A stretch of DNA of 64,000 nucleotides. It comes from Candidatus Sericytochromatia bacterium. GTDB taxonomy: Bacteria > Cyanobacteriota > Sericytochromatia > S15B-MN24 > VGJW01. The stretch lies in assembly GCA_035285595.1 (NCBI GenBank), contig JAYKGV010000061.1, forward strand, positions 6,874 to 70,873, given 5' to 3'. This document shows positions 1 to 64,000 of the stretch, piece by piece. How positions within the stretch are numbered: position 1 is the stretch's first letter; each line of letters begins with the position of its first letter. The notes beneath the pieces are model-generated. The model had not been told where the DNA came from. It saw nothing but the letters and a program-made list of their open reading frames with translations, and searched no databases. Made by a program: the position numbers and the translations under genes.

Positions 1-474
1 TGGCAGGTCGCCGCGAACCTCGCCCAGCTCCTGGCCTCGGGCAAGGTGACGAGCCACGCGCTCACGCAACACCACCATGGATTGCCGGGCCATGTCGGCC
101 ACGGCCCGGTCGGCGTGGCGCGTCTCCATCGCGACGTTGGTGAACAGGCATCCGACGAAGGTGTCCGTGTCGTCGACGAACAGCCGCCGTAACCTACGGG
201 CAAACTCCTCGAGGCTCGACAGAGTGTCCGGACCCTCCGCGAAGGACCGTTCCATGACTCGCTCCTCGACGTAGCGCAGGGCCTCCTGCTGGACGGCTTC
301 GAAGAGCTCCCGCTTGCTGGGGAAGTGGTAGGTCAGGTTGCCTTTGGAAAGTCCAGCAGCGGCCGAGACCTGCTGGATCGACGTTCCTGCATAGCCGTGC
401 TTGCGAAACAACTCGGCCGCCGCGGCGACGATGGCGGAAGGCGTCGCGGAAGGGAGCGCGGAAAGACGTGCCAT
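1..474 (-). CDS. TetR/AcrR family transcriptional regulator (partial; C-terminus runs off window start)
   Basis: Minus-strand translation from the ATG at 472-474 reads MARLSALPSATPSAIVAAAAELFRKHGYAGTSIQQVSAAAGLSKGNLTYHFPSKRELF..., a typical TetR N-terminal HTH. The ORF continues to position 1 without a stop. Confidence 0.8.
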   Translation of the reverse strand, partial: MARLSALPSATPSAIVAAAAELFRKHGYAGTSIQQVSAAAGLSKGNLTYHFPSKRELFEAVQQEALRYVEERVMERSFAEGPDTLSSLEEFARRLRRLFVDDTDTFVGCLFTNVAMETRHADRAVADMARQSMVVLRERVARHLARGQELGEVRGDLP

Positions 475-476
475 TT

Positions 477-505
477 GTACGAGCGTCCTAATAGGACAAC
501 CGTAC
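477..505. promoter_or_regulatory. Inverted repeat (GTCCTA-a-TAGGAC, 485-497, nested in GTACG...CGTAC); candidate TetR operator
   Basis: Perfect 6-1-6 palindrome lying 11 bp upstream of the TetR start codon, flanked by GTACG/CGTAC. Its position fits an autoregulatory operator. Seen directly in the sequence. Confidence 0.4.
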
Positions 506-606
506 TAGGGTGTTCGGAAAGTGTCAAGCCCTTGGTTCAGGAACGCCAGCCGCGACCACAGAACCCTCCGCCACCCATGGGCAGGGGTTCGGAGCGGTCA
601 GGTCTA

Positions 607-1587
607 TCAGGGCTGGGAGGGCGGACGCGCGGGAGTCGTCTGTGCCGAACTGGAAGCCAGGATGGCGGCCGCCTCGGCTGCCCGACGGACCAATCCCTCC
701 CAATTGACAAGGATCGCTTCGGCACGTGCGACGCTAGCGGGCGAGATGGCGTTCAGCTGTTGCGCCCCGCGCAACGTGGCCGCCTCGGGAATCCACGCGG
801 TATCCCGTGCCGTCAGGACGTAGCTTTCAATCGAGTTGTCAGGCCGCTTGCGGGTGACCTTGCCCGCCATCGCGGAAGGATCATCCTCGAACTCGACCAA
901 CACCACGGCCTCGCCGGTGTTGGACAGTCGTTGCCGTTCATGCACCCTGACACGGATGTCCCTGGCGGGCACCATCTGCCAGAAGATCAGGTCCGTCTGG
1001 CCGAGCTCCTCTGCCGTGCTGGCGAGCCGGATGGGCTCGTTCGGACGCTCCGGGATGATCACCACGTCCAGTCGCGGAATCGGCGTGAGTGTCTGTGGCA
1101 GCTGCATCGCAGGGTTGGGTAATGCCTGCGGCAAGCTAGCGGAGGCACCCGCCTGTGGCAGGCTGATGGGCCGCGGGGGGGGGTAGTAAGTGGCCACGGC
1201 CGTGACGGGGCTGTTGGGATCCTGAGGCACGACGACACTTTCCGTAGCGGCCACACTGTCCGTTCCACCCTGGACGGCGACACTGTCCGTGGCAGGGCCC
1301 GGGGTCACCAGTGGCGGGGGCGTGTCGGTGGGAATCGGCGGCGGAGCGAAGAACACGCTCTGGATCAGGAGATACAACCCGAAGACCATCGCCCCGATGG
1401 CTCCGATGGCGACCGGAATCAGCGCCGGAAGATTCTTGGGGTCAAGCGGGTTCAGATTCTGCTTGCGTCGCTTGCGAGGCCGGGCAGGGGCGGGTTCCGG
1501 TCGCTCCTCGCCTTCGGACGCCGGCGGATTCTCCTCGGCTTCCTTCCCCTTGTTGGCAAGGTTCTTGAGCTGCTCCAGGAAGTTCAT
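607..1587 (-). CDS. Membrane-anchored Pro-rich hypothetical protein
   Basis: 326-aa ORF with ATG start. N-terminal charged region, then one TM helix (LPALIPVAIGAIGAMVFGLYLLIQSVFF). A Pro/Thr-rich linker follows, then a roughly 170-aa C-terminal domain. No confident family. Confidence 0.55.
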   Translation of the reverse strand: MNFLEQLKNLANKGKEAEENPPASEGEERPEPAPARPRKRRKQNLNPLDPKNLPALIPVAIGAIGAMVFGLYLLIQSVFFAPPPIPTDTPPPLVTPGPATDSVAVQGGTDSVAATESVVVPQDPNSPVTAVATYYPPPRPISLPQAGASASLPQALPNPAMQLPQTLTPIPRLDVVIIPERPNEPIRLASTAEELGQTDLIFWQMVPARDIRVRVHERQRLSNTGEAVVLVEFEDDPSAMAGKVTRKRPDNSIESYVLTARDTAWIPEAATLRGAQQLNAISPASVARAEAILVNWEGLVRRAAEAAAILASSSAQTTPARPPSQP

Positions 1588-1623
1588 GGCTTCAATCTAG
1601 CACGTTCACGCGTGACCCGTCCG

Positions 1624-3126
1624 TCAGGCGGGCCAGCGCCCGTAGGTTCGGGTCAATTGCCCGAGGTGGTGGGCGATGCCCTCGGTCAGGCCCGGCTGCC
1701 CCAGACGCCAGCCCCAGTTGCCCTCGGCTGCCCCGGGCAGATTCATCCTGCCTTCGTCTCCCAGCGACAAGAGGTCCTGCAGCGGCACGATGACCGTATC
1801 TGCGGGAGAACGCATGGCAAGCTCGATCAGCGCCCACGCCGGGTCGTCCACGGGCTTGCCGAGATATGCAGCCACACGCTGGCGCTCCTCCTGACTCGCC
1901 CCCTGCCACCAGCCCCGGGTGGTCGCGTTGTCGTGCGTCCCGGTGTAGACCACGCTGAGTGGGGAGTGTCGATGAGGCAAGAAATCATTGGTCGGCTTGC
2001 CATCCCAGGCGAATTGCAGGATGCGCATCCCAGGCAGGGCATTGTCATCCCGCAGGGCGGCGACGGGAGGCGTGATGACGCCCAGGTCCTCCGCAATCAG
2101 CGGCAGGTGACCGAGGTGCCCGCGCATGGCATCGAAGAACTCTTGCCCCGGGCCAGGTTGCCAAGAGCCACTTTCGGCGGTGGGGGCACCTGCCGGGACG
2201 GCCCAGTAGGCTTCGAAGCCTCTGAAGTGATCGAGCCGCAGCAAGTCGCACAACGACAGCGCATGCGCCAGCCGGCGTGCCCACCAGGTGTAGTCGTCCT
2301 CGGCCATGGCCTTCCAGTCGTACAGCGGGTTGCCCCACAGTTGCCCCGTCTTGCTGAAGTAATCGGGCGGCACTCCTGCCACCGCGGTTGGCCGGCCTTC
2401 GCGATCGAGCAGGAACATGGCTCGGTCGCGCCAGACATCGGCCGAGTCATACGCCACGAAGATCGGGATGTCCCCGACCAGCCTCACCCCGTCTACCGCC
2501 GCTCGCTGCCGCAGCGCATCCCACTGCTCGCGGAACAGGAACTGGCACAGGATGTGGAAGGCCACGTCATGGCCCAGCCGATGGCGGGCTTCGGCCAGTG
2601 CGCCGGGATCACGATCCCGCAACGGAGCAGGCCACTGGGGCCAGGGCGCACCTTGGTGAGCCGCCTTGAGAGCCATGAAGAGCGCATAGTCCTCGAGCCA
2701 ACCGGCCTGGGCGCGACCCCGGGTGAATCGCGCGAGCCGCTCCTTCAGCGCCGGATTCGCGCGTTGGTCCCAGTGGCGTTGCACCTCACGCAGCAAGGCC
2801 TGCTTGGTCTCTATGACGGGCCCGAAACGAATGCGCCCCTCGTCGAACCGAGGATAGGCTGCCAACTCTCCCTCGGTCACAAGCCCGGCTTCGGCCAGGG
2901 CCTCCGGCGAGATCAGATTGGGATTGCCCGCGAATGAGGACAGGCACTGGTAGGGGGAATCCCCGAAGCTCGTGGGGCCCAGAGGCAAAACCTGCCAAAG
3001 GGTCTGGCCCGACAGTGCCAGGAAATCCACGAAGCTGTGGGCCATGGGACCGAGATCCCCGATCCCGAAGGGACCGGGCAGGGAGGTGGGATGAAGCAAC
3101 AGGCCGCTTGAACGGGGATGACGCAT
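1624..3126 (-). CDS. malQ: 4-alpha-glucanotransferase (amylomaltase, GH77)
   Basis: Strong GH77 similarity (LLHPTSLPGPFGIGDLG..., GNPLYDW, LRLDHFRGF, YTGTHDN). Start taken at internal ATG 3124-3126 (MRHPRSSGLLLHPTSL), with GGAGG 5 nt upstream. The ORF track's 610-aa version is an N-terminal over-extension. Confidence 0.9.
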   Translation of the reverse strand: MRHPRSSGLLLHPTSLPGPFGIGDLGPMAHSFVDFLALSGQTLWQVLPLGPTSFGDSPYQCLSSFAGNPNLISPEALAEAGLVTEGELAAYPRFDEGRIRFGPVIETKQALLREVQRHWDQRANPALKERLARFTRGRAQAGWLEDYALFMALKAAHQGAPWPQWPAPLRDRDPGALAEARHRLGHDVAFHILCQFLFREQWDALRQRAAVDGVRLVGDIPIFVAYDSADVWRDRAMFLLDREGRPTAVAGVPPDYFSKTGQLWGNPLYDWKAMAEDDYTWWARRLAHALSLCDLLRLDHFRGFEAYWAVPAGAPTAESGSWQPGPGQEFFDAMRGHLGHLPLIAEDLGVITPPVAALRDDNALPGMRILQFAWDGKPTNDFLPHRHSPLSVVYTGTHDNATTRGWWQGASQEERQRVAAYLGKPVDDPAWALIELAMRSPADTVIVPLQDLLSLGDEGRMNLPGAAEGNWGWRLGQPGLTEGIAHHLGQLTRTYGRWPA

Positions 3127-3145
3127 GGTGCCTCCGGCTTTGGGT

Positions 3146-4447
3146 TCAGCGGATCGTAGCAGACGACGAGCCGTCCCGGCAGGCCCGTGCATGGACTGCG
3201 GCCGCCCGCCCCGCGAGGAACCCCGTCGACCAGGCCGCCTGCAGGTTATAGCCCCCCACATAGCCATCGACGTCGAGGATTTCACCCGCCAGATAGAGTC
3301 CCGGCACACGCCGCGAGGCCATGGTCTTCGGGTCCACCTCGCGCACGTCCACCCCGCCGGCCGTGACTTCGGCGGCCTCGAAGGAATGCCAGCCCTCGGG
3401 CCGGAAGGCCCAGCCCTTGAAGGTCTCCGCAAGGCGCCTGCGTTCCTGGCGTCCAAGCTCCGCCAGGCGGCGGTCTCCGGGCACTCCCGCGGCGTCGAGA
3501 AGGTCAGTCACCAGTGCACGTGGCACGGTCTCGGGGACCAGAGACCGCACGGTCCGTCCGCCTTCGCGCGCCATCGTCCCGAGGAGCCTCTTCAGCACGT
3601 CCTCCTGGCTCTCCCCGGGCAGCAGGTCGAACAGCAGGTCACCGGTGGTTTCCCCTTGGACCCACGAGGCAGCGAGTGCGCGACTGAGTTGCAGCACCAC
3701 CGGGCCAGAGAGACCGAAGTGCGTCCACAGCACGTCACCGTCCCACGGCACGGGCCCTGCCTGTCCGGCCAGGCGGACCCTCCCTCTGATGCCGCGCAGC
3801 GCGACCCCGGCATGGGGGGCCGTCCCCGATAGCCGCAGCGGCACGAGCGAAGGGAAGGTGGGCACGACGGTGTGGCCAAGACGCCGCAGGATCGGGTAGC
3901 CGTCACCGGTGCTGCCCGACTTGGGGAACGACCGCCCTCCGGTGCACCAGACCACGCTGCGGGTCGGCAGCACGGCTCCGCCGTCGAGCCCCAGGCCCCT
4001 CACCGAACCCGCCCCGTCCCGCAGGATGTCTCTGGCCGGAGTTTCCGTCGCCAGCGTGACGCCTGCCCGGCGCATCGCGCGGACCAATGCGTCGATCACA
4101 TCGCCAGACTTGCCGCTGTCCGGGAAGATCTTGCCATAGGGAGCCTCCACGCGGGTCGGGACACCTTCGCCATGCAGCAAATCCAGAAAAGCCCGGGGCG
4201 GGTAGCTTCTGAGCGCGTGGCGAAGAAACGGCCCGTTGCCGGGAAACATCCTTTCCCACGCGCGGAGATCGTCCAGCGCATTGGTGACATTGCATCGACC
4301 CCCGCCCGATATGCGAATCTTGGTACCGAGCTTGACGGTTTTCTCGAGCAGCAAGGTCCGAGCTCCGGCCCTGGCAGCCTCGAGTGCGGCCAGCATGCCG
4401 GCCGCGCCGCCCCCGACGACGGTCACGTCCCAGGTGTCGTTTGCCAT
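3146..4447 (-). CDS. NAD(P)/FAD-dependent oxidoreductase, HI0933/BaiN-like flavoprotein
   Basis: Rossmann motif VVGGGAAGMLAA near the N-terminus and the ISGGGRCN motif typical of the HI0933 family. Start taken at MANDTWDV (ATG 4445-4447). Confidence 0.8.
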   Translation of the reverse strand: MANDTWDVTVVGGGAAGMLAALEAARAGARTLLLEKTVKLGTKIRISGGGRCNVTNALDDLRAWERMFPGNGPFLRHALRSYPPRAFLDLLHGEGVPTRVEAPYGKIFPDSGKSGDVIDALVRAMRRAGVTLATETPARDILRDGAGSVRGLGLDGGAVLPTRSVVWCTGGRSFPKSGSTGDGYPILRRLGHTVVPTFPSLVPLRLSGTAPHAGVALRGIRGRVRLAGQAGPVPWDGDVLWTHFGLSGPVVLQLSRALAASWVQGETTGDLLFDLLPGESQEDVLKRLLGTMAREGGRTVRSLVPETVPRALVTDLLDAAGVPGDRRLAELGRQERRRLAETFKGWAFRPEGWHSFEAAEVTAGGVDVREVDPKTMASRRVPGLYLAGEILDVDGYVGGYNLQAAWSTGFLAGRAAAVHARACRDGSSSATIR

Positions 4448-4487
4448 TTTGGCCCGGCTCACATGGGCATGGTAGCGTGAATCCCCC

Positions 4488-5297
4488 ATGACGCCCCCTC
4501 GCTCGCCCCGCAAGCCGGCACCGCCCGGCCAGATCCTCAAGGGGCCCGGATTCACGATTCCGGGCCTGCCCGTTTCCTTGCCCAGCCGTATCTACACGCC
4601 ACCTGGATACGGTCATGACGACCGTCGCTGGCCGGTCGCAGTCATGTTCGATGGCCAGAACCTGTTCGAGGACGAGGGGACCTTCGCAGGAGGATGGCAA
4701 CTCCATCGGGTCCTCGATCGTCGTGCCCAGCGCGGGCTGCGCGTGCCGGTGGTGGTCGCCTTGCATCACGGCGGCGTGACACGGGTGGAGGAGTTGTCAC
4801 CCTGGCCGGTGGAGGAGGGCAAACAGGCGCACGGACTGGCTCTGGCCGACTGGATCGCGGCGGACCTTTCGTCCTGGATCCGAGAGCACCTCAGGATTTC
4901 CGAGGAACGGGACGACTGGCTGATCGGCGGTTCTTCCATGGGAGGCCTGGCCGCGCTGGTCACGTTTTTCCGCCACAACGACCGCTTCGCCCGGCTGCTG
5001 TGCATGTCGCCCTCGCTCTGGGTCGCCGATGGCGAGGCCTTCCCCTTCGTCGCGCGGGCACCGGCGTGGGGACGGCCGAGGATCTGGATGTGCTGCGGAG
5101 GACGCGAGGCCGGCGGCTATCCCCTCGAGCATGCGGGTTGGATGGCGCAGCTGTTGGAGCGCAAAGGCTTCAAGGCCGGGCGCGATCTTCTCTGGCATCC
5201 CGTCAAGACCGGACGCCATGATGAGGTCTCCTGGCGAAGGCGCCTTCCCGCAGCCCTGCGTTTTCTCTACGAGGATCCTGTGCCGGCGAGGCGTTAG
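4488..5297 (+). CDS. Putative esterase (alpha/beta hydrolase, enterochelin-esterase-like)
   Basis: GGSSMGG nucleophile-elbow motif; general similarity to putative esterase family proteins. Confidence 0.6.
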   Translation: MTPPRSPRKPAPPGQILKGPGFTIPGLPVSLPSRIYTPPGYGHDDRRWPVAVMFDGQNLFEDEGTFAGGWQLHRVLDRRAQRGLRVPVVVALHHGGVTRVEELSPWPVEEGKQAHGLALADWIAADLSSWIREHLRISEERDDWLIGGSSMGGLAALVTFFRHNDRFARLLCMSPSLWVADGEAFPFVARAPAWGRPRIWMCCGGREAGGYPLEHAGWMAQLLERKGFKAGRDLLWHPVKTGRHDEVSWRRRLPAALRFLYEDPVPARR

Positions 5298-5368
5298 GAC
5301 CGGCCGCACGGAAGGCACGGTGGAACCTGCACGGACGCCGTTGGTGTCCGGGGGGGCACGATGGAGTC

Positions 5369-5986
5369 ATGGTTGCCAAGCACCTGCCATTGCTGCCCTG
5401 CCTCTTTCTTCTTGTGTCGGCTGGCGCGTGTGCAAGCACGGCCGAACAGAGCCCCCCGGCCCCTCTTGCGCACCCGAACGCCGCTCCGGCTTCTCCGGAG
5501 TTTCGCCGCGATCCGGGGGCGGGGCGATCCCTCGTCATCGGAGGTGCCGGGATGCTGTTCCTCGGGGAAGGTCAAGGCGGGGGGTTCAACGCTGGCGCCG
5601 CTGACTCTGCGGGCGAGCGCGTGCGGCGGGCATTGCGTCAGGCTGACCCTCTCGAGGACGAATTCCTGGCCCGGGTGGCCCGGCAACTCGCCATGCTTCC
5701 GTTGGCCGCTCCTGCGGCCGGCTGGCTGTCCCTGGCGCCGGCCGAGCGCTTGGTAGGCAAGATGTTTCTCGAGGCGGCCGCCAGGCGCTGTGCCTATCTG
5801 GCCGGTGTGGCGGATCACGGCGACCCGTGGGCCAAACGCTGGCGGGACGGCCCGGATCATGCGGCCGAATGGCACTGGTGGGCCGGCACGGTATCGATGC
5901 TTCAGGGGCGTCTTGAGGAGGATGGCAGCGTCAAGGCCGTACCTTCGGCTGCCGGGACTTCGCAAGGAGGCCAGGGCAGGACGTGA
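5369..5986 (+). CDS. Hypothetical lipoprotein
   Basis: N-terminal signal peptide with a lipobox-like LVSAGAC. No recognisable domain. Confidence 0.5.
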   Translation: MVAKHLPLLPCLFLLVSAGACASTAEQSPPAPLAHPNAAPASPEFRRDPGAGRSLVIGGAGMLFLGEGQGGGFNAGAADSAGERVRRALRQADPLEDEFLARVARQLAMLPLAAPAAGWLSLAPAERLVGKMFLEAAARRCAYLAGVADHGDPWAKRWRDGPDHAAEWHWWAGTVSMLQGRLEEDGSVKAVPSAAGTSQGGQGRT

Positions 5987-6768
5987 GTCGGCGCAAGATC
6001 CGGCACCAGGCGCCGAATCGAAGCCAGGAACTCCTCTTGAGGACCGCTTGACCAGAACTCGAGGAGACCCGCCTTCCCCTCGACTGCGGGCAGGAGGTCG
6101 CAGATCGCCTTCGCCGCCAGCGGAGCCGGGTCCACCAGCAGTGGACCACCCGGAAGGGCCTCCTCGACGAGGGATGCAAGGAAGGGAAAGTGGGTGCAAC
6201 CAAGGATGACGGCATCCAGAGCGGGCAGGCGGAGCCAAGGCGAAAGCGCACTGCGGACGCGTTTCTTCGCCTCGGGACCCGAAAGCACGCCGTCCTCCAC
6301 GAGGGGAACCCACTCGGTGCAGGCGAGCTCAAATACTTCCGCGTCGGCCCGAGCTGCTCGAACCGCTTGACCATAGGCTCCGCTGCGGATGGTGCTCTCC
6401 GTGGCGAGGATTCCGATGCGTCGGCCTGCCGCCGTTGCCGCCCGGGCACCGGCCTCGAGCAACCCGATCATCGGAAGCCGCTGCTCCATGCGCACGGTCG
6501 GCACGGCCAAGGCGCAGGATGTGTTGCACGCCACGACAAGGTGCGTCGCTCCCAGGGCCGCAAGGCCCGAGGCCATCTCGCGGTTGAACCTCAAGATGTC
6601 CTGGGCAGGGCGCCCCCCGTAGGGCACCCGAGCCGTATCAGCCACGTAGATGACGTCGAGGTCAGGCCTCAAGGAGCGCAGCTGGCGCAGGACGGACAAG
6701 CCGCCGGACCCGGAGTCGTAGACCCCGAGCCGGATGGCAGATCCGGACTTGCAGGCTTCGTCGTGCAT
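5902..6768 (-). CDS. murI: Glutamate racemase
   Basis: Hallmark VYDSGSGGLSV near the N-terminus and a conserved Cys region (VVACNT, GCTHFP). Confidence 0.9.
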   Translation of the reverse strand: MHDEACKSGSAIRLGVYDSGSGGLSVLRQLRSLRPDLDVIYVADTARVPYGGRPAQDILRFNREMASGLAALGATHLVVACNTSCALAVPTVRMEQRLPMIGLLEAGARAATAAGRRIGILATESTIRSGAYGQAVRAARADAEVFELACTEWVPLVEDGVLSGPEAKKRVRSALSPWLRLPALDAVILGCTHFPFLASLVEEALPGGPLLVDPAPLAAKAICDLLPAVEGKAGLLEFWSSGPQEEFLASIRRLVPDLAPTHVLPWPPCEVPAAEGTALTLPSSSRRP

Positions 6769-6865
6769 CTGCTTCCAGTCTAGGCAGTCCGGGCGCTGTC
6801 CGTCGATGGGTTAAGCCTGCGTGGGATTGGTATGATGAGCATGCCGTCCCTACGTGAGGAACCCC

Positions 6866-7813
6866 ATGGAGACGTCCGTCGCGCTCGCACCGGCCCAATA
6901 CGAGAGTCTGGTACATCTGGCCCGTGCCGTACCGGCCAGCAGTAGCCTCGACTTCGTGCTGGGTCGCCTGGCCGAGGCTCTGTCCGAGCACCGTCCGGGC
7001 GCGGCCTTGGCCTTGCGCCTCAATGGACCCGAGGGCTTCATGCCCGCCGGCGAGCACGCCGACCGGATCTTCCGCGTGGCCGCCGAGCGGCTGGGCGACG
7101 TGACTCAGGTCGACCCTGAACCTGTCGCCCTGGCTGAGGTCCCGGGTGGGGTTCGCGTGCCGCTTGCCGCCAACCGACAGGTCTACGGCGCGGTACTCGC
7201 CGCCGATGAGGACACGGCGTTTGCGGGTGCCCTCGCGCGGCTCCTGGCTCCGCTCCTTGGCATGGCGGTCCATGCCCTGCGCCTTGAGGAGGAAGTCAAC
7301 AAGCGAACGAGCACCGATCGCCTGACGGGTCTGTGGAACCGCGTCTACTTCAATGAACGTTTCCGTGAGGAGTGCGAGCGTCTGGTTCGCAGCCGCGAAA
7401 CCGGATCCGTAGCCGTCGTCGGTCTGCCCGAGTTCGCGGCCGTGGCACGGACGATGACCCCTGACGAGGCCAACGGTCGGTACGGTGAGGTCGGTCAGGT
7501 CGTCCGCCAGGTCATCCGCCAGACGGACTGGGCGGTCCGTTGGGACGGCCATGACATCCTGCTCTACCTTCCCTCGACCTCTGCCGAAGCGGCCGTCGAG
7601 GTGCTCAAGCGTCTCACCCGTCGGCTGGTGCAGCTGGCTCCTTACCTGTCACCTGTCATGGGGGTGTCCTCGACCACCGAAACGACGTCCCCGAGGGCGC
7701 TCGTGCAGATGGCGACCCGGCGACTGGATCTGGCCCGCAAGGAAGGCGGCAGCAAGGTCATATGCTTTGCTTTGCCTGGTCAAGGCATGAATTTCCACCA
7801 CGTCGAGATCTAG
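6866..7813 (+). CDS. GGDEF-domain protein with degenerate active site
   Basis: C-terminal GGDEF fold (TDRLTGLWNRVYFNERF...). The catalytic GG(D/E)EF position reads RWDGHDILLYLPST instead of RYGGEEFxxLLP. Start at ATG 6866 with GAGGA 5 nt upstream. Confidence 0.7.
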   Translation: METSVALAPAQYESLVHLARAVPASSSLDFVLGRLAEALSEHRPGAALALRLNGPEGFMPAGEHADRIFRVAAERLGDVTQVDPEPVALAEVPGGVRVPLAANRQVYGAVLAADEDTAFAGALARLLAPLLGMAVHALRLEEEVNKRTSTDRLTGLWNRVYFNERFREECERLVRSRETGSVAVVGLPEFAAVARTMTPDEANGRYGEVGQVVRQVIRQTDWAVRWDGHDILLYLPSTSAEAAVEVLKRLTRRLVQLAPYLSPVMGVSSTTETTSPRALVQMATRRLDLARKEGGSKVICFALPGQGMNFHHVEI

Positions 7814-7822
7814 GGCCGCCTG

Positions 7823-8896
7823 GTGGGTCCTCCTGCCTGGTCCGAAGGGCTGCTGCTGCCGGCGGCGGTGGTGCGGCGTCTGGACGCCGCGTTGCAGGAC
7901 CCCCATCACGCGTGGCTGCTCGTTGGTGCCAAGGGGGCGGGCAAGCTGACGACGGCGCGACGCTGGGCGCGAGCTTTGCTTTGCGAGCGCCGCGTGCCCG
8001 GATCGGCCTGTGGACCTGCGAGTCCTACCACGTGCAACTCGTGCCGGCGTTGGGATGCGGGCAATCATCCCGATTTCCACGAGTTTTTGCCGCTGCCCGA
8101 ACGCAAGGGAGTCTCGATCGACCAGATCGCGGGGCAGTTCCAGGTCAAGCGGGGCGACGGGCCATGGTTGCCCGGGATGATTCCTCGCCTCTCCGTGGCG
8201 GCGTGGACCGGCGGGCTGCAGGTTCACATCGTGGCGCTCGACGGCATCAGCCTGCCCGGGGTCAACGCGATGCTGCGTGTCCTGGAGGAGCCTCCGTCTC
8301 CCTGTGTCATCATCCTGCTGGGTTCGGCACTCTCCGACATCTTGCCCACGGTGGTTTCACGCTGCCAAAGGGTGGCCTTCGACCCGATCGATGACGACGT
8401 GCTGGCCCGATGGCTCGCTGCGCGGGGGGAGGGAAGTTCGTCGGATCAAGCACTTGCGGTCCGGCGGTCTGCGGGGCGGCCGGGGCTTGCGCTCTCGGCG
8501 CTGCGGGGTGAAGGCATCCCCGCTGCGTGGGACGAGGGTCTCGGCGAGTTGCTGCAGACCCGTGATCCCATCCGTCGCCTGCAGCTCTTAGGCTGGATCC
8601 AGGATTGGCCCGGCCAGCATGGTCTCGAGGCCGTGCCTGCCCATGTCGGGCTGGTGGACGAGGCGCTCGACCGCTTGGCCGAGGCTTGGTGGTGGGCGCG
8701 AACCGGTCACCTTCCACGGTCGGGCGAAGCCAAGGGCGTGTCTGCCCTCGTTCAGGCGGCGGGAGGCGAGCAGGGGATGTGGTCGTGGATGGCTGTTCTG
8801 CTCCAGATCCGGACGCGTCTGGAGGCGGGGGTGTCTGCGAAAAACGCTTGGCTGGAAGGTGCTCATCATTGGGCCCGTTTGCCTCGGAGGGCCTGA
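7823..8896 (+). CDS. holB: DNA polymerase III delta-prime subunit
   Basis: GAKGAGK P-loop remnant, Zn module C-x2-C...CNSC, and SRC motif (TVVSRCQ). Length 357 aa. GTG start. Confidence 0.85.
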   Translation: MGPPAWSEGLLLPAAVVRRLDAALQDPHHAWLLVGAKGAGKLTTARRWARALLCERRVPGSACGPASPTTCNSCRRWDAGNHPDFHEFLPLPERKGVSIDQIAGQFQVKRGDGPWLPGMIPRLSVAAWTGGLQVHIVALDGISLPGVNAMLRVLEEPPSPCVIILLGSALSDILPTVVSRCQRVAFDPIDDDVLARWLAARGEGSSSDQALAVRRSAGRPGLALSALRGEGIPAAWDEGLGELLQTRDPIRRLQLLGWIQDWPGQHGLEAVPAHVGLVDEALDRLAEAWWWARTGHLPRSGEAKGVSALVQAAGGEQGMWSWMAVLLQIRTRLEAGVSAKNAWLEGAHHWARLPRRA

Positions 8897-8900
8897 GGAC

Positions 8901-9719
8901 GTGCCGGTACCTGTCGTGCGTTTGCGTCCCGGGGACTTGCGTCCCCTCGAGGTTGCAGAACCCGGCATCGTGGCCGGGACCTTCGTCGTCTACGAAACCG
9001 ACCGCGGCCTCGAGTGTGGCCCAGCGCTGCTGTTGCCCGAGTCCATCGTCGAGCTGCGGGTAGATGGGCCAGCGGTCCCCTTGGTGCGGGTGGCTACCCA
9101 AGCGGATCGTTTGCAGCTCGAGACCAAATGGCGTGAAGAGGCCAAGGCCTTGCGGACCTGTGCCGAGCGGGTGGCGGCCCACGGCCTTGGCATGGACCTT
9201 GTCGATGCCGTGTACACCTTCGACTTCGTGAGGCTGACCTTCCACTACACGGCGGAGGGTCGGGTGGACTTTCGCGAGCTGCTCAAGGATCTGACGACGG
9301 TCTTTCGCAGGACCCGCATCGAGTTGCGCCAGATTGGCGTGCGCGACGAGGCACGCATGTTGGGCGGCGTGGGAGCGTGTGGCAAGGAGCTGTGCTGCAG
9401 CACCTTTCTCAAAGCTTTCATGCCCATCACCATGAAGATGGCGAGGGACCAGAACCTCCCGGCCAATCCCTCCAAGAACAGCGGCATGTGCGGCCGTCTC
9501 AAGTGTTGCCTGTCCTACGAGCACGCCATGGTGCTCGAGGTTCGGCAGGAGTTGCCGATGGTGGGCACGCCCGTCGTCACGCCGCAAGGCCCCGGGGTGG
9601 TCACGGCGGTCGACCCGGCCAATATCGCCGTCCGTGTCGAACTTGACGAGGATGGTCGTGAACTGCGGTTGCCTGGAGAGCGGATCCTGGCGACGGACCA
9701 CGGGGGACGAGTCACGTGA
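8901..9719 (+). CDS. PSP1 C-terminal domain protein (RicT/YaaT-like)
   Basis: Conserved PSP1 region (GVGACGKELCCSTFL...CGRLKCCLSYE). Start placed at GTG 8901, 4 nt after the holB stop. The ORF track's upstream extension overlaps holB. Confidence 0.8.
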   Translation: MPVPVVRLRPGDLRPLEVAEPGIVAGTFVVYETDRGLECGPALLLPESIVELRVDGPAVPLVRVATQADRLQLETKWREEAKALRTCAERVAAHGLGMDLVDAVYTFDFVRLTFHYTAEGRVDFRELLKDLTTVFRRTRIELRQIGVRDEARMLGGVGACGKELCCSTFLKAFMPITMKMARDQNLPANPSKNSGMCGRLKCCLSYEHAMVLEVRQELPMVGTPVVTPQGPGVVTAVDPANIAVRVELDEDGRELRLPGERILATDHGGRVT

Positions 9720-10513
9720 GACCTGACTGGCTGTCGGAGGGGACCTTCCCCCTCGTCGGCGTGGTGCATCTGCCGGCTTTGCCGGGTGCTCCCGATGCCA
9801 CACTTTCTCTGGACGAAGTCGTGGCTTGGGCAAGCAGGACCGTTTCAGCTTTCCGAGAGGGGGGCATCAGGGTTCTCATTCTCGAGAATTACGGAGACCG
9901 TCCCTTCGTCCGTGGGCGCGTGCCCGCCGTAACCGTCGCGTCCTTGACCGTGGTGGCCGAGCGCCTGCGGGCTCTCTTCCCGGACGTGCGCTGGGGGATC
10001 AACGTGTTGCGCAACGATGGGGCGTCGGCCCTTGCTGTGGCCCATGCGACAGGGGCCGATTTCGTGCGGGTCAACGTGTTGGTGGGAGCCGTGCTTGCGG
10101 ACCAGGGCGTGATTCAGGGAGAGGCCTGGGAGCTTGCCCAGTTGCGGCGTCAGTTGGCGACGAAGGTTGCCCTGTTCGCGGACGTGGTAGTGAAGCATGC
10201 GGTGCCGCTGGCACCTTATGGTCTCGAGGACCAGGCAAGGGACGCCGTCTCACGAGGGGGTGCCGATGCGCTCATCTTGTCCGGGGTGGCCACGGGGTCC
10301 GCGGCCGACCCCGAAGACTTCACCCGGGTCCGGGCTGCGGTGCCTGGCGTGCCTTTGCTTGTGGGTTCGGGTTTCTCGCACGTCAACGTCACCGACTTCC
10401 TCCCGTGTGCATCAGGAGCCATCGTTGCCTCCGCGCTCTACGATCAGAGGGGGTGCATCGCCGTAGACAGGGTCGCTTCCCTCGCCCGCCTCGTCCAGGC
10501 GGGACAGCCTTGA
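9716..10513 (+). CDS. BtpA/SgcQ family TIM-barrel protein
   Basis: Full-length similarity to the BtpA family (VGVVHLPALPG..., ILENYGD, SGFSHVNV). Start overlaps the preceding gene's stop. Confidence 0.75.
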   Translation: MRPDWLSEGTFPLVGVVHLPALPGAPDATLSLDEVVAWASRTVSAFREGGIRVLILENYGDRPFVRGRVPAVTVASLTVVAERLRALFPDVRWGINVLRNDGASALAVAHATGADFVRVNVLVGAVLADQGVIQGEAWELAQLRRQLATKVALFADVVVKHAVPLAPYGLEDQARDAVSRGGADALILSGVATGSAADPEDFTRVRAAVPGVPLLVGSGFSHVNVTDFLPCASGAIVASALYDQRGCIAVDRVASLARLVQAGQP

Positions 10514-10579
10514 CAGGCCGTGCCTGACTGAGGTCGACGGGCCGATCGAGGGCAATCTGGTGGGCGGGGGGGCCATGCC

Positions 10580-13552
10580 ATGTCCTTGTCGCCGCAGGCA
10601 GGGTCGCCGGGTCGCAGGCGTTGGCTGACGCTGATGTTCGCGGACCTGGTGGACTTCTCGTCCCAGGCACGGCAACTCGAGGCCGAGGCCTTGCTGGAGC
10701 TTCTTCATCAAGTCTTTGCGGTGCTGGTGCCGCCGATAGAGGCTGCGGGCGGGCGGATCGACAAATTCCTCGGTGACGGTCTGCTGGCCTGCTTCGGGGA
10801 TCCTGCCGGTCACGAAGACGATGCGGAGCGGGCCGTCGGTGCGGCCTTGTCCATGCAGCGGGCCCTGGCGATCTCGCGGTCCTGGACGGCCGGCGGTGAG
10901 CCTCTCGCGATGCGGATCGGTCTGGCGTCAGGGCTTGTGGTGAGCGGCCCCATCATGGCAGGTGCCCGAGAGGAATGGACTGTCGTCGGAGCGACCGTTC
11001 ATCTGGCCAAGCGGCTAGAGTCTCTGGCTCCCCCCGGTTGTGTCCTCGTCGATGAGGCGACCCGCCGTCTCGCGAGAAGGCGTTACGCCTTCCAGCCCCA
11101 GGGCGAGCGTCCTCTGAAGGGTTTCCCGGTGGCCGTGCCGTCCTTTCGGGTGCTCGGGCCGCGTGCAGTGCCCGCAACTGGCCGTGTCCGCAACGAGTTC
11201 GTCGGTCGCGAGGCCGAGTTGGCCTTGTGGCAGGATCACCTGCGAAAGGTCGGTGCCACGGCCACGCGGTTTGCTATCACCGGCCCGGCGGGTATCGGCA
11301 AGAGTGCGCTGCTGGATCGGTTTCATGCCTTGGCCCGTCGTTCGGGTTCGGGGAGGATCATCCGCCCGGGGCGAGGCGTACACAGGCCGGACGAGCCTGG
11401 TGCTTATCTTGCGGGCTTGTGGGGGATGCTGGCGTGTGGGCTCGCCATGCCGGTGTCTAGAGACGGTGAGCTCTTGCTTCGTCTGAGAGCCGTCACGCCG
11501 GCCGAGCCCGTGATCTGGTTGCTGGACGACGGTCACGCGATGGATCCGTGGTCCCGTAGGCTGCTTGCCTCATGGGCCGCCGGCCTGCCCGTCGGGCACC
11601 TGCTGGTGGTGGCGGGACGAGACGAAGGCCTTGCCGAGGACTTCTCGGCTACCTCCGTGGTGCTGTCTGGACTTGCCGACGATGCGGCCATGCGGTTGCT
11701 TCATCTTCTCGAACACAAGGACGGCACTCCGCCGACGCCGTCGGAACTGGTGCGCTGGCGGCGCATCATTGGCCGTGCCGGAGGCAATCCACTGCATTTG
11801 CGCGAACTGTGGCGCGCTGATGCCGAGGGACGCTCAGGGATGACGGGCCTGCCCCAGTCTCTCCACGGCCTGCTGCAGGCCCGTGTCGATGCCCTGCCGG
11901 AGTCCGAGCGTGCCCTGGCCCGGCTGGCGGCGGTCCTGGGGCCTCGCTGGCCGATGGGCTTGTGGGAACAGTTGCTGGATCGAGACGAGGCAGAGGCAGC
12001 CCGACTGCTGTACGAGCGGGGCATCCTGCGCGCTTGGAGTGAGGACGAGCTGGGCTTCGCGGATGCCTTGCTGCAGGAGGTTCTCTATGGGCAGCTGCTC
12101 GCACCCGAGCGCCGACAGCACCATGCCAGGGTGGCCGCATGCCCCGCCATGGCGGGCCTGTCCCCGGCGTGGCGGGCCCGGCAGGTGGAAGGCGCCGGCA
12201 TGCCGGATCTAGCCAGGATGGCGTGGCGCGAGGCCGCCTCATCGGCCCTTTCTGCGGGTGCTCCGGTGGAGGCTCTGGCCTTTCTTGAGAGAGGCAGGGC
12301 ACTGGAGGATCCGGCCGGGTGGACGTTGTGGCTCAGGGCTCGCCTTGCTGCCGGTCAGGCGATGACGGCAGGTCCCGAGCTGGTCGGGGCCCTGGCGCTT
12401 CTGAACGGTCCGAATCCTGACCCGGATTTGGCCGTGGCCGTGGTCCGCGTGTTCGACGCACTCGGCCGTTACGACGAGGGCATGGCCATGTTGCTTGAGG
12501 TCAAGGAGCGTCTCGGGGAAGGATTTGGGGGGGCACGAATAGAGGCCGATCTGGCTTGGCTTGCGATGAGGCTCGGGCGCTTGCGAGAGGCAAGACGACG
12601 GGCCGCGGGCGCCCTGCGTCGGATGTCGGGACGTCCGCTCGAGTCCAGCGATCTCGATCTGGTGGCTAGGTTGCACCATGACCTGGCGGTGCATGAGCGC
12701 CTTGCCGGTCACATGGGCTCTGCGAGAAGGCACGCCCTCAAGGCGCTGAAGCTGCGGACCATGCGAGGGGATTGCCTGGGCGAGGCCGACGCGTGGCATA
12801 ACCTCGGGACCATTTTGCATGCCCGCGGGGATCTCCGCGCTGCCATGCGGGCTCTCGGCCGAGGGCGGAGCCTCTATCTGGAGTCGGGCGCGACGCGCCG
12901 GTGGCTTGCGCTCGAACTCAATGTCGGAGCCGTTCGCCTGGACTTGGGAGAGGTTTCCCCGGTGCTCCATCAGGCCCCTTCATGGGAAGAGCGCGCCGTG
13001 CACGAAGGAGATCGCCTGACGGCGGCGTGTCTCGCGTTGCTGCAGGCTCAGGCGGTCTTGCTCCTGGGTATGCCGCAAGATGCGGGTGCCCATCTCGAGA
13101 GGGCCGAGGAGATTCTCGCCTCACTTGGAGATTCGGCTCCGTGGGCCGAACTTTGGCGCCTGAGAGGGATTCGATCGGCGATGTCCGGAGACCTGGGCGA
13201 GGCCGGAATCCAGCTGCGGCGCGGAGCCTTGCTGGCACAGTCCGGGGAGGACCTCCATCAGGCCGCCTTGCTACATCGTGCCCTCGCCCGCCTCGCGTGG
13301 GCCCTGGGGGAGCTGGACGAGGCTTTGCGCGAGGCAGGTAAAGCCGTGACCTGGCACGTGCGCCTAGGCACCTTTCTCGAACAGGCCCGCAGCTTGAGGC
13401 TCCTGCAAGAGGTTTCGCGAGAGGCGGGTCGGGATCTTCCGGGGAATGTCATCATGGCATGGGAACCACTCGAGAGAATCCGCAAGTCCGGAGCCGTCGA
13501 GGAGGCGCGCAAGCTGGAGAGCGTGGAGGGTGTGAAAGCATGGCAACCGTGA
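10580..13552 (+). CDS. Adenylate/guanylate cyclase domain - AAA(STAND) ATPase - TPR multidomain regulator
   Basis: N-terminal class III cyclase fold (LTLMFADLVDFS...KFLGDGLLACFG). Then FVGREAELALW...ITGPAGIGKSALLDRF (AAA_16/STAND P-loop). Then about 500 aa of TPR-like helical repeats. No HTH detected. Confidence 0.75.
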   Translation: MSLSPQAGSPGRRRWLTLMFADLVDFSSQARQLEAEALLELLHQVFAVLVPPIEAAGGRIDKFLGDGLLACFGDPAGHEDDAERAVGAALSMQRALAISRSWTAGGEPLAMRIGLASGLVVSGPIMAGAREEWTVVGATVHLAKRLESLAPPGCVLVDEATRRLARRRYAFQPQGERPLKGFPVAVPSFRVLGPRAVPATGRVRNEFVGREAELALWQDHLRKVGATATRFAITGPAGIGKSALLDRFHALARRSGSGRIIRPGRGVHRPDEPGAYLAGLWGMLACGLAMPVSRDGELLLRLRAVTPAEPVIWLLDDGHAMDPWSRRLLASWAAGLPVGHLLVVAGRDEGLAEDFSATSVVLSGLADDAAMRLLHLLEHKDGTPPTPSELVRWRRIIGRAGGNPLHLRELWRADAEGRSGMTGLPQSLHGLLQARVDALPESERALARLAAVLGPRWPMGLWEQLLDRDEAEAARLLYERGILRAWSEDELGFADALLQEVLYGQLLAPERRQHHARVAACPAMAGLSPAWRARQVEGAGMPDLARMAWREAASSALSAGAPVEALAFLERGRALEDPAGWTLWLRARLAAGQAMTAGPELVGALALLNGPNPDPDLAVAVVRVFDALGRYDEGMAMLLEVKERLGEGFGGARIEADLAWLAMRLGRLREARRRAAGALRRMSGRPLESSDLDLVARLHHDLAVHERLAGHMGSARRHALKALKLRTMRGDCLGEADAWHNLGTILHARGDLRAAMRALGRGRSLYLESGATRRWLALELNVGAVRLDLGEVSPVLHQAPSWEERAVHEGDRLTAACLALLQAQAVLLLGMPQDAGAHLERAEEILASLGDSAPWAELWRLRGIRSAMSGDLGEAGIQLRRGALLAQSGEDLHQAALLHRALARLAWALGELDEALREAGKAVTWHVRLGTFLEQARSLRLLQEVSREAGRDLPGNVIMAWEPLERIRKSGAVEEARKLESVEGVKAWQP

Positions 13553-13719
13553 AGCGGCCGGTGCCCTGGGCGGCCGGGATTGCCCTGTGCCTGTGTCTCC
13601 TCGTCGCGGCGTGCGAATTTCCTGGTTTCGTCCTTGGAGATCCCACCTTGGTGCCCACGCCGACGCCCAGTCCTGCCTCGATACCCGGTGCACCACGTCC
13701 GATGGGAGCCCGTCGATGA
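13540..13719 (+). CDS. Small putative lipoprotein (59 aa)
   Basis: MATVKRPVPWAAGIALCLCLLVAACEFP... signal peptide with lipobox LVAAC, then a Pro/Thr-rich tail. Overlaps the end of the upstream gene and the start of tgt. A short ORF in GC-rich DNA, so uncertain. Confidence 0.3.
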   Translation: MATVKRPVPWAAGIALCLCLLVAACEFPGFVLGDPTLVPTPTPSPASIPGAPRPMGARR

Positions 13720-14837
13720 CCGAACCAGCCGTCCGCATGACGGTCCTGGCCAGCGTCGGCGCCGCCAGAGCGGGTATTCTGCATACTCCTCACGGGGACA
13801 TTCCGACGCCAACCTTCATGCCGGTGGGCACCCAGGCGACGGTCAAGGCCCTGTTGCCGGACCAGGTCGCATCGACCGGGGCGGGGATCGTGCTGGCCAA
13901 TGCGTTTCACTGCATGTTGCGTCCGGGTTCCGACCGGGTGGCGCGGGCGGGCGGCCTGCATGCCTTCATGCGCTGGTCCGGGGCGGTCTTGACGGATTCC
14001 GGGGGGTTCCAGGTCTTCTCGCTCGCCGCGTTGCGTTCCATCACCGAGGAGGGTGTGCACTTCCGGAGCCCTGTGGATGGCTCGCGATGGTTCATGGACC
14101 CCGAACGATCGATGCGGGTGCAGATGGAACTTGGGGCGGACATCGCCATGGTCTTCGACGAGTGCATCAGGTTGCCGGCGACACCCCGCGAAGTGAGGAG
14201 CGCCGTGGATCGCACCACCCGCTGGGCCGAGCGCTGCCTTGCGGTTCACGATCGTCCCGACCAAGCGCTTTTCGGTATCGTACAGGGCGGCATCGATCCC
14301 GAGGAGCGGAGACGCTCCGCCGAGGCACTCGTGCCGATGGACTTTCCTGGCTATGCCGTGGGCGGATTGTCCGTCGGAGAATCCCGCGAGGACATGGCAC
14401 GGACGCTAGGAGCCACCACGCCGCTGTTGCCGGAATCCAAGCCTCGCTATCTGATGGGTGTGGGGACTCCGGAGGACCTTCGGCTAGCCATTTCTCATGG
14501 CATCGACATGGCCGATTGCGTCCATCCGACACGGATGGCCCGTCACGGTACCGTCTGGTCGGGCGAGGGCCGGTTCCACCTTAAGGCGGCACGTTTTGCC
14601 GACGACGAACGCCCTATCGACCCCGAATGCGATTGCTTGACGTGCGCCCGCTTTGACCGTCGTTACCTGCATCATCTCGTCCGCTCGGGCGAACTTCTGG
14701 CACATACCCTTCTCTCCCTGCACAACCTGCGACATCTGCAGCGGCGTGTCGAGCATTGGCGTGCCGAAATCCTGGCCGGTACGTTCCAACCCAACCTGAT
14801 GCCTGTGGAAAGGGTCGCCGCCGGCGGCGCAGGTTGA
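13716..14837 (+). CDS. tgt: Queuine tRNA-ribosyltransferase
   Basis: LTDSGGFQVFSL, MGVGTPEDL and Zn site CDCLTC...H. Start at ATG 13716 (MTEPAVRM). The longer ORF-track version is an over-extension. Confidence 0.9.
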   Translation: MTEPAVRMTVLASVGAARAGILHTPHGDIPTPTFMPVGTQATVKALLPDQVASTGAGIVLANAFHCMLRPGSDRVARAGGLHAFMRWSGAVLTDSGGFQVFSLAALRSITEEGVHFRSPVDGSRWFMDPERSMRVQMELGADIAMVFDECIRLPATPREVRSAVDRTTRWAERCLAVHDRPDQALFGIVQGGIDPEERRRSAEALVPMDFPGYAVGGLSVGESREDMARTLGATTPLLPESKPRYLMGVGTPEDLRLAISHGIDMADCVHPTRMARHGTVWSGEGRFHLKAARFADDERPIDPECDCLTCARFDRRYLHHLVRSGELLAHTLLSLHNLRHLQRRVEHWRAEILAGTFQPNLMPVERVAAGGAG

Positions 14838-14844
14838 TGCTCGC

Positions 14845-15495
14845 CTAGGGTGGACCTGCCTTGACCGTCGCATCGACGATCAGGATGACCAGGCCCATGG
14901 TGGCTGCGACGGTGCCCAGCCATAACCCTTCCCAGATCAGTTTCCAGCGCTGCTCCTCGCGCGCGGCTTCCTCTCGCGCGTCGGGTGCCTGCGGGCGAGG
15001 AGGCGAGGTCAGTGCGCGAAAGCCCAAGGCATCCTCAAAGGCCCGGACATCATAGGCCACCTGGGCCTGCCACGCGCCGGGGCCACCCGCGTAGCGGACC
15101 TGACGGATCGCCCCTTCGTCGAAATGACGTCGCAGACGCAGGATGATTTCATCGTGGCTAGTTTTATGTGTATCTGAAATTGTTGATGGGTCATGCTGAT
15201 TTATTGCTATGATGCCAAGCTTGATAATGTTGTCTTGTAGATTTGGCAGGATGTTGCGTATGGCCGCAGCCTCGGGTTCAGGAACGGGATATGCACTCCA
15301 CAGCCACGTCCCGTCCCACCACACCGTTCTCTCGGACCACGGAGAGGTCGATCCGGACGGTCGCTCGGCAAGTTCCCGGCCCCCCCCATCTTCGAGCCAG
15401 ACCTGTTCGGTGGCCGCGACCGCGCGCGAGGGGCCCCAACCCAGAATGGTCATGGCCACCAGCAGGGAGAGCCCGGTCCTCGGTCGGACCCTCAT
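14845..15495 (-). CDS. Hypothetical secreted/membrane protein containing an AT-rich in-frame patch
   Basis: 216 aa. N-terminal signal peptide, C-terminal TM helix. Start overlaps the stop of the upstream DUF445 gene by 4 nt. Codons for ...NILPNLQDNIIKLGIIAINQHDPSTISDTHKTSHDEIIL... fall in a roughly 110-bp AT-rich stretch. Confidence 0.5.
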   Translation of the reverse strand: MRVRPRTGLSLLVAMTILGWGPSRAVAATEQVWLEDGGGRELAERPSGSTSPWSERTVWWDGTWLWSAYPVPEPEAAAIRNILPNLQDNIIKLGIIAINQHDPSTISDTHKTSHDEIILRLRRHFDEGAIRQVRYAGGPGAWQAQVAYDVRAFEDALGFRALTSPPRPQAPDAREEAAREEQRWKLIWEGLWLGTVAATMGLVILIVDATVKAGPP

Positions 15496-17408
15496 ACGCG
15501 TACGAACCTGAGCATCAGCAGCACCATGCCCACTCCGGCCGCCACGACACCCACCAGGTCGGGCAGGCCCACGAGCGGAGAGAGTTCTGCGATCTTGCGG
15601 AAGAACAGGGTGGCGGTCAGTCCCGCCACGCCTCCGAACAACAGGCCAATCAGGAAAATCGTGTTGAACTCTCTTCTTGCCAGACGACGCTTCACGACGT
15701 CCTCGATGGCCGCCGGCTCGGCTCGCATGATGCCCGTACGCACCATGTCCTTGAAATCCAGGGTCTCGGCCACTCGGTGGGCCTGTGCCCGGATCAGGCT
15801 CTTGACCTGCGTCGCAAGCAGAAGCTCGAGACGGTCCGTGCGCTCCTCACCCAGCCACTCGGCGGGGCGACCGATGGGCAATCCCATCAAGGCCTCGAGG
15901 CCTCGGGCTACCCAACGCTGCAAGGTCTCGCGGGCCAACGGCTCCGCCGTCAGGTCACAGGCTCGATCCACAGCGTGACGCAATGGCGTGCGTGGCCAAG
16001 CGCCCGCGACCGCGCCGGCCTCGAGGGCTGCGGCATAGGCGAGGACCTCCGCCGTCATTTCGGGGTCTCTAGGGGGATTCTCTCGCAGCCAGGACGCCAG
16101 CCGGGCAGGACTTCCCGCCGTGGCAGCGGTCACCAGTTCTGGAGCGGCCCCCCCCGCAGGATGAAGCTCTTGCAAGCGGGGCAGCAGGATCTCTGGCCAA
16201 GAGGCCAGAGGCAACTCATCCAACTCCGCGAGCCGCCGGCCGACGGGATCGGCTTCACGCCACGAGCGAGGCAAGAAGCGCTCGATCGGGGTCGCCAGCA
16301 AGCGGTGTACCCCCAGTCGGGCAAGTTCGGTGGCCAGCGACAGGGCAATAGGGCTGCGCAGCACGGTAGCGATTCCCTGGATGAGTTCCTCTCTTCCCCT
16401 CGCTCCGAGCCGTCCATACCAGGCGCCGACCGGAGTGACGCGCATCTCGGCAAAGGCCCGGTCGATGCGGTCGCGGACGAAGGTCAGGGTATCGGGGTCC
16501 TCGAGGGCCCGACGGAGGCGGGGCAGCGTTTCGTCGACGAACTGGTCGAGGCGTTTGGAGAAGTCTTCCGGAAAGAGCTGCCGCCAAGCTCCCAGTAACC
16601 CTTCCACGGAGAACAGGTTTGGACTGGTCGCGACCAGGCGGTCGATCACATCGAGGAGGTAGGTCTTGAGGAAGGCCTTGACCCTGGGCTCACGCAACAC
16701 GTCCTCAAGAATGCGCGCCAGATCCGGCAGACGATCCTTGAGGCGCTGCTGGATGAGGTCCACGGTCTGCTGGGGGACGAGTTCGGGTAGGGGACCCAAG
16801 CCGGCGAGCCAGGCATCCAAGCGACGCGCCTCCCCCTCGGCATCACCCGTCCAGTCCGAAAATCTCCCGGAGAGGTGCTGGACCAATCGGTCGGCCAGAT
16901 CGGGTGGCAAGGTGGCGTCGAGCGCTCGCGGGCCCCATTGTGCCAGCAGATCTTCGGCCAGATTGGCCAGACGGGCCCTGAAGGAGGGGCGGGCCAGCAG
17001 GCCGGCCAAGCCTTCGGAGGCCTTCTCCGCCAACATGACGATTTCGGCATCGACGTCCGCCGCGGCACCCAGATGGTGTTGCAACAAGTCCCGAGCCGAA
17101 GGATGCTCGCCCTGCAGCACCTCGCGCAGGATATCCCGCACGGTGGTTTCAACCTTGCGGGAGACGTCACCCGATTCGAGGTAGGCCGATAGTCGTTCCC
17201 GGGTGATCAGTCGCTCTTCGATCAGCAGGGCCACCTGGTCGGCAAGTGCTTCCTGACGCCGCGGAAGGACTCCGAGTTCACGGATGAGCGGCAGGTTGAT
17301 GCGGCGGTAGGGATGGAAGAGGAACCATACTGCAGAAAAGTCGACAAGCCTGCCCGCGATGGCCGAGGCGAAGACCACAACCAGGATCTCGGTCAGGGAC
17401 ATGGACAC
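15492..17408 (-). CDS. DUF445 family membrane protein
   Basis: 638 aa with an N-terminal TM, a long helical middle, and a C-terminal region (MVRTGI...EFNTIFLIGLLFGGVAGL) typical of DUF445/YjiN-like proteins. Confidence 0.6.
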   Translation of the reverse strand: MSMSLTEILVVVFASAIAGRLVDFSAVWFLFHPYRRINLPLIRELGVLPRRQEALADQVALLIEERLITRERLSAYLESGDVSRKVETTVRDILREVLQGEHPSARDLLQHHLGAAADVDAEIVMLAEKASEGLAGLLARPSFRARLANLAEDLLAQWGPRALDATLPPDLADRLVQHLSGRFSDWTGDAEGEARRLDAWLAGLGPLPELVPQQTVDLIQQRLKDRLPDLARILEDVLREPRVKAFLKTYLLDVIDRLVATSPNLFSVEGLLGAWRQLFPEDFSKRLDQFVDETLPRLRRALEDPDTLTFVRDRIDRAFAEMRVTPVGAWYGRLGARGREELIQGIATVLRSPIALSLATELARLGVHRLLATPIERFLPRSWREADPVGRRLAELDELPLASWPEILLPRLQELHPAGGAAPELVTAATAGSPARLASWLRENPPRDPEMTAEVLAYAAALEAGAVAGAWPRTPLRHAVDRACDLTAEPLARETLQRWVARGLEALMGLPIGRPAEWLGEERTDRLELLLATQVKSLIRAQAHRVAETLDFKDMVRTGIMRAEPAAIEDVVKRRLARREFNTIFLIGLLFGGVAGLTATLFFRKIAELSPLVGLPDLVGVVAAGVGMVLLMLRFVRV

Positions 17409-17409
17409 G

Positions 17410-18000
17410 TCAGATGTCGTCCCCCGGAAGACCGGTCGCCCGCTTGCGGGCTTCGTCTTCCTTGGCAGCTGAGACCACGGAGCCCACGAGGTAGAGCGGG
17501 AGCCCCAGTCCTAGCCCCCACATCATCATCGGCCCGGCATAAGGACCGATGGGCAGAGCGGCGAGACCTGCACCAGCGCCCGAGGAGGCTGGCGTCGCGC
17601 CGGGACTGGTGTTGCCCGTGCCCGTGGAACCTTGCAGATTGGTGGCGAGTCCCAGTAGCCCCACGATGACGCCTGCCATGCCTACGGTTCCCACCCAGAC
17701 CTCCCAGCGATGCCACGGCTCGGATGGCCCCGAGCCGGAGGCAGGAATCGACGTGGCTCCCAGATCCCGGACTGGGGGGGACGCGACCTCTGAGCTCTTT
17801 TCTCGCCAAATCTCCACAGAAGGTGATGGAGAGGCGACAGGTCGGGTGGCACCCTCGATCCGAACCGCCTCTTCATCGGGCGCCTGTGCCATGGCAGGTG
17901 TCTGCATCGTGCAGGTGAGGGCCAGCAGCGCCACGAAAGCTGCCACGGTGTCACGGCTGGAACGTGAGGCCCGGTCAGGGCGGGGCGGGAGGCCGGGCAC
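17410..18000 (-). CDS. Hypothetical secreted/membrane protein
   Basis: 196-aa ORF with a signal-peptide-like N-terminus and a Gly-rich TM segment near the C-terminus. Directly upstream of, and co-oriented with, the DUF445 gene. Confidence 0.45.
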   Translation of the reverse strand: MPGLPPRPDRASRSSRDTVAAFVALLALTCTMQTPAMAQAPDEEAVRIEGATRPVASPSPSVEIWREKSSEVASPPVRDLGATSIPASGSGPSEPWHRWEVWVGTVGMAGVIVGLLGLATNLQGSTGTGNTSPGATPASSGAGAGLAALPIGPYAGPMMMWGLGLGLPLYLVGSVVSAAKEDEARKRATGLPGDDI

Positions 18001-18024
18001 GTTCGGGTCGGTCCTGAAACCCGG

Positions 18025-18975
18025 TCAGGCCGCGGCTGGCACCTTGGTCACCGTGGCGGCCAAGGTCTGGCGTGCAGTGACCAGGCGCCACGAAAGGGCG
18101 ACCAGCAGGGCGAAGAGCAGGTAAGCGTTGCCGTGGTGGGCCGCCGTGACGACAAGGGGTAACTTGTACAGGACATTCAGAATACCCAGAGCGACCTGCA
18201 GGGCCAACACACCCACCGCAAGCCGGGGCAGGGTGCGCACCCATCCGGCTGCGTGACGGGTACGCCAGGCAAGGACGACCACGAGGCCCGTGACGAGGTA
18301 GGCCCCATAGCGGTGAAGCATCTGCAGGGCCACGTTGCCCACCATCGCCGGAAGCCACTCCCCGTGGCAGGTAGGAAAGTCCGGACACGCCAAGCCCGCC
18401 TCGAAATTGGCGACGATGCCCCCCGCGAGCGCCTGTAGATAGATGGCCGCCGTCGTACCCAACGCAAGACCGAGATATTCCCGCCCTTCCTCGCTCGGAT
18501 CCTTGTCTCCGTCGGCCAAGCGAAACGCACGCAGTCCCAGCGTGATCATCGTGGCGAAGAAGGCCAGGGCAGTGGCCAAGTGGGTGACGACAAGCTCGGG
18601 CGGGACCATATGGCGAATGATGAGCGCGCCCCAGCCGATCTGCACCACGAGCAGGGTGCAAGCAAGGGCCATGTGCCCCCCCAGTCGGCTGCGCAGGCTG
18701 GGGGTCCAAGCCAGCCATCCGACGGCAACCAGCATGCCCGTACTGACCACGGAAGCGATGGCCCGGTGGGTGAACTCGATGACGGCTGTCATCTCTCCCG
18801 GTGGCAACAGCGCCCCATGGCACAACGGCCAATCGTGCCAGCCACCTGCCGTGCCGCATCCCAAGCCCGAACCCGTCGCGCGAACCACCACGCCCGCGAA
18901 CACCAGAAGCACAGTCAGGCCTACCAGGCCCATAATCAACTGCCCGAATCGCCTGAAGGTCAATGTATCCGACAT
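18025..18975 (-). CDS. ctaA: Heme A synthase
   Basis: Polytopic membrane protein with paired-Cys loops (GSGLGCG...WPLCHG; ACPDFPTCHGEW) and conserved His typical of CtaA/COX15. Start at ATG 18973-18975 (MSDTLTF...). The ORF-track 440-aa version is an over-extension. Confidence 0.8.
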   Translation of the reverse strand: MSDTLTFRRFGQLIMGLVGLTVLLVFAGVVVRATGSGLGCGTAGGWHDWPLCHGALLPPGEMTAVIEFTHRAIASVVSTGMLVAVGWLAWTPSLRSRLGGHMALACTLLVVQIGWGALIIRHMVPPELVVTHLATALAFFATMITLGLRAFRLADGDKDPSEEGREYLGLALGTTAAIYLQALAGGIVANFEAGLACPDFPTCHGEWLPAMVGNVALQMLHRYGAYLVTGLVVVLAWRTRHAAGWVRTLPRLAVGVLALQVALGILNVLYKLPLVVTAAHHGNAYLLFALLVALSWRLVTARQTLAATVTKVPAAA

Positions 18976-19159
18976 CGTGGGGTGTCCTGTGGGCCAAACT
19001 TGCGCCCCGGTGGGGCGTCGTAGTGTGCGGTGGATGGGCCGGGACAGGCATTGAGTATAGCAGTCCTTCGTGAGATATTGGGAACGCTTGAGCGGCCTCT
19101 GGCGTTCGTGCAATTCGTGATGAGTCCTGTCGATATTTCGGAGAGGTTGACCTGTCCCC

Positions 19160-20089
19160 ATGAGACATTCCTGGCGAGCGAATATGATGGCAGCCGCGTG
19201 CGCCGCGACGGTGCTTGGCTGCAATGTGTCCCCCGAGACGCTCCAGCAGGCGGTGCAGGAGGCGGCGACCTTGCTCAAGGATGCCGGCGTCAAGCTGGAA
19301 TTCCTGGATGCCGACGGACAGGCCGTGGTGCTGGCTGAAGAGGACATCGATGCGGTCTATCTCGACGGCAAGGAGCTGTCGGCGGCGGACTATGACGTGG
19401 TGGAGGGTGAAGTTCGCTTCAAGGGCCTCGAAGCCGACGACAGGACCCGCAAGGTCGAGATTCGCCTGAAGGATATCGAGCAGCCACTGACCACCACGCT
19501 CGTGGCGAAGGACGGGCGCCAGAAGCCCGCAGAGAACCGCTTGGCCATCGTGCAGGACAGCCTCGGTGGGGTCGTGTTCCAGCCCAACGGTGATTTGGTG
19601 AAGTTGCGCGAGGAGCAGCGCCGCAAGGACGTCCTGTCGCGGGTGACTCTGGACATACGCTACATGGGTTTGCTCAGACCACCGCTGCATGCGGGCTTTT
19701 TCACGCAGGAGGGGTCCTGGAGTCATTTCCCGCGGCCCGAGCAGCCCGCGGCGACCTGGTCCGCCAAGGTCGTGGCCTTTGATGTGCAGGTCTTCAATCT
19801 ACTGGCCCCGAAGCAGCCCCCTACCGCTTCACCCTCGGCCGATCCTGCCCGGCTGCCCGGTGCCGGCCTGTGGGTCTTGGCAGAGCGGCCCGATGGCAAG
19901 GCTGTCATCTATTCGGTCAGATTCACGAAGGCCGATGGCCTGAAGCTGTATCAGCAAGAGCCTCCGATGCCTCAGACGCTTACCTTGGCCAACCTCGCAA
20001 CCAACAGCCCCGAGGTCTTCGACAGCGTCCTTGCAGCCACAGCGGCCAAAAGGATTCGTGAGGTCCCGGCTCCGCCCCAGCCGAACTGA
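19160..20089 (+). CDS. Hypothetical lipoprotein
   Basis: Signal peptide ending in lipobox TVLGC. No recognisable domain. Confidence 0.55.
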   Translation: MRHSWRANMMAAACAATVLGCNVSPETLQQAVQEAATLLKDAGVKLEFLDADGQAVVLAEEDIDAVYLDGKELSAADYDVVEGEVRFKGLEADDRTRKVEIRLKDIEQPLTTTLVAKDGRQKPAENRLAIVQDSLGGVVFQPNGDLVKLREEQRRKDVLSRVTLDIRYMGLLRPPLHAGFFTQEGSWSHFPRPEQPAATWSAKVVAFDVQVFNLLAPKQPPTASPSADPARLPGAGLWVLAERPDGKAVIYSVRFTKADGLKLYQQEPPMPQTLTLANLATNSPEVFDSVLAATAAKRIREVPAPPQPN

Positions 20090-20166
20090 GCGTCCTCGGC
20101 CCGGCGTGTCCCGACCCTCAGGGATACGCCGGGTGCACCTTCCCGCGTGACCGTCGGCCCCTTGCC

Positions 20167-21360
20167 GTGCCCCAAGGCCGTATGATGGGGCCGATGAGAC
20201 GCTTTTCTTCTCTTGCCGTGTTGGCCGCTTTTCTGTTCCTGACCATGGCCGGCTTTGCCCTGATTATTCCTGTCCTGCCGCAGCGCGTGGCGGATATGCC
20301 GCGGCCTGATTTGGCCCCTGATGTCGCGATGGGGATTCTGATGGGGAGTTACGCGGCCGTGCAGTTCGTGATGGCTCCGTGGTGGGGGCGGGTCTCCGAC
20401 CGACGAGGGCGCAGGCCGGTGCTCCTGATTGGGGGGGTCGGCTTTGCCCTTGCTCTGGCGGGCATGGCCGCGGCCGAAACCTTTTCCATGCTGCTGGCGG
20501 CCCGGTTGGCTGGCGGCTTGATGGCCGCGGCCCTGCTGCCGGCGGCTCTTGCCGCAGTGGATGATCTGGCCGGGGAGGTCGGGAGGGGTAGAGGCATGGC
20601 TCTGGCGGGCGCTTCGCTAGGCCTTGGCTTCGTACTTGGACCGGCACTGGGGGGCTGGTTGTCGATGGGGGGGGACCTGCGTCTGCCGTTCGTGGTCGCG
20701 GCGGTCTCCTGTACCGTGGTGGTGGCCCTCGCGGCCGTCGTCCTGCCCGAGACCCGGCCTGCCGATGCCCTGCCGAGGAGCCGTAGTCTCAAGCAGGCGC
20801 TTGCGCTGTCCTGGGAGCGAGGCAGGCCCTTGTTCCTGGCCGGTCTCTTGCAAATGATGCTCTTTTCAGGCATGGAGGCCGTGCTCGGCATTCATCTGCT
20901 TGAGCGTTTCGGCATGGGGCCGGCGGCTCTGGGTGCCACCTTGGGCGTGATGGGTCTCGTGTCTGCGGCCGTTGCCGGAGGGGGGGGCGGTCGTCTCATC
21001 GAACGCTTGGGTGAGAACCAGACGCTCACCTTGGCCTTCGTTGCTTTCGCCGGGGGGTTTGCGCTCATGGCTTTCCCACTGGGCTTTCCCGGCGTGGCTG
21101 CTGGACTCTTCCTGTTGGGCGTGGGCTCGGCCCTGATGCGTCCGTCACTGTCCGCAGGCGTCGGGAGGCGCCTGCCAGGGGATGCGGGCACGGGCCTGGG
21201 AGCGCTGCAGTCCTTTGAGGCCCTCGGAAGGGCCGTTGGCCCCTTGTTGGCAGGGTTGGCCCTTCATTCGATGGGACGTGGGGCGTGGGGCATCTCGGCA
21301 CTTCTCGCTCTGGGGGGCATTGGCCTCGGACGCTGGGCCGCACGCGAAGGGGAAGCCTGA
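20167..21360 (+). CDS. MFS transporter
   Basis: About 12 predicted TM helices with the MFS-like loop motif (GRVSDRRGRRPVLL). Confidence 0.75.
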   Translation: MPQGRMMGPMRRFSSLAVLAAFLFLTMAGFALIIPVLPQRVADMPRPDLAPDVAMGILMGSYAAVQFVMAPWWGRVSDRRGRRPVLLIGGVGFALALAGMAAAETFSMLLAARLAGGLMAAALLPAALAAVDDLAGEVGRGRGMALAGASLGLGFVLGPALGGWLSMGGDLRLPFVVAAVSCTVVVALAAVVLPETRPADALPRSRSLKQALALSWERGRPLFLAGLLQMMLFSGMEAVLGIHLLERFGMGPAALGATLGVMGLVSAAVAGGGGGRLIERLGENQTLTLAFVAFAGGFALMAFPLGFPGVAAGLFLLGVGSALMRPSLSAGVGRRLPGDAGTGLGALQSFEALGRAVGPLLAGLALHSMGRGAWGISALLALGGIGLGRWAAREGEA

Positions 21361-21382
21361 GGCCTTGCTCCCCGTTCGTCCC

Positions 21383-22294
21383 ATGGTGCTGGTGAATCCC
21401 GCCGCCCGAAGGGGAGGGCGTCGTGGCTTGCTCGAGGACTTTCTGGCCGGCTTGGCCTTGCCAGGCGCCGTGGGTATCGTCCCGGCCAGTCGCGAGGAGG
21501 CTGTTGCCCGGATGGCCGAGGCAGGGGCAAGGGGACACGACGGCTTGATCGTACTGGCTGGGGATGGAGGACTCAACGCGGCTCTGCCTCCGGCGCTTGC
21601 GCAGAACCTGCCCCTGGCGGTCTGCCCGGCAGGAACGGCCAACGACTGGGCCCGGCACGTGGGGATGCCCCGGCATCCTTGGCAGGCGGGGGCGGCGCTG
21701 CGCTCCGGTCGTCTGGCCCGTGTCGACGTGCTCGAGGTGGAGGGGCGTCCCTTCCTGACCGGCGGAGGCCTGGGCGCCGTAGCGGCCGTGGCCGAGTCCG
21801 TGAACCAGGCCAAGGCGAGGTCCGATGCCCTCGGGGCTTTCACCCGCGCACTCGGGGCGGCTGTCTACTTGGTTCATACGGTCGGGGTCGTGCTCGGGCG
21901 TCAGGATGTGTGGTTCGACTGGACATTGACCCATGAGGACGGCACCGCGCGACAGTTCCGCAGCTTGGCGGTCTTCGTTCACAACGTGCCAACGATCGGA
22001 CACTTCGTCCGCGCCGTGCCTGCGGCCCGTCCGGACGACGGACGCATGGACCTGATGGCGCTGCTGGGAACGGGGAGGCTGGGGATCTTGCGGGATGTCG
22101 CACGGCTGAGCGCCCCGTTCGTCCCGCGCCCCTTTCCCGAGGCACTGCTCGAGGGAGGCCACGCATGGACCCTGGCCGCGGAGCGTCCTTTCGTCTTTCA
22201 CGGAGATGGCGATCCCTTGGCGGAGGGAAAGGTGATGCGCTTCGCCTCGCGGCCTGCGGCGCTTCTCGCGTGGTTGCCGGGACGGGCGGACTAG
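21383..22294 (+). CDS. Lipid kinase, diacylglycerol-kinase catalytic domain family (YegS/BmrU-like)
   Basis: DAGK_cat features (MVLVNPAARRG..., LIVLAGDGGLN). Start at ATG 21383 just after the MFS stop. The ORF-track 370-aa version overlaps the MFS gene in another frame. Confidence 0.6.
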   Translation: MVLVNPAARRGGRRGLLEDFLAGLALPGAVGIVPASREEAVARMAEAGARGHDGLIVLAGDGGLNAALPPALAQNLPLAVCPAGTANDWARHVGMPRHPWQAGAALRSGRLARVDVLEVEGRPFLTGGGLGAVAAVAESVNQAKARSDALGAFTRALGAAVYLVHTVGVVLGRQDVWFDWTLTHEDGTARQFRSLAVFVHNVPTIGHFVRAVPAARPDDGRMDLMALLGTGRLGILRDVARLSAPFVPRPFPEALLEGGHAWTLAAERPFVFHGDGDPLAEGKVMRFASRPAALLAWLPGRAD

Positions 22295-22308
22295 ATCCAG
22301 CCTGCCCC

Positions 22309-23562
22309 TCAGGGGTCGACACGGGCGATCTTGAAATTGGTGTAGATGAATCGGTCCTGGCGATGCAGGACGACAGCCTCGTCATCCAGCGAGGTCAGGC
22401 CCGGCAGGTCGGGCATGGGGCGCTCCAGCAGCGTATTCCACCAGCACAGGCGGGCTCCGGGACGCGCGGAGGCCGTGAGGTCCGCATGCAATGCGACCAC
22501 GTCGGTCCACGGCATCCAGTCGAAGACATTGGACAGATTGAAACGGTCGAAGGTGTCCGGATGAAAGGCATCCTGCAGTTGGCCATGGCACATCTTCAGC
22601 CTCACCAGCCGGCTGGCGAGGTGCTCCTGGTTCTCGCGCGCAAGGTAAGGCGGCAGGGCGACGTCATCCGCGGGCAGAGCTCCCTCGAGTATCAGGCGCA
22701 TGAAGAAATTCTCCCTCATGGGCAGCCCCGTCAGGATGTGTTCCGCACGGGCCCTCAGCGCGTCACCCAGAGCCCCGCCCTCCACTTGCCTGAAGTGAGC
22801 GGGATCCTTGACACGCTCCAGCACGGCTCGACTGAAGAAAGTACGGAAGAGGCCGCGCCAAAGCGCTCCTTGCCAGTGCTCTGAAAACCGGCGCGCCTGC
22901 TCGGCTGGGTCGTCAAGCGTGGCGAACTCCGCAAGGAACCTGTGCCCCAGCACGAGGCGCAGGAGCCTGCCGAAGGCAAGCAGGTAGCGTTCCAGCTTTC
23001 CCGACAGCAGAATCCCCTCTTGCAGGTCACGTCTCTGTTCGTCGAAGAACGCACGGGCATCGGGCGACAAAGCGGTGCGAATCTGCCGGTACAGGCCCAG
23101 ACGATCCCGGGCGGCACCAAAGCCGAGGAGCGCCAGCTTGTCCTCGTGCCCGAGATGGGCCAAGGCTGCCATCTTGAGTTCGAGGACGTGAAGCTGGCGG
23201 ATATTCATGTCCACCACCACGAGTTCTTCGGGATCCTCTGCCAGAAGGGCGAGGCTGTTGCAGCCTCCCGAACCCACGGAAAGGATACGCTGGCCGGGTC
23301 GGGGAGCCAGGGCCCGGAGCATGACCCGGGCATCTTCCCAGCAGTTGGCGTAGCCGATCCCCTGATGGAAGGGACGGGCGGCGATGGCGCGGTTCGGGAC
23401 AGACGCGGAGGAGGGCGAAGTCGGCTTCAAGGCATGACGGACGGGTGGACCGCCGGGGCGGCAGGGGGTATGACCAAAGGATGAGCCAGGCAACTTTGCC
23501 CCAGCATACCCGAGCTCCCGCGTGGCGGCGCTGGTGGGAGTATCAAGCGGAGCGCTTTCCAC
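22309..23562 (-). CDS. DUF3419 protein, BtaA-like SAM-dependent 3-amino-3-carboxypropyl transferase family
   Basis: IGYANCWEDARVM, the Rossmann-like VGSGGCN and LSNVFDWM are characteristic of DUF3419/BtaA N-domain. The true start is uncertain. The longest version overlaps the divergent 23481 gene, and an internal TTG near 23427 is possible. Confidence 0.65.
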   Translation of the reverse strand: MESAPLDTPTSAATRELGYAGAKLPGSSFGHTPCRPGGPPVRHALKPTSPSSASVPNRAIAARPFHQGIGYANCWEDARVMLRALAPRPGQRILSVGSGGCNSLALLAEDPEELVVVDMNIRQLHVLELKMAALAHLGHEDKLALLGFGAARDRLGLYRQIRTALSPDARAFFDEQRRDLQEGILLSGKLERYLLAFGRLLRLVLGHRFLAEFATLDDPAEQARRFSEHWQGALWRGLFRTFFSRAVLERVKDPAHFRQVEGGALGDALRARAEHILTGLPMRENFFMRLILEGALPADDVALPPYLARENQEHLASRLVRLKMCHGQLQDAFHPDTFDRFNLSNVFDWMPWTDVVALHADLTASARPGARLCWWNTLLERPMPDLPGLTSLDDEAVVLHRQDRFIYTNFKIARVDP

Positions 23563-24428
23563 TTGCCACGCATCTGGTAGGCATTCTGCTGTTTTTCGGC
23601 TTGGCGCATGGCGGAGCGGTGGCGCTGGCCACAGAAGGACCGGTCCCGGTGGGCGGCCGCACGGCCCTTGCGTTCTTCCTGACCTTTCAGGTCTTTCTGT
23701 TGCTGCGGGTCATGGACGAGTTCAAGGACTTCGCCGACGATGCGGTCAACCATCCTGAGCGGGTCGTCCAGCGCGGGGTCGTCACGCTACCGGAGCTCAA
23801 GGTCCTCGGCATCGGCATCGGTGTGTCGATGGCAATCCTTGCTCTGGCGCTGGGACGCGAGGGGGTGGTGGGTTTTGCTGCGGTGACGGCTTTTTCGGGG
23901 CTGATGCGCGTCGAGTTTTTCATCGGCCCATGGTTGCGCCAACGGGTCCTGACCTATGCTCTTCTGCACCAGGGCATCGTGCCACTGCTCTGCGTGGCCG
24001 TGGGCCGCCTGGCCGCGGGACCCGCCGGTCTCGGGGCGGAGTACCTGCTGGTGGTGGGAGTCGCGGTCGGGCTTGGCCTCGTCTTTGAACTGACACGCAA
24101 GGCGAGGGCACCGGAAGAGGAGCTTGAAACGCTTGCGACGTACACCCGGGTTCACGGCCCGTTCGGAGCTTCCTTGGCGGCTTTCGTGGCGTTGGCCCTG
24201 GCTGTCCTTGCGGCCAGCTGGTTGGCCCTGCGTCTCGCGCTGCCGGTCGGAAGCCTTGTGCTGGTCCTGCTGTCGGGATTTGCGGGTACTCTGGTTCTCG
24301 GGGTGTTCGCGGTGCGACCGTTTCCTGAAACGGCCAAGGTCGTCCGCATCATGGGCACGGTGGTGTTCGTCCTGATTCAGGCTGCATTGGTCTTGGGCTT
24401 GTGGGTGCAGCGAGGGTTTGCTTGGTGA
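23481..24428 (+). CDS. Polytopic membrane protein, possibly UbiA-superfamily prenyltransferase-like
   Basis: About 9 TM helices. Asp-rich cytoplasmic loop after TM2 (MDEFKDFADD), reminiscent of the UbiA first Asp-rich motif. The second motif is not canonical. Start at ATG 23481. Confidence 0.45.
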   Translation: MSQATLPQHTRAPAWRRWWEYQAERFPLATHLVGILLFFGLAHGGAVALATEGPVPVGGRTALAFFLTFQVFLLLRVMDEFKDFADDAVNHPERVVQRGVVTLPELKVLGIGIGVSMAILALALGREGVVGFAAVTAFSGLMRVEFFIGPWLRQRVLTYALLHQGIVPLLCVAVGRLAAGPAGLGAEYLLVVGVAVGLGLVFELTRKARAPEEELETLATYTRVHGPFGASLAAFVALALAVLAASWLALRLALPVGSLVLVLLSGFAGTLVLGVFAVRPFPETAKVVRIMGTVVFVLIQAALVLGLWVQRGFAW

Positions 24429-27106
24429 ACCGAACATCTGGACCCTCGGCGTTCGAAGCTGCTCATACGCTTGGACGGCTGTTGTTGACCGATGAGGATG
24501 CCGCCAGCGGAGAGCGCGCGCTTGCCGGGGGCAAGGCCGCACAACTGTCCGTCCTGCGCTCGATGGGATTGAGGGTGCCCGGTTGGCTGGTGTTGACGAC
24601 CCATGCCTACGAGCTGTGGCGCCTGGCGGACCAACCCGATCAAGTTCCCCGAGACCTGGCGGAAATCCTCCGGCGCGGCATGGAGGGGCGCTGGGGCGAG
24701 GCGGCGAGCACCATGAGATTCGCTGTCCGTTCCTCGGCCGCAGGCGAAGACAGTGGCTCCAGCTCCTTCGCCGGCCAGTTCCGCACGATTCTGGGTGCCC
24801 TGGGCATCGACGGTGTCCTTGCCGCCCTGCCTGGAGTATGGGGCGCCGCCGCGTCCGAAGGCGTGCTGGCTTATGCTCGCCAGCGGGGGGTGAGTCGAGA
24901 GGCCCTGCGCCTTGCGGTGGTCATTCAGGAACTCGTGGTCCCCGAGGCCAGTGGGGTCGTGTTCTCGGCACATCCGGTCACGGGGGATCGCGAGGAGGTC
25001 GTAGGACGGGTGGGCTGGGGCCTCGGCGAGGGCGTCGTGGCCGATCTGGTCCCCTCGGACGGGTTTTCGGAGCGCACCGGCGAGGTGCGTTACGAAACGG
25101 CAGACAAGGAGTCTGCCGTGGTCCTTGAGCCAAGTGGAACAACGGTGCTGGGACCCGTCGACGAGAATCGACGCCTTGTTCGCTGCCTGACCGATGCCGA
25201 GGTGCGTGAACTGGCTTGCGAAGCCCGCAGGATCGCCCGTCTGGCCGGCCATCCGCAGGACATCGAATTCGCGAGGATGGCCGACGGTTGGGTGTTCCTG
25301 CAGACCCGTCCCGTGACCACGCTTGAACCCGGCTTGCCCTCTTCCGGGAGGGCAGAGGTCCACGTGGGGACGCTCGAACGGCTGTGGGACAACTCGAACA
25401 TCGTCGAGTCTTACAACGGCGTCACGACTCCCCTGACCTTCAGCTTTGCCAGCCAGGCCTATACCATCGTCTACCAACAGATTGCCGCCTTGCTTGGGGT
25501 GCCGCCGCAGACCCTGCAGGCCAATGCGGCGACCTTCAGGAATATGATTGGCTTCCATTCGGGTCGTATTTACTACAACATGAGGAATTGGTATCGCATC
25601 GTCGCCCTGCTGCCGGGTTACGAAGCGAACAAGGCCTTCATGGAACAGATGATGGGCGTCAAGGCCACGGCGCAGGTCGGCGCGGACACGGCGCGCGCAG
25701 GCATGCTGGCCAGGTTCGGGCCGGTCCTCGTGGTGGCGGGTCGCTTGCTCTGGGCATATCTGACCATCGACCGCCGAGTCTCGGCTTTCCAGCACCACTT
25801 CAACCAGGTTTATGAGGCGTGGAGGCACAAGGATTGGGCGAGCATGCCGCCCGATGCCCTGGCCGAGGCTTACGATGAGCTCGAACGTTCCCTGTTGTGG
25901 CGTTGGCAGGCGCCCATCCTGACAGATACCTTCGCGATGGTGGCCTACGGTCTGCTCCGTCGGCTGTGTGATCGCTGGTTGCCGGGGGCGGACTCCTCCT
26001 TGCAGAACGATCTGCTCTCGGGAGAAGGTGGCATCGAATCGACCGCGCCGACGCACTGGTTGCTCCGAAAGGCCGCCGAGCTGGCTTCCCAGCCCGAGCG
26101 AGCCTCAGCGCTGCTGGCGCGGGAGGCAGCCGACGTGCCGGCATGGGTCGACCAGGGCGATCCCGTCCTGGCTTCGGAGGTGGCCGGATTCCTGGATCGA
26201 TGGGGGTTTCGGTGTATGGACGAGCTCAAACTCGAGGAGCCCACGCTCAAGGACGAGCCTTCCTTTGTGTATGCCATGTTGCAGAACTACCTCAAGCTGG
26301 CCGCCGTAGGCCGATTGCCCTCAGCCGATGCGGAATCTGACCTGCGCAAGGCGGCCGAGGCCGAAGTCCGCACGCGATTGCGCGGTCGTCCCCTGCGTGC
26401 CTGGTTGTTCTTCCGTGTGCTGGGCGAGGCTCGCAAACACGTCCGGAATCGCGAGAACCTGCGCTTCTCTCGGACGCGAATCTTCGGCGTATGCCGCGAG
26501 TTGTTCCGTGCGATGGGCACGCATATGACGGCCAGTGGCCTCCTGTCGCGGCCCGGCGACGTCTTTTACCTTACCGTTCCTGAGGTTTGGGCTTGGGCAG
26601 AGGGTCGTGCCGTGACCACGGACCTCAAGGGGCTTGCGGCCTTGCGCGCGAGGCAGTTCGAGTCCTGGAAGACCATGGAGGTGCCCGAGCGTTTCACGAC
26701 GAACGGCGTGCCTTCCCTGTCACGGAGGGACATCGCGCGGTCCGAACGGCGCGCGGGGCCTGACGACGAGGGGGTTCTGCACGGGGTCAGCTGTTGCCCC
26801 GGCAAAGTCACGGCACCGGTTCGTCTGGTGCTGCGTCCTGCCGACGCTGAGGGATTGGCCGGCCAGATCCTGACAACGGTTCGAACGGATCCCGGATGGA
26901 TCCCCCTTTATCCTGCTTCGGCTGGTTTGCTGATCGAGCGGGGCAGCATCCTCTCTCATTCGGCCATCGTGGCACGTGAGATGGGCTTGCCGGCCATCGT
27001 GGGCATTCCCGGCCTGTCCCGGGCCGTGATGGAGGGGCAGACGGTGACGATGGATGGCAGGGCCGGTACCGTGCGGCTCCGCGACCCTGCGGAATCGTGC
27101 GTATGA
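24425..27106 (+). CDS. PEP-utilising enzyme family protein (PPDK_N ATP-binding domain + C-terminal swivel phosphohistidine domain; PpsA/rifampin-phosphotransferase-like)
   Basis: N-terminal GGKAAQLSVLRSMGLRVPGWLVLTT (PPDK_N). C-terminal GSILSHSAIVAREMGLPAIVGIPG (PEP-utilisers mobile domain with catalytic His). About 890 aa. Start assumed at GTG 24425, overlapping the upstream stop (GTGA). Confidence 0.7.
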   Translation: MNRTSGPSAFEAAHTLGRLLLTDEDAASGERALAGGKAAQLSVLRSMGLRVPGWLVLTTHAYELWRLADQPDQVPRDLAEILRRGMEGRWGEAASTMRFAVRSSAAGEDSGSSSFAGQFRTILGALGIDGVLAALPGVWGAAASEGVLAYARQRGVSREALRLAVVIQELVVPEASGVVFSAHPVTGDREEVVGRVGWGLGEGVVADLVPSDGFSERTGEVRYETADKESAVVLEPSGTTVLGPVDENRRLVRCLTDAEVRELACEARRIARLAGHPQDIEFARMADGWVFLQTRPVTTLEPGLPSSGRAEVHVGTLERLWDNSNIVESYNGVTTPLTFSFASQAYTIVYQQIAALLGVPPQTLQANAATFRNMIGFHSGRIYYNMRNWYRIVALLPGYEANKAFMEQMMGVKATAQVGADTARAGMLARFGPVLVVAGRLLWAYLTIDRRVSAFQHHFNQVYEAWRHKDWASMPPDALAEAYDELERSLLWRWQAPILTDTFAMVAYGLLRRLCDRWLPGADSSLQNDLLSGEGGIESTAPTHWLLRKAAELASQPERASALLAREAADVPAWVDQGDPVLASEVAGFLDRWGFRCMDELKLEEPTLKDEPSFVYAMLQNYLKLAAVGRLPSADAESDLRKAAEAEVRTRLRGRPLRAWLFFRVLGEARKHVRNRENLRFSRTRIFGVCRELFRAMGTHMTASGLLSRPGDVFYLTVPEVWAWAEGRAVTTDLKGLAALRARQFESWKTMEVPERFTTNGVPSLSRRDIARSERRAGPDDEGVLHGVSCCPGKVTAPVRLVLRPADAEGLAGQILTTVRTDPGWIPLYPASAGLLIERGSILSHSAIVAREMGLPAIVGIPGLSRAVMEGQTVTMDGRAGTVRLRDPAESCV

Positions 27107-28161
27107 ACTCGTGGACCGGTGATGAGCCCGCTGCCCTGGAGGCCTGGGCCGAAGTGGCCGGGAGGGTCTGGCGTCATCGACCGGTCTTGCCCCCGCCTGA
27201 TCCGGGCCGCTTGGGGGCCACGCTCACGCGATTGTCCAACTGGGCCCTGCCCCGGCATTTTGCCGTTCCGGGCAAGGCAGCCTTGATGGCGTGGCATTTG
27301 CCTGACGGGGTGACGGGGCATTTGGGTGCCTTCGAGGCGATGCCTGAACCGGAAGCTGCAGGTCGAGTCTTGCAGGAGGCTCTCGCCTGGCTGCATGAGC
27401 GTGGCGCCAAGGTGGCTCTTGGCCCCATCGACGGGGATGCCTGGGAGCGTACCCGCTTCAGTCTTGGGCCGGAGGACGAGCCGGCCTTCCTGCTCGAGCC
27501 GGAGAATCCGCCGGAGTATCCCTTGTTCTGGGAGGCGGCCGGCGGGAGCATCAGTCATCGTGTGTGGACCCAGGTGCAGGAAGATCCTCGGGCCGCGGCG
27601 GAAACTCTTGCGGATCACGTACGCTCTGTGAAGGAGGCCGGGTACCGGATCGCCCCGGTGACCGGTCGTTCCTGGCGGCAAGATTTGAAGGATCTCAAGG
27701 CGCTGGTCCCCGAGGTCTTCGCCGGCGGACTGCCCCTGGCGCCCATGGCCGAGGCGGACTTCGTCGCCCGATTTGCCCCTTTCTCGCCTCTGTGGCGCAG
27801 CGGACTGTCCTTTGTGGCCCGTGACGCAGGGGGCAAGGCTGTCGGATTCCTGCTGGGCCTGCCCGATCTGCGGCCTTGGCTGGGAAGGGCGGGTGGGCTG
27901 GCGGGACGGCTGGGCCTGGCTTGGCGGATCACGCATCCTCGCCGTGCCGTCCTCAAGACCTTGGGGGTTGCCCCCGCTCATCGGCGTGTGGCCCTCGGAC
28001 ATGCGCTCGCGTACGCTTTTCATCGACGGGCGGCGGCACTTGGCGTTCCGACCGTCCTCCACGCACTGATGGCAGAGGGCAATCCCTCGCGCCATATGTC
28101 CGACAAGCTCGGGGCGAGGGTCTGTCGTTCCCACGCATTGTTCAAGTGGGACCTGCGTTGA
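27103..28161 (+). CDS. GNAT-fold (FemAB/BioF2-like) putative acyltransferase
   Basis: About 350 aa with weak GNAT-like C-terminal half (AVGFLLGLPD..., ALGHALAYAF). The ATG overlaps the upstream stop (ATGA). Assignment is tentative. Confidence 0.4.
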   Translation: MNSWTGDEPAALEAWAEVAGRVWRHRPVLPPPDPGRLGATLTRLSNWALPRHFAVPGKAALMAWHLPDGVTGHLGAFEAMPEPEAAGRVLQEALAWLHERGAKVALGPIDGDAWERTRFSLGPEDEPAFLLEPENPPEYPLFWEAAGGSISHRVWTQVQEDPRAAAETLADHVRSVKEAGYRIAPVTGRSWRQDLKDLKALVPEVFAGGLPLAPMAEADFVARFAPFSPLWRSGLSFVARDAGGKAVGFLLGLPDLRPWLGRAGGLAGRLGLAWRITHPRRAVLKTLGVAPAHRRVALGHALAYAFHRRAAALGVPTVLHALMAEGNPSRHMSDKLGARVCRSHALFKWDLR

Positions 28162-29654
28162 CGGGGAGCCTTTGCGGTATCCTGGCCGAGCATGCTCGCG
28201 AGCGGCCGCAGGCACCGGCGCTGTTCGTGCCGGTCGGCCGAGGAGGGCGGCAGCATAGGCGGGTGACCTTCGGGGAGCTGGCCGCGTCCGTGCGCCGGCG
28301 GGCGGAGTGGTTGCAGCACCGGGGCGTCAGGCCGGGTGACCGAGTCCTGCTGTTCATACCGATGTCCGAGGAACTCTATGTCTGGTTGCTCGCCTTGTGG
28401 TGGGTGGGCGGAGTGGGTGTGTTCCTGGATCCGTGGATGGGCTTTCGGGCACTTGCCGAGGCCATCGAGCGGACGAGCCCCGTGGCGATGGTCCTGCCGC
28501 CTTGGGGACGTATGCTTCGTCATGTCCTGCCTGTTTGGCGAAAGGTGCCAGCGTGCTGGCCGACCGGGGAGCCGCTGCCGGTCAGGGATTCGGTGAGTTC
28601 CCTGCCCTTTCCTGCACCCGAAGGACACCCGGCGCTCGTGACGTTCACCACGGGCAGTTCGGGCCGCCCCAAGGGCGCGGTGCGGTCCCACGGTGTCTTG
28701 CTGGCCCAACACCAGCTGCTCTCCCGGGAGCTGGGAGATGGCCCGGGGGATGTGGCGATGGCCACCCTGCCCATTTTTACCCTCCATCATCTCGCGGCCG
28801 GAGCGGCGGCCATTTTGCCTTTGCGCCATCGTCTGGCGGGTGACGAGCAGGGCGCGGCAGCTGCTTGGAGGCAGATGGCTGCCCTCGGGGCGACCTTGGT
28901 CGTCGTTTCGCCGGCGTTGCTGCGTTCGTGGTTGGAATTGAACCAGACCTTGCCGGGCTTGCGGGCCGTGTTCGTGGGAGGCGGGGGTGTCGACCCGGAG
29001 TTGCCTATTCGGGCGGCGAAGGTTTTTCCTGCTGCCCGCGTGGCCATTGGCTACGGGTCGACAGAGGCCGAACCTGTGTCCATGGCCAGAGGAGATGGCC
29101 CCAGCCACGCGGAGGCACGTGAGCGTACCCTGGCCGGCGAAGGCCTTTGCGTCGGGTGCCCGGTACCGGGGGTCGAGATCCGCTTGCGCGAAGACGGCGA
29201 GGTGCTTGTTGCCGGACCCCATGTCGTGACCGAGTATTGGGGCGTCGACGGCTTGCCCCCTGGTAAGTCCCGGGATGGGGCGGGGAACTTATGGCACGCG
29301 ATGGGCGACGTGGCCCGTCAGGACCCTGACGGATGTCTGTGGTTGCTGGGGCGGACCGGAGACCCGGTGCTCCCCCAGGGCAGCGTGCGGCACGCGCTGG
29401 CCCTCGAATCTCTCGTCACGTGCCGGGGCTGGTCGAGGGGGGCTGCGCTCGTTGCGCTGCAGGGTCGGCCTATCCTGGCCGTCGAAGGCGGGGTGGAACC
29501 GGTCTTGCGCGAGGGCTTGGCGGAGCTTGGACTCTCCGACCTTGCCGTGGTGGCGGTTCGTCGGATCCCAAGGGATCCAAGACACCGGACCAAGGTCGAT
29601 CGGGTGGCCCTGCTGCGGCAGTTGGCACGCAAAGGGTACACTTGGACCCCATGA
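28158..29654 (+). CDS. Adenylate-forming enzyme (acyl-CoA synthetase / fatty acyl-AMP ligase family)
   Basis: AMP-binding P-loop TFTTGSSGRPKGA and YGSTE motif. Start assumed at TTG 28158 overlapping the GNAT stop (TTGA). The ORF-track version extends upstream in-frame. Confidence 0.75.
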   Translation: MTGSLCGILAEHARERPQAPALFVPVGRGGRQHRRVTFGELAASVRRRAEWLQHRGVRPGDRVLLFIPMSEELYVWLLALWWVGGVGVFLDPWMGFRALAEAIERTSPVAMVLPPWGRMLRHVLPVWRKVPACWPTGEPLPVRDSVSSLPFPAPEGHPALVTFTTGSSGRPKGAVRSHGVLLAQHQLLSRELGDGPGDVAMATLPIFTLHHLAAGAAAILPLRHRLAGDEQGAAAAWRQMAALGATLVVVSPALLRSWLELNQTLPGLRAVFVGGGGVDPELPIRAAKVFPAARVAIGYGSTEAEPVSMARGDGPSHAEARERTLAGEGLCVGCPVPGVEIRLREDGEVLVAGPHVVTEYWGVDGLPPGKSRDGAGNLWHAMGDVARQDPDGCLWLLGRTGDPVLPQGSVRHALALESLVTCRGWSRGAALVALQGRPILAVEGGVEPVLREGLAELGLSDLAVVAVRRIPRDPRHRTKVDRVALLRQLARKGYTWTP

Positions 29655-30226
29655 ATGCGCTTTCTCGTTTCGGCATCCTGGCCGCGGCCCTTATGGCGGT
29701 TCCCTTCGTCGGCCTCGCGCTCGCAGGACTCCTGGGTCCCAAGGTCGTCACACGCTCCTCGGAGCGGGTCATCGAGGCTCCCCCGTCCAAGGTCTGGCTG
29801 GCCATCACCTCATGGGACCTCTGGGCCGCCAAAGGGGACCCGATGATGCCTGCTGTCGGCACCCGTTCCGTCTCGCCGGCCACCGGCAGCCCGGAGGTCA
29901 TCCGGTATGCGATTGGCGCACAGGGCCAGACCTGGGAGCAGGAGGTTGCGGCATGGGAGCCCGAGCGTGTCTATGCCTTCCGAAATCGGCCCAAGGTAGG
30001 AGCGCCCTCTGCTCCCATGTTGATGCGCTTCGATCTGGAACCTGTCGGCACGGCGTCCGTGAAGGTTCGCTTCGCAACTCGGCTGGAGCCCAAGACCTTC
30101 CTCGATCGTTCCTTCGGGGTGGTTTTCGGTCTGGGTATCGGGACCCTCGAGGGCTATCAACGCGCCTTGCTCGATGGACTGGAAGGTTGGGCCGAGGGCA
30201 AGCCGGCTTCAGGCTCCGCCAGCTGA
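29651..30226 (+). CDS. SRPBCC-fold (polyketide cyclase/START-like) protein with N-terminal hydrophobic segment
   Basis: MNALSRFGILAAALMAVPFVGLALAG TM/signal segment followed by an SRPBCC-like pattern (VIEAPPSKVWLAITSWD...). The ATG overlaps the ligase stop (ATGA). Confidence 0.55.
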   Translation: MNALSRFGILAAALMAVPFVGLALAGLLGPKVVTRSSERVIEAPPSKVWLAITSWDLWAAKGDPMMPAVGTRSVSPATGSPEVIRYAIGAQGQTWEQEVAAWEPERVYAFRNRPKVGAPSAPMLMRFDLEPVGTASVKVRFATRLEPKTFLDRSFGVVFGLGIGTLEGYQRALLDGLEGWAEGKPASGSAS

Positions 30227-30229
30227 CGC

Positions 30230-30637
30230 TCAATCGGTCGAGACCGGGCTGTCCCACGGGACGGGCCGCCCATCCGGCCCGATGGTCACGAAAATGGCCT
30301 CCGCCGTGGTGACCACGACGGGATCCGCATCACGGCCCCTGCGTCGTGCTTCGACCCTGATACCTATCGTCAGGCTTGTCCGGCCTCGATGCTCGAGCCG
30401 AGTATAGAAACTGACGGTGTCTCCCACGTGGACCGGTTGTTCGAACTTGACCTCTCGCAGGGCGACCGTCACGAAGCGATGATCCGTGTGGCGACCTGCC
30501 TCGACGGCCGCGGCGAGGTCCAAGTGGGATAGGATCACCCCCCCGAAGATCGTCCCGTGCTCGTTGGTGTCCTTGGGCAAGAGCAGGACGCGAATCGAAG
30601 GTTCCTGGGGCCAGGTGTCAGGTTGAGCGGTCAACAT
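30230..30637 (-). CDS. Hotdog-fold acyl-CoA thioesterase
   Basis: LLPKDTNEHGTIFGGVILSHLD...VHVGDTV is typical of YciA/4HBT-like thioesterases. Convergent with the SRPBCC gene; the stops are 3 nt apart. Confidence 0.75.
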   Translation of the reverse strand: MLTAQPDTWPQEPSIRVLLLPKDTNEHGTIFGGVILSHLDLAAAVEAGRHTDHRFVTVALREVKFEQPVHVGDTVSFYTRLEHRGRTSLTIGIRVEARRRGRDADPVVVTTAEAIFVTIGPDGRPVPWDSPVSTD

Positions 30638-30717
30638 CAGCGGGTGGTTTCCGTGAGAATGGAGGCAGGAACGCGGGACTTGTGTTAAGTATAGATGAGT
30701 AAGGCGTTATCACAGGT

Positions 30718-32010
30718 TTGTCGAGGCGCGGCATGTATAGGCATTTCACAGGCATCGCCACGTTGCTGGCGCTCTTTGCCTGCGGTCGTCTGCCCGGCAC
30801 CCTTCCTGCCGCCGCCGGCTCTCGCACCAGTTCCGCACAGGCTGTCGAAGGGGAGGTCGTGGTGCGGCTTGCCGAAGGCGCTTCGTTGCCTGCGGGCTGG
30901 GTCGTGCGGCGCCGGATGGAGGGTCTGGGCGCCGTCGTTGCGGCTCTTCCTGGCGGCATGGGCGTGCAATCGGCCGTGGACAGCCTTGGACGACACGCTG
31001 GGGTCTTGTGGGCCGAGCCCAACGTGCGGTTCGACTTGCCTGATCCGCTGCCAGCACGTTCGATTTCCCTTCCGGGATTTTCCGTTCGTAACGAGGAGCC
31101 GAACCTCTGGCACTTTTTGCGGATCCAGACGCGGGAAGCCTGGAGTACGACCAAGGGAAGGGGCGTCCTCGTCGCGGTGGTCGACACCGGCATCGACGCG
31201 GCCCATCCCGCGTTCCTGGGCCGCGTCCTGCCGGGTTACGATTCGCTCGATCGGGACAATGATGCCCGCGATGACAACGGCCACGGCACCCACGTGGCGG
31301 GTATCATCGCTGCGCAGACGTCCGACATGACGTTGCTTGGCGTCGCTCCCGAGGCACGCATCCTTCCGGTCCGGGCGCTCGGTGATCGCGGCGGGACCGC
31401 CGAATCGGTGGCGACTGGCATCCAGTGGGCCGTCGGTCGGGGGGCGCAGGTCATCAACCTGAGTCTAGGGTCTCCGGTCCGCTCACGTCTGATCGAGGAT
31501 GCCATCCGCGGGGCCCTTGACCGAGGCGTGGTGGTGGTCGCTGCGATGGGCAACGCCGGCGACCGGGGCAATCCGCGCATATTCCCGGCCAGCTTGCCGG
31601 GGGTGGTGGCTGTGGGCGCAACGGATCCGCTCGATCGCAGGACCCCGTGGTCGTGCTTCGGTCGCTGGCAGTCGCTTTCGGCTCCGGGGTTCGGTATCTG
31701 GTCCACGTTTCCGACCTATGAGACGTCGCTCGTCCGCTTTGCCCGCGAAAATCCGGCGGCTTTTCCTCCCGAAAATCGCGTCGACACTTTTGCGGCCGCA
31801 TTGTCCGGAACGAGCCAGTCGGCCCCTGTCGTAGCGGGCATCGTCGCTTTGGTGCGCTCGGTGGCACCGGAGTTGGCACCTTCCCAGGTGAACAAGGTCT
31901 TGCAGGCCACGGCGCGCGACCTCGGTGCACCGGGCTTCGACAGTTATCATGGGCACGGGCTGGTCCAGGCGGCGTCCGCGCTCAGGACGGTACGCGCGAC
32001 CCAGCCCTGA
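30718..32010 (+). CDS. Subtilisin-like serine peptidase (S8), secreted
   Basis: Signal peptide, then catalytic triad motifs VAVVDTGID, HGTHVAGIIAA and GTSQSAPVVAG. Confidence 0.9.
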   Translation: MSRRGMYRHFTGIATLLALFACGRLPGTLPAAAGSRTSSAQAVEGEVVVRLAEGASLPAGWVVRRRMEGLGAVVAALPGGMGVQSAVDSLGRHAGVLWAEPNVRFDLPDPLPARSISLPGFSVRNEEPNLWHFLRIQTREAWSTTKGRGVLVAVVDTGIDAAHPAFLGRVLPGYDSLDRDNDARDDNGHGTHVAGIIAAQTSDMTLLGVAPEARILPVRALGDRGGTAESVATGIQWAVGRGAQVINLSLGSPVRSRLIEDAIRGALDRGVVVVAAMGNAGDRGNPRIFPASLPGVVAVGATDPLDRRTPWSCFGRWQSLSAPGFGIWSTFPTYETSLVRFARENPAAFPPENRVDTFAAALSGTSQSAPVVAGIVALVRSVAPELAPSQVNKVLQATARDLGAPGFDSYHGHGLVQAASALRTVRATQP

Positions 32011-32027
32011 GGGATGTCCCCTGGGCC

Positions 32028-33248
32028 ATGATCTTCCTGTCGCAGTACCTTAATCGCCCCGTGAGGGGGGTCGCCGGTGCGCGTCTGGGGGTCTTGAGAG
32101 ATGTGACCTTCACGGAGGATGGGGATTTTCCGGTTTTGACCGGACTCGTGGTCAGTCGTGGCAGACGACGGGTCGTGGTGCCATGGTCCGATGTCGATCG
32201 GTGTACGCTCGACACCTTTGTGCTGCGGGGTACGGGACCGTGGCCCGAGGTGGCTGGAGTGGACCGACTTCTTGCCTTGGACGTCATGGACAGTCAGGTC
32301 GTTGATATCGACGGGGCCCACGTCGTACGGGTCAATGACCTCCAGCTCGCGTGGCAAGGCACGCGCCTGCGTGTGGTGGGCGTCGATATCGGGCCGTGGG
32401 GACTTGCCAGAAGACTTGGATGGGCGCCTGCCTTGGCGTGGGTCAGCAGGACCCTTCGCTGGCAGCCACCGGAAGGCCTGATCCGTTGGGACACGGTGGA
32501 ACCGGTGGACAAGCAGACCTCCACCGTGCGGCTTCGGGTCTCCAGCGACCGGCTCGCGCGCCTGCACCCGGCCGACCTCGCGGACATCGTGGCCGAGCTG
32601 GGCCACGAACAACGCAGTCACGTGCTCGAGCGGCTGGATGATGCTCAGCTGGCAGACATCATGGAGGAGGCGAGTCCGGAGTTGCAAAGCGCCATCCTGG
32701 ACAATCTTGACGAGGATCGAGCGGCGGATGTCCTTGAAGAGATGGAGCCCGATGAGGCCGCCGACCTGCTCTCCGAATTGAGTGAAGACCGCGCACGGGA
32801 TCTCATCGGTCGCATGGATGCGGAAGATGCGAGTGACGTCCGGAATCTTCTGGCTTATCAGGAAGGCACCGTAGGAGCCTTGATGACGACCAGCTACTTG
32901 GAGATACCTGCAAGCTGGACGGTAGGGCGGGCCTTGGATTGGGTTCGTCGCGAGGGTGCCGACGACGAGTTGTGCAGTTATCTCTATGCGGTCGACGAAG
33001 CGGGCATCCTGACCGGTGTCCTGTCGTTCCGGCACCTGGTCCTTGCCACGGCCGACGCACCCGTGACTGGCCTTTTCCCGGATCACCTCGTCACGGTGGG
33101 TGTCTTGGAGCCTGCACGCGCGGCCCTTGAGAAACTCTTTCACTACAATCTGCTGGCCGTGCCGGTGACTCGCGAAGACGGACGCTTGCTCGGCGTGGTC
33201 GGCATTCTGGATGCCTTGGCACTCGTCCACGAACCGGAGGAGGACTGA
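32028..33248 (+). CDS. PRC-barrel + MgtE N-terminal domain + tandem CBS domain protein (soluble MgtE-like sensor)
   Basis: N-terminal PRC-barrel-like region, an acidic helical MgtE_N region (LDEDRAADVLEEMEPDEAADLLSEL), then a CBS pair. No TM domain. Confidence 0.7.
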   Translation: MIFLSQYLNRPVRGVAGARLGVLRDVTFTEDGDFPVLTGLVVSRGRRRVVVPWSDVDRCTLDTFVLRGTGPWPEVAGVDRLLALDVMDSQVVDIDGAHVVRVNDLQLAWQGTRLRVVGVDIGPWGLARRLGWAPALAWVSRTLRWQPPEGLIRWDTVEPVDKQTSTVRLRVSSDRLARLHPADLADIVAELGHEQRSHVLERLDDAQLADIMEEASPELQSAILDNLDEDRAADVLEEMEPDEAADLLSELSEDRARDLIGRMDAEDASDVRNLLAYQEGTVGALMTTSYLEIPASWTVGRALDWVRREGADDELCSYLYAVDEAGILTGVLSFRHLVLATADAPVTGLFPDHLVTVGVLEPARAALEKLFHYNLLAVPVTREDGRLLGVVGILDALALVHEPEED

Positions 33249-34576
33249 TGCCGGGCACCGGTAAGCTGCACGCTTCCGAGGCCGAAGCAGACGCTCTCGT
33301 CACCATTCGTTTCAACAAGCGACGATGGCTGTTGCTGCTGGGGACCCTGGGGCCAGGTATCCTTGCCTCGAGCGCGGGCAATGACGCGGGTGGCATCGCG
33401 ACCTATGCCACGGCGGGCGCACGATATGGTTACGGTCTCCTGTGGGCCTTGCTGCTCATCACCGTGGCGTTGGCCATGATTCAGGAAATGGCTACGCGGA
33501 TGGGGGCGGTGACGGGCAAGGGCCTGTCCTCACTCATCCGCGAACGCTTCGGCTTGCGGGCGACAGTCTTCGCCATGGGCTGCCTCCTCGTGGCGAATGT
33601 GGCCACGACGCTGGCCGATTTTGCCGGCGTGGCGGCCGCCGCAGAACTCTTCGGCGTCCCACGATGGGTGGCGGTGCCGCTGGCGGGCGTCGGCCTGTGG
33701 TGGTTGGTCGCGCGAGGGAGCTTTGCCCGGGTCGAACGTACCTTCATGGCACTGGCGTTGGTGTTCCTGACCTATGTCGCGGCCGCCTTCCTGGCGCGTC
33801 CGGATTGGACGGAGGTTCTGCGAAGCCTCGTGGTACCCCGGGTTCCCGCCACTCCCCCCGGCCTCGCTTTCCGTGACCACCTTCAGGGCTACTTGCTTGT
33901 GCTGATCGCCACCATCGGCACCACCATCACTCCGTGGATGCAATTCTTCCTGCAGGCGACCGTCGTCGACAAGGGTGTGACCATCCGGCAGTACGGATTT
34001 GCGCGCTTTGATGCTTTTTTCGGGGCCTTCACTGCAGATTTGGTCTCGTTCTTCATCATCGTGGCGACGGCTTCCGCCCTGTTCTATCCCGAGATGCTGC
34101 CGCATCCCCTCGAGGATGCCGCTGCGGCGGCCTCTGCGTTGGTGCCCGTGGCGGGCCCCCACGCCGGTTGGCTCTTCGGGGCTGGCTTGCTCGGGGCCTC
34201 GTTGCTTGCGGCCTCTGTCGTGCCGTTGGCCACGGCCTATGCCGTCTGCGAGGCCTTCGGCTTCGAGGCCGGACTGGGCAAGGACTTTCGTCGTGCCCCG
34301 GTCTTTCTCGGCCTCTACACCTTGCTCATCGGGGTCGGGGCATGCGTCGCGATGTGGCCCGGCCTTCCCCTTCTGGCCGTGATGCTCGTTGCCCAGGACA
34401 TCAATGGAATCCTTTTGCCCGTCATCCTCGTCTACATGCTGGGACTGGTGAACGACCGTCGCCTCATGGGGCCTCATGTCAACGGCGTGGTCTACAATGC
34501 GGTGGTTTGGGGGATGGTGATTCTGGTGTCCTTGCTGACGGCCACCATGGTGGTGACCAGTTTCTGGCCCGTGTGA
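33248..34576 (+). CDS. Nramp-family (SLC11) transporter with non-canonical metal site; NRMT-like
   Basis: LeuT-fold Nramp topology. TM1 motif reads ...SAGNDAGGIATY (DAGG in place of DPGN). TM6 reads IGTTITPWMQFF (TPW in place of MPH). The ATG overlaps the upstream stop (TGATG). Confidence 0.7.
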   Translation: MPGTGKLHASEAEADALVTIRFNKRRWLLLLGTLGPGILASSAGNDAGGIATYATAGARYGYGLLWALLLITVALAMIQEMATRMGAVTGKGLSSLIRERFGLRATVFAMGCLLVANVATTLADFAGVAAAAELFGVPRWVAVPLAGVGLWWLVARGSFARVERTFMALALVFLTYVAAAFLARPDWTEVLRSLVVPRVPATPPGLAFRDHLQGYLLVLIATIGTTITPWMQFFLQATVVDKGVTIRQYGFARFDAFFGAFTADLVSFFIIVATASALFYPEMLPHPLEDAAAAASALVPVAGPHAGWLFGAGLLGASLLAASVVPLATAYAVCEAFGFEAGLGKDFRRAPVFLGLYTLLIGVGACVAMWPGLPLLAVMLVAQDINGILLPVILVYMLGLVNDRRLMGPHVNGVVYNAVVWGMVILVSLLTATMVVTSFWPV

Positions 34577-34590
34577 CGGAGGAGGCGAAT

Positions 34591-35433
34591 ATGAACCGGC
34601 GAGCCGTGGCGGTCGTGATGGCTGCTGCCCTGCTTGCGGGCTGCGGGGGCGAAAGCCGCACGTCCGATGAAGGTGATCGATACGTGTCTGCACAGGTGTC
34701 CGGGGACAAGGACGCCATTAACCTTGACGCCGTCCACGAAGCCTTCTTCAAGACGCAGGGGAAGGATTTCGATGGTTGGATGCAGGCGTTCGAGAAGCGC
34801 GTGAACGAGATCCATGAGGGGGAAGGGGTCGTGGCCATCGATGCCCGGCGCAAGGACGGCATGGTGAAGGTCACCGGCTACCTTGACGAGGACAGCCAAC
34901 CTGGATTCGACGAGCGCGGCGATCGGAAGCTTTTTGCCTTGGAGCAGACAGGGGCTGCGGAGGGGGCGAAGGGCTTTCCCTACCAGGTGACCGGAGCTCA
35001 GGGACAGCCCTTTTTTCAGGGCTATCCGCCCCCGCAGTATCACTCGGGAAGTCTGCTTGACAACCCATTCGTGCAGTTCATGGTCCTGAATCAGATCTTC
35101 AATGGCGGGTTCGGCTACAACACGCCTTGGCGGCGAACCACCGTTCTGCGCAACCATCGGGACACGTTCCGTTCGTCCCCTTCGTGGCGCCAGCAGACCG
35201 CCCGCAACAAGGGTTTCGTCTCCCGCTGGTTCGGAAAGAAGGAGCCGGTCACCAGCCGACGCGGCTTCGGGTCCTGGGGCTCCGGGACGTCCACGAAGAG
35301 GTCCGGTTCGGCAAGCAGCCGGCGTAGCTGGTTCGGAGGCTCCGGCGGAACCGGATCTTCGTGGGGTGGGCGTCGGTCCTCGGGATACTCGGGTGGCGGG
35401 GCTCGGCGGAGCTGGGGTGGTCGCCGTCGATAG
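34591..35433 (+). CDS. Lipoprotein with C-terminal Gly/Ser/Arg/Trp-rich low-complexity tail
   Basis: GGAGG RBS 6 nt upstream of ATG 34591. Signal peptide with lipobox LLAGC. The tail reads ...SWFGGSGGTGSSWGGRRSSGYSGGGARRSWGGRRR. The ORF-track version starts inside the Nramp gene in another frame. Confidence 0.6.
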   Translation: MNRRAVAVVMAAALLAGCGGESRTSDEGDRYVSAQVSGDKDAINLDAVHEAFFKTQGKDFDGWMQAFEKRVNEIHEGEGVVAIDARRKDGMVKVTGYLDEDSQPGFDERGDRKLFALEQTGAAEGAKGFPYQVTGAQGQPFFQGYPPPQYHSGSLLDNPFVQFMVLNQIFNGGFGYNTPWRRTTVLRNHRDTFRSSPSWRQQTARNKGFVSRWFGKKEPVTSRRGFGSWGSGTSTKRSGSASSRRSWFGGSGGTGSSWGGRRSSGYSGGGARRSWGGRRR

Positions 35434-35455
35434 TCCTTGAAAAGGGGGAGACACT

Positions 35456-36409
35456 TTGTCACGCTTGCCAACGCTTGTCTGGACCGAACCAGCCGAGGGC
35501 TTGAGGCTCACCTTGGTGTTGTCTCCGGCCGAACTGCAGGGCACGGCGGCCGACCTGGTTTTCGGCGTCCTGGGCGAACCGGAGGAGGCGACGCGGCGGT
35601 TCGGCCTCGATGCTGATCGTTCCGTGGTGCTCCGTACATTGCACGAACGCGTGTTCAGCCGCGAGGGGAGCGAGCTCGAGATTCGAGAGGGCATTGAGAT
35701 CCTGGCGGGGGAAGAGCCCCTTGATCCCGATGCGCTGGTGAAGGGCCTGTTCGATGAGGCCCAGGGCCCAGTCGTTCTGACGTTGCGATCCGATGACGAG
35801 GCCTCGCGGCGGGCCCGCCACATGCAGGCCTATGGCTTGATGGGGCTGGTGTGGGCCTGTCGCGATGAGGGCCTCGCCCTTCCGGCCGATCGGACCGAAG
35901 CGATGCGGTCTTTGTTGCTGGAAGCCGAACGGCGCGACCTGCTCCGCTTGGAAGCCGCCAAACATCGATTTGTCCTGACTGAAACCGGCCGGCGCATGGC
36001 GGAAGGGCTTGCCCGTGAAGCCGCCGATCTGGTGGAACGCTTTGACGTCTTCGGTGATGTCGAGGGTCTCGGCGGGGGAACTCTCCGCTTCCACACGGGT
36101 CACGGGGTAGATCTTCGGGTGCCCATGTGGGAACGGGCGGGCGTCGAGCCCTTCCGCGCGAGGTTCCTGCTGGGTTTGCATGATGGCGAGTTCGAGCAGG
36201 AGCCGGATTTCCCGCTGGTGCTCCTTCGGCCTTCCTGGTATGGCCGGATTTTCAATGTGGTGGAGGAAGCCCACCATCCCGACGACCTGCCCCACGGGGC
36301 GTTGGACAGGGTGGCTGCTGCGGCGGCTGACGAGGGTCTGGTGGAGGAGACGGTCGTGACCCACGGGGGAGGCATCTCACCCTGGTGGTGGGCCTTGCTG
36401 CTGCTATGA
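35456..36409 (+). CDS. Hypothetical protein
   Basis: 317-aa ORF, acidic, with no recognisable motif. Protein-like composition. Confidence 0.5.
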   Translation: MSRLPTLVWTEPAEGLRLTLVLSPAELQGTAADLVFGVLGEPEEATRRFGLDADRSVVLRTLHERVFSREGSELEIREGIEILAGEEPLDPDALVKGLFDEAQGPVVLTLRSDDEASRRARHMQAYGLMGLVWACRDEGLALPADRTEAMRSLLLEAERRDLLRLEAAKHRFVLTETGRRMAEGLAREAADLVERFDVFGDVEGLGGGTLRFHTGHGVDLRVPMWERAGVEPFRARFLLGLHDGEFEQEPDFPLVLLRPSWYGRIFNVVEEAHHPDDLPHGALDRVAAAAADEGLVEETVVTHGGGISPWWWALLLL

Positions 36410-36453
36410 GGCAACGCCGACACGGGTACAGTCCTTCAGGAGGATGCCTGCCC

Positions 36454-37071
36454 GTGAACCGATGGTCGAACCGCCTGACGGGTCTCGTGCTCGTCTTGGC
36501 CATGTTTTTGGGCAACGTTGCCCCGGCTAGCGCCGAGGAGTCTCAGGGCGCGGTGTTCGTACCCTATGCCTTCGAGATGGTGGACTTCACCGAGGCCGAT
36601 CCCAGTTCCGATGCCTCCTTTCTTCCCAGCAAGGGGACCCTGTCGTCAGCAAGAGATGCAACGACCAAGCATCTCGTATTGGTCACGGTCCGGATCACCA
36701 ACCTGAACGATCTTGACGCGGGCGAGGGACGCAAGTTCGAAGCTGCAGAGTTCACGCTCGAAGGGGTCAATGGCGGAGTACATCGTCCACACCCCTACTC
36801 GCGTGCGACCACGAGGGTGCGGGCCAAGCCCGGAGAGACCGTGCAGATGACCATGGGGTTCTACATTCCAGCGGGTCGATATGTTCTGGTCTTCAGGGAT
36901 CCTGACATCGATGGCAAGATTGTCGAGGCTGAAATCGGCCCTCCCTTGCAGGTGGACGACGATACCCAGACGGCCGTGCTCTGGGGCGTGGGTAACTTCC
37001 TGCTGGCAGGTGCCATGGTCGCCCTGCCCGTCGTGGCGGCCCTGCTGCGGACCAACTCGCTTTTCCGCTAG
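36454..37071 (+). CDS. Hypothetical secreted protein with C-terminal TM anchor
   Basis: Start placed at GTG 36454 (GGAGG 10 nt upstream), giving the signal peptide VNRWSNRLTGLVLVLAMFLGNVAPASA|EE. C-terminal hydrophobic helix present. Start uncertain. Confidence 0.45.
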   Translation: MNRWSNRLTGLVLVLAMFLGNVAPASAEESQGAVFVPYAFEMVDFTEADPSSDASFLPSKGTLSSARDATTKHLVLVTVRITNLNDLDAGEGRKFEAAEFTLEGVNGGVHRPHPYSRATTRVRAKPGETVQMTMGFYIPAGRYVLVFRDPDIDGKIVEAEIGPPLQVDDDTQTAVLWGVGNFLLAGAMVALPVVAALLRTNSLFR

Positions 37072-37138
37072 GACGCACCGTGACGCTTCGCAACGCGCCG
37101 GCGGCCTCCCGAACGGCTTCTTCCAGCCCGCAGAGATC

Positions 37139-37885
37139 CTAGCTCTCTGGAGTTGGGGTCGGCGTGGGCTCGGGTGCCTCTGATGCCGGAGTGAGGGCGG
37201 CTTCCTCGGCAGACCTCACGGGAAACGCCTTGGTGGGGCTACCTTGCATCACTTTGCCGGCTGCGGTTCGCAGACGCAGATTGAGCCGTGCGCTCGTCGG
37301 CGGTGCCTCGTTCACATCGTCTGCGAGCGAGAACCAGAAAACGCCGCCGATGCTGCAACTGGATTCGGGCGTACCTGAGCACGGCTTCAGGGTCAAGGCA
37401 AAGGACTTGGAGGCGACGGCCGTCCAAGGGGAGGTGGCGATGATATCATCGGTAGCGGAAGGCGTGGTTTCCGTACTCAATTCGAGAACGACCGTAGCGG
37501 GGCTCTGCCCCTTGTGTTCGTAGTCGACCTCGTAACGCCACGCGTAGGTTCCGCCCGGCAGAAAGGGGCTCTGGGAGCGCGATGCGGGTTCTTCGCCCGC
37601 CACGGCTTCGACCAGGTCCGTCACAAGGTCAGGTGCTGCGGCTGGGACCAGGTCCGCCAGTCTGAACTCCGAAGGCTCACTGTCTGGGGCAGGGGACGCC
37701 ACCGCGACTTCCTGGCCGTCCTTGAGGGCCTTGAGTCTGAAGGTCCCTGCCGACTCACCCGCCTCAAGCTTGAGCTGGGTCCAACGCACCGGCGCTTCTG
37801 CCGCAGCCGCCGGGAGCAAACGTAAACCATCCCCCGAGGCACAGGCCGTCAGCAGCAACGAGAGACCCACACAGGCTCGACGCAT
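37139..37885 (-). CDS. Hypothetical lipoprotein
   Basis: Signal peptide with lipobox LLTACAS. Pro/Thr-rich C-terminus (PEPTPTPTPES). Confidence 0.55.
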   Translation of the reverse strand: MRRACVGLSLLLTACASGDGLRLLPAAAAEAPVRWTQLKLEAGESAGTFRLKALKDGQEVAVASPAPDSEPSEFRLADLVPAAAPDLVTDLVEAVAGEEPASRSQSPFLPGGTYAWRYEVDYEHKGQSPATVVLELSTETTPSATDDIIATSPWTAVASKSFALTLKPCSGTPESSCSIGGVFWFSLADDVNEAPPTSARLNLRLRTAAGKVMQGSPTKAFPVRSAEEAALTPASEAPEPTPTPTPES

Positions 37886-38014
37886 CCGTCAAGGCTCCTC
37901 AAAGGAAGATCCGATGGCCCCGACCAAGCAGAGGCCTCGCCCTTGCGTACCCTTTCGCCCACAGGCGATAACCTGTGTTTGTCCCGGGTGACCGAGGGGT
38001 ACGAGCAGCATGCC

Positions 38015-39640
38015 ATGAATCGCGCCATACGTCGTCTACTCGCATCGGGCGTGCTGCTGGCTGCCGTGCCTGCTCTGTCGCCGGTCCTGCCCGCGTCGGC
38101 TGCACCTCGAGCCCAGCCCGGGTTCTCCGATGTTCCCCCGGATCATTGGGCTGCCGAAGCCGTGCGCGACGTGGCCGTGAGGTCGCGTCTTATGCCCGCA
38201 GAGGGGGGAAGGTTTCGCGGCGAACTGCCCTTGACCCGTCTCGACCTCGCTCGAACCGTCGGGGCGTTCATTCGCGAGATTGAGGCCAAGTCCGGCAGGA
38301 AGCTGTCGGACAGTGCCGTCGCGTTCGTCTTCAACTTCGGGGACATCGATGAGGCTTCCTTAAGGAAGCAGGTCGAAGCTTTGGCCAACCAGTACAACCT
38401 TTTCGACTACGTCCCCGAGGTCGAGGTGTCGCGGTTCCAGCCTCGTCGGCCCGTGGTCCGGACCGAGCTTGCCGCCGTATTGGCCAAGATGGTCGACCTC
38501 CTGCAAAAGCAGGCCTTGCTTCCGCGGTCAACCGTGGTCGAACCGACCAATCCCTTCTCGGACCTGTCTCCCTTGGACAAGGGATACGATGCCGTCCTCG
38601 CGACCGTGGTCAAGTACCAGATCCTGACCGGCTATTCCGATGGCCTGTTCCGTGGGGATCGTGAGGTGACCCGCTATGAGTTTGCCAGTGCGGCGGCCAA
38701 GGCGTTCGATGCCTTGCGTGAGCAACTTTCGGGCAAGGTACGCTCGCGGCTGCCGGAACAATTGGTCAGAGATCCTGGACCACGTTGGCGGCGCGAAACA
38801 CCGTGGGCCGTCTCTCTGGGGGCCTTGGTTCCCACCTATTTCCGTCTGGCCGGAAATGGCGTGTCAATGGGGGTGGGTGCCGTGGCGGATCCCACGGCGG
38901 GACCCCGTTTGGATACGGGTGGTCTGGGTGTGCTGCTCGAAGTGAGTCAGACGCGTTATGGCAAGGGAGCGACCTGGGGCTCGCGCGCACCAGCCGTGTC
39001 TTTCACCGACTGGTTCGTCAATGCTGCTCCGATGCTCGCGGACAACGGAGCCTTCGCACTCGGTGGCTTGCGGCTCGGCTCCACGGGATCAAATTTGGGG
39101 GGCAACGGGCAGTTGCAGTTCTATGGGGGCCCGCTCCTTATGGGCCGCTTGGGCTGGGGCGGAAAGGTGGTGGGAGGAGGGTCCGCCGACCGTTCCAATC
39201 TGTCCACGGGATCGGACTTTGGTGCGGGCGGTGGTCTGCTGGGGGGCATGATGATGCATTTCGGTCTAGGGCCAGGCACGGGGCTGATGTTGCGAACCGA
39301 GCTCGGGCCGGCTGCCTTGGCCGGCAGCCAGACGCTCGTGGCCAATCCGGCCTTCGATGCCGCCTTGCCGACGTCGTTGGGGGGTGAAGCTGGCCAGTCG
39401 GGGGCCATTGTCCAAGCCGGTGCTTTGTCGGCAGACGGGACCGTGGCGGATCAAGCCGCTTCAGGGTTGCGAACCGCCGTCGGGGTGTATGGGCGTGGCG
39501 AGCTCGGACTGAGGCTGGGACCGGTCGAGCTTACCCTCTTCTCCCTCGTGCTGCCTGCGGGGTTCGTCGCCCCTGGCCGTACGGCGTCGGGCGGATTGGC
39601 CGATGTATCGGTAGGTGGTCGGTTTGGTGCGGCTTTCTGA
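38015..39640 (+). CDS. S-layer homology (SLH) domain protein with Gly-rich C-terminal region (possible envelope/outer-membrane anchor protein)
   Basis: Signal peptide MNRAIRRLLASGVLLAAVPALSPVLPASAAP. SLH motifs FSDVPPDHWAAEAV and FSDLSPLDKGYDAVLATVVKYQILTGYSDGLFRGDREVTRYEFA. Then about 280 aa rich in Gly and alternating hydrophobics. Confidence 0.75.
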   Translation: MNRAIRRLLASGVLLAAVPALSPVLPASAAPRAQPGFSDVPPDHWAAEAVRDVAVRSRLMPAEGGRFRGELPLTRLDLARTVGAFIREIEAKSGRKLSDSAVAFVFNFGDIDEASLRKQVEALANQYNLFDYVPEVEVSRFQPRRPVVRTELAAVLAKMVDLLQKQALLPRSTVVEPTNPFSDLSPLDKGYDAVLATVVKYQILTGYSDGLFRGDREVTRYEFASAAAKAFDALREQLSGKVRSRLPEQLVRDPGPRWRRETPWAVSLGALVPTYFRLAGNGVSMGVGAVADPTAGPRLDTGGLGVLLEVSQTRYGKGATWGSRAPAVSFTDWFVNAAPMLADNGAFALGGLRLGSTGSNLGGNGQLQFYGGPLLMGRLGWGGKVVGGGSADRSNLSTGSDFGAGGGLLGGMMMHFGLGPGTGLMLRTELGPAALAGSQTLVANPAFDAALPTSLGGEAGQSGAIVQAGALSADGTVADQAASGLRTAVGVYGRGELGLRLGPVELTLFSLVLPAGFVAPGRTASGGLADVSVGGRFGAAF

Positions 39641-39643
39641 GCC

Positions 39644-40309
39644 ATGACCGTTCCCGTGCCTGTGGTGCTGCCTCTGTTTCCTCTCAATCTTGTGCTCTTT
39701 CCGGGTGTCCCATTGCCCCTGCATATTTTCGAACCGCGCTACCGAAGGATGGTTGAGAATTGTCTGGAAAAGGGCCAGGGTTTCGTGGTGGCGCTGACCC
39801 GTGAGGACCCGGATCGAGAGGACGGGGCTCACGATTGGGCGACGGTGGCCAGCATAGAGGATAGCGTCAGGCTAGATGACGGACGCTACAACATTCTTAC
39901 GCTCGGGCAGTTTCGCGTTCGTGTGCTTCGTCAGGTCGAGGGTGCACCTTATCCACAGGCTCTGGTGGTGCCTGCCCCTGATCCCGAACCGCAGGTAGCT
40001 TCGGCGTGGTTGGAGTCACTTCACGCCACCTACCGGGAGTATGCAGGACTCCTGGGGCGCTTCGCTGCCGTGCCGCTGCCGGAGGTTCTGCCGGAAGACC
40101 CGGCACAGGCGACGTGGGTGGCCGCTTGGGCGCTGCACGTCGATCACGCTGACAAGCAACGCATGCTCGAGTGCCCTGGCGTCCCTGAGCGCGCGGAGAT
40201 GGTTCGGCGCAGGATGCTTGAGGAGCTTTCCCGCTTGCGGGACTTCGCCGCGGCGCTGGAAAACAACGGGTACTTCTTCCATCGGGGCATGCGCTTCTCG
40301 CGCAACTGA
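39644..40309 (+). CDS. LON substrate-binding (Lon N-terminal) domain protein
   Basis: PLFPLNLVLFPGVPLPLHIFEPRYRRM is characteristic of the Lon N-domain. Confidence 0.65.
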   Translation: MTVPVPVVLPLFPLNLVLFPGVPLPLHIFEPRYRRMVENCLEKGQGFVVALTREDPDREDGAHDWATVASIEDSVRLDDGRYNILTLGQFRVRVLRQVEGAPYPQALVVPAPDPEPQVASAWLESLHATYREYAGLLGRFAAVPLPEVLPEDPAQATWVAAWALHVDHADKQRMLECPGVPERAEMVRRRMLEELSRLRDFAAALENNGYFFHRGMRFSRN

Positions 40310-40389
40310 CCTTGAGGTGGCCCGCGCCTTGTGGGGCCGTCTGCCGGGAGCTAGGATGGAGTCGTCGGAACGCTTCGAGGAGGTGTGCA

Positions 40390-40725
40390 ATGGCTGGTAG
40401 GAACGGCTCCGGGGATTTGCTGGCAGGCTTTCTGCTTGGTGCGGTGGGCGGATTTCTCGCCGGTGTCGTGATGGCGCCGCAGTCGGGCAACCGGACGCGC
40501 GAGCAGGTCGCCGAGCAGATGGGAGACCTGCGGACCCGGACCCAGGAAGTACTTGACAAGGTTCGCGGCAATACCGAAGAAGTTCTGGATCAGGTCCGGG
40601 TCTCTCTGGATGCCAAGCTATCGACCATTCAGGGAGCGCTCGAAGAGGCCTATGAGGCAGGCCGCAAGGCCGCGGCCTACAAGCGTGAGGAACTTATCGA
40701 GGCGGAACCGGGCGTGCAAGGGTAA
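40390..40725 (+). CDS. YtxH-domain protein
   Basis: GFLLGAVGGFLAGVVMAPQSGNRTREQV... followed by a helical region, typical of YtxH/DUF948. Start at ATG 40390. Confidence 0.65.
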   Translation: MAGRNGSGDLLAGFLLGAVGGFLAGVVMAPQSGNRTREQVAEQMGDLRTRTQEVLDKVRGNTEEVLDQVRVSLDAKLSTIQGALEEAYEAGRKAAAYKREELIEAEPGVQG

Positions 40726-40777
40726 CGGAAGTCCCTGAGACTTGGGGGGTGGGTTTTCCCGCCCCCACGCAAAAGAA

Positions 40778-40808
40778 GGGGCGTCCCGCTTGCGGGATGC
40801 CCCTCTTT
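40778..40808. terminator. Bidirectional intrinsic terminator between convergent genes
   Basis: 10-bp GC-rich stem (GGGGCGTCCC / GGGATGCCCC with one G-U pair), flanked by AAAAGAA upstream and TCTTTC downstream. A second hairpin lies at 40745-40766 (GGGGGTGGG TTTT CCCGCCCCC). Confidence 0.55.
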
Positions 40809-40827
40809 CACCCCTAAGCCGGGTGGA

Positions 40828-42282
40828 TCAGGCTTTCAAGGGCACATGGGCCATGAAGTCTTCGGCAAACCGTGCGGCATAGCGGTTGACCAACTCTTCG
40901 ACCCGCCGGGGATCCTCGGAGCGGACAATGACTCCCGCGTGGTGCTTCTTCTTCTGCACCCAGACCACTTCCGGGTCATTGTAGGGGCTCATGTCAGGGG
41001 TTTCCTGCCGGGCAAGACACACGACAGCCCCTGCGTAGCCATTGCTGACCTTAGGTAGGACATAAGTGGACTGAGTTTCGATCTTGGCCCACTCAAACCA
41101 AAGACATACATCGGTGGCATACCAGGCCACGTCGGGAATCTTGGCCGCACCCACACGTGCCCCGGCCTCAAGGAAGTAGAAATTGCCGTCCTCGCGGCCC
41201 TTGATGTACTCGATATGGGTCACCCCACGCACCAGGCCCAGGCTGGCGACCACCTTCTTGTTGAGTTCGACGAGTGCTTCGTGGTCGGCCGATTCGCGGT
41301 CAATCGTCCGAGTCGTGAAGACACCACCGGACTTGTTGAGGTCCAGCATCGGCGTTCCATACCTCGACACGGAGGCAAAAACCACCTCCCGCTCCGAGAC
41401 CACCGAGTCTACGTGATAGACGTCGCCAGGAGTGTACTTCTCGAGGAGGTAGTGGGACTGCTTGTCGCCCAGGTCCATGATCTTTTTCCAGACGGCCTGA
41501 TCGTCGCGCAGTACCTCGATACCCATCGATGCAGCTTCCTGCCTTGGCTTGATGACCCAAGGTGCCGGCACCCGCTGCATGTATTGGTACACCTCGTCGT
41601 GGTTGAGAACGTGTACGAAATCCGGCACAGGAATGCCGTCTTCACGTGTCTTCATGCGCATGGCCAGCTTGTCCCGGAAGTAGCGCATCGTCGTCTCACC
41701 CATGCCGGGGACACGCATGTGCTCGCGCAGCATGCACGCGATCTCAACGTCGAAGTCACCCATAGGAACGATGCGGTCAATCTTCCGACGCTGCGAGATG
41801 TAGGCGATGACATTGCGAACCACCTTTTCGTCGAAGATGTCCGGAACCGCAATCACCTCTTCAAGAATGTCGCGAGGCCACTCGTCCTTCAGACGCTTTT
41901 CGCCCGTGAGGACGATGACCTTATGGCCGGCCTTGGCGGCCTCTTTCATGAAGGGGCGCCCCGAAACGACACACGCAATGCACAAGATGCGCTTGGGACC
42001 GTCGCCTTCGGCCAGGATGGCCTGCTGTTCGTCCGCTGCCGTGAGGTTCTTGGTCGAGCGAGCCTTGCGGGTCGTGACCCGGGCGTGAGTGTCTTGTACT
42101 GCTTCCGCAGGGCTTTCGGTCACGGTCGATGTCTTCCCCCGGGTCGCCTTCCGGGCAGGCTTGTGGTCTCCGGATCCAGGTGTGGCGTGCGCATCATCCG
42201 CCGCCGCAGGTACGGTGGCCATGAGCTCCGTTGCGGAGGCCTTGGCGGTTTTTTTGGCGGCAGGGGTTTTCTTCTTGTCCAA
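40828..42282 (-). CDS. ATP-grasp domain protein with Lys/Ala/Thr/Pro-rich N-terminal tail
   Basis: ATP-grasp fold over about 380 C-terminal aa (KRILCIACVVSG...; GVTHIEYIKGREDGNFYFLEAGARVGAAKIPD). N-terminal about 95 aa is basic low-complexity (DKKKTPAAKKTAKASATEL...). Start tentatively TTG 42280-42282 (GGAGAG 7 nt upstream); ATG at 42220-42222 is an alternative. Confidence 0.6.
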   Translation of the reverse strand: MDKKKTPAAKKTAKASATELMATVPAAADDAHATPGSGDHKPARKATRGKTSTVTESPAEAVQDTHARVTTRKARSTKNLTAADEQQAILAEGDGPKRILCIACVVSGRPFMKEAAKAGHKVIVLTGEKRLKDEWPRDILEEVIAVPDIFDEKVVRNVIAYISQRRKIDRIVPMGDFDVEIACMLREHMRVPGMGETTMRYFRDKLAMRMKTREDGIPVPDFVHVLNHDEVYQYMQRVPAPWVIKPRQEAASMGIEVLRDDQAVWKKIMDLGDKQSHYLLEKYTPGDVYHVDSVVSEREVVFASVSRYGTPMLDLNKSGGVFTTRTIDRESADHEALVELNKKVVASLGLVRGVTHIEYIKGREDGNFYFLEAGARVGAAKIPDVAWYATDVCLWFEWAKIETQSTYVLPKVSNGYAGAVVCLARQETPDMSPYNDPEVVWVQKKKHHAGVIVRSEDPRRVEELVNRYAARFAEDFMAHVPLKA

Positions 42283-42319
42283 GGAAGGTCTCTCCAATTC
42301 AGGAAGGGAAAATTCAGGG

Positions 42320-42772
42320 CTATCTGACGTCGAGCAGCTCGACGTCGAACACGAGGGTGGCGCGGGGGGGGATCGGACCCGTGCCACTTTCACCGTAGGC
42401 CATGGTGTGGGGGATGGTCAGCTTGCGCTTGCCTCCGACTTTCATGCCCTTCACGCCTTCATCCCAGCCCTTGATCACTTCGCCCACGCCAAGGACGAAC
42501 TCGAAAGGTTGCCGCCGATCGAGGGACGAGTCGAACTTCGCACCGTTTGTAAGCCGACCCGTGTAGTGCACCGAGACCCGCATCCCGGGACGTGCTTCCC
42601 TGCCCTTGCCCACGACCAGGTCCTTGATCTCGAGACCATCCGCGCGCTTGGCCGGGGCCTTGGTGGTCACGGCAGGCTTTCTGGCCGCGAGGGCCTGTTG
42701 TGCCGGTAGGAATCCAACTGCAAGGAACGCCAAGGCGAGCAGTCGATGGCCGGGCCTGCGGATGGGAAGCAA
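42320..42772 (-). CDS. FKBP-type peptidyl-prolyl cis-trans isomerase, secreted
   Basis: C-terminal FKBP domain (GMRVSVHYTGRLTNGAKFDSS...FEFVLGVGEVIKGWDEGVKGMKVGGKRKLTIP). Start tentatively TTG 42770-42772, giving signal peptide LLPIRRPGHRLLALAFLAVGFLPAQQALA. The 326-aa ORF-track version has an implausible N-terminus. Confidence 0.6.
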   Translation of the reverse strand: MLPIRRPGHRLLALAFLAVGFLPAQQALAARKPAVTTKAPAKRADGLEIKDLVVGKGREARPGMRVSVHYTGRLTNGAKFDSSLDRRQPFEFVLGVGEVIKGWDEGVKGMKVGGKRKLTIPHTMAYGESGTGPIPPRATLVFDVELLDVR

Positions 42773-43265
42773 GATGGTGGACCTCGCGTGGGGCCAGAGC
42801 CCCTGACAGGGGGGAACGCCCCAGTATACACCCCAGCATGGCGCGGCTCCGGATGACCGGAGCCGCACCTGGAACCTTGCTCGCTCGAGCCGGGCACATC
42901 CGGTCCCGAAGGCAAGTCGACATGGCACGTCGCCGCCGAGCCCAAGAGTGTCAGAGGGGAGACGTGCACGAACGGGATTTCTGGCCGTCGTGCCGTTCGG
43001 AGGCCGCCGATGGGGTGGGCGCGCCAAGGACAATCGGGGAGTCGAGAAAGGAGCCTGCGGTCCATGAGTCGTTCGGGATGCAGGCTGGCGCAGGTTCCTC
43101 GCGTCGTGACAGGACGAATGCCCCGTGGGTGCGTTCCCGCCGGCCATGATTTCCTCTGAATGTCGCCTGGAGTCTCCGCAAGGCGAAGGCTTCTGGCACC
43201 ATGGAACCAGGGGCCGCCTCTTTCTGACCCATTTCCCTGGTCCCGCTTGCCGACGAGGTCTCTCG

Positions 43266-44375
43266 ATGTCGATGACCCGCTCACTTGTGCCTGCGCACAT
43301 CGCCGCCTTGGTGCCCTATCAGCCGGGTCGGCCGATCGCGGAGGTCCAGCGAGAGCTCGGCCTCGACGACGTGGTCAAGCTCGCCAGTAACGAAAATCCA
43401 TGGGGTCCCTCGCCCAGAGCCCTCGAAGCGGCACGTTCGGCACTGGCGAATGTCCATCTCTATCCCGACGTGGCCTCGCGTGAACTGCGCGAGGCCTTGG
43501 CGCGCCGTTATGGCGTGGCCTTTGGGAATACCATCGTGGGGGCAGGCTCGGAAGGCATCATGGCGAGTGTCGTTCGGACCTTCTTGCACGGCGACGACGA
43601 GGTCCTGACCAGTGAAGGCACGTTCATCGGGTTCATGGTCCTCGCCCGGGCACAGGGCGTGCGTATAAGGACGGCACCCCTCAAGGATTGGGGATATGAC
43701 CTCGAGGCGCTTGCCGACGCGATTTCCTCGAGAACCAAGCTGATTTATCTCGCCAACCCCAACAATCCTACCGGCACGCTTTTCACCCGCGCCGAGTTCG
43801 AGAGGTTCTACCAACGGGTTCCTGCGCACGTGCTGATCATCCAGGACGAGGCCTATCACGAGTTCGTGCCCCCTTCGGACACCTATCCCGACAGTCAGCT
43901 CTATCGCTATGACAATGTCATCACGCTCAGGACATTTTCCAAGGCCCACGGCCTTGCTGGTTTGCGTGTGGGTTATGGTCTGGCCGCCGAAAGCCTTATC
44001 GAGCCGCTTTTGAAGGTCAAGTTGCCTTTCGAGCCGGGCACGGTCGCCACGGCGGCTGCGCTCGCGGCGCTCGAGGACACCGAGCATCTTGACCGGACCG
44101 TGGTCCAGAATCGTCTGGGCCTCGAACGGATGATGCTGGCTTTCAGGGATTTCGGACTCGACCCTGTGCCCAGCCATGGCAATTTCGCGATGGTGCCCAT
44201 GGGTAGTGCCGGACGGGCACAGAGGCTGACGGATGCTCTGTTGCGGATGGGACTCATCATTCGTCCTCTGGGGGCGTTCGGTCTTCCCGACTGTGTGCGG
44301 ATTTCCGTCGGTACGCCCGGAGAGGTCGATTGTCTCCTGGCAGCACTGCCCGATGCGCTAGCCGAGGCTTCTTGA
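43266..44375 (+). CDS. hisC: Histidinol-phosphate aminotransferase
   Basis: KLASNENPWGPSP, the PLP-lysine region (TFSKAHGLAGLRVGY) and overall class-II aminotransferase pattern. Start at ATG 43266 (MSMTRSL...). Confidence 0.85.
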   Translation: MSMTRSLVPAHIAALVPYQPGRPIAEVQRELGLDDVVKLASNENPWGPSPRALEAARSALANVHLYPDVASRELREALARRYGVAFGNTIVGAGSEGIMASVVRTFLHGDDEVLTSEGTFIGFMVLARAQGVRIRTAPLKDWGYDLEALADAISSRTKLIYLANPNNPTGTLFTRAEFERFYQRVPAHVLIIQDEAYHEFVPPSDTYPDSQLYRYDNVITLRTFSKAHGLAGLRVGYGLAAESLIEPLLKVKLPFEPGTVATAAALAALEDTEHLDRTVVQNRLGLERMMLAFRDFGLDPVPSHGNFAMVPMGSAGRAQRLTDALLRMGLIIRPLGAFGLPDCVRISVGTPGEVDCLLAALPDALAEAS

Positions 44376-44437
44376 AGGCCCGGGGCGGGCGGGTTATCCT
44401 GCGATTGGCGCCCTTGTGAGGGCATGGAAGGCCGTGA

Positions 44438-44956
44438 TTGTCCCTGTTCGTCCCTGATGGCTTTGCCGACGCGTTGGCCGAGGTCTCGGCGGCGTGGCTC
44501 GAGGCGCGCGGCGTCAGGGGAATTCTTCTCGATCTCGACGACACCCTGGTGCCTGCCGATGGTCAGGGCCTTGACCCTGCGGCGGCTGCCTGGGTGCGGG
44601 CTTTTCAGGAGAAAGGTGCCGTGGCGATCGTCTCGAACAACAGCCGTCTGGAGAGGGTGGCAGGAATCGCCCAGCTTCTGGACGTGCCCTACGTGCATCT
44701 TGCGCTGAAGCCCCTTCCCGCAGGTCTGCGCCGCGGCGTCAGGCTACTTGGCCTTTCGCCTCGCGAGGTCGCCGTGTTGGGTGATCAGATTTTCACCGAT
44801 GTGCTGGGTGGAAGATGGCTTGGCCTGCATACCGTCTTGGTCAGCCCCTTGTCCGGTCCACCCCGTCATCCCGTGCGTCGTGCCGTACGCTATCTCGAGC
44901 GCCGTCTTCTCGCGGCTGCCCCGTCGCCCCCTTCCCGAGCAGGAGGTCCCTCGTGA
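44438..44956 (+). CDS. HAD-IIIA family phosphatase (YqeG-like)
   Basis: ILLDLDDTL (DxD) motif I and conserved downstream HAD motifs. About 170 aa, typical of the YqeG family. Confidence 0.7.
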   Translation: MSLFVPDGFADALAEVSAAWLEARGVRGILLDLDDTLVPADGQGLDPAAAAWVRAFQEKGAVAIVSNNSRLERVAGIAQLLDVPYVHLALKPLPAGLRRGVRLLGLSPREVAVLGDQIFTDVLGGRWLGLHTVLVSPLSGPPRHPVRRAVRYLERRLLAAAPSPPSRAGGPS

Positions 44957-45750
44957 ACCCCTCGTCCACTCTTCCCGATGCCTTGGCCCGGCCCATCGCG
45001 GCGCTTGGCGGCATAGATCACGTCGTCGTGCTGGGCAGCGGCCTGAAGCTGCTCGAGGATCTTGAGGATGCCGTCCACGTAACGTATGGCGAGATCGAGG
45101 GTTGGTCCGACGCGACAGTGGCCGGTCATGCCGGCGTCCTGACGATCGGCCGCATCCCTGGGAGTGGCACCCGGATGTTGGTGGCCAGAGGCAGGCATCA
45201 CGTCTATGAAGGACATGGCGTCGCGGAGGCCACCCGAATTGCCCGCCTGGCCGCTGGACTGAAGGCCAGAGGGCTCGTGCTGACCAATGCTGCCGGTGGC
45301 TTGGTTGGCACGTGGAGTCCTGGGGACTTGATGCTGATTTCGGACCATATCAACCTCACCGGGCTCGCTGCGTGTGCTCCAGGTGAGGTCCCCAGGCATC
45401 GGCAGGTCTATGACCCTGGGTTGCGTGTGCGTTTGTTGGCTGCCGCGTTGCGGTCGGGCATCGTGGTGCGTGAAGGGGTCTACGTCGGCCTACTTGGGCC
45501 TAGTTACGAAACCGAGGCCGAGATTCGTTTCCTTCAGGCGATTGGTGGGCACGCCGTGGGCATGTCGACCGTGCTTGAAGCGGTGGCGGCTGCGGTCAGG
45601 GGGGTGCCGGTCCTGGGCCTGTCGTGTATCACGAACATCGCGGTTCGTCCGGAGGACCTGGCTGGGACGAGTCATCAGGATGTGGTGGATGTGGCGGGGG
45701 CGGCGTCGGAGCGCCTCGACGTGCTCCTCCGTCTGGCCCTGGAGGACTGA
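44953..45750 (+). CDS. Purine nucleoside phosphorylase
   Basis: PNP/MTAP family pattern (GSGL, HAGVLTIGR, RGRHHVYEG, SDHINLTG, GMSTVLE). GTG start at 44953 overlaps the upstream stop; AGGAGG lies 6 nt upstream. Confidence 0.8.
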   Translation: MNPSSTLPDALARPIAALGGIDHVVVLGSGLKLLEDLEDAVHVTYGEIEGWSDATVAGHAGVLTIGRIPGSGTRMLVARGRHHVYEGHGVAEATRIARLAAGLKARGLVLTNAAGGLVGTWSPGDLMLISDHINLTGLAACAPGEVPRHRQVYDPGLRVRLLAAALRSGIVVREGVYVGLLGPSYETEAEIRFLQAIGGHAVGMSTVLEAVAAAVRGVPVLGLSCITNIAVRPEDLAGTSHQDVVDVAGAASERLDVLLRLALED

Positions 45751-45751
45751 A

Positions 45752-47896
45752 GTGCCCGGTGCCCGGTCTGTCGACGGGGCCGAGCGGGATCGCGAACCCC
45801 GACCGGCGCGCCGCAAGACGTCCGTGCGCAAGCCCCGCAAGCCCCTCGGGCGGGCGTGGAAGATTGCAGGTTTCGTCGTGGTGGTCTCTGTCAGCGGAGC
45901 TTGCGGGGCTGCCTGGGGCGTGGCCAGAGCCTTTCGCTCCCTGCCTGCCGTTGAAGATCTTCAGCGTTACGTCCCGTTCGAGACGACCGTCGTTCTCGAT
46001 GCCTACGGGGGCGTCTTGGCCAAGGTTCATGGCGAAGAAAACCGGACCGTCGTGCCCTTGGGCGAGGTGCCGCCGCTCGTGCGCCAGGCGGTCATCGCGG
46101 CGGAAGACGTGCGGTTCTACAGGCATCCGGGAGTCGATGCGCGTGGCATTTTGCGTGCGCTCATCAAGGACATAGCTGGACGCAAGGCAGAAGAAGGGGC
46201 CAGTACGCTGACCCAGCAGCTCGCCAAGAATCTCTTTCTGTCTCCCTCCCGGACCCTTGCGCGCAAGCTTGCCGACGCCTGGCTCGCCATCCGGATCGAG
46301 CGCCGTTACTCGAAGGACCAAATCCTCGAGCTCTATTTGAATCAGGTGTACTGGGGCCATAATGCCTACGGCATCGAGGCGGCCTCACAGACCTATTTCG
46401 GTCGAGGGGTCAGGACTCTGGGCCTCGCTGAGGGGGCCTTGCTCGCCGGACTGCTCTCCGAACCCGAGCGGGCCAGTCCTTACCGGCGTTACAAGCGTGC
46501 TTTGCAGCATCAACGGAATGTCCTGCGCAAGATGGTGGCGGCCGGTTTCATCACCCAGTCACAGGCCATGGCGGCCCAGGCCCAGACCCTGCCCATCCTG
46601 CCGCAGCCCCCCCGTAAACGCGAAACCTTGAAGGCACCCTACTTCACGTCCTATCTGCTGGATGATCTGCGGGAACGATTCGGGGCTGATTATCTCCAGA
46701 AGAGTGGACTGAGAATATCGACGACCTTGAACCCGAATTGGCAGGCGAAGGCCGAGGAGCTTGTCACCGAGGTCCTGAAGCGTGACGGCAAGTCGAACCG
46801 CTTCAGTCAGGCGACCTTGATCGCACTGGAACCGCAGACGGGGGCGATCCGGGCCATGGTCGGCGGAGCCGACTGGAGTCGGTCCCAGTTCAATCGGGCC
46901 GTCCAAGCCCACCGTCAGCCCGGAAGCTCATTCAAACCGGTGCTGTACCTCACAGCCTTCGCGCAGGGCATCGCCCCGACTCTGGTCTTCAGTGACGAGC
47001 CCCGGACATGGACCGGCGGAGACGGCAAGCCTTGGACCCCCCTCAACTATGGGGGAGAGCGATATGGTGCCCTTCCCTTGCGGCGTGCGCTCGAAATTTC
47101 GAACAATGTGATTGCCGTCAAGTTGATCGAGCGCGTGGGCGCCTCCAAAGTGGTGGAGACTGCGCGTCGCCTTGGGTTCCGCTCGGATATCCAGCCCAAT
47201 CTATCGTTGGCATTGGGGACCTCCGAAGTGACCCCGCTCGAGTTGGCGGCAGCTTTTGCGACCTTTGCGGCCGAAGGCAAGTTCGCTCCGCCGCAGGCCT
47301 GGACCCGGCTGACCGATCGGACCGGAACGGTGTTGCAGCGGCGGGTCCCCCGGGCCGTACAGGTGGTGCCACCCGGTCCGATAAGGATCCTCAACGATGT
47401 CTTGCAGGGGGTCATTCTCAGGGGAACGGGTTATGCCGCCAGAATCGGCAGACCCGCAGCGGGCAAGACTGGCACCACATCGGACCACAGGGATGCCTGG
47501 TTCGTCGGGTATACGCCGGAATTGGTGACGCTGGTGTGGGTCGGAAATGATGACAATTCCACGATGACAAGCGGGACGACGGGGGGAGAGGTCTGTGCCC
47601 CTTTGTGGGCCCGCTTCATGACCCACGCACTCAAACAGGCCACTCCCTCGGCCTTCGTGTCGCCGGAAGTGCCCAAGCAGGCGCGTGCCAAGGTCGCCCT
47701 GCCCAGTCGGACGTCCCCACAGCCGGACCTTGAGGGTGCCAAGCGCCCCCCACGAGCCACTGGACTTCCGGCAAAGGGAGAGCGGGCCACACCTTCCGCC
47801 GCTGCCCCTATCTCTCGTCCGATCCCTCAGCCTCCGTTGCGACTACCGGAGCGACCGGGCAAGCCCGCAAGCGGACTCGACGACGAGAGCCTGTGA
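45752..47896 (+). CDS. Class A penicillin-binding protein (transglycosylase/transpeptidase)
   Basis: GT51 motifs (EDVRFYRHPGVD, TLTQQLAKN). Transpeptidase motifs SSFKP, SNN (ISNNV) and KTGT. GTG start at 45752 with GGAGG 6 nt upstream. Pro-rich C-terminal tail. Confidence 0.85.
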   Translation: MPGARSVDGAERDREPRPARRKTSVRKPRKPLGRAWKIAGFVVVVSVSGACGAAWGVARAFRSLPAVEDLQRYVPFETTVVLDAYGGVLAKVHGEENRTVVPLGEVPPLVRQAVIAAEDVRFYRHPGVDARGILRALIKDIAGRKAEEGASTLTQQLAKNLFLSPSRTLARKLADAWLAIRIERRYSKDQILELYLNQVYWGHNAYGIEAASQTYFGRGVRTLGLAEGALLAGLLSEPERASPYRRYKRALQHQRNVLRKMVAAGFITQSQAMAAQAQTLPILPQPPRKRETLKAPYFTSYLLDDLRERFGADYLQKSGLRISTTLNPNWQAKAEELVTEVLKRDGKSNRFSQATLIALEPQTGAIRAMVGGADWSRSQFNRAVQAHRQPGSSFKPVLYLTAFAQGIAPTLVFSDEPRTWTGGDGKPWTPLNYGGERYGALPLRRALEISNNVIAVKLIERVGASKVVETARRLGFRSDIQPNLSLALGTSEVTPLELAAAFATFAAEGKFAPPQAWTRLTDRTGTVLQRRVPRAVQVVPPGPIRILNDVLQGVILRGTGYAARIGRPAAGKTGTTSDHRDAWFVGYTPELVTLVWVGNDDNSTMTSGTTGGEVCAPLWARFMTHALKQATPSAFVSPEVPKQARAKVALPSRTSPQPDLEGAKRPPRATGLPAKGERATPSAAAPISRPIPQPPLRLPERPGKPASGLDDESL

Positions 47897-47911
47897 GCGC
47901 GGTCTGAGTGC

Positions 47912-48283
47912 TCAGGCGCCCCGCGAGCGCAGGCGCGCAATCTCCGCAGCTTGTCTTCTGACCGTGTCCTCGAGGGAGTGGACGCCCTGGACCAGCTCGT
48001 CAACCTGGCCCCGTAGACGGTCTCGCTCTTCTTGAAGCCCCAGCACCGTGTCGGACAACCGATCAAGCGAGGCAGAAGGCGCAGCAGCGAGTTCGAGGAT
48101 GTCTTCTGGCTCTTCATCCAAGTTCGGGATGTTGTCCAAAGTCAGGCTGCGGCGCAGGGAGCGAATACTCCGTTCGCTCTCGCGGATGTTCCGCAGTTGC
48201 TGGAAGAGGGCGACGATATCGGGGTTCTCGCGATCCAGAATCCCTGCGTCCTGCAAGTCGTGGATGCGGTTTCTCTCAGCCAT
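47912..48283 (-). CDS. Hypothetical coiled-coil protein
   Basis: 123 aa, heptad-rich (ZapB/DUF904-like appearance only). Confidence 0.45.
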   Translation of the reverse strand: MAERNRIHDLQDAGILDRENPDIVALFQQLRNIRESERSIRSLRRSLTLDNIPNLDEEPEDILELAAAPSASLDRLSDTVLGLQEERDRLRGQVDELVQGVHSLEDTVRRQAAEIARLRSRGA

Positions 48284-48363
48284 GACCCAGCCCTCCCGGT
48301 GAACAGACGCTGCCGAATTTTCGTCCTTTCAACGCTTGCCGGGCAGTGAGCGGGGTCACCAAC

Positions 48364-49122
48364 CTAGGGTCGCGAGAGAGTTCTGGTGACGTCTTCGAGG
48401 ACGAGATCCCCTATACGAGGCATCATGCCGGTAGTCCGTTCTTCGATGTCGCAAAGCGAGAACCATTCTTCTGCCCGCTGGACCCGGGCGAGGGCCACCG
48501 TATCCTGCCGGATACCCACGATTCGCCGTATGACCACCCCGCTTCCACGCGTCAGGCCGGACCGGGTGCCGAGATCGATGTATAGTTGGCCGTCTCGCAG
48601 ATCCCGTACCCGCCCCGTCAAGGGATGGCTGGTCCGGAGGTAGCGTCGTGTGCGTTGGGCGACCTCAGCGGGTGTGCTGCCGGTCGCCTCGAAAAGCGGT
48701 CCTACCTCACCCAGAGCCAGATCCACCACCCGGGCCGCAAGTCCCGGACCACCCTCCGCGGCGGCTTGGCTTCGTCCTACGAGGAGGTAACGAACCGGTG
48801 TCCGGGAGCGTAACTGGTCTCGGGCCGCTACGGTCAAGGTGGGGTCCAGCTGCATGTCCGGACCTTTGAGTGTCATGCGGAGATTGCCTGTACCCGCCAG
48901 GTGGAACCGTCCATCCTGAGCAAGCACCCGGGCCAATGTGGCATTCATGGCCAAGGGATCAGGGGTGATGAGCAAGGTCAGCCCTTGAGGATCCAAGCGT
49001 GGTTGGGGGGCGGGAGAGGGGGCTTGGGCGGCGGCCACGGGCATGAGCCAGATGGCCAGCACCGTCACGGCGACAAGTGTCGTTCCTGCCACTCCTGCCC
49101 GAAGGGAGATCGAGGGTTTCAC
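48364..49122 (-). CDS. Hypothetical secreted protein
   Basis: N-terminal signal peptide. No recognisable domain. Start overlaps the stop of the upstream nitrilase-family gene. Confidence 0.5.
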   Translation of the reverse strand: MKPSISLRAGVAGTTLVAVTVLAIWLMPVAAAQAPSPAPQPRLDPQGLTLLITPDPLAMNATLARVLAQDGRFHLAGTGNLRMTLKGPDMQLDPTLTVAARDQLRSRTPVRYLLVGRSQAAAEGGPGLAARVVDLALGEVGPLFEATGSTPAEVAQRTRRYLRTSHPLTGRVRDLRDGQLYIDLGTRSGLTRGSGVVIRRIVGIRQDTVALARVQRAEEWFSLCDIEERTTGMMPRIGDLVLEDVTRTLSRP

Positions 49123-49982
49123 GTTGCGGCCATCCTGTTGGCCCGAATGCGGGCCAACTCCGCCAGTGTCAGTTCGAGGCGCTCGTCACGACCCAGCGGG
49201 GTATCCGTTCTGGCTCGCCTGAGCGCCCACGGATCCAACTCCATCTCGAGCAGGGCCGCCTCGATCAGGGGGGCCTCGGCTACGACCTGACCGCGGGGAT
49301 CCACCACGGCCGAACCACCCCAGAAGCAAGTTCCGTCCTCGAACCCCACCCGATTGGCGAAGACGAGATGCACGCCGTGCATCCTTGCCAAAGTCCGGTT
49401 CAGCTCTCCCCAGGCTCGAGCTGCCGCAGGTTGGTCTCCCTCCAACCCACGGATCGGCGAGGCCGCCGTGACCAGCAGGAGCGCTGCGCCGTCGGCCACG
49501 AGCAGACCGGCTGCCGACGGGTGCCAAGCATCTTCGCAAATGAGCATACCGACTCGTCCGATGCCAGTATCGAAGGCACGAAAGGCTTGTCCGGACTCAA
49601 AGTAGCGCGCATCCTCAAAGAGCCCGTAATTGGGCAGATACACCTTGTCATGACGATGCAGTACCCTGCCTGCGGATAGATACAAGGAGGAAAGACGTAC
49701 TTGCTCTTCTGTCGTGCGGCACACGGCACCGATGACAATGTCGCTTCGCATCGATCGCTCGAGGAGCGGAGCAAGCCTGCTGTCGCCCTCGACTAGGGCA
49801 AGGTCTGGAGCGAGATCCTTGACGAAATAGCCCGTAAGGGAGAGCTCGGGAAACACGACGAGGTCTGCGCGTCGACCCGCGGGGCTGTCGAGGCATTCGA
49901 GATGTCGTCGCAGGTTCTCTTCGACATCGCCCAGTGCCGGGGCCATCTGCGCCACGAGGATGCGAGGCGCCTTCATCCTCAA
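49119..49982 (-). CDS. Carbon-nitrogen hydrolase (nitrilase superfamily)
   Basis: VFPELSLTGY (catalytic Glu region), a Lys region and LICED (catalytic Cys) motifs. Confidence 0.8.
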   Translation of the reverse strand: MRMKAPRILVAQMAPALGDVEENLRRHLECLDSPAGRRADLVVFPELSLTGYFVKDLAPDLALVEGDSRLAPLLERSMRSDIVIGAVCRTTEEQVRLSSLYLSAGRVLHRHDKVYLPNYGLFEDARYFESGQAFRAFDTGIGRVGMLICEDAWHPSAAGLLVADGAALLLVTAASPIRGLEGDQPAAARAWGELNRTLARMHGVHLVFANRVGFEDGTCFWGGSAVVDPRGQVVAEAPLIEAALLEMELDPWALRRARTDTPLGRDERLELTLAELARIRANRMAAT

Positions 49983-50467
49983 TTCGCCTGGATGTGCTGA
50001 CGTCCTGCCTGGACGGTAGAGAGTACTCTGCTTACACGGTCCTCCAACGTGCCGAGGACCTCGTCCGCATAGCGGTCGGCCCCGTCCTGCTGGGTTTGCA
50101 GTTCCGAATCGAGCGCTGTCCGGATCCTGGCCGCCTCATCATGGGCGGCCCGCACAAGCTCATGCTCCTGGACCAACGCCTGCGCCTGACGTCTCGCGTC
50201 CTCCACCAGGGCGGTCGCTTCTTCGCGTGCTTCCGCGAGCAGCTGCGCTTGCCGCGCCAGAATGTCCTTTGCCTTTTCGAACTCGCCGGGCAAGGAACCT
50301 TCCAACTCCTCGAGCAGATCGTAGAAGCGGTCGTCCGGCACCATCGTCACCCGCGCAAGCGGGATGTGAAGACTCTGGGTGAACAGATCGCCCATGGCGT
50401 GGACGAGGTCGAGGGCCTTCAGGGTCGGGCGACGATGAGTTGAGGAGTCGGGAACATTCAGGGGCAT
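49979..50467 (-). CDS. Hypothetical coiled-coil protein
   Basis: 162 aa. Ala/Glu/Arg-rich helical C-terminal half. Start overlaps the nitrilase-family gene. No confident family. Confidence 0.45.
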   Translation of the reverse strand: MPLNVPDSSTHRRPTLKALDLVHAMGDLFTQSLHIPLARVTMVPDDRFYDLLEELEGSLPGEFEKAKDILARQAQLLAEAREEATALVEDARRQAQALVQEHELVRAAHDEAARIRTALDSELQTQQDGADRYADEVLGTLEDRVSRVLSTVQAGRQHIQAN

Positions 50468-50473
50468 CGGGCG

Positions 50474-50986
50474 TTACTCCTGGGATGCGGAAGGGGGCGA
50501 GAAGCGATGAGCAAGGTGGCGAGCCACCGCAGGAGGGACGAAAGCTGAGATATCGCCTCCCAGGGAGGCCACTTCCTTGACCGTGGACGAGGCGAGAAAG
50601 AGATTTTCGGCACGCGTCATCAGGAACACGGTGTCGAGGTCAGGGTTGAGTTTGCGGTTCATCAACGCGATGCGCAACTCGGCATCGAAGTCCGACACGG
50701 CCCGTAGGCCACGGATGAGGGTACGTGCGCCCCGAGCAGCCGCAAAGTCGGCCGTCAGGCCTTGAAAGCTGCAGACCTCGACCTTGGGCCGTTCTTTGCA
50801 CACTTCGCGCAAAAGGGCCACCCGCTCCTCAATGTCCAGTAACCCCTTCTTGGTGGTGTTGTTGAGGACGGCAACCACGACATGGTCGAAAAGTTCGATG
50901 GCGCGATCGATGATGTCGAGGTGTCCGACCGTCACCGGATCGAAGGAGCCCGGATAGATGGCCGTACGACCTTGCGGCTCAGCCAT
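50474..50986 (-). CDS. coaD: Phosphopantetheine adenylyltransferase
   Basis: TAIYPGSFDPVTVGHLDII is the hallmark of PPAT. Confidence 0.9.
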   Translation of the reverse strand: MAEPQGRTAIYPGSFDPVTVGHLDIIDRAIELFDHVVVAVLNNTTKKGLLDIEERVALLREVCKERPKVEVCSFQGLTADFAAARGARTLIRGLRAVSDFDAELRIALMNRKLNPDLDTVFLMTRAENLFLASSTVKEVASLGGDISAFVPPAVARHLAHRFSPPSASQE

Positions 50987-52764
50987 CAGGCCTTCACCGG
51001 GGGGATCTTGCGCAGCCGAACACTGGCGGGAGTCACTTCCACCCGTTCATCCTCAGCGATGTACTCCATGGCTCGCTCGAGGTTCATGTCCACGGGTACG
51101 TGGAGGCGGACCAACTCGTCACCACCAGCCGCCCGCATGTTGGTCAGCTTCTTCATTTTGCAGACATTGACGGTCAGATCCTGCGGGCGATTGTGCTCGC
51201 CTACGATCATGCCCGGATAGACCCGGGTGCCGGGCTTGATGAAGAACTCTCCCCGATCCTCGAGGTTGCCGAGAGCATAGGCCGTGGCTTCACCCTCCTC
51301 GTGCGCTACCAACACCCCATTTCGATCAGCAGCCAGATCACCTGCCCAGGGACGCCAGCCCGAAAAACCGTGGTTCAGGGTGCCTTGCCCGCGTGTCATA
51401 CGGATGAAGTCCGAGCGGAAACCCAAGAGCCCGCGCGCAGGAACCTCGAAGGTCAGCATAGTCTGCTGTGTCTGCTCCATGTGACGCAGTTCCCCGCGTC
51501 GGCGCCCGAGTGCCTCGATGACCGTTCCGGCATACTCCTGCGGAACCTCGGCGTGAACCTGCTCGAAAGGCTCGTGCAAGGTGCCGTCGAGCGTGCGGGT
51601 GATGACCCGGGGCTTGGAAATTTGAAACTCATAGCCTTCGCGACGCATGGTTTCCACGAGGATGCCCAAGTGCAGCTCTCCTCGGCCCGAGACGAGGAAG
51701 GCATCCGTGCTGTCCGTGTCCTGGACGCGCAAGGCGACGTTGCTTTCGAGTTCGCGGTAGAGCCGCGCGCGCAGCTGGCGGCTGGTCACGAACTTTCCTT
51801 CGCGTCCGGCGAAGGGGCTGTCGTTGACGGCAAAGGTCATCTGCAAGGTGGGTTCGTCGACCGTCAGCCGCGGTAGGGCCTCGGGAAGCTCGGGGTCGCA
51901 GAGTGTATCGCCGATGTTGGCCGCAGGAAATCCTGCGACAGCCACGATGTCTCCGGCGTGGGCCACTTCGGTCTCGACACGTTTGAGACCCGCGAAGGTG
52001 AAGAGCTTGGAGATCCTGCCCTTCTGCACGCTGCCGTCTTCCACCACCAGCGCCAAGGGCTGGCCGGATCTGATCTGGCCCCGGTGGATACGACCGATGA
52101 CCACACGGCCAAGATACTCGTTGTAGTCCAGGGTGGTGACCTGAAGTTGGGGCGTGCCTTCGGAGTCCACCGGCGGTGGCGGGACATGCTCCAGAATGGC
52201 CTCGAAGATGGGCCGCATGTCCGTGCCGGGTTCATCGGGATCCTGCGTGGCAATCCCCTCAAGTCCGCTTGCGTAAACCACAGGGAACTCGAGCTGGTCG
52301 ATGTCGGCCCCGAGGTCGATGAACAGATCCACGACCATGTCGACCACTTCGCGAGGGCGGGCGCCGGGGCGATCGATCTTGTTGATGACCACAATCGGCT
52401 TCAGGCCGCGCTCGAGCGCTTTGCGCAGCACGTAACGCGTCTGAGGCATCGGCCCATCGAAGGCATCCACGATCAGCAGGCACCCGTCGACCATGCCAAG
52501 GACCCGTTCGACTTCACCGGAGAAGTCTGCGTGACCCGGCGTATCCACGATATTGATCCGCGTGTCTCCCCAGGAGACGGCGGTGTTCTTGGCAAGGATG
52601 GTGATGCCGCGCTCGCGCTCAAGATCCAGCGAGTCCATGACGCAGGTGGCAACGGCCTGATTCTCGCGGAAGACCCCGGACTGGCGAAGCAGGGCATCGA
52701 CGAGGGTCGTCTTGCCGTGATCGACGTGGGCGATGATGGCGACGTTCCGCAAAGAGAGAATCAT
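50986..52764 (-). CDS. typA: Translational GTPase TypA/BipA
   Basis: [33 protein letters not shown]-motifs and full-length BipA-like C-terminal domains. Confidence 0.9.
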
Positions 52765-52853
52765 ATCTACATGCTAGGGTGCCGTCCGAGGGGCGTCAAA
52801 CGTGGCCCCCGGCCCGACTGCGGCGTCTGACAGGCCCGTGTTATGATGGTTGC

Positions 52854-53687
52854 GTGACGTTTTGTGAACTTACATCCCGGCTGGGGGCGCGTGCATCTGT
52901 CGTCCTCCTTGCGTGGCTCATCGGGGTCGCTCCGTTGCCCGCGTGGGCCCGGCCGGATCACGCGCTCCCCGCGTCCGGGTCTGCGCGAGGGCTCGAGGCC
53001 GCCCAGTTGCCTGGAGCCGATTGGCCGGAGGCGACGGTCGTGATCGGCGGAGCGTCGATGCTGCGCTTGACGGCTGCCGACGAGGCCCACCTGGCCAAGC
53101 GGCTCGCGGAGGTCCGGGCACGGTTGCGGGCGGCGGTGACCCGAGACGAGACGTTCAGGCCCTCCGGTTCCCTCAAGGTGCTAAGGTCTGGGCACGAGCC
53201 GCTCATCGGCCTCGGGCGCATGCCGATCGTCACCGTGACGATCGTGGACGCTTCGAGAGTCCAGCGTCCGGCTTCCGATCTGGCCGAGCGTTGGATCGAG
53301 AGTCTTGGAGTCGCGATGAGCCGACTTCCCGTCGGTGACGCGTGGGACGAAGCTTGGTTTCGGGTCGAAAGACCCTCGGGTAAACCTTGGGAGCCCAGGT
53401 TGCTCGCCGCGGCCATCTTGGAGGTCGGAGAGCTGGTGCCCTTCGGGGGAACCGGGATTCGGGCCTCGCTGCACGGCCATTTGTTGCGTCTGACCGGCGA
53501 GGTGGCGAGCCTCGGGGAAAAACTGGCTCTTGGCCGGAACGCCCGCAATCTTCCCGGAGTGCGTGACATCGACAACCGCCTGCAGGTCCGCGGCGATGCT
53601 CCCGGCAAGGACCTCCCTCCGGAGGCCAACTGGCTGCCTGCGGCCACTTTGTCACCGGCAGGTCTCGCCACCGGGGGACATCGCTAG
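52854..53687 (+). CDS. Secreted protein with C-terminal BON-like domain
   Basis: Signal peptide ...SVVLLAWLIGVAPLPAWA. C-terminal LPGVRDIDNRLQVRGD resembles a BON domain. Start uncertain (GTG 52854 or GTG 52779). Confidence 0.45.
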   Translation: MTFCELTSRLGARASVVLLAWLIGVAPLPAWARPDHALPASGSARGLEAAQLPGADWPEATVVIGGASMLRLTAADEAHLAKRLAEVRARLRAAVTRDETFRPSGSLKVLRSGHEPLIGLGRMPIVTVTIVDASRVQRPASDLAERWIESLGVAMSRLPVGDAWDEAWFRVERPSGKPWEPRLLAAAILEVGELVPFGGTGIRASLHGHLLRLTGEVASLGEKLALGRNARNLPGVRDIDNRLQVRGDAPGKDLPPEANWLPAATLSPAGLATGGHR

Positions 53688-56600
53688 ATGGCGGGGGATC
53701 CCGTCCGCGGCACGGGAACGCCGGCGCCCGCTCCGGTCGTCTCCGGGCCTTGGTCCCGACGCTACTTCGTGGCGGTCACTTCGGTCGGCTGGTTGCTCGC
53801 CGCGGGCTTCCTCGCGGATCTCATCTGGAAGGGCGAGGCCCTGCGGGCTCTTTCCGAACCGCTCCTTCTGCTGTTTCTCGCGCTCGGCCTGTTCTCCGAG
53901 TCCTTCCAGATTTCGTTGCCACGCGGAGGGCGCATGTCACCCTCTTTCGCCGTCTTCTTTTCCTGTTTGCTCGAACACGGGCCCTTTCCCACGCTGCTGG
54001 TGATTTTCGCTGGTGGATTAGGGGCGGCGCTGTTCCAGGCACGTCCGCTCGCGGCCGGACTCTTCAACACGGCGCAGTACGTCCTTGCGACCGTGGGAGC
54101 TCATCTCGTGCTGACGGCCGGGGGTCATGTCCCCGCCGCCTGGCAGGCGACCTCGCCGGGGGTGTTCGCGGTCGCCGCGCTCGTTTTCGTGGGGCTGAAC
54201 GCCGTGCTGGTCGACGGTTACTTCGCCATCGAGCGGCGCCAATCCCTGTGGACCTTGCTTTGGCGCGACGATCGCTGGGAGTTCATCTTCACCTTGCTTC
54301 AGGCACCCATCGCCATCATGGTGCCGTGGCTTCTCCACACCTACGCCTGGCAGGTTTCCGCGTTGGTGCTCGTGCCGTTTCTCGCTTCGACGATCCTGTT
54401 CCTGCAGGTCATCCGAAGCCGACAGATCCGTCGTGAGTTGGCCGAACGCAATACGTCGCTCGCCGAGGCGGTCGAAGGGTTGGATCGCACCAATCGGCAG
54501 CTGGCCCGGACCAACGAAGACCTCGATGCAGCCAATCATCAGCTGGCCCGGACGATTTCCGATCTCGACGGGGCCAATCGTGAACTTCGCGTCCTTCACG
54601 GAGTAGCTTCGGCCATCTCGGGCAGTACGGACCTTGCGGAGACCTTGCGCGAGATCGGTGCAGGCATTCGTCAGGTTTTCGATCCCGGCGCCTGCCTGCT
54701 AATCCTTGGCGACAAGGAGAGTGGCGAGCTTGCGCCTGTCGATCTCGACGGTCTTACACCTGCGGAAGGCACGCTCCCCGAAGGCTGGGTCCTGCGCGTG
54801 GCCAACTTGGTACAAGCCCGCGAGGATGTTCTTCTGATCGAGGACCTGCGAGAGAGTGAGCTCGGTGAAGGGTTACCTCCGGGTATGCACGCGAGTTTGT
54901 TGGCCGCTCCGATCCGGACCGACGAGGGATTTGCCGGGCTTCTTTGTCTCCTCGACCCAGAGCCGGCGGCATTTTCCCCGCGCGAGGGCGAATTGCTGGC
55001 TACACTGGCCGCCCACGCGACTTTTGCGATCCGCAAGGCTCAGCTCTACCAAGCCACCCAGTTGCTGGCGATCACGGATGGCCTGACGGGTGTCTACAAC
55101 CGGCGTTATCTTCAACGACAGCTTGAGTCTGAACTGCGACGTGCCTCCCGCCTCGGCCATGGCACCAGTGTCGTGTTGCTGGACGTCGATTTTTTCAAGG
55201 CCTTCAACGACTCCCATGGTCATCTCCTGGGCGACCAGGTCCTGCGTTCCCTCGCCCAGGTCTTGCGGGATTCGGTGCGAGAAACGGACGTGGTGGCACG
55301 CTACGGAGGCGAGGAGTTCGCCGTCATCCTTCCGGAGACTCCCCTGGAAGCGGCGATGGCCGTGGTGGCCAGATTCCGCACCCGCCTTCGCCAGCATCCT
55401 TTCTGGGGGCGCAGCCAGACCCCCGTGCAGGTGACGGTCAGCATCGGCCTCTCCCACCACGTCACCAGTCGGACCACCGCCGACGAGCTGCTCGACCGGG
55501 CTGACCAGGCTCTTTACGCGGCCAAGCACGGAGGACGAGACAGAGTCTTCGGGTGGGACTCCGAAGCCGAATCGCCGCTTCAGATGGCGTCTCCCGAGGC
55601 TGGCTCCCAGCCTCGCCAGCCCATACGGCAGTCGGCGGTTCTGGACAGGGGCCGCTGGGCCTCTTGGCTGGCCGAAGGCGTGGCGCCCGCTGCCCAGCGT
55701 TGCAGCCAAGCCATGCGGTTGTGCGGGGCGGTCGGCCAGATGGAAAACACGGCGGAAGTCCTGGCAGGTCAGGCACGCCAGCTCCTGCTTCTCCGTCTCG
55801 AAGCCGGGGCAGCGGAAGCAGGTGATCCCGAAGAGGCCGTTGCCTTCTATCAGGCGCTTCGGGCGGAGGCGGTGGGTTGGTTGACGGCGGGCATCTCCTT
55901 GACTCAGGCCGAGAACGTCATCTTGGTGCTGCTGGGAGCTTTCCAGGAGCACGTCCGGCACGGGCCCTTTTCCCCGCAGGACAAGTTGATCGTCCTGTCT
56001 GGTCTGGAATGGCTCTCCCGGCAATCCATGCTGGCCCTGTCTCTTGTCTGGCATGAGAGCTACCAGCAGGCCAACAGGGATCTCCTGTTGCTCGAGCGGA
56101 TGGATCGGGTGACCGGTGGTCTGGATCCGTGGCTCGAACAAGCTCTGGACGTCTTGCGCGAGGCCTTCGGGGGCTTGCCTGTCCTGCTCATGGCACGCGA
56201 GCCGGACGGCATGGTCCTCCGGGCCCGTTCGGGCGGAGACGGCGTCTGGCGCGTGCCCGCCGATGTGACCTGGCCCGAAGGCCTGGCCACGGCCGACGCG
56301 GCGTTCACGGTGTCCGCACCTTTCGGTGTCGGCGAGGAGGCCCGTGGGGAACTGATGCCCCAGGCTCTCGTTCTTCCCCTTCGTCACGAAGGTCAGCTGC
56401 TGGGGGCCGTGCTCGTGGGTTTGCGCGAGGGACGCAGGGTTGGCTCCCGTGAACGTCGCCTTGCGAGGACCGTCGCGGGTCGGGTGGCGTCGGCGCTCGG
56501 GCGCGCCCTGCTCGAGGAGCGGCGACACGAAGCCTACCTTTCCGCCATCGGCGAGTTGGTGGGAAGTCTGGAGGCTCAGGACGGCTACGAGCAGGGGCAT

Positions 56601-57131
56601 GCCCATTTCCTCGAGCACCTCACGGCTGAGATGGGTCGGCGGCTCGGCCTGCCGGATGGTGATCTCGAGGCGCTTGCCCTGGCCTCCCGCTTTCATGACC
56701 TCGGCAAGGTGGCGGTGCCTCCGCAAGTTCTCCACAAGCCGGGTACCCTCACCCCCGAAGAACGGGCTGTCGTGGAGGTCCATCCGGAGGTGGGTGCACG
56801 CCTGCTGGCCCCCGTGGCCCGTCAGCCCGCTGCTGTCGCGGCCATCCGTCACCACCACGAGCGCTTCGACGGCACGGGATACCCCGCGGGTCTCGCAGGC
56901 GAGCAGATCCCCTTGCTGGCGAGAATCCTGGCCGTGGCCGAGGCCTGGGATGGCATGACGTCTCCCAAGGCTTGGCGACCCGCCTTGCCCCCCGACCTTG
57001 CCCTGGCCGACATGCGAACGTCGGGACATTTCGATCCGGCGCTCCTCGATGCCTTGGCGGGGATGCTCGACGCCGGGGCGCTGATCCGGCACGGACGTTT
57101 GCCGCTGACGGGGTCTGCCCCTGTCTGTTAG
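53688..57131 (+). CDS. Membrane sensor with GAF - GGDEF - GAF - HD-GYP domains (predicted bifunctional c-di-GMP cyclase/phosphodiesterase)
   Basis: N-terminal about 8 TM helices. Coiled-coil with L-x-R-T-N repeats. GGDEF with intact RYGGEEF and I-site RETD. C-terminal HD-GYP (HDLGK...HHERFDGTGYP). Confidence 0.8.
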   Translation: MAGDPVRGTGTPAPAPVVSGPWSRRYFVAVTSVGWLLAAGFLADLIWKGEALRALSEPLLLLFLALGLFSESFQISLPRGGRMSPSFAVFFSCLLEHGPFPTLLVIFAGGLGAALFQARPLAAGLFNTAQYVLATVGAHLVLTAGGHVPAAWQATSPGVFAVAALVFVGLNAVLVDGYFAIERRQSLWTLLWRDDRWEFIFTLLQAPIAIMVPWLLHTYAWQVSALVLVPFLASTILFLQVIRSRQIRRELAERNTSLAEAVEGLDRTNRQLARTNEDLDAANHQLARTISDLDGANRELRVLHGVASAISGSTDLAETLREIGAGIRQVFDPGACLLILGDKESGELAPVDLDGLTPAEGTLPEGWVLRVANLVQAREDVLLIEDLRESELGEGLPPGMHASLLAAPIRTDEGFAGLLCLLDPEPAAFSPREGELLATLAAHATFAIRKAQLYQATQLLAITDGLTGVYNRRYLQRQLESELRRASRLGHGTSVVLLDVDFFKAFNDSHGHLLGDQVLRSLAQVLRDSVRETDVVARYGGEEFAVILPETPLEAAMAVVARFRTRLRQHPFWGRSQTPVQVTVSIGLSHHVTSRTTADELLDRADQALYAAKHGGRDRVFGWDSEAESPLQMASPEAGSQPRQPIRQSAVLDRGRWASWLAEGVAPAAQRCSQAMRLCGAVGQMENTAEVLAGQARQLLLLRLEAGAAEAGDPEEAVAFYQALRAEAVGWLTAGISLTQAENVILVLLGAFQEHVRHGPFSPQDKLIVLSGLEWLSRQSMLALSLVWHESYQQANRDLLLLERMDRVTGGLDPWLEQALDVLREAFGGLPVLLMAREPDGMVLRARSGGDGVWRVPADVTWPEGLATADAAFTVSAPFGVGEEARGELMPQALVLPLRHEGQLLGAVLVGLREGRRVGSRERRLARTVAGRVASALGRALLEERRHEAYLSAIGELVGSLEAQDGYEQGHAHFLEHLTAEMGRRLGLPDGDLEALALASRFHDLGKVAVPPQVLHKPGTLTPEERAVVEVHPEVGARLLAPVARQPAAVAAIRHHHERFDGTGYPAGLAGEQIPLLARILAVAEAWDGMTSPKAWRPALPPDLALADMRTSGHFDPALLDALAGMLDAGALIRHGRLPLTGSAPVC

Positions 57132-57146
57132 GATAGGCGCCTGGAG

Positions 57147-58370
57147 GTGGCTTCCTTGCCCCGACTGACACCCTTGTTCCACGCGATCCCCTTTGTGGTC
57201 GCGACGGCGCTGCTGGCTGGTTGTTTTCGCGGGACCGACCCCACCGGTCCCGGGGCCGGTGGCGCCCCTACGCTACGCGCCTATGTGTCCACCGGGAGCT
57301 CCGATGAGGTGGCGGTGATCGACACGGTCCTGAGGCGACCCGCCACGGACCCGATCAAGGTGCCAGGCTTCCCTTCCAGGATGGTGGTGGCTCCTCCCGC
57401 TACGGCCAACGAGAAGAGCAGGGAGCTGCTTTTTGTCCTCTGCCGAAATACCAGCGGGTCGGTGGCCTTCGTCAACCGGCGTAGCAACAATGTTGAGGCG
57501 ACGGTCCAGGCTGGCATCAACCCCACGGATCTTGCCGTGACGTCAGATGGGGCCTATGTCTATGTGGTCAGTCCGGAGGAGCGGCGCTTGCGGCGCATCG
57601 ATGTCGAGAGCCGGCAGGTCGACAGGGAGGAAACCTTGCCCGAGGACTTCGAGCCGGTCTCCGTGGCTGTGCGCAACTTCCGGCAGGCAGCCCCGGACGC
57701 GAGGGGTCGTTATCCCCATGCGGTCCTGGTCTTGTCCCGCAAGCCTGTGCTCACGACGACCGGCGCGTCGGCGAGTGTCAAGGTGGCACGCATGGCGGTC
57801 TTCAACGTAGCTGGGACCAACGTGGCCCGAACGGGACAGTTGCTTGATGTCGGGCTAGGGCGGGACCCCCAGCAGCCCTCTCGTGTGATGGTGTGGGAAG
57901 ATGCCGCAGGGACGTCGGCCTTCGCTCACGTGGTCGACTTTTCCAACGGTCAGTGGATGTCGGTTAGAGATCTGTCGGCTTGGCAGCCTGGCAACCTGCC
58001 CGTCCAGCAGGAGACGGTCGTCATCCTTTCCGCAACGGGCGGCGTGGGCGGTATCGCTCTCGACTCCAATGGCTGGCAGTATCTCAGCTACCCTGCCGAG
58101 GGTGGCATCATGGCCATCCAGCCTCGAGGTCAGAGTGGCAACCTGACACGGTTCTCCCCGGTGGGAAGTTTCGTGCCCACGGCTCTGGCCGTCAACGGTG
58201 ACAACTCGGAGCTCTGGGCGGTCTCGCCGGGCAGAGGAAAGGTCGTGGCGTGGGATCTCGTGCCCACGGGAGGATTGGGTGCGAACTCCGGTTCCGTGCT
58301 CTTCAGTCTGCTTGCCGGTGCGGCGCCCGTGCCTGAGGATGTGGTGTTGGCGCCCGGCATCGGCCGCTAG
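57147..58370 (+). CDS. Lipoprotein with beta-propeller (YVTN-like) repeats
   Basis: Signal peptide with lipobox LLAGC. Repeated AYVYVVS / LAVNGDNSELWAVSPG-type beta-strand repeats. Confidence 0.5.
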   Translation: MASLPRLTPLFHAIPFVVATALLAGCFRGTDPTGPGAGGAPTLRAYVSTGSSDEVAVIDTVLRRPATDPIKVPGFPSRMVVAPPATANEKSRELLFVLCRNTSGSVAFVNRRSNNVEATVQAGINPTDLAVTSDGAYVYVVSPEERRLRRIDVESRQVDREETLPEDFEPVSVAVRNFRQAAPDARGRYPHAVLVLSRKPVLTTTGASASVKVARMAVFNVAGTNVARTGQLLDVGLGRDPQQPSRVMVWEDAAGTSAFAHVVDFSNGQWMSVRDLSAWQPGNLPVQQETVVILSATGGVGGIALDSNGWQYLSYPAEGGIMAIQPRGQSGNLTRFSPVGSFVPTALAVNGDNSELWAVSPGRGKVVAWDLVPTGGLGANSGSVLFSLLAGAAPVPEDVVLAPGIGR

Positions 58371-58378
58371 GAGGTTTC

Positions 58379-59695
58379 ATGACCCGTCGTGTCGGCATGG
58401 TCAGCCTTGGCTGTTCCAAGAACACCGTCGATTCCGAGAACATGCTGGGTTTGCTCACGGAAGCCGGTTATGAGGTGGTCGGGGACGAGAAGACGGCAGA
58501 TGTCGTCATCGTCAATACGTGTTCCTTCGTCGGTGATGCCACCAAGGAGTCGGTCCGGACCATTCTCGAACTGGGTCAGGAAGGCAAGAGACTGGTCGTC
58601 GCGGGCTGTCTCGCTCAGCGGCATCAGGCCGAGCTACTTGAGGAGATGCCTGAAATTTCCGCGGTCATAGGCACGGGCGATTTCGGGGGCATTGCCGACG
58701 TGGTCCGTCGGGTGGATGCGGGTGAGCGGTTGCAGGGGGTGACGCCCGTTCCCGATGCGAAGACGGTCCTTGTCGATCTGCCCCGCCGTCTGACGGGCCT
58801 GGGCCCCTCCGCTTACCTCAAGATCGCCGAGGGTTGCGATCACGTCTGCACCTTCTGCATCATCCCCCAGTTTCGCGGCAGGTACGTCTCTCGCGAAAAA
58901 CCCTCGATCCTGGCAGAAGCCCGACGCCTCGTGGATCAAGGTGTGCGTGAGATTGTTCTCATCGCCGAGGACACCACTCGTTATGGCCAGAAGGAGACGG
59001 GGCAGTTCCGTCTGCCGCAGCTTCTCGAGGATCTGAGTGCCATCGAGGGCCTGCAGTGGATTCGCATTCTCTATGCCTATCCGAACTACATGACCCACGC
59101 GCTCCTCGAGGCCATCCGTGATCTGCCCAAGGTCCTGCCCTATCTGGATGTGCCCTTGCAGCACACGCATCCGGAGATGCTTCGCGCCATGAAGCGCCCG
59201 CGGCACGAGCCTCCTGCCGAGCTGATAGCTCGCATGCGCTCCATCGTGCCAGACATCGTCCTTCGCACCACGTTCATCACGGGCTTTCCTGGAGAGACCG
59301 AGGAGCACGCAAGCCATGTCCTCGATTTCGTCGAACAGGCCCGACTCGATCACGTGGGTGCGTTCGCCTATTCACCGGAAAAGGGCACGCCGGGCGCCAC
59401 CATGAAGCCCGTCGTACCCAAGCGTGTGCGTGAGCAGAGGCGCAGAGGGATCATGGAAGTTCAGCAGAGGATCTCGCTGGCTCACCACGAGGCTCTGGTG
59501 GGCAAGACCCTCGACGTCCTGATCGAGGGTCTGGACGAGGCCCGTGGCCACTGGGTGGGCCGCTCCCATCGCGATGCCCCCGAGATCGATGGCCTGACCT
59601 TCGTGACTTCCGACCGTGAGCTGGAACTCGGTTCCATCGTGTCGGTCCGCGTGACGTCCGCTGCTCCCTACGATTTCCATGGCGTTGCCCTCTGA
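58379..59695 (+). CDS. rimO: Radical-SAM methylthiotransferase (RimO/MiaB family; RimO-like)
   Basis: N-terminal MTTase domain (VGMVSLGCSKNTVDSE), radical-SAM CDHVCTFC, C-terminal TRAM-like region. AGGAGG RBS. Confidence 0.75.
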   Translation: MTRRVGMVSLGCSKNTVDSENMLGLLTEAGYEVVGDEKTADVVIVNTCSFVGDATKESVRTILELGQEGKRLVVAGCLAQRHQAELLEEMPEISAVIGTGDFGGIADVVRRVDAGERLQGVTPVPDAKTVLVDLPRRLTGLGPSAYLKIAEGCDHVCTFCIIPQFRGRYVSREKPSILAEARRLVDQGVREIVLIAEDTTRYGQKETGQFRLPQLLEDLSAIEGLQWIRILYAYPNYMTHALLEAIRDLPKVLPYLDVPLQHTHPEMLRAMKRPRHEPPAELIARMRSIVPDIVLRTTFITGFPGETEEHASHVLDFVEQARLDHVGAFAYSPEKGTPGATMKPVVPKRVREQRRRGIMEVQQRISLAHHEALVGKTLDVLIEGLDEARGHWVGRSHRDAPEIDGLTFVTSDRELELGSIVSVRVTSAAPYDFHGVAL

Positions 59696-60278
59696 GTCCG
59701 GGTCGGTCGGACCTCTCCGTCGAGCGCCTTCTCCGCTGACGCTCGCCACGTGGGTTACGCTGTTCAGGTTCGTGTTGATTCCGCCCATCGTGTTTGCCAT
59801 GGGCTGGGCGCCCACCCAGACCGGACGATGGGAGTCCTGGGTGCCGCTCGGACTTTTCAGCCTGGCGGCCGCCTCGGATTGGATGGACGGTTTGCTCGCT
59901 CGAAAGATGGGACAGACCTCGGCCATGGGAGCCTGGCTCGATCCCTTGGCTGACAAGGTGCTCGTGGCGGCTTGCCTCGTGGCGTTTGTCGAGATGGGCC
60001 GTATCCCGGGCTGGAGCGTGAGTCTGGTGCTTGCCCGCGAGTTCGTCGCGACGGGACTGCGGATCGTCTTGGCCGACATGGGTCAGGGCATCCGTCCGGC
60101 CGCGTGGTCGGGGAAAGCCAAGGCGATTGCCCAGATGTGTTCTATCTCCGCCTTCCTTGTGCCGTGGCCCGGTCTTGACCCGTGGGCCCACGGTCTTTAC
60201 GCCATGGCGGTCCTGCTGACTGTTTGGTCGGGAGTCGCCATGATCTGGCAGACCCGTGCCATCTGGAGGAGTGCATGA
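59679..60278 (+). CDS. pgsA: CDP-diacylglycerol--glycerol-3-phosphate 3-phosphatidyltransferase
   Basis: CDP-alcohol phosphatidyltransferase motif DWMDGLLARKMGQTSAMGAWLDPLADK. Start overlaps the rimO end by 17 nt. Confidence 0.8.
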   Translation: MALPSESGSVGPLRRAPSPLTLATWVTLFRFVLIPPIVFAMGWAPTQTGRWESWVPLGLFSLAAASDWMDGLLARKMGQTSAMGAWLDPLADKVLVAACLVAFVEMGRIPGWSVSLVLAREFVATGLRIVLADMGQGIRPAAWSGKAKAIAQMCSISAFLVPWPGLDPWAHGLYAMAVLLTVWSGVAMIWQTRAIWRSA

Positions 60279-60925
60279 CCTTGTCGTCAGACCCCTTGGT
60301 TCATGAGCTGGACCACCCGCTGGTCCATACCGCCGTGGCCGAGTTGCGCGCGCGTGAAACCACCGTGCCGCGTTTCCGTCAAAGGGCGAGGGAGCTGGCG
60401 AAGTTCCTCATTCTGGAGGCGACTCGTGATTTGCCGACGACCGAGATCGAGGTCAGGACTCCGTTGGCTGTGGCGAAAGGCCGGACGATTGGCGATCTTC
60501 CCATCGTCATCGCACCCATCTTGCGCGCGGGCCTGGCTTTGGTCGAACCCGCGATGGAGCTGCTGCCCGAGGCCGAGGTTCGGCACATTGGTTTGTACCG
60601 TGACGAGGAAAGGCTTGAACCCGTCACGTACTACGCAAAGCTGCCTGACCAATTCCCCCCCGAGACTCTGGTGCTGGTGATCGACCCCATGCTGGCGACT
60701 GGTGGATCCGCATCTGCCACGATGGATCTGTTCCGTGACCGAGGAGTGACGCAGCTCAAGTTCCTCTGTCTGATCGCCAGTCCCGAAGGGGTGGCGCGCT
60801 TGCGTGCCGATCATCCCACGGTGCCCATCTACACCGTCTGCATTGATGAGGGTCTTGATCCTCGTGGCTATATCATGCCGGGCTTGGGCGATGCGGGAGA
60901 CCGGACGTTCGGCACCCACAGATGA
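60275..60925 (+). CDS. upp: Uracil phosphoribosyltransferase
   Basis: PRPP-binding motif VLVIDPMLATGGSA and UPRTase C-terminal IMPGLGDAGDR. ATG 60275 overlaps the pgsA stop; GGAGGAG RBS. Confidence 0.9.
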   Translation: MTLSSDPLVHELDHPLVHTAVAELRARETTVPRFRQRARELAKFLILEATRDLPTTEIEVRTPLAVAKGRTIGDLPIVIAPILRAGLALVEPAMELLPEAEVRHIGLYRDEERLEPVTYYAKLPDQFPPETLVLVIDPMLATGGSASATMDLFRDRGVTQLKFLCLIASPEGVARLRADHPTVPIYTVCIDEGLDPRGYIMPGLGDAGDRTFGTHR

Positions 60926-62169
60926 AGGTCGCTTTTCTTGCCGTCGGGGACGAGTTGCTGACCGGCCGACTTTCTGACCAGCACTTGCCCAGAGTGGGGC
61001 GCGACCTGGCTGCCCGGGGATACTTTCTGGTTCGTTCCGGCTTGGTGCCCGATCGCGAGGAGGACATCGTCCAGGCGCTGGATGAAGCCGCGGCGGCGGG
61101 ACATGAGGTGCTGTTGGTGACGGGGGGCCTCGGCCCGACTCCCGATGACGTGACCCGCCAGGCGATCGGCCGTTGGGCGGGTGTCCCATTGGATCGGGAT
61201 ATGGGGGCAGCCGAAGACATCCGCAAGCGTCTGCGGGCACGCGGCCGCGAGGCAACCGCGGTGGACTTGCTTCAGGCGATGGTGCCGCGGGGGGCCGAGT
61301 GTCTGTCCAATCCTGTGGGTACGGCCTGTGGTTTCCGTCTTGCCCTTTCCGGTCGTCCCGAACTCTGGGTCCTTCCCGGAGTACCTGGTGAGTTCCGACG
61401 GATGTGGCAAGAGCTGGTCCTGCCACGTCTGGCAGGTCCGGGCGGGGGGGCGGGAGCGCTGGCCGTCCTGAGGACTTCCGGGGCGGGGGAGCGCGAGATC
61501 GCCGACATGCTTGCCGAACTCGGATCTCGCACCGGTGTCCGTTTGGGGACCTATGCGGGAGAGGGTGAGGTGGAGGTTCATCTCGCTCTCAGGGATCCCG
61601 GAGGTCCCGAGGTCTCGCAACATCTGTCCCAGCTTGTCCTTGAGGCGACAGATTGCCTCGGGGATCTGCTCCATGGTCACGGGGAAGATACGCTCGCGGA
61701 TGCCGTGGCGCGGCGGCTGCTGGCGCGCGGCGAGAACCTCGCGACGGCAGAGAGTGTGACAGGCGGGCTGCTGGCCAGTTTGCTGACGGACGTTCCGGGT
61801 AGTTCTCGCTGGTTTCTCGGCGGTGCCGTGGCCTATTCCGTCGCCCACAAGGTCGATCAGCTTGGTCTTTCGGCTGAACTGGTCGCCCGGGAGGGCCATG
61901 TGAGTCCTGTCGTCAGCCTCGAGATGGCCAGAAGGACGAGAATCCTGCATCAGGCCACCTGGGGACTCGCCAGCACGGGCTGGGCCGGTCCGTCGGCCGG
62001 AAAACCCGGTGAGGTGCCTGGTCGGGTTCATCTCGCCTGGGTCGGCCCCGGGAACGTGACCCGAACCTGGACGCTGGACTTTCCCGGTAGCGATCGCTCT
62101 GTGGTGAAATTGCGTGCGGCCAAGGCCGCCTTGCGTGGATTGTGGCTGGCTCTGGGTGAGCAGGGATGA
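60922..62169 (+). CDS. cinA: Competence/damage-inducible protein CinA
   Basis: N-terminal MocF/MoaB-like fold and C-terminal CinA domain with AESVTGGLLAS. Confidence 0.85.
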   Translation: MKVAFLAVGDELLTGRLSDQHLPRVGRDLAARGYFLVRSGLVPDREEDIVQALDEAAAAGHEVLLVTGGLGPTPDDVTRQAIGRWAGVPLDRDMGAAEDIRKRLRARGREATAVDLLQAMVPRGAECLSNPVGTACGFRLALSGRPELWVLPGVPGEFRRMWQELVLPRLAGPGGGAGALAVLRTSGAGEREIADMLAELGSRTGVRLGTYAGEGEVEVHLALRDPGGPEVSQHLSQLVLEATDCLGDLLHGHGEDTLADAVARRLLARGENLATAESVTGGLLASLLTDVPGSSRWFLGGAVAYSVAHKVDQLGLSAELVAREGHVSPVVSLEMARRTRILHQATWGLASTGWAGPSAGKPGEVPGRVHLAWVGPGNVTRTWTLDFPGSDRSVVKLRAAKAALRGLWLALGEQG

Positions 62170-62825
62170 CAGGAGGCCGGCCTTGGCGTCCCAAGCCTGC
62201 CGAGCGTGCCCGCGTTGGCCGGATCTGGGAAACCCTTGCAGAGCTGTATCCCGACGCCCGGACTGAACTCGAGTATCGCAACGCCTTCGAGTTGCTCTGT
62301 GCGGTCATGCTCTCCGCCCAGTGTACGGATGTGCGTGTCAATCTCGTCACCCCCGGTCTTTTTGCACGATTTCCGGATGCGGATTCGCTGGCCCGTGCCG
62401 AGGTGGCCGAGGTGGCCGACCTCATCCGTTCGTGTGGTCTTTGGCCGGCCAAGTCGCGGAACCTCGTGGGGATGGCTCGCCAACTGCTCGAACGGCACGA
62501 CGGGGCGGTTCCTCGGCGTCGCGAGGATCTCGAGGCCCTTCCCGGGGTCGGTCGTAAGACCGCCAATGTGGTTCTGGCGCAAGCCTTTGACCAGCCTGCC
62601 CTGGCGGTAGATACCCATGTGTTTCGTGTGGCGCGCCGTCTGGGACTTTCGCGCGCCTCGGACGTGCGGGGGGTGGAGGAGGATCTAGGTCGTCGTCTCG
62701 CACCTGAGTGTTGGGCGGAGGGACACCATTGGTTGATTCTTCATGGACGGCGCGTCTGTATGTCGCGGCGACCGCGTTGTGCCATCTGTCCGCTGCGAGG
62801 GGACTGTCCGGGGGCGGAGGCGTGA
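62166..62825 (+). CDS. nth: Endonuclease III
   Basis: HhH-GPD region (LPGVGRKTANVVL) and [4Fe-4S] cluster motif CMSRRPRCAICPLRGDC. Confidence 0.9.
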   Translation: MTGGRPWRPKPAERARVGRIWETLAELYPDARTELEYRNAFELLCAVMLSAQCTDVRVNLVTPGLFARFPDADSLARAEVAEVADLIRSCGLWPAKSRNLVGMARQLLERHDGAVPRRREDLEALPGVGRKTANVVLAQAFDQPALAVDTHVFRVARRLGLSRASDVRGVEEDLGRRLAPECWAEGHHWLILHGRRVCMSRRPRCAICPLRGDCPGAEA

Positions 62826-63373
62826 GTCGGTCGCGCTGGTCCTGGGGGCTCGTCGGTCTGTTGCTGCAGGCCGCTGAGCCTGCTGAGGCACGGATCGGAC
62901 GGGATGTCGCACAGTTGGAGCGTTTCTTGAAGGGATTACCCCTTGCCTCGTTTCAGGACGTTCCAGGCATGGCCCCTGATCGGATGTGGGCTGGAAGGGT
63001 GGCGGGTCTGGTCGTGGCCGTAAGGGCACGGCCAGAATCGGGATTGCTTGAGGAAGAGGGCATCGAGGTCGAGTGGCCGGAGCGGGTCAAGGACCACGTC
63101 CCCCTGGGGATCATGGCGCGGTTGCTCACCGAGGCCACTGGGCTTCCCCACGGCGAAAGCATCAATTCCATGTTGCTGGGCATGCGGGATCGAATTCGTC
63201 ACGGGGGCGTGCGAGTGCCAGCCATCGAGCTGCGCGGAACGCGTATCGAGCTCGAGTTGCTGGAGGAACCGCCGGTATCGCTGGCCGATGGTCTCGAGAT
63301 TCATCCGGGAACCTTGTACTGGCGGGCCACGGTCCGAAAACTTTCGGTTCGCCCCCGTCGCCCCACGTCCTGA
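62822..63373 (+). CDS. Hypothetical secreted protein
   Basis: GTG start overlapping the nth stop. Signal-peptide-like N-terminus (SWGLVGLLLQAAEPAEA). No recognisable domain. Confidence 0.45.
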   Translation: MSRSRWSWGLVGLLLQAAEPAEARIGRDVAQLERFLKGLPLASFQDVPGMAPDRMWAGRVAGLVVAVRARPESGLLEEEGIEVEWPERVKDHVPLGIMARLLTEATGLPHGESINSMLLGMRDRIRHGGVRVPAIELRGTRIELELLEEPPVSLADGLEIHPGTLYWRATVRKLSVRPRRPTS

Positions 63374-63387
63374 AGGAGAGTGCCTCG

Positions 63388-63660
63388 ATGCCTGTCGTGA
63401 CCCGGATCCACCGCATGTCGCTTCCGGAGTTGGCGTACCAGCTTTCGTGCGCCCCTGCATTCTTCCGTATTCGGGAAGACTTTGCGGCAGGAGTCATCGA
63501 CGATCAAGAGGCACAGGCACGTTTGTTGGATTTCGTTCTCGCTGGGCGGGGCATGGTTCACGCCTATCAAGGGGAGGAGGAGTTGCGTTGGGCGCTGTCC
63601 GAGGCCGAGTCGGGCAAGCTCACGAGCATGTTGTATCTGGAGCACCTCAAGGGAACTTGA
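63388..63660 (+). CDS. Small hypothetical protein (90 aa)
   Basis: ATG with AAGGAGAG RBS 8-9 nt upstream. MPVVTRIHRMSLPELAYQL... Confidence 0.45.
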   Translation: MPVVTRIHRMSLPELAYQLSCAPAFFRIREDFAAGVIDDQEAQARLLDFVLAGRGMVHAYQGEEELRWALSEAESGKLTSMLYLEHLKGT

Positions 63661-63748
63661 GATGTCCGGGTAGGATAGGGGTGACGGAGCATACCGCCTG
63701 CATGCCGCCGCTTCCGCAAGATGGGGGAGTGACCATGGAGGTGGGGTG

Positions 63749-64000
63749 ATGGTGCAGCGTCGGTCGGTCGGAAGGCTTCCAGGCCTGGCGGTGGCAGGCT
63801 GGTTGACAGCAGGCACCGTGACGGCGTTAGCCTTGCCCGTTTCGGCGGAACCGCTGCGGCCCGTGCCAGGCTCCGGGGCGTCCGCCTCGCTTCCTGCATC
63901 GTCCTCCGAGTCGGTGAAGGCCGCCACGACACTCTCCGTGCCGGCCGCTGAGGCTACCGATACCGTGAGCAAGACAGATCCACTTGCTGAGGCGGTCAGC
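63749..64000 (+). CDS. Secreted hypothetical protein (partial, continues beyond window end)
   Basis: ATG with GGAGGTG 5 nt upstream. Signal peptide MVQRRSVGRLPGLAVAGWLTAGTVTALALPVSA|EP. No stop before the window end. Confidence 0.5.
   Translation, partial: MVQRRSVGRLPGLAVAGWLTAGTVTALALPVSAEPLRPVPGSGASASLPASSSESVKAATTLSVPAAEATDTVSKTDPLAEAVS

Follow-up and report, generated by a model that had tools for sequence, protein, structure and literature searches.

A UbiA-fold membrane protein coupled to an Rph/PigC-type phosphotransferase in a Candidatus Sericytochromatia genome, and its possible role in membrane-lipid modification

Organization of the locus

The window, that is, the whole 64,000-nt stretch of DNA analysed here, derives from a Candidatus Sericytochromatia MAG. 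Five genes on its + strand, called A to E here, encode a divergent UbiA-superfamily intramembrane transferase (A, 23481..24428, 315 aa), a phosphotransferase with ATP-grasp, substrate-binding and swivelling-His domains in the Rph-PigC architecture (B, 24425..27106, 893 aa), a protein with a C-terminal GNAT domain (C, 27103..28161, 352 aa), an adenylate-forming ligase of the ANL type resembling PRK09274 and OleC (D, 28158..29654, 498 aa) and an SRPBCC protein (E, 29651..30226, 191 aa). They are joined by four 4-nt stop/start overlaps, which were read directly: GTGA at 24425 (A/B), ATGA at 27103 (B/C), TTGA at 28158 (C/D) and ATGA at 29651 (D/E). The stop of E ends at 30226 and that of the convergent gene F (30230..30637, − strand, 135 aa), a YciA-like hotdog acyl-CoA thioesterase, lies at 30230-30232, so that 3 nt separate them. 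An earlier note on this DNA had described overlapping codons at each junction, a thioesterase gene on the opposite strand that ends 3 nt from them and, on this basis, one tightly coupled operon; all of this is borne out, and its six domain assignments hold.

The public gene call for the identical contig gives the same coordinates for B, C, D, E and F and the same overlaps, and differs in the start of A, which it places at GTG 23445, whereas a 315-aa NCBI protein (P0124) matches ATG 23481. The B/C, C/D and D/E overlaps are also present in a relative (locus L004) with about 60% protein identity. Gene D has an unusual TTG start, which is supported by the recurrence of the C/D overlap in L004.

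Two genes just upstream, absent from the operon of the earlier note, are real members of the cluster. The first (21383..22294, + strand, 303 aa) encodes a soluble lipid-kinase homologue with DAGK_cat (58.4 bits) and YegS_C (36 bits) domains, and the second (22309..23430, − strand), divergent from A, encodes a homologue of the BtaA-like SAM-dependent 3-amino-3-carboxypropyl-transferases (Pfam DUF3419, 181.8 bits; cut-off 28.2 bits). For the latter, TTG 23430 is the likelier start, because the public start, ATG 23322, removes a conserved YANCWED motif from the predicted protein. The start codons leave an intergenic region of about 50 nt between the DUF3419 gene and A (23431..23480), which presumably holds promoters for both directions; no match to the sigma-70 consensus was found in it. 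Farther upstream, a 301-aa protein weakly matching Methyltransf_25 (19184-20089) is syntenic in the closest relative only.

The coupled pair A and B

Protein A has the all-helical polytopic UbiA-type fold, and its top structural matches include UBIAD1 and ApUbiA. The window protein itself has no Pfam match at E <= 0.01; 40 of 46 orthologues match UbiA (PF01040; best E 1.1e-15), and the consensus of the family reaches 62.9 bits, above the cut-off of 34.2 bits. The closest relatives by sequence in the PDB are DGGGP synthase and chlorophyll synthase. The first Asp-rich motif, (N/D)DxxDxxxD, is present together with the RPLxxG-type loop after it (D79-E80-F-K82-D83-F-A-D-D87...P92-E-R94-V-V-Q-R98-G99) and is aligned by the family profile to NDIFDIEID...PSRPLPSG of DGGGP synthase, and to chlorophyll synthase. 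The second (DxxxD, near the end of the sixth helix) is absent, as judged by equivalence of helix boundaries; that region holds invariant E203, R206 and K207 (E-x-x-R-K), followed by P211 and E214. Because the second motif is replaced in this way, the donor of A may be something other than a normal prenyl diphosphate.

Protein B contains PPDK_N (168 bits) and PEP-utilizers (71.5 bits) domains, and a precomputed annotation adds Rph_4th. ATP-grasp residues are invariant among homologues, as is the swivel-domain motif G840 S841 x L843 S844 H845 in 38 of them. In the Rph/PigC-type enzyme class, the swivelling histidine phospho-activates the substrate (PMC13534948). The best NCBIfam model is NF004881 (PRK06241.2-2), on which B scores 779.7 bits, just below the cut-off of 883, and the orthologues of Bdellovibrio bacteriovorus and of a member of the Victivallales score 1327 and 868 bits; it is the nearest named family, bears the generic name 'phosphoenolpyruvate synthase' and has no characterised function. 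The family of B is large, with 3684 proteins at E <= 1e-50 in one search and more than 598 loci among GTDB species genomes. As a prodiginine ligase equivalog B was rejected (RedH, 277.6 of 1350 bits; PigC, 238.1 of 1300 bits), although it aligns to both models over nearly its whole length.

The genes might also be unrelated, with B a stand-alone rifamycin phosphotransferase, which the earlier note had named as an alternative, or a PEP synthase that merely shares the operon. Homologues of B are publicly named 'phosphoenolpyruvate synthase', 'pyruvate, water dikinase' or 'rifampicin phosphotransferase', and B has its ATP-grasp and swivel domains in common with Listeria RPH. However, B scores only 287.7 of 999 bits and 233.5 of 1700 bits on the rifampin phosphotransferase models NF041857 and NF000283, and these matches are confined to residues about 73-303 and the C-terminus. 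Similarly, phmmer aligns B with Listeria RPH only in residues 70-342 (the ATP-grasp domain) and in the swivel domain, and finds no alignment for the substrate-binding domain. The PEP synthase model TIGR01418 gives 176.5 bits against a cut-off of 739.75, and no match to the PEP-utilizers_C TIM-barrel (PEP/pyruvate) domain was found in B. Moreover, the neighbours of B do not vary freely and the coupling of A with B is kept across phyla, and thus the view that the genes are unrelated is effectively refuted; B is neither a rifampin phosphotransferase nor a PEP synthase.

Conservation of the cluster

The locus was compared with a set of 81 related ones, drawn from 15 or more phylum-level lineages, which include Cyanobacteriota, Acidobacteriota, PVC phyla, Bdellovibrionota, Myxococcota, Bacteroidota, Gemmatimonadota, Chloroflexota and Omnitrophota. 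Gene A lies directly upstream of B in 66 of the 81. Their junction was measured in 60 loci: stop and start most often overlap by 4 nt, as they do in 25 of these, and in roughly 50 they are no more than about 20 nt apart. Such overlaps are frequent in operons and are weak proof on their own; unlike them, the adjacency of A and B found again in so many lineages points to more than chance. The conserved core is the UbiA-fold protein A translationally coupled to the Rph/PigC-type phosphotransferase B.

Among the partners of this core, D is found in 55 of the 81 loci, DUF3419 in 53 and the GNAT protein C in 41. Other companions are a lipid kinase, either of the DAGK_cat type (no more than 10 kb from B in 15 loci) or a polytopic protein for which no family assignment was found (memb7 hereafter), and often a thioester reductase, either an HMG-CoA reductase homologue or one of the FAR type. 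Genes of the lipid-export type (MMPL/sterol-sensing, LolA-like, MacB/FtsX) occur in 9-10 loci. The closed chromosome of a member of the Victivallales has a clean seven-gene operon, HMGR-DUF3419-memb7-C-D-A-B, and Bdellovibrio bacteriovorus carries the cluster as well (locus L060).

The usual gene order in the other loci is C-D-A-B, which differs from that of the window, and the conserved couplings are those of A with B and of C with D. Therefore, co-expression in the gene order of the window, which the earlier note had taken to be stoichiometric, is not a conserved feature, and the block A-E is not a conserved unit. As for co-occurrence in other genomes, A, B, C and D are found together with one another elsewhere, and homologues of E are restricted to the two closest relatives. 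The earlier interpretation is thus retained as to the coupled operon, the domains and a combination that belongs to no described pathway (full-text literature searches found no description of this gene cluster), and is revised as to the five-gene unit, the gene order and the two upstream members that it missed.

Several parts of the cluster appear to replace one another. Within a subset of 51 loci, each with A, B and D, the GNAT and formyltransferase genes never occur together (33 loci with the first only, 9 with the second only, 9 with neither; p 1.6e-5, ignoring phylogeny). The same is true of memb7 and DAGK_cat (26, 13 and 12 loci, respectively; p 1.1e-5, again without regard to phylogeny), which do not occur together in the whole set of 81 either, and of HMGR and NAD_binding_4 (19, 7 and 25 loci; p 0.037, likewise uncorrected for phylogeny). 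These alternating pairs point to three roles, namely capping of an amine, phosphorylation of a lipid alcohol and reduction of a thioester.

Genes C to F

Protein C matches Acetyltransf_1 at residues 233-337 (23.6 bits; cut-off 20.7 bits) and FR47 (22.6 bits), and has a conserved N-terminal half with the motif GPxxGxxWxxxRF. Its family, with 810 representatives of 50%-identity clusters at E <= 1e-10, has a consensus that scores 62.4 bits for GNAT, and the family profile matches N-acetyltransferases of the amino-acid kind in the PDB, namely Naa10, EctA and phosphinothricin N-acetyltransferases (PAT); the predicted 3-D model of C itself (pLDDT 46) is unusable. The earlier idea of C as the transferase for the acid that D activates is weakened, because in nine loci a formyltransferase, which needs no acyl-CoA, stands in place of C while D is retained.

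Protein D matches AMP-binding (164.9 bits) and has the motifs TGSSGRPKG, GYGSTE and GDVARQDPDG and the C-terminal lysine in RTKVDR. Its best model, NF006754, gives 256.4 bits against a cut-off of 478, and the next best are olefin beta-lactone synthetase and AA-adenyl-dom; in the PDB, the nearest sequences are those of the LgrA A-domain (top), FadD5 and FadD13. The short length of D and the FACS and NRPS types of these PDB matches argue against a FAAL.

Protein E, in which a Polyketide_cyc2 domain (34.8 bits; cut-off 27.4 bits) follows an N-terminal hydrophobic segment, begins with MNALSRFGILAAALMAVPFVGLALAGLLG. Among the 81 loci, homologues of E are confined to the two closest relatives, L004 and L005, and E is a lineage-specific last gene of the operon. 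Protein F is a clear 4HBT protein (52.5 bits; cut-off 20.6 bits) and scores 70.1 bits on the YciA model (cut-off 162 bits); its homologues, too, are limited to L004 and L005 among the 81 loci. Because the S8, MgtE and Nramp genes downstream of F are syntenic in these same two loci, the conservation of F is inseparable from plain synteny, and it is uncertain whether F is a member of the pathway.

These genes could also be read as a pathway for a specialised small molecule that bears a prenyl group, for instance a quinone-like cofactor or a meroterpenoid, in which D would activate an aromatic or other acid as its CoA thioester, F hydrolyse a CoA intermediate, A prenylate the ring and E bind the product. 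In quinone synthesis, the corresponding parts are MenE, DHNA-CoA thioesterase, MenA/UbiA and the Coq10-type SRPBCC proteins, and the presence of a UbiA fold, a hotdog thioesterase and an SRPBCC protein at one locus recalls the men and ubi pathways. The structural matches of A to UBIAD1 and ApUbiA and a weak match of D to MenE (TIGR01923, 79 bits) are consistent with this. However, D scores far higher on models of the PRK09274 and OleC types, E and F are missing outside the closest relatives, and there are no MenF/D/H/C/B-type, chorismate-utilising or PKS enzymes among the conserved neighbours. DUF3419, the lipid kinases and B would have no role, and an operon found in at least 15 phyla with genes of the LolA and MMPL types resembles envelope lipid biology more. 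A prenylated small molecule is therefore improbable as the product.

A possible lipid pathway

The cluster may make a modified membrane lipid, probably an isoprenoid- or alkyl-linked one, the window holding the Sericytochromatia version of a set of genes that is widespread but uncharacterised; to this reading we assign a probability of about 0.5. We infer every chemical step from family membership and gene context. Synthesis would start with phosphorylation of a lipid alcohol by the lipid kinase. B would then phosphorylate the lipid phosphate again, or phospho-activate it, through its swivelling phospho-histidine, and A could make an O-linked (ether or ester) lipid from the activated donor. 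DGGGP synthase and chlorophyll synthase, which make O-linked lipids, offer parallels to this step, and the succession of kinase, kinase and UbiA enzyme would be like that of phytol salvage. DUF3419 would add a SAM-derived 3-amino-3-carboxypropyl (homoserine-type) head group, as BtaA does; the amine of the head group would be N-acetylated by C; and D may adenylate the carboxylate of this group as a step towards its transfer or, where a lineage has a reductase, its reduction. Finally, the anchored SRPBCC protein E might hold or carry the hydrophobic product, a task that LolA-like and MMPL proteins may perform in other lineages.

Neither a reductase nor memb7 was found in the cluster of the window, and the full scheme cannot run as written in this genome. 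The HMG-CoA reductase homologue in the operons of other lineages might simply make mevalonate. To our knowledge, the targets of Rph-type enzymes are hydroxyl or carbonyl oxygens and not phosphate monoesters; thus, conversion of a monophosphate to a diphosphate by B would be a novelty for the family. It is a tentative proposal, held with less confidence than a lipid product as such, that in a new lipid pathway the swivelling-His phosphotransferase supplies the donor to a non-canonical UbiA enzyme (E-x-x-R-K), giving an ether or ester isoprenoid or alkyl lipid with an N-acetyl or N-formyl homoserine-type head group.

The polarity may also be the reverse: the kinase would make a lipid or polyprenyl monophosphate, B would activate a polar molecule made by DUF3419, C and D, and A would join this polar group to the lipid phosphate, much as the UbiA-family decaprenyl-phosphate phosphoribosyltransferase joins a PRPP-derived polar group to a lipid phosphate. 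Enzymes of the B type (Rph, PigC/HapC) are known to act on small molecules, soluble or amphipathic, which they activate or modify by phosphorylation, the invariant R206-K207 of A could bind a phosphate monoester, and alternation of DAGK_cat and memb7 fits production of a lipid phosphate acceptor. However, it is DGGGP synthase and chlorophyll synthase, and not DPPR synthase, that the sequence profile of A matches, a monophosphate is a poorer leaving group than the diphosphate of PRPP, and no enzyme of the sugar or PRPP type is found in the conserved neighbourhood. Reverse polarity is accordingly considered unlikely.

If the lipid pathway with B supplying the donor is true, it would provide a new lipid class spread over many phyla, the first metabolic role of the Rph/PigC-type phosphotransferase family outside resistance and pigments, and a type of donor chemistry that is new among UbiA enzymes, extending the chemistry of both families. 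The product could be a missing membrane lipid common to predatory bacteria, PVC bacteria, Acidobacteriota and the non-photosynthetic relatives of cyanobacteria, and ether or isoprenoid lipids from such groups bear on the reading of environmental lipid biomarkers. A large-scale misannotation would be corrected if a large clade of the B family proved to be obligately partnered with a UbiA-fold membrane enzyme. Bdellovibrio bacteriovorus is a tractable model in which direct testing is possible.

Comparison with known systems

Archaeal DGGGP synthase (PDB 6m31, 7bpu) differs from A in that the two are only 13-17% identical, in that A has E-x-x-R-K for the second Asp-rich motif, and in the lack of GGGP synthase and G1P dehydrogenase genes in the neighbourhood of the cluster. 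Rph and PigC/RedH/HapC resemble B in so far as B aligns to the PigC and RedH models over its full length, but B lies far under all curated cut-offs, its substrate-binding domain has diverged, and it is paired with an adjoining UbiA-fold membrane protein. We know of no Rph or PigC/RedH/HapC enzyme with such a partner.

The cluster of the window shares with betaine-lipid (DGTS) synthesis by BtaA/BtaB a BtaA-type DUF3419 domain, which is also carried by the algal betaine-lipid synthase BTA1 (PMC10685587), and a DAG-related kinase gene adjoins DUF3419 in the window. What is conserved with the cluster is not a BtaB-type N-methyltransferase but an enzyme for N-acetyl or N-formyl capping, and the head group would thus be N-acylated and not trimethylated. 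The top PDB match of D to the A-domain of LgrA, together with a Formyl_trans_N gene that in the nine formyltransferase loci mostly lies directly upstream of D, recalls the formylation-adenylation unit of LgrA, in which the amino acid that undergoes adenylation is also N-formylated. However, D is closer to ligases of the PRK09274 and OleC types, carrier-protein and condensation domains are absent from this cluster, and the formyltransferase is a separate gene that in the window is replaced by the GNAT.

In phytol salvage, the phytol kinase VTE5 and the phytyl-phosphate kinase VTE6 act before ChlG and homogentisate phytyltransferase (HPT). The second kinase of the present cluster is an ATP-grasp/swivelling-His enzyme of the Rph/PigC type and not of the VTE6/DUF92 type, the first is DAGK_cat or memb7, and homology searches showed no relation of the cluster kinases to VTE5 or VTE6; furthermore, phytol salvage has no counterpart to the ligase, GNAT and DUF3419 genes. 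What the two systems share is a lipid-alcohol kinase with a second phosphotransferase adjoining a UbiA-fold transferase, and a sequence profile of A that matches chlorophyll synthase.

Organization of the Cluster and Its Surroundings

The operon consists of five + strand genes, namely A (23481-24428; predicted divergent UbiA-superfamily transferase), B (24425-27106; Rph/PigC-type phosphotransferase), C (27103-28161; GNAT with a conserved N-terminal half), D (28158-29654; ANL adenylate-forming ligase) and E (29651-30226; SRPBCC protein with a hydrophobic N-terminus), which are joined by 4-nt stop/start overlaps (GTGA at 24425, ATGA at 27103, TTGA at 28158 and ATGA at 29651, read directly from the junction sequence). 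The convergent - strand gene F (30230-30637; YciA-like hotdog thioesterase) ends 3 nt beyond the stop of E at 30226. The four overlaps and the 3-nt gap, first described in the earlier note, are confirmed by the direct reading of the junctions, by an independent gene call on the public copy of the contig (L001), in which the coordinates of B to F and the 4-nt overlaps are identical, and by one of the two closest relatives (L004), in which the B/C, C/D and D/E overlaps are kept at ~60% protein identity, which speaks for TTG as the start codon of D. The start of A differs by source, being GTG 23445 in the independent gene call and ATG 23481 in the matching 315-aa protein of NCBI.

Directly upstream of A, on the - strand, is a gene for a BtaA-like protein (181.8 bits) with the DUF3419 domain, as in betaine-lipid synthase BTA1 (PMC10685587), and upstream of this lies a + strand DAGK_cat/YegS_C kinase gene. 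In the region of the DUF3419 gene (window 22309-23562, - strand), the conserved YANCWED motif at the N-terminus is lost when translation begins at the public start, ATG 23322; TTG 23430 is the likelier start, and would leave ~50 nt of divergent intergenic DNA to the ATG of A.

The window has a G+C content of ~65%, and its remainder is ordinary chromosome. Neither tRNA genes nor Rfam families at the gathering threshold were found anywhere in the 64 kb, and a search for DNA signals gave no promoter match and terminator-like sites at background frequency. A 301-aa weak Methyltransf_25 protein, an MFS transporter, COX15, an S8 peptidase, MgtE and Nramp were rejected as members of the cluster because they are syntenic in the closest relatives only. 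The MgtE-like and Nramp transporter genes (32028-34576) overlap by 1 nt at 33248 and are kept as a pair in both closest relatives (L004 and L005); this pair appears unrelated to the cluster. Two large signalling proteins, one of GAF-GGDEF-GAF-HD type (1147 aa; 53688-57131) and the other of adenylate/guanylate cyclase-AAA_16-TPR type (990 aa; 10580-13552), look like products of ordinary chromosomal genes.

Conservation of the Cluster across Genomes

With an alignment of B homologues as the query, at least 598 loci were retrieved from GTDB species genomes, and the best 80 were analyzed together with L004, partners being counted within 10 kb of B. Among these 81 loci, the UbiA-fold gene A was present in 66, D in 55, DUF3419 in 53 and C in 41. 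The less frequent partners were memb7 (a polytopic protein of ~450 aa; 29 loci), an HMG-CoA reductase (HMGR) homologue (21), DAGK_cat (15), an MMPL/sterol-sensing-domain protein (10), a LolA-like protein, Formyl_trans_N and a 697-aa NAD-binding protein (9 each), and a FAR-type NAD_binding_4 reductase (8). The loci belong to Cyanobacteriota (Sericytochromatia, Melainabacteria and Stenomitos), Acidobacteriota, Verrucomicrobiota/Lentisphaerae/Kiritimatiellae, Planctomycetota, Bdellovibrionota, Myxococcota, Bacteroidota, Gemmatimonadota, Chloroflexota, Desulfobacterota, Fibrobacterota, Omnitrophota and several candidate phyla.

The usual gene order is C-D-A-B, and a closed Victivallales chromosome carries a clean operon of HMGR-DUF3419-memb7-C-D-A-B (L085, 2593-12736). 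Of the 60 loci measured, 25 have a 4-nt overlap between the stop of A and the start of B, and in ~50 the two lie within ~20 nt of each other. The possibility that the genes are functionally unrelated is essentially excluded, and we rate the cluster as a putative lipid or isoprenoid biosynthetic operon. The co-occurrence in other genomes on which the earlier note made its reading depend holds for A to D and fails for E and F; each of the latter is found in only 2 of the 81 loci, L004 and L005, where unrelated downstream genes are syntenic as well. Further homologues of E or F were absent from the 81 loci even at a phmmer E-value of ≤ 0.01.

Also among the loci is a Thermoplasmatales archaeon MAG contig (CAYZTD010000006.1; L046) whose gene arrangement, DUF3419-DAGK_cat-A-B...D, C, matches that of the window, either by horizontal transfer or by mis-binning. 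In Thermoanaerobaculia and Holophagales (L024:1505-5852 and L008:10-3376), C-D is immediately preceded by genes for a 578-aa PLP-dependent Beta_elim_lyase-type protein and an unannotated 530-aa protein, both of which may contribute further steps to the pathway. The HMGR homologue is class-I-like (Pfam, 377 bits) and lies inside the operon (21 loci, including L014/L085, L035, L055, L062 and L080); other mevalonate-pathway genes were not found among its conserved neighbors.

The Core Pair of Genes A and B

Domain and profile searches uphold the UbiA, PEP-utilizing, GNAT, adenylate-forming ligase, SRPBCC and hotdog thioesterase assignments of the earlier note. The A protein of the window alone has no Pfam match and matches NCBIfam "prenyltransferase" models weakly; Pfam UbiA is matched by 40 of 46 A orthologues and by the family consensus (62.9 bits; cut-off, 34.2). 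When the family profile was compared with PDB sequences, DGGGP synthase (E = 3.6e-12) and also chlorophyll synthase were matched, the first motif, D79-E80-x-K82-D83-xxx-D87...P92-x-R94-xxx-R98-G99, aligning to NDIFDIEID...PSRPLPSG. In the A family, the place of the canonical second DxxxD motif is occupied by an invariant E203-x-x-R206-K207. Judged by these matches and both motifs, A is predicted to be a divergent member of the UbiA superfamily with a non-canonical second site.

Pfam detects PPDK_N and mobile PEP-utilizers domains in B, to which precomputed Pfam adds Rph_4th, and does not detect a PEP/pyruvate TIM barrel. NF004881 is the best NCBIfam model (779.7 bits, just below the 883-bit cut-off) and is passed by the Bdellovibrio orthologue at 1327 bits. 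Assignment of B as Rph (287.7 bits; cut-off, 999), PEP synthase (176.5; 739.75), PigC (238; 1300) or RedH (278; 1350) was rejected. Alignment with Listeria RPH is confined to the ATP-grasp and swivel domains, and the swivel-domain motif GS-LSH is invariant in 38 B homologues. Proteins of this architecture transfer a phosphoryl group from ATP, via a swivelling His, to a substrate in the middle domain, and in PigC/HapC this transfer activates the substrate for condensation (PMC13534948).

Genes C to F and Their Alternatives

The C-terminal part of C is a GNAT domain (Pfam; family consensus, 62.4 bits), and the family profile matches amino-acid N-acetyltransferases, namely Naa10, EctA and phosphinothricin acetyltransferases. 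Its N-terminal half is conserved, with the motif GPxxGxxWxxxRF; alignment of the N- and C-terminal halves of the family by hhalign (E = 0.0034; probability, 9.5%) is at most faintly suggestive of two GNAT domains in tandem. A structure model built from three sequences had a pLDDT of 46 and was left out of the fold search. An exhaustive search placed 810 clusters of 50% identity in the C family at E ≤ 1e-10, and no annotation exists for this family. Word-indexed searches returned 3 proteins for C and 10 for A, and breadth was therefore taken from the loci and the exhaustive search.

D is closest to the PRK09274 and OleC-type beta-lactone synthetase models of NCBIfam; among solved sequences, it comes nearest to the LgrA A-domain and to the acyl-CoA synthetases FadD5 and FadD13. 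In Bdellovibrionota, an alpha/beta-hydrolase module of ~240 aa precedes D, in one ORF with it in L060 (6734-9142) and separately in L069 (6758-7426). The hydrophobic N-terminus of E lacks a lipobox cysteine, and F resembles YciA-type hotdog thioesterases.

Three pairs of partners exclude each other in the 51 loci holding A, B and D, with p-values that ignore phylogeny. GNAT and formyltransferase never occur together (GNAT only, 33; formyltransferase only, 9; neither, 9; p = 1.6e-5), nor do memb7 and DAGK_cat (26, 13 and 12, respectively; p = 1.1e-5) or HMGR and NAD_binding_4 (19, 7 and 25; p = 0.037). Formyl_trans_N takes the place of C in several phyla (L038, L044, L049, L058, L060, L066, L069, L073 and L079), the swap being seen in Bdellovibrionota and in the other-type clusters of Kiritimatiellae, Omnitrophota and Tritonobacter. 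memb7 accompanies HMGR, and NAD_binding_4 accompanies DAGK_cat in Bdellovibrionota. One of 24 memb7 members matches Pfam CTP_transf_1; matches were not obtained in NCBIfam, in a profile search of PDB sequences or with the family consensus against Pfam. The memb7 motif DAxAAxIGxRYG...KSLEGS may resemble those of dolichol and phytol kinases, and memb7 was left without a family assignment. We infer pathway roles in amine capping, as lipid-alcohol kinase and, in many lineages, in thioester-to-alcohol reduction.

In the siderophore logic of SidI/SidF, HMGR yields mevalonate, the ligase forms mevalonyl-CoA and the GNAT transfers the mevalonyl group. This scheme was rejected because it leaves unexplained the persistence of D where a formyltransferase replaces the GNAT; for the same reason, D is probably more than a supplier of acyl-CoA for C.

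Proposed Pathway and Comparison with Known Systems

In the pathway that we propose, the lipid kinase and B would jointly yield a phosphorylated lipid donor, which A would join to an oxygen nucleophile in the manner of DGGGP synthase, which forms an ether, or chlorophyll synthase, which forms an ester. The reverse polarity, in which a polar group is moved onto a lipid phosphate as by DPPR synthase, is unlikely, and a specialized prenylated small molecule as the product is less likely again. For the preferred lipid or isoprenoid product, the DUF3419 protein would add a 3-amino-3-carboxypropyl group taken from SAM, in the way that BtaA does; the amine would be capped by C or the formyltransferase and the carboxylate adenylated by D, with subsequent reduction in lineages that have a reductase. 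The hydrophobic product would be bound or carried by E in the lineage of the window, a role that LolA, MMPL and MacB-type genes may take elsewhere. Homologues of HMGR, NAD_binding_4, memb7, MMPL and LolA were not found in the 64 kb of the window. Lacking a reductase and memb7, the window version of the pathway may end at an earlier step or draw on genes located in other parts of the genome.

The cluster is strongly conserved, is misannotated on a large scale in public databases, and is present in the tractable model organism Bdellovibrio bacteriovorus (NZ_CP168974.1, 1426829-1449501; L060). Full-text literature searches found no description of it, in agreement with the earlier note, which did not recognize the combination as any described pathway; the UbiA and acyl-CoA-ligase operons of the Lipocone paper are different systems. 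The component superfamilies are known and their combination is undescribed: in particular, no counterpart has been published for the obligate pairing of a UbiA-fold protein with an Rph/PigC-type phosphotransferase in the company of a BtaA-like gene, a ligase gene and a GNAT or formyltransferase gene. That product and donor chemistry are both new is a tentative suggestion. The kinase-kinase-UbiA logic proposed for the lipid kinase, B and A of the cluster parallels that of phytol salvage in plants and cyanobacteria.

Follow-up and report, generated by a model that had tools for sequence, protein, structure and literature searches.

The window, the 64,000-nucleotide stretch of DNA analysed here, carries a gene of the DUF3419 family set between a lipid kinase gene and a divergent operon. 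The question that this locus raises is whether the gene encodes an ordinary BtaA or a different transferase that belongs with the operon beside it. BtaA catalyzes aminocarboxypropyl transfer from S-adenosylmethionine (SAM) to a lipid hydroxyl (PMC10685587), and the DUF3419 domain is routinely taken as a marker of BtaA and DGTS, for example in PMC6642084. The answer depends on the limits of the gene, on the conservation of its surroundings, on its relation to true BtaA proteins, and on what its recurrent partners would do.

The DUF3419 gene, its start codon and the adjacent genes

The longest open reading frame (22309-23562, minus strand) is GTG-initiated, comprises 417 codons and matches Pfam DUF3419 (PF11899) over residues 64-377, with an E-value of 7.2e-61 and 206.9 bits against a cut-off of 28.2. 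This match, along with the intact SAM motifs described below, agrees with an earlier note on this DNA, in which the frame was read as a DUF3419 SAM-dependent transferase. The window matches contigs of a Sericytochromatia-type metagenome-assembled genome. The protein is called identically on three independent metagenome contigs, and database entries with 100% identity exist for both this protein and the GNAT-like protein of the operon.

The same note had pointed out that the longest frame overlaps the divergent gene starting at ATG 23481 by about 80 bp (82 bp as measured) and had proposed either a compact bidirectional control region or an internal start, perhaps a TTG near 23427. An in-frame TTG is located at 23430-23428, and it aligns with the starts of relatives of 374 aa. 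In these relatives (P0003 and P0004, 64-65% identity), exactly 13 residues precede the sequence 'RAIA', and a start at TTG 23430 gives the window protein likewise 13 residues ahead of the conserved 'RAIA.RPFH'. Moreover, in the DNA alignment the ATG codons of the relatives fall within a few bases of this TTG. From these alignments, TTG 23430 is most likely the start of the DUF3419 gene. The other candidates were discarded: GTG 23562 and TTG 23493 would add an extension that is absent from every homologue, and ATG 23322, the start chosen by the gene caller (P0001, 337 aa), is too far downstream, because a start there removes the conserved motif RPFH..IGYANCWED, which begins at residue 63 of the long frame.

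With the TTG 23430 start, the apparent 5' overlap would be an artefact of taking the longest frame, since between this codon and the ATG 23481 of the UbiA-like gene no overlap exists and a gap of 50 bp is left. This spacer (Table 1) holds blocks identical in all four relatives in the DNA alignment. Of the two alternatives, the internal start is the likely one, and what remains is a conserved divergent spacer. A scan for the sigma-70 consensus around the spacer found none. The upstream segment of the longest frame consists of this spacer plus a stretch antisense to the opening 82 bp of the UbiA-like gene.

Table 1. Features around the DUF3419 gene, in window positions, with the evidence for each.
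Feature	Positions	Strand	Evidence and remarks
MFS transporter, co-oriented with the kinase and upstream of it	20185..21360	+	Pfam MFS_1 1e-54
DAGK_cat/YegS_C soluble lipid kinase	21383..22294	+	Pfam 6.7e-16 and 1.4e-8; convergent with DUF3419
DUF3419 (BtaA-family) coding sequence, predicted SAM-dependent transferase	22309..23430	-	373 aa, proposed TTG start 23430; Pfam, homologue alignment, AF2
Upstream part of the longest frame, probably untranslated as DUF3419	23431..23562	-	no residue counterparts in any homologue
Divergent intergenic spacer, DUF3419 start to UbiA-like start	23431..23480	.	50 bp; DNA alignment
UbiA-superfamily membrane protein	23481..24428	+	315 aa from ATG 23481; NCBIfam PRK05951 E 4e-20
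PEP-synthase/rifampicin-phosphotransferase-like dikinase	24425..27106	+	893 aa; Pfam PPDK_N 4.6e-49, PEP-utilizers 4.5e-20
GNAT-like protein	27103..28161	+	352 aa; acyl-CoA N-acyltransferase fold, C-terminal half; Pfam Acetyltransf_1 6.6e-5
AMP-binding acyl-CoA/acyl-AMP ligase	28158..29654	+	498 aa; Pfam AMP-binding 5e-48, NCBIfam PRK09274 9.5e-76
SRPBCC/Polyketide_cyc2 protein (lipid-binding START-like fold), last gene of the operon	29651..30226	+	Pfam 2.4e-8; 0/80 distant loci
4HBT-family thioesterase	30230..30637	-	Pfam 4HBT 6e-14; 0/80 distant loci

Downstream, both the DAGK_cat lipid kinase and the MFS gene are present in the convergent orientation described previously, with 14 bp between the stop codons of DAGK_cat and DUF3419. 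Being convergent, the kinase gene of the window is not co-transcribed with DUF3419.

On the divergent side, the UbiA-like protein keeps the first Asp-rich motif (DEFKDxxxD), the second being replaced by ExxRKxR, and its orthologue in L071 has a Pfam UbiA match of 1.4e-13. Its conservation runs from 'QHTRAPAWRRWW' onward, which fits a start at ATG 23481, and its relatives have 310 and 315 aa. The dikinase consists of a PPDK_N ATP-grasp region and a C-terminal swivel His domain with the His motif GSILSHSAIVAREMGLP. This is the domain order of rifampicin phosphotransferase and of PigC/RedH, which are PEP-synthase-like enzymes without the pyruvate-binding domain; also in common with them, Rph_4th is recorded for orthologues of the dikinase and the swivel histidine is retained. 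Unlike these enzymes, its best match is an uncharacterised NCBIfam model (NF004881; 780 bits, under the cut-off of 883). For the GNAT-like protein, a profile comparison with the PDB gave weak matches to Naa10 and to phosphinothricin and DABA N-acetyltransferases; a structure model built from the three homologues retrieved had a pLDDT of 46 and was discarded.

Conservation of the gene cluster across bacteria

DUF3419 relatives are encoded in at least 566 stretches of the species-representative genomes scanned, and the best 80 of these loci, which come from about 20 phyla, were analysed. Partners were counted by tblastn and de novo clustering of open reading frames in the 38 loci that have at least 8 kb on both flanks. 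The canonical order is HMG-CoA-reductase-like, UbiA-like, PEP-synthase-like dikinase, DUF3419, C4, GNAT-like and AMP-ligase. Among these 38 full-flank loci, the dikinase-like partner is found in 37, the UbiA-like in 36, the AMP-ligase in 33, C4 in 27, the GNAT-like in 25 and the HMG-CoA-reductase-like in 23; the complete set of six is present in 19 loci and a single locus has none. The reductase-like gene and C4 belong to the cluster in most of the phyla. The tie to the neighbouring operon proposed in the earlier note, and the co-occurrence in other genomes by which it was to be checked, are thus borne out by partners kept in 33-37 of the 38 loci and in many phyla. The DUF3419 clade is physically and evolutionarily tied to the neighbouring cluster genes.

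C4 is a CTP_transf_1-like membrane protein, and in 52 of 58 loci its gene is the next one downstream of DUF3419. Most of its members are without a Pfam match, 6 of 27 match CTP_transf_1 weakly (best E 1.8e-5), and a sequence comparison of its profile with the PDB gave no meaningful match. C4 and the reductase co-vary, being both present in 23 loci and both absent in 11, with C4 alone in 4 and the reductase alone in 0. In the 64-kb window neither of them has a match anywhere, whereas the UbiA-like and dikinase genes (23481-27106) and the GNAT-like and AMP-ligase genes (27103-29654) of the cluster-type clade are present. The window carries a reduced variant of the canonical seven-gene cluster, so its pathway may not be the canonical one. 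Loci of Sericytochromatia and Caldilineaceae, and some of those of Planctomycetota and Myxococcota, likewise have neither the reductase nor C4.

The SRPBCC, 4HBT and MFS neighbours are lineage-specific. The MFS gene occurs in none of the 80 distant loci, yet an MFS_1::DUF3419 fusion exists (P0184). MMPL-type lipid exporters adjoin DUF3419 in 8 loci and in L096, and in several lineages they follow DUF3419 or the ligase. The DAGK_cat kinase, for which the earlier note had proposed a link with DUF3419, occurs in 5 of the 80 loci, all of the Sericytochromatia lineage, adjoining DUF3419 in L008, L009, L012 and L013; it is absent from the locus of the cyanobacterium Pantanalinema, although the divergent layout is the same. 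A general link between both genes does not hold then, but the association recurs, independently, in L097 and L100, as a co-directional operon in a lineage of Bacteroidota type.

This second operon has the order DAGK_cat, PEMT::DUF3419, a 370-aa protein and an Orn/DAP/Arg decarboxylase, is without C4, and lies on a contig that also encodes T9SS-tailed proteins. The 370-aa protein that follows PEMT::DUF3419 (L097, L099) is homologous to the GNAT-like protein of the window (E 3.7e-17), so the triad of DAGK_cat, DUF3419 and GNAT-like genes recurs co-directionally in another phylum, without the UbiA-like or dikinase genes. DUF3419 has a functional link with the operon beside it and, in two of the lineages, with the DAGK_cat kinase as well.

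Gene fusions were collected by an exhaustive phmmer search, which returned 2536 cluster representatives at E <= 1e-3, of which 351 reach E <= 1e-30, the 351 clade clusters being defined at 50% identity. Among the top phmmer matches there are, besides the MFS_1 case, three DUF3419::GNAT fusions (P0225, P0235 and P0278), a dikinase::DUF3419 fusion (P0254), an HMG-CoA_red::DUF3419 fusion and three PEMT/ICMT::DUF3419 fusions. These are metagenome gene calls, a few of which could be assembly or calling artefacts, and every one scores higher against cluster-type references than against BtaA.

Relation to BtaA

BtaA (Rhodobacter, Sinorhizobium, Agrobacterium) is the S-adenosylmethionine:diacylglycerol 3-amino-3-carboxypropyl transferase, also a DUF3419 protein, of similar length to the window protein and homologous to it over the whole length. 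True btaA-btaB pairs from Sinorhizobium (L088, L093) and Chondrinema (L090), where btaB follows btaA, were used as references. Both the window protein and BtaA have Y..WED, GSGGCN, an acidic residue after strand 2 and a C-terminal D..Y; by residue, the window protein has in common with the btaB-linked BtaA proteins Y27, W31-E32-D33, GSGGCN (S54, G56, N58) and D74, and also G144, N241, P260, D359 and Y363. SAM motif I (GSGGCN) and the acidic D74 vary little or not at all within the two clades. The loss of the SAM-binding residues of BtaA, which the earlier note had named as grounds against its reading, is not observed. As with BtaA, a lipid context is likely for the window protein.

The AF2 model of the protein (pLDDT 92.3, pTM 0.91) presents the Rossmann core of a class I SAM transferase, into which about 200 aa of helical structure are inserted, and GSGGCN and D74 map to strands 48-52 and 69-74 of the model. 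A Foldseek comparison of the model with the PDB gave weak generic class I methyltransferase matches alone (E >= 2e-3, TM <= 0.33), and a DUF3419 profile compared with the PDB by sequence found no homologue, with one chance match at E 0.64. NCBIfam is without a BtaA model, and true BtaA proteins and the window protein alike have no specific match in it. A reading as a defence system was discarded, PADLOC giving one weak methyltransferase-motif match (mad2, 9.8e-5).

Nonetheless, the window protein differs from BtaA in its clade, in its putative acceptor motifs, in having no btaB partner and in the gene set around it, which is a different one and to which members of its clade are sometimes fused. 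In a neighbor-joining tree of 115 sequences, a rough test of clade placement, it falls in the cluster-type clade, apart from the BtaA proteins of Rhizobiaceae and Chondrinema. Its identity is 26-27% to BtaA, 64-65% to the closest Sericytochromatia relatives and 33-47% to the cluster-type proteins beyond them. The cluster-type clade has the motifs FNLS[ND][IV]F[ED][YW], [YW]WN and GK[FL]ERY (FNLSNVFDW, WWN and GKLERY in the window), the counterparts of which in BtaA are YVLLDAQDW (the C-terminal motif), FRT and GLLGRF; the D-W of the C-terminal motif is retained in the Sericytochromatia subclade, as in BtaA. Since these putative acceptor-side motifs differ from those of BtaA, the acceptor may not be diacylglycerol. 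On its motifs and its place in the tree, the window protein counts as a SAM-binding DUF3419 protein from outside the BtaA clade.

The earlier note had also remarked that no BtaB-type methyltransferase is adjacent and that the product is probably not DGTS. A tblastn search of the whole 64-kb window with two BtaB proteins (E <= 1e-3) found no BtaB-like methyltransferase, and none lies beside DUF3419 in the 80 related loci, which makes DGTS unlikely as the product. A 301-aa gene at 19184-20089 was considered as a hidden BtaB and rejected, because its methyltransferase matches are sub-threshold (E 0.003) and the BtaB tblastn is negative; its N-terminus is lipoprotein-signal-like by eye ('...VLGC' motif).

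In algae and fungi, BTA1 consists of fused BtaA and BtaB domains, and the PEMT/ICMT::DUF3419 fusions of the present clade follow the same logic, one domain installing the head group and the other being a SAM-dependent methyltransferase. However, these fusions use methyltransferases of the integral-membrane PEMT/ICMT type and not the soluble BtaB, and the window protein is unfused.

Proposed function and alternative readings

The reading that we prefer, which we regard as evenly poised between right and wrong, is that of a SAM-dependent transferase from a distinct clade of the BtaA family, which would place an aminocarboxypropyl group on the hydroxyl of a membrane lipid, the neighbours tailoring the resulting head group. 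DUF3419 would transfer the 3-amino-3-carboxypropyl moiety of SAM, as BtaA does, either to a diacylglycerol-like lipid or to an anchor made by the UbiA-like/dikinase pair, and the transfer would yield an ether-linked alpha-amino-acid head group. The GNAT-like protein would then N-acylate the amine of this head group and the AMP-ligase, with the reductase in other lineages, would act on its carboxyl. Also, the DAGK_cat kinase would draw on the same pool of lipid alcohols, the UbiA-like/dikinase pair could either make an anchor of prenyl type or activate an alcohol, and the MFS protein (MMPL in other lineages) would move the lipid product. The roles given to the UbiA-like protein, dikinase, ligase and kinase are speculative, and we infer aminocarboxypropyl rather than methyl transfer from family membership and context alone.

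The recurrent partners are of three kinds: those acting on an alpha-amino group (the GNAT-like protein as N-acyltransferase and the PEMT-type methyltransferase), those acting on an alpha-carboxyl group (AMP-ligase, thioester reductase, amino-acid decarboxylase and ICMT-type methyltransferase), and lipid kinases and lipid exporters. These tailoring chemistries fit an amino-acid head group, because aminocarboxypropyl transfer would install one. The product is probably an amino-acid-headed membrane lipid and not DGTS.

A simpler account would be an ordinary BtaA that converts diacylglycerol to diacylglyceryl-homoserine, a membrane lipid free of phosphorus; methylation would be missing or left to an unlinked enzyme, and the operon beside the gene would be unrelated. 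The Pfam family and conserved motifs are the same, with GSGGCN identical and the C-terminal D-W kept, a diacylglycerol-type kinase adjoins the gene, and several relatives are named as the BtaA enzyme by JGI. We consider this account decidedly unlikely, given the position outside the btaA-btaB clade at 26-27% identity and the lack of a BtaB both in the 64 kb and beside any of the 80 relatives; moreover, neighbours that are conserved in 33-37 of 38 loci, and even fused to DUF3419, indicate that the operon is not unrelated. The protein could otherwise be a methyltransferase acting on an isoprenoid or another small molecule supplied by the UbiA-like, dikinase and ligase enzymes, in a cluster for a prenylated secondary metabolite or cofactor. 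The structural matches in the PDB all belong to class I methyltransferases, the UbiA-family partner is accompanied by an AMP-ligase, by a 4HBT thioesterase and by a protein of the SRPBCC 'polyketide cyclase' fold, and the dikinase family includes condensing enzymes of the PigC/RedH type. Nevertheless, these matches are weak and reflect the shared Rossmann core only, and the PEMT-type fusion, the amino-acid decarboxylase and the lipid-type MMPL/MFS transporters suit an amino-acid head group on a lipid better. To our knowledge, all the characterised DUF3419 enzymes transfer aminocarboxypropyl. Also, a distribution over about 20 phyla, including Chlamydiota-like and Omnitrophota metagenome-assembled genomes, would be unusual for a specialised metabolite, and such a methyltransferase seems unlikely to us.

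A separate proposal concerns the kinase, which could be a functional stand-in for the missing C4, both phosphorylating the same lipid alcohol; we regard it as possible but doubtful. C4 usually occupies the place immediately downstream of DUF3419 and weakly resembles the CdsA/dolichol-kinase/phytol-kinase family, whereas the Sericytochromatia loci all are without C4 and DAGK_cat sits by the DUF3419 stop codon instead; DAGK_cat also adjoins DUF3419 in the C4-less PEMT-fusion operon. On the other hand, eight other full-flank loci without C4 have no DAGK within 10 kb, the reductase with which C4 co-varies is unreplaced here, and C4 could be a cytidylyltransferase and not a kinase. In the phytol salvage of plants and cyanobacteria, the VTE5 kinase of the CTP_transf_1 family and then VTE6 act before UbiA-family transferases. 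The canonical cluster similarly pairs a CTP_transf_1-like membrane protein with a second phosphotransfer enzyme and a UbiA-family transferase. However, the second enzyme is here a dikinase of the PEP-synthase type, there is no sign of phytol, and the window is without a CTP_transf_1-like gene.

Coming back to the preferred reading of an aminocarboxypropyl transfer to a lipid, it could be extended, as a tentative proposal that we hold at less than even confidence, to an undescribed pathway, spread over about 20 phyla, that yields membrane lipids of a new class, with an anchor from the UbiA-like/dikinase pair, an ether-linked aminocarboxypropyl head group, N-acylation, methylation, decarboxylation or reduction depending on the lineage, and export by MMPL or MFS proteins. 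If the proposed chemistry of the transferase is right, an unrecognised lipid with an amino-acid head group would be made by many phyla that are abundant in the environment, among them Bacteroidota, Verrucomicrobiota, Planctomycetota, Gemmatimonadota, Acidobacteriota and the non-photosynthetic relatives of cyanobacteria.

The observation and most of the interpretation of the earlier note are supported, the chemistry being what we infer. The literature found consists of work on BtaA and BTA1 and incidental mentions of DUF3419, with no paper found on this cluster. What is new is a large sister clade of DUF3419 proteins in a conserved, uncharacterised gene cluster, and it makes the automatic assignment of betaine-lipid capacity from the DUF3419 domain unsafe. 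Because it exposes a widespread uncharacterised cluster, the finding exceeds in interest one BtaA-like gene. Two cultured strains carry the complete cluster, Brevibacillus laterosporus B9 at about 460.5-477.5 kb of NZ_CP011076.1 and Roseinatronobacter sp. S2 on plasmid NZ_CP121116.1, and in both the hypothesis is directly testable.

The divergent spacer and the public gene call

The 50 bp that separate the DUF3419 gene from the divergent UbiA-like gene contain long blocks identical across four relatives, for example TCATCC.TT.GTCATACCC and GGTCCACCC, whereas the proteins of these same relatives share a mere ~65% identity. This difference suggests a regulatory element common to the relatives within the spacer. 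For the DUF3419 protein itself, the public database entry (P0001, 337 aa, starting at the ATG at 23322) corresponds to a truncated call, in which the conserved N-terminal RPFH..IGYANCWED motif is lost.

Features discussed, by locus
Feature	Coordinates	Sequence or context
DUF3419/UbiA-like spacer	23431-23480	window
P0001, public call	22309-23322	window
301-aa protein	19184-20089	window, upstream of MFS gene
Subtilase (Peptidase_S8)	30733-32010	window
btaA-btaB locus, L088	2878-4127	CP090106.1, Sinorhizobium meliloti Ak57
Third DUF3419 context, L092	1871-8209	CP041205.1, Rhizobium plasmid pMK-2
L014	6084-14917	Desulfobacterales MAG
L101	8001-15891	marine metagenome
HMG-CoA-reductase-like protein, L071	5235-6518	

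DUF3419 contexts at other loci

In the Rhizobium plasmid locus L092, the gene order is ketoacyl-ACP synthase III, oxidoreductase, MBL hydrolase, 'CoF synthetase', DUF3419 and a hypothetical protein, its DUF3419 member being placed closer to the BtaA side of the tree. In L014, the UbiA-like and DUF3419 genes are flanked by two dikinase-like paralogues, and an extra gene of ~985 aa (cluster C11) is present, common also to loci L015 and L023. L101 is a further variant context, where an MFS::DUF3419 fusion adjoins a shorter dikinase-like gene (704 aa), with an 838-aa aminotransferase-containing protein, a P450 and a sulfotransferase beside the fusion.

The HMG-CoA-reductase-like protein of the canonical cluster (L071 and its orthologues) reaches 302 bits against TIGR00533, which falls short of that model's equivalog cut-off (442), and it is also carried by Brevibacillus, an MEP-pathway genus. 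Taken together, both observations indicate that this protein may reduce a different thioester.

In S. meliloti, the chromosome is the expected location of btaA-btaB. CP090106.1 is labeled plasmid pSymB, yet it measures 3.7 Mb and has the btaA-btaB locus aboard. The btaA of this locus is split into two overlapping frames (a frameshift or a sequencing error) and is absent from the PLSDB gene table.

Other genes of the window

The N-terminal '...VLGC' of the 301-aa protein is read by eye as a putative lipobox. All its methyltransferase matches are sub-threshold, and its conservation is restricted to close relatives. Against the type VII secretion mycosin model, the subtilase scores fairly high (242 bits, slightly under the cut-off of 279), and the genome that encodes it is non-actinobacterial.

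Follow-up and report, generated by a model that had tools for sequence, protein, structure and literature searches.

Introduction

The closest described relatives of the locus reported here are the mgtE-nramp operons, a name given by Shin et al. 2014 (PMC4072509), who found that most nrmT genes adjoin a gene for a homologue of the MgtE cytoplasmic domain. For the MgtE-like partner these authors proposed a role in feedback regulation or as a chaperone, and only a subset of NrmTs were regarded as high-affinity Mg2+ carriers. Clostridium NrmTs functioned without the partner and NRMTs were active alone in B. subtilis (PMC4072509). A riboswitch-less pair from A. capsulatum gave full rescue of a Mn2+-uptake mutant and partial rescue of a Mg2+ mutant, and when this pair was co-expressed the partner had no effect in an assay which asked only about improved rescue (PMC4072509).

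The structurally solved NRMT of Eggerthella lenta (EleNRMT) carries both Mg2+ and Mn2+, shows no H+ coupling and is active without any partner protein (PMC8806188). Residue T224 is required for Mg2+ transport by EleNRMT, its loss abolishing Mg2+ but not Mn2+ transport; the substitution Q379A strongly impairs transport, and loss of the proton-coupling histidines of alpha-6b is a described NRMT feature (PMC8806188). The cytoplasmic domain of MgtE is a low-affinity sensor and not a carrier (PMC5882242).

Here we present a gene pair of this kind from a 64,000-nucleotide stretch of a Candidatus Sericytochromatia genome (the window), for which we establish what both proteins are, the signature of the metal site, the conservation of ligands and the genetic linkage. 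Publications already cover the NRMT clade as well as its altered metal site and its MgtE-like neighbour; the pair is an ordinary example of the nrmT operons described by Shin et al. 2014, and the window holds nothing new in kind. The first-pass annotation of this DNA had taken the pairing to be undescribed, but it was already in print in 2014 (PMC4072509).

Results

Organization of the locus

The list of open reading frames placed gene A (406 aa) and gene B on the same strand, and the features of both genes are collected in Table 1. The TGA of gene A (33246-33248) and the ATG of gene B (33248-33250) have one base in common within the overlap ggacTGATGccg (TGATG), as had been described at first reading, and a Shine-Dalgarno sequence, GGAGGAGG, was read directly from the DNA 4 nt 5' of the gene B ATG. 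This overlap and the ribosome-binding site inside gene A would fit translational coupling of the two genes. Sequence searches returned thousands of homologues for gene A and for gene B, which are therefore real genes and not chance open reading frames of GC-rich DNA.

Table 1. Positions of gene A, gene B and their features in the window.
Feature	Position	Strand	Evidence
Gene A, soluble PRC/MgtE_N/CBS protein, MgtE-like NrmT partner	32028..33248	+	ORF, Pfam, homologues
PRC-barrel 1 (aa 1-70)	32028..32237	+	Pfam PF05239 aa 2-57, AF2, structure matches
Second PRC-like half-barrel and helical hairpin (aa 82-157)	32271..32498	+	hhalign, AF2 model, conservation
Flexible linker (aa 158-173)	32499..32546	+	full-length AF2 model, pLDDT <50
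MgtE_N helical domain (aa 174-279), putative Mg2+ ligands D210, D242, D246	32547..32864	+	Pfam PF03448, E 6.3e-25
CBS pair (aa 280-400) with D395, MgtE D247 equivalent	32865..33227	+	Pfam, AF2, Foldseek
Ribosome-binding site GGAGGAGG within gene A end, and TGATG overlap	33236..33250	+	direct sequence reading
Gene B, NRMT-clade SLC11 transporter, 442 aa	33248..34576	+	Pfam Nramp, EleNRMT match
Alpha-1 metal site D46-A47-G48-G49 (canonical D-P-G-N)	33383..33394	+	alignment to EleNRMT D55..G58
Alpha-6 site T225-T226-I227-T228-P229-W230 (canonical A-x-x-M-P-H)	33920..33937	+	alignment to EleNRMT
Q383, EleNRMT Gln379 equivalent, alpha-10	34394..34396	+	alignment

No M-box (RF00380) or other Rfam element was found in the whole window at gathering scores, and an Rfam search of 30300-32300, which brackets the gene A start, was likewise negative at E<=10. 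Among 16 related loci sampled, four have an M-box ahead of the partner gene, at a distance of between 2 and about 450 nt from the gene's start. With no M-box in the window, nothing here links this copy to Mg2+ rather than to Mn2+. The interval 30300-35000, scanned for promoters and terminators, contained nothing promoter-like and a single terminator-like hairpin, inside gene A and fewer than in shuffles, so that the scan does not delimit the transcription unit.

An S8 peptidase gene lies 17 nt upstream of gene A. The neighbouring genes were considered as parts of the system and rejected, the AMP-binding enzyme, SRPBCC protein, thioesterase, S8 peptidase and four Pfam-less open reading frames being unrelated to metal transport. 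These neighbours are syntenic within Sericytochromatia only and are missing near the pair in other phyla.

Gene A encodes a soluble homologue of the MgtE sensor

Pfam assigned to gene A a PRC domain at residues 2-57 (E 5.5e-8), MgtE_N at 179-279 (E 6.3e-25) and CBS at 353-400 (E 1.9e-9). An identical protein is present in public data (P0001), together with a 79% identical relative (P0002) named from Candidatus Sericytochromatia. There were 3767 homologues at E<=1e-5, and nearly all of the best 120 of these carry PF05239 and have the architecture of gene A. Searches with phmmer against the MgtE cytoplasmic domains 2oux and 2yvy gave E values of about 1e-26 to 1e-27, with 8gps also matched, and the gene A model compared by Foldseek with 8gpv, 2oux and 2yvy gave E values of 1e-18 to 4e-20 and target-normalised TM-scores of 0.8-0.9; 5x9g and 7m1t were also among its structural neighbours in the PDB. 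Although Pfam reported CBS at residues 353-400 only, both CBS motifs are visible in the AF2 model and Foldseek aligned about 125 residues to CBS pairs. Pfam gave no match of gene A to PF01769, the transmembrane domain of MgtE, the protein stops 6 residues past the CBS pair, and its TIGR00400 score (138.6) is below the cut-off of 232.75. These searches bear out the earlier description of a TM-less PRC/MgtE_N/CBS protein homologous to the MgtE sensor. We read gene A as a PRC-type MgtE channel reduced to its cytoplasmic regulatory half by loss of the pore domain.

The AF2 model of residues 1-175 had a pLDDT of 85 and a pTM of 0.78, and the best PDB matches of this module were PRC-barrel proteins, namely CdpB1/B2 8qzo (E 7e-5), the reaction-centre H subunit, RimM and CdvA. 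The second PRC-like unit was detected as a weak repeat match (hhalign, residues 85-120 against 6-40, E 9e-4) and has strands at 90-120 and helices at 123-143 in the model. The stretch of gene A with the most invariant residues is found here, at residues 82-157, where D85, D88, Q90, D93, G96, R101, N103, D104, D120, G122, G125, R128, R129, G131 and W154 are invariant in 30 of 30 sequences. The protein as a whole is very acidic with many invariant Asp residues, five of them in the second PRC-like unit. Because the linker has a pLDDT below 50 and the full-length AF2 model a pTM of only 0.54, the mutual placement of the two halves of gene A is left undefined by the model.

The Mg2+ ligands checked were those of the Thermus thermophilus MgtE cytoplasmic domain (E59, D91, D95, D226, D247 and D250) and of the plug helix (E258/D259) (PMC5882242). 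By sequence mapping four of the six cytoplasmic ligands are kept in gene A, Mg2+ binding itself being a prediction. Of the 30 sequences compared, 27-30 retain D210, D242 and D246, the equivalents of MgtE E59, D91 and D95, and D395, which corresponds to MgtE D247, is invariant among them. The Mg5 ligands are altered (D226 to N374 and D250 to A398), the plug helix, which is the signal transmitter in MgtE, is missing, and the basic C-terminal tail of most homologues is absent from the protein of the window.

Gene B encodes an NRMT-clade transporter

Gene B matched Nramp PF01566 at residues 50-413 (E 5.6e-89), and an identical protein from a Candidatus Sericytochromatia MAG is held at NCBI (P0121). 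Its closest solved relative is EleNRMT 7qia, with an E value of 2e-112 across residues 13-437, the next solved SLC11 match being a canonical Nramp at 8.5e-23 and all others weaker. Gene B also scored below the NCBIfam MntH cut-off (129.8 vs 430 bits) and below that of TIGR01197.

The DAGG and TPW motifs noted at first reading proved on alignment to be in register with solved EleNRMT. In the motif GNDAGGI, D46 and G49 correspond to D55 and G58 of EleNRMT, and in GTTITPW, T225, T228 and W230 correspond to T224, A227 and W229. D46, A47, G48 and G49 are invariant among 26 aligned NRMTs, and in related transporters alpha-1 reads D-x-x-G/A in 150/150 and D-A-x-G in 148/150, with Asn at the fourth position in 0/150; an NRMT-type site is carried by all 150 transporters examined. 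T228 replaces the Met ligand; EleNRMT has Ala at this position, and the 150 homologues have Thr, Ala or Ser. By alignment W230 occupies the first and L235 the second of the proton-coupling His positions on alpha-6b. TTITPW is the second commonest alpha-6 variant (39/150) and is found too in an M-box-controlled operon, L009, which has exactly the DAGG/TTITPW/Q signature of the window. At the position of Q383, 115 of the 134 homologues that could be scored have Gln.

From the E values of the sequence searches and the site motifs gene B is clearly a member of the NRMT clade, and its earlier assignment as an NRMT and not a canonical Nramp holds (E 2e-112 to EleNRMT vs about 1e-23). By analogy with EleNRMT gene B would carry Mg2+ (and Mn2+), and Mg2+ is its candidate physiological ion.

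Conservation of the gene pair

Conservation of the pair, which the first-pass annotation had also proposed, was confirmed by co-occurrence checked both ways. A gene A-type partner lies directly upstream in 58/74 NRMT loci, and the partner-bearing loci span Acidobacteriota, Chloroflexota, Nitrospirota, Bacillota, Desulfobacterota, Omnitrophota, Actinomycetota and archaea; in 14/74 NRMT loci there is no partner within 4 kb of the NRMT gene. In the other direction, an NRMT lies directly downstream in 70/74 partner loci. Of the four partner loci that lack a downstream NRMT, two encode full-length channels that have an MgtE pore of their own, and among the TM-less partner genes 70/72 have an NRMT downstream. 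Orphan partners are represented by L082, L101 and L153. In related pairs the two genes often overlap by 4 nt or are separated by a short gap. The PRC barrel, which had at first been considered unusual, is the standard N-terminus of the partner family, since PF05239 is present on 58/58 upstream partners, and it is also found on full-length MgtE.

The full-length PRC-type MgtE channels comprise PRC, MgtE_N, CBS and PF01769 in about 595-656 aa (P0255, P0265, P0270, L135 and L152), and no publication on this PRC-headed subfamily was found in the literature searched. At L166 a full-length PRC-MgtE gene has an NRMT directly next to it. At L055 the partner has a TM-rich tail as well as an NRMT neighbour, and this C-terminal extension had no homology to the MgtE pore detectable by Pfam or BLASTP. 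An either/or pattern, in which a partner has its own MgtE pore or a neighbouring NRMT, was considered and rejected, L166 having both and L055 a TM-rich tail with an NRMT.

Discussion

Our preferred reading, to which we assign a probability of about 0.5, is that gene A is a trans-acting Mg2+ sensor which restrains an uncoupled NRMT uniporter. Gene B would move largely hydrated Mg2+ (and Mn2+) inward without proton coupling, by analogy with EleNRMT, and the ion gradient and membrane potential alone would then drive uptake. Gene A may dimerise via its CBS pair and bind cytosolic Mg2+ at the N-domain/CBS interface, at the equivalents of Mg4 (D242/D395), Mg6 (D246) and Mg7 (D210), and the compact Mg2+-bound form would slow or block uptake by docking on the NRMT from its cytoplasmic side. 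The result would be negative feedback for an otherwise ungated uniporter, as is built into MgtE and CorA, and the stop/start overlap with its strong internal ribosome-binding site would keep the A and B proteins co-produced. Since EleNRMT is an uncoupled uniporter for a millimolar ion, a feedback brake is physiologically plausible, and since EleNRMT works alone any partner would be regulatory rather than catalytic. With 14/74 NRMT genes lacking a partner within 4 kb, and with EleNRMT and the NrmTs of Clostridium active on their own, the partner is dispensable for transport. Both the physical interaction of the A and B proteins and the direction of regulation are what we infer from these comparisons.

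At somewhat less than even odds we would place the more specific proposal that gene A is a detachable Mg2+-sensing gate which docks on and closes the NRMT, with the second PRC unit (D85, D88, D93, D104, D120, R128, R129) as docking surface or additional metal site. The presence of this PRC module at the N-terminus of full-length MgtE channels weakens the view of PRC as an NRMT-specific docking domain.

Several observations count against a trans-acting sensor. In the window protein the Mg5 ligands are replaced by N374/A398, and the plug helix and basic C-terminal tail are absent; in addition, co-expression of the A. capsulatum partner was without effect, the window has no M-box, and the NRMT beside a full-length PRC-MgtE gene at L166 means that adjacency might reflect co-regulated parallel importers and not a complex. 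As the published co-expression test sought improved rescue, it could not have revealed an inhibitor or brake.

Gene B could instead be mainly a Mn2+ (or mixed divalent cation) importer with a partner that senses Mn2+ or another signal. The A. capsulatum pair, likewise riboswitch-less, was better at Mn2+ than Mg2+ rescue (PMC4072509), EleNRMT also transports Mn2+ (PMC8806188), and the lack of an M-box in the window and the Thr of gene B at the Met position, in place of the Ala of EleNRMT, point the same way. We nevertheless consider a Mn2+ system rather unlikely, given that T225, which is Mg2+-critical in EleNRMT, G49 and Q383 are all present in gene B, that the identical DAGG/TTITPW/Q signature occurs in the M-box-controlled operon L009, and that the ligands kept in gene A are those of MgtE Mg2+ sites. 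Shin et al. 2014 offered the alternative of a cytoplasmic metal acceptor, chaperone or buffer (PMC4072509), which would take the ion at the transporter exit and pass it on with no gating. The acidity of gene A and its many invariant Asp residues, five of them in the second PRC-like unit, would suit such a protein. Cytosolic free Mg2+ is, however, millimolar, we know of no Mg2+ chaperone, and a single co-translated protein that binds Mg2+ stoichiometrically would buffer it only negligibly. The homologous domain of MgtE is, moreover, a low-affinity sensor (PMC5882242), and an acceptor role appears highly improbable.

Adjacency might also reflect only shared ancestry and co-regulation, gene A being a pore-less remnant of a PRC-MgtE gene once next to an nrmT gene, which now has other targets, perhaps as a CBS regulator responsive to nucleotides or Mg2+, or has little function. 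Full-length PRC-MgtE genes do exist, one of them directly before an NRMT (L166), and this origin is favoured too by intermediates such as L055 with its TM-rich tail, by the orphan partners (L082, L101, L153) and by the negative co-expression test of 2014. Such a remnant is improbable in our view, however, as the TM-less form is intact with its invariant residues across many phyla, an NRMT is next in 70/72, and the two genes keep one order and are often translationally coupled; linkage this strong is unexpected for a relic or an unrelated regulator. The same linkage would serve equally well for a positive factor, that is an activator, assembly factor or stabiliser which opens or stabilises the NRMT at low cytosolic Mg2+ (or Mg-ATP), and the CBS pairs of CNNM/CorC and MgtE, families to which the structural neighbours 5x9g and 7m1t point, also bind ATP. 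To our knowledge, however, all known cytoplasmic Mg2+ sensors on Mg2+ channels close them. Neither in B. subtilis nor in liposomes do NRMTs need the partner, co-expression gave no better rescue (PMC4072509), and we allow a positive factor only a very slight chance.

The role of the partner is the question which this survey has sharpened. The link between partner and NRMT is among the tightest transporter-accessory gene links that we have met, with about 95% of TM-less partners preceding an NRMT in many phyla, and the partner keeps the interdomain Mg2+ ligands of MgtE and belongs to a PRC-headed MgtE subfamily. If gene A were indeed a gate docking on the NRMT, it would be the first demonstrated trans-acting SLC11 regulator, an MgtE-type module acting in trans on a LeuT-fold carrier from a family to which MgtE is unrelated, and a sensor domain would have moved between Mg2+ transporter families.

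Comparison with known systems

The nrmT operons of Clostridium acetobutylicum (CA_C0685, CA_C3329) and Acidobacterium capsulatum (Acp2976/Acp2977) have the same gene pair in the same order as the window. Like the window pair, the A. capsulatum pair has no M-box, whereas the Clostridium operons are M-box controlled and the CA_C0685 partner is split into two genes. Unlike the operons of 2014, the window pair is from a Candidatus Sericytochromatia genome and lies 17 nt behind an S8 peptidase gene. The 2014 paper described the partner as a small MgtE N-terminal fragment and left the PRC-barrel module of roughly 170 aa unmentioned (PMC4072509); in the literature searched no post-2014 papers were found on the partner, or on PRC with NrmT.

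The cytoplasmic domain of T. thermophilus MgtE (2yvy, 2yvx, 5x9g) shares with gene A the MgtE_N helical domain and CBS pair (Foldseek E 1e-18, rmsd 2.3 A across 230 columns) and the ligands of Mg4 (D91/D247), Mg6 (D95) and Mg7 (E59). Gene A differs from it in having no plug helix, and so no Mg2/Mg3 ligands, no TM pore and altered Mg5 ligands, and in being a separate soluble protein with an added N-terminal tandem PRC module. Full-length PRC-type MgtE channels have both this tandem module, at 36-42% identity to that of gene A, and MgtE_N-CBS, and some of their genes are, like gene A, directly upstream of an NRMT (L166), but they retain the MgtE pore domain which gene A is without.

Canonical Nramps (DraNramp, ScaDMT, EcoDMT, MntH) have the LeuT-type SLC11 fold, alpha-1 Asp and alpha-10 Gln in common with gene B, but carry DPGN and A..MPH motifs and proton-coupling histidines, and their similarity to it is only E 1e-11 to 1e-23. 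EleNRMT (PDB 7qia, 7qic, 7qji, 7qjj), in contrast, matches gene B over its whole length (E 2e-112), and both have D-A-G-G in alpha-1, the ion-ligating Thr (T224/T225), a Trp where canonical Nramps have the first alpha-6b His, and the alpha-10 Gln. The two differ at the Met position, which is Thr in gene B and Ala in EleNRMT, and at the acidic residue of helix 3 (Asp124 vs Glu133); EleNRMT was studied without a partner protein, whereas gene B has gene A upstream.

Gene pair and metal site of the transporter

Both ORFs proposed in the first-pass annotation were confirmed, one for the partner (gene A) and one for the transporter (gene B). The gene A stop codon and the gene B start codon have one base in common, as read within ...GGACTGATGCCG..., and a GGAGGAGG ribosome-binding site lies within the end of gene A, 4 nt 5' of the gene B ATG. 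No MgtE pore domain was found in the gene A protein by Pfam. Identical copies of both proteins are present in public data, where the nearest named relatives of each came from Candidatus Sericytochromatia metagenome-assembled genomes.

Features of the gene pair, flanking ORFs and full-length PRC-MgtE channels
Feature	Position	Strand	Description
Gene A	32028..33248	+	406-aa ORF
PRC (Pfam)	gene A 2-57		
MgtE_N (Pfam)	gene A 179-279		
CBS (Pfam)	gene A 353-400		
Gene B	33248..34576	+	442-aa ORF; full-length Nramp (Pfam, E 5.6e-89)
Site residues	D46-A47-G48-G49		aligned with EleNRMT D55..G58
Site residue	T225		aligned with EleNRMT T224
Site residue	T228		aligned with EleNRMT A227; canonical Met position
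Site residue	W230		aligned with EleNRMT W229; first proton-coupling His position
Site residue	L235		second His position in alignment
Site residue	Q383		aligned with EleNRMT Q379
Lipoprotein-like ORF	34591-35433	+	no Pfam match
Consecutive ORFs, 228-317 aa	35456-36409	+	no Pfam match
	36385-37071	+	no Pfam match
	37139-37885	-	no Pfam match
PRC-MgtE loci	L135:2076-3968; L152:2959-4935		full-length
PRC-MgtE proteins	P0255, P0264, P0265, P0270, P0271, P0274, P0319, P0332		full-length

Among all solved structures, gene B by far best matched Eggerthella lenta NRMT (EleNRMT, 7qia; E 2e-112, residues 13-437), whereas canonical Nramps all matched at E 8.5e-23 or weaker, and gene B scored below the NCBIfam MntH cut-offs. 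The residues by which Ramanadane et al. 2022 (PMC8806188) characterise the enlarged site of NRMTs were in register between EleNRMT and gene B; the DAGG/TPW alignment first proposed was therefore unshifted and the NRMT assignment was upheld. In EleNRMT, T224 is required for transport of Mg2+ but not of Mn2+, Q379 and D55 are essential, and Mg2+ and Mn2+ are carried without H+ coupling while Ca2+ is not carried (PMC8806188).

Conservation of the pair

Co-occurrence was checked in both directions. A transporter-seeded scan (NRMT alignment query, one genome per species) returned 599 loci, and 80 of these were retained. The partner lay directly upstream on the same strand in 58 of the 74 NRMT loci with enough upstream sequence, elsewhere in the locus in 2 and was not found in 14. 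All 58 upstream partners contained the PRC module, one of them (in L070) only weakly, by Pfam. A partner-seeded metagenome scan (570 loci, 80 kept) found an NRMT directly downstream in 70 of 74 informative loci, and in two of the four exceptions the partner was a full-length channel that had an MgtE pore itself. The pair is conserved elsewhere. Every transporter from both scans (150/150) carried an NRMT-type site, D-x-x-G/A with T-T-x-(A/T/S)-(P/S)-(W/Y/F), and DPGN/MPH was seen in none of them. Junctions with 4-nt overlaps or short gaps were common.

Several loci showed variant layouts. In a Thermoleophilia MAG (L021:1245-5227) two NRMT paralogues in tandem (2563-3939 and 3956-5227) come after the partner gene. 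The order is reversed in L084:1752-4227, with the Nramp gene first and the MgtE_N-CBS gene 1 nt later; no PRC match was recorded for this partner. In L081:505-2523 and L082:1082-2581 the partner gene has a divergently oriented GAF-GGDEF (diguanylate cyclase) gene on its upstream side, and no NRMT adjoins the partner in L082.

Domain structure and origin of the partner

By sequence, the C-terminal half of gene A (aa 174-400) matched the cytoplasmic domains of MgtE proteins (2oux, E 2.4e-27; 2yvy, E 2.3e-26). In the AF2 model (mean pLDDT 83.9) this half matched MgtE domains by Foldseek with E 1e-18 to 4e-20, a target-normalised TM-score of 0.8-0.9 and an rmsd of about 2.3 A. Mg2+ ligands were mapped from the experimentally defined sites of T. 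thermophilus MgtE (PMC5882242). MgtE E59, D91, D95 and D247 (sites Mg7, Mg4, Mg6) correspond to D210, D242, D246 and D395 of gene A, equivalents of which are kept in 27-30 of 30 family members. At site Mg5 the ligands differ (D226 to N374, D250 to A398), the D250 equivalent being D/E in 25 of 30 relatives, and the plug helix with E258/D259 is missing. In the window's clade the C-terminus is an acidic HEPEED tail (33228-33245), and the basic tail LPxAW(K/R)(K/R)RLPRL present in most gene A homologues aligned is lacking. The basic tail presumably resembles the RLPWL motif with which MgtE TM1 begins.

A disordered linker (158-173) connects residues 1-170, a separate module, to the remainder. When this module was modelled on its own (pLDDT 85, pTM 0.78), its best structural neighbours were the PRC-barrel proteins CdpB1/CdpB2, photosynthetic reaction-centre H subunit, RimM and CdvA. 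A second PRC-like unit (aa 82-132) shows weak similarity to the first (hhalign E 9e-4) and is where invariant residues are densest (fifteen, including five Asp and an Arg-Arg pair). The partner, at ~410-420 aa with a conserved N-terminal tandem PRC module of 170 residues, is more than a small MgtE fragment.

When the PRC module by itself was searched against the whole library, 1173 matches were obtained at E<=1e-3. The module was also N-terminal in proteins of about 595-656 aa, and 8 of 10 long proteins tested had PRC, MgtE_N, CBS and PF01769, a complete MgtE channel. Since the module also heads complete channels, the partner is most plausibly a member of a PRC-type MgtE subfamily that lacks the pore; no publication on this subfamily was found in the searchable literature. 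In L166:1752-4802 an NRMT gene (DAGG/TTVAPW) starts 6 nt after a full-length PRC-MgtE gene with pore, and this layout of two Mg2+ transporters side by side may be ancestral. A Coriobacteriales MAG (L055:56-3460) encodes a 621-aa partner with a TM-rich C-terminal extension of roughly 200 aa, in which neither Pfam nor BLASTP found any similarity to the MgtE pore. Together these two arrangements suggest that PRC-MgtE and NRMT genes were paired ancestrally and that the MgtE pore was lost later; they also contradict a clean either/or between an own MgtE pore and a neighbouring NRMT, and weaken the idea of the PRC module as an NRMT-specific docking device. The L055 NRMT has an Ala/Pro-rich N-terminal extension of roughly 100 aa. 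Two TrkA_N (K+ transport regulator) genes, not an NRMT, come after the full-length PRC-MgtE gene in L165:334-3391.

M-box elements and neighbouring genes

Of 16 loci sampled, 4 had an M-box riboswitch 5' of the partner gene, at a distance of 2 to about 450 nt from its start; one of these, L009, has the DAGG/TTITPW/Q signature of the window. No M-box or other Rfam element was found in the window, and no promoter-like site in 30300-35000. The window neighbours (AMP-binding enzyme, SRPBCC protein, 4HBT thioesterase, S8 peptidase, lipoprotein-like protein and further ORFs without Pfam matches) are unrelated to metal transport. Their order was kept only within Sericytochromatia (L168, 79% identity; L169, 56% identity) and was not seen around the pair in the loci examined from other phyla.

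The S8 peptidase gene ends only 17 nt upstream of gene A. Five closely spaced genes (30718-36409, + strand; gaps 17, -1, 14, 22 nt), encoding the S8 peptidase, partner, NRMT, lipoprotein-like protein and a 317-aa unknown, may form one transcription unit. The lipoprotein-like ORF has a GGAGGAGG site of its own and starts 14 nt past the NRMT stop. It encodes a lipoprotein-type signal (…LLAGC) and a long C-terminal tail rich in Gly, Ser, Arg and Trp. L168 and L169 each have an ORF of comparable length at the same place.

Proposed function and relation to known systems

NRMTs transport without a partner and without proton coupling, and the homologous MgtE domain shuts its channel as cytosolic Mg2+ rises. 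Building on the observed protein identities, site signature, ligand retention and tight linkage, we propose that gene A would act as a dimeric cytosolic Mg2+ sensor which, when clamped by Mg2+, would bind the NRMT cytoplasmic face and limit uptake. It would so supply the negative feedback otherwise missing from an uncoupled uniporter for a millimolar ion. We give this mechanism as a whole a probability of about 0.5.

Earlier experiments bear on the alternatives. The NrmT clade was named by Shin et al. 2014 (PMC4072509), who restored Mg2+ uptake in B. subtilis with two Clostridium acetobutylicum NrmTs and speculated that the partner serves in feedback regulation or as a chaperone. Co-expression of the Acidobacterium capsulatum pair did not further improve rescue (PMC4072509). 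This does not count strongly against an inhibitor, since an inhibitor would not better rescue at low Mg2+. An activator or assembly factor is very improbable, and a chaperone or buffer role improbable. The A. capsulatum transporter was mainly a Mn2+ importer (PMC4072509). A mainly Mn2+ role for the riboswitch-less window copy, which is independent of what the partner does, is a minority possibility that we consider rather unlikely; the window protein keeps the Thr aligned with T224, and its signature recurs beside an M-box in L009. Co-regulation without interaction, or a gene A remnant acting elsewhere, is unlikely, since linkage this tight would not be expected of a relic or an unrelated regulator.

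The brake reading aside, the first-pass annotation was right about the ORFs, the NRMT site and the conserved pair. Its view that an MgtE-like regulator paired with an NRMT was undescribed fails, because Shin et al. 2014 (PMC4072509) had already described an mgtE-like gene beside most nrmT genes. The searchable literature, which leaves most subscription journals outside, gave no later study of the partner and none linking a PRC barrel with NrmT. A specialist would recognise the window operon at once; with the partner role, the PRC-type MgtE subfamily and a linkage that is close to obligate, it is nonetheless a good system for direct tests. Compared with EleNRMT, the gene B site differs solely in having Thr for Ala at the Met position, and it is a common variant, with TTITPW in 39 of 150 homologues and TTIAPW in 60 of 150.
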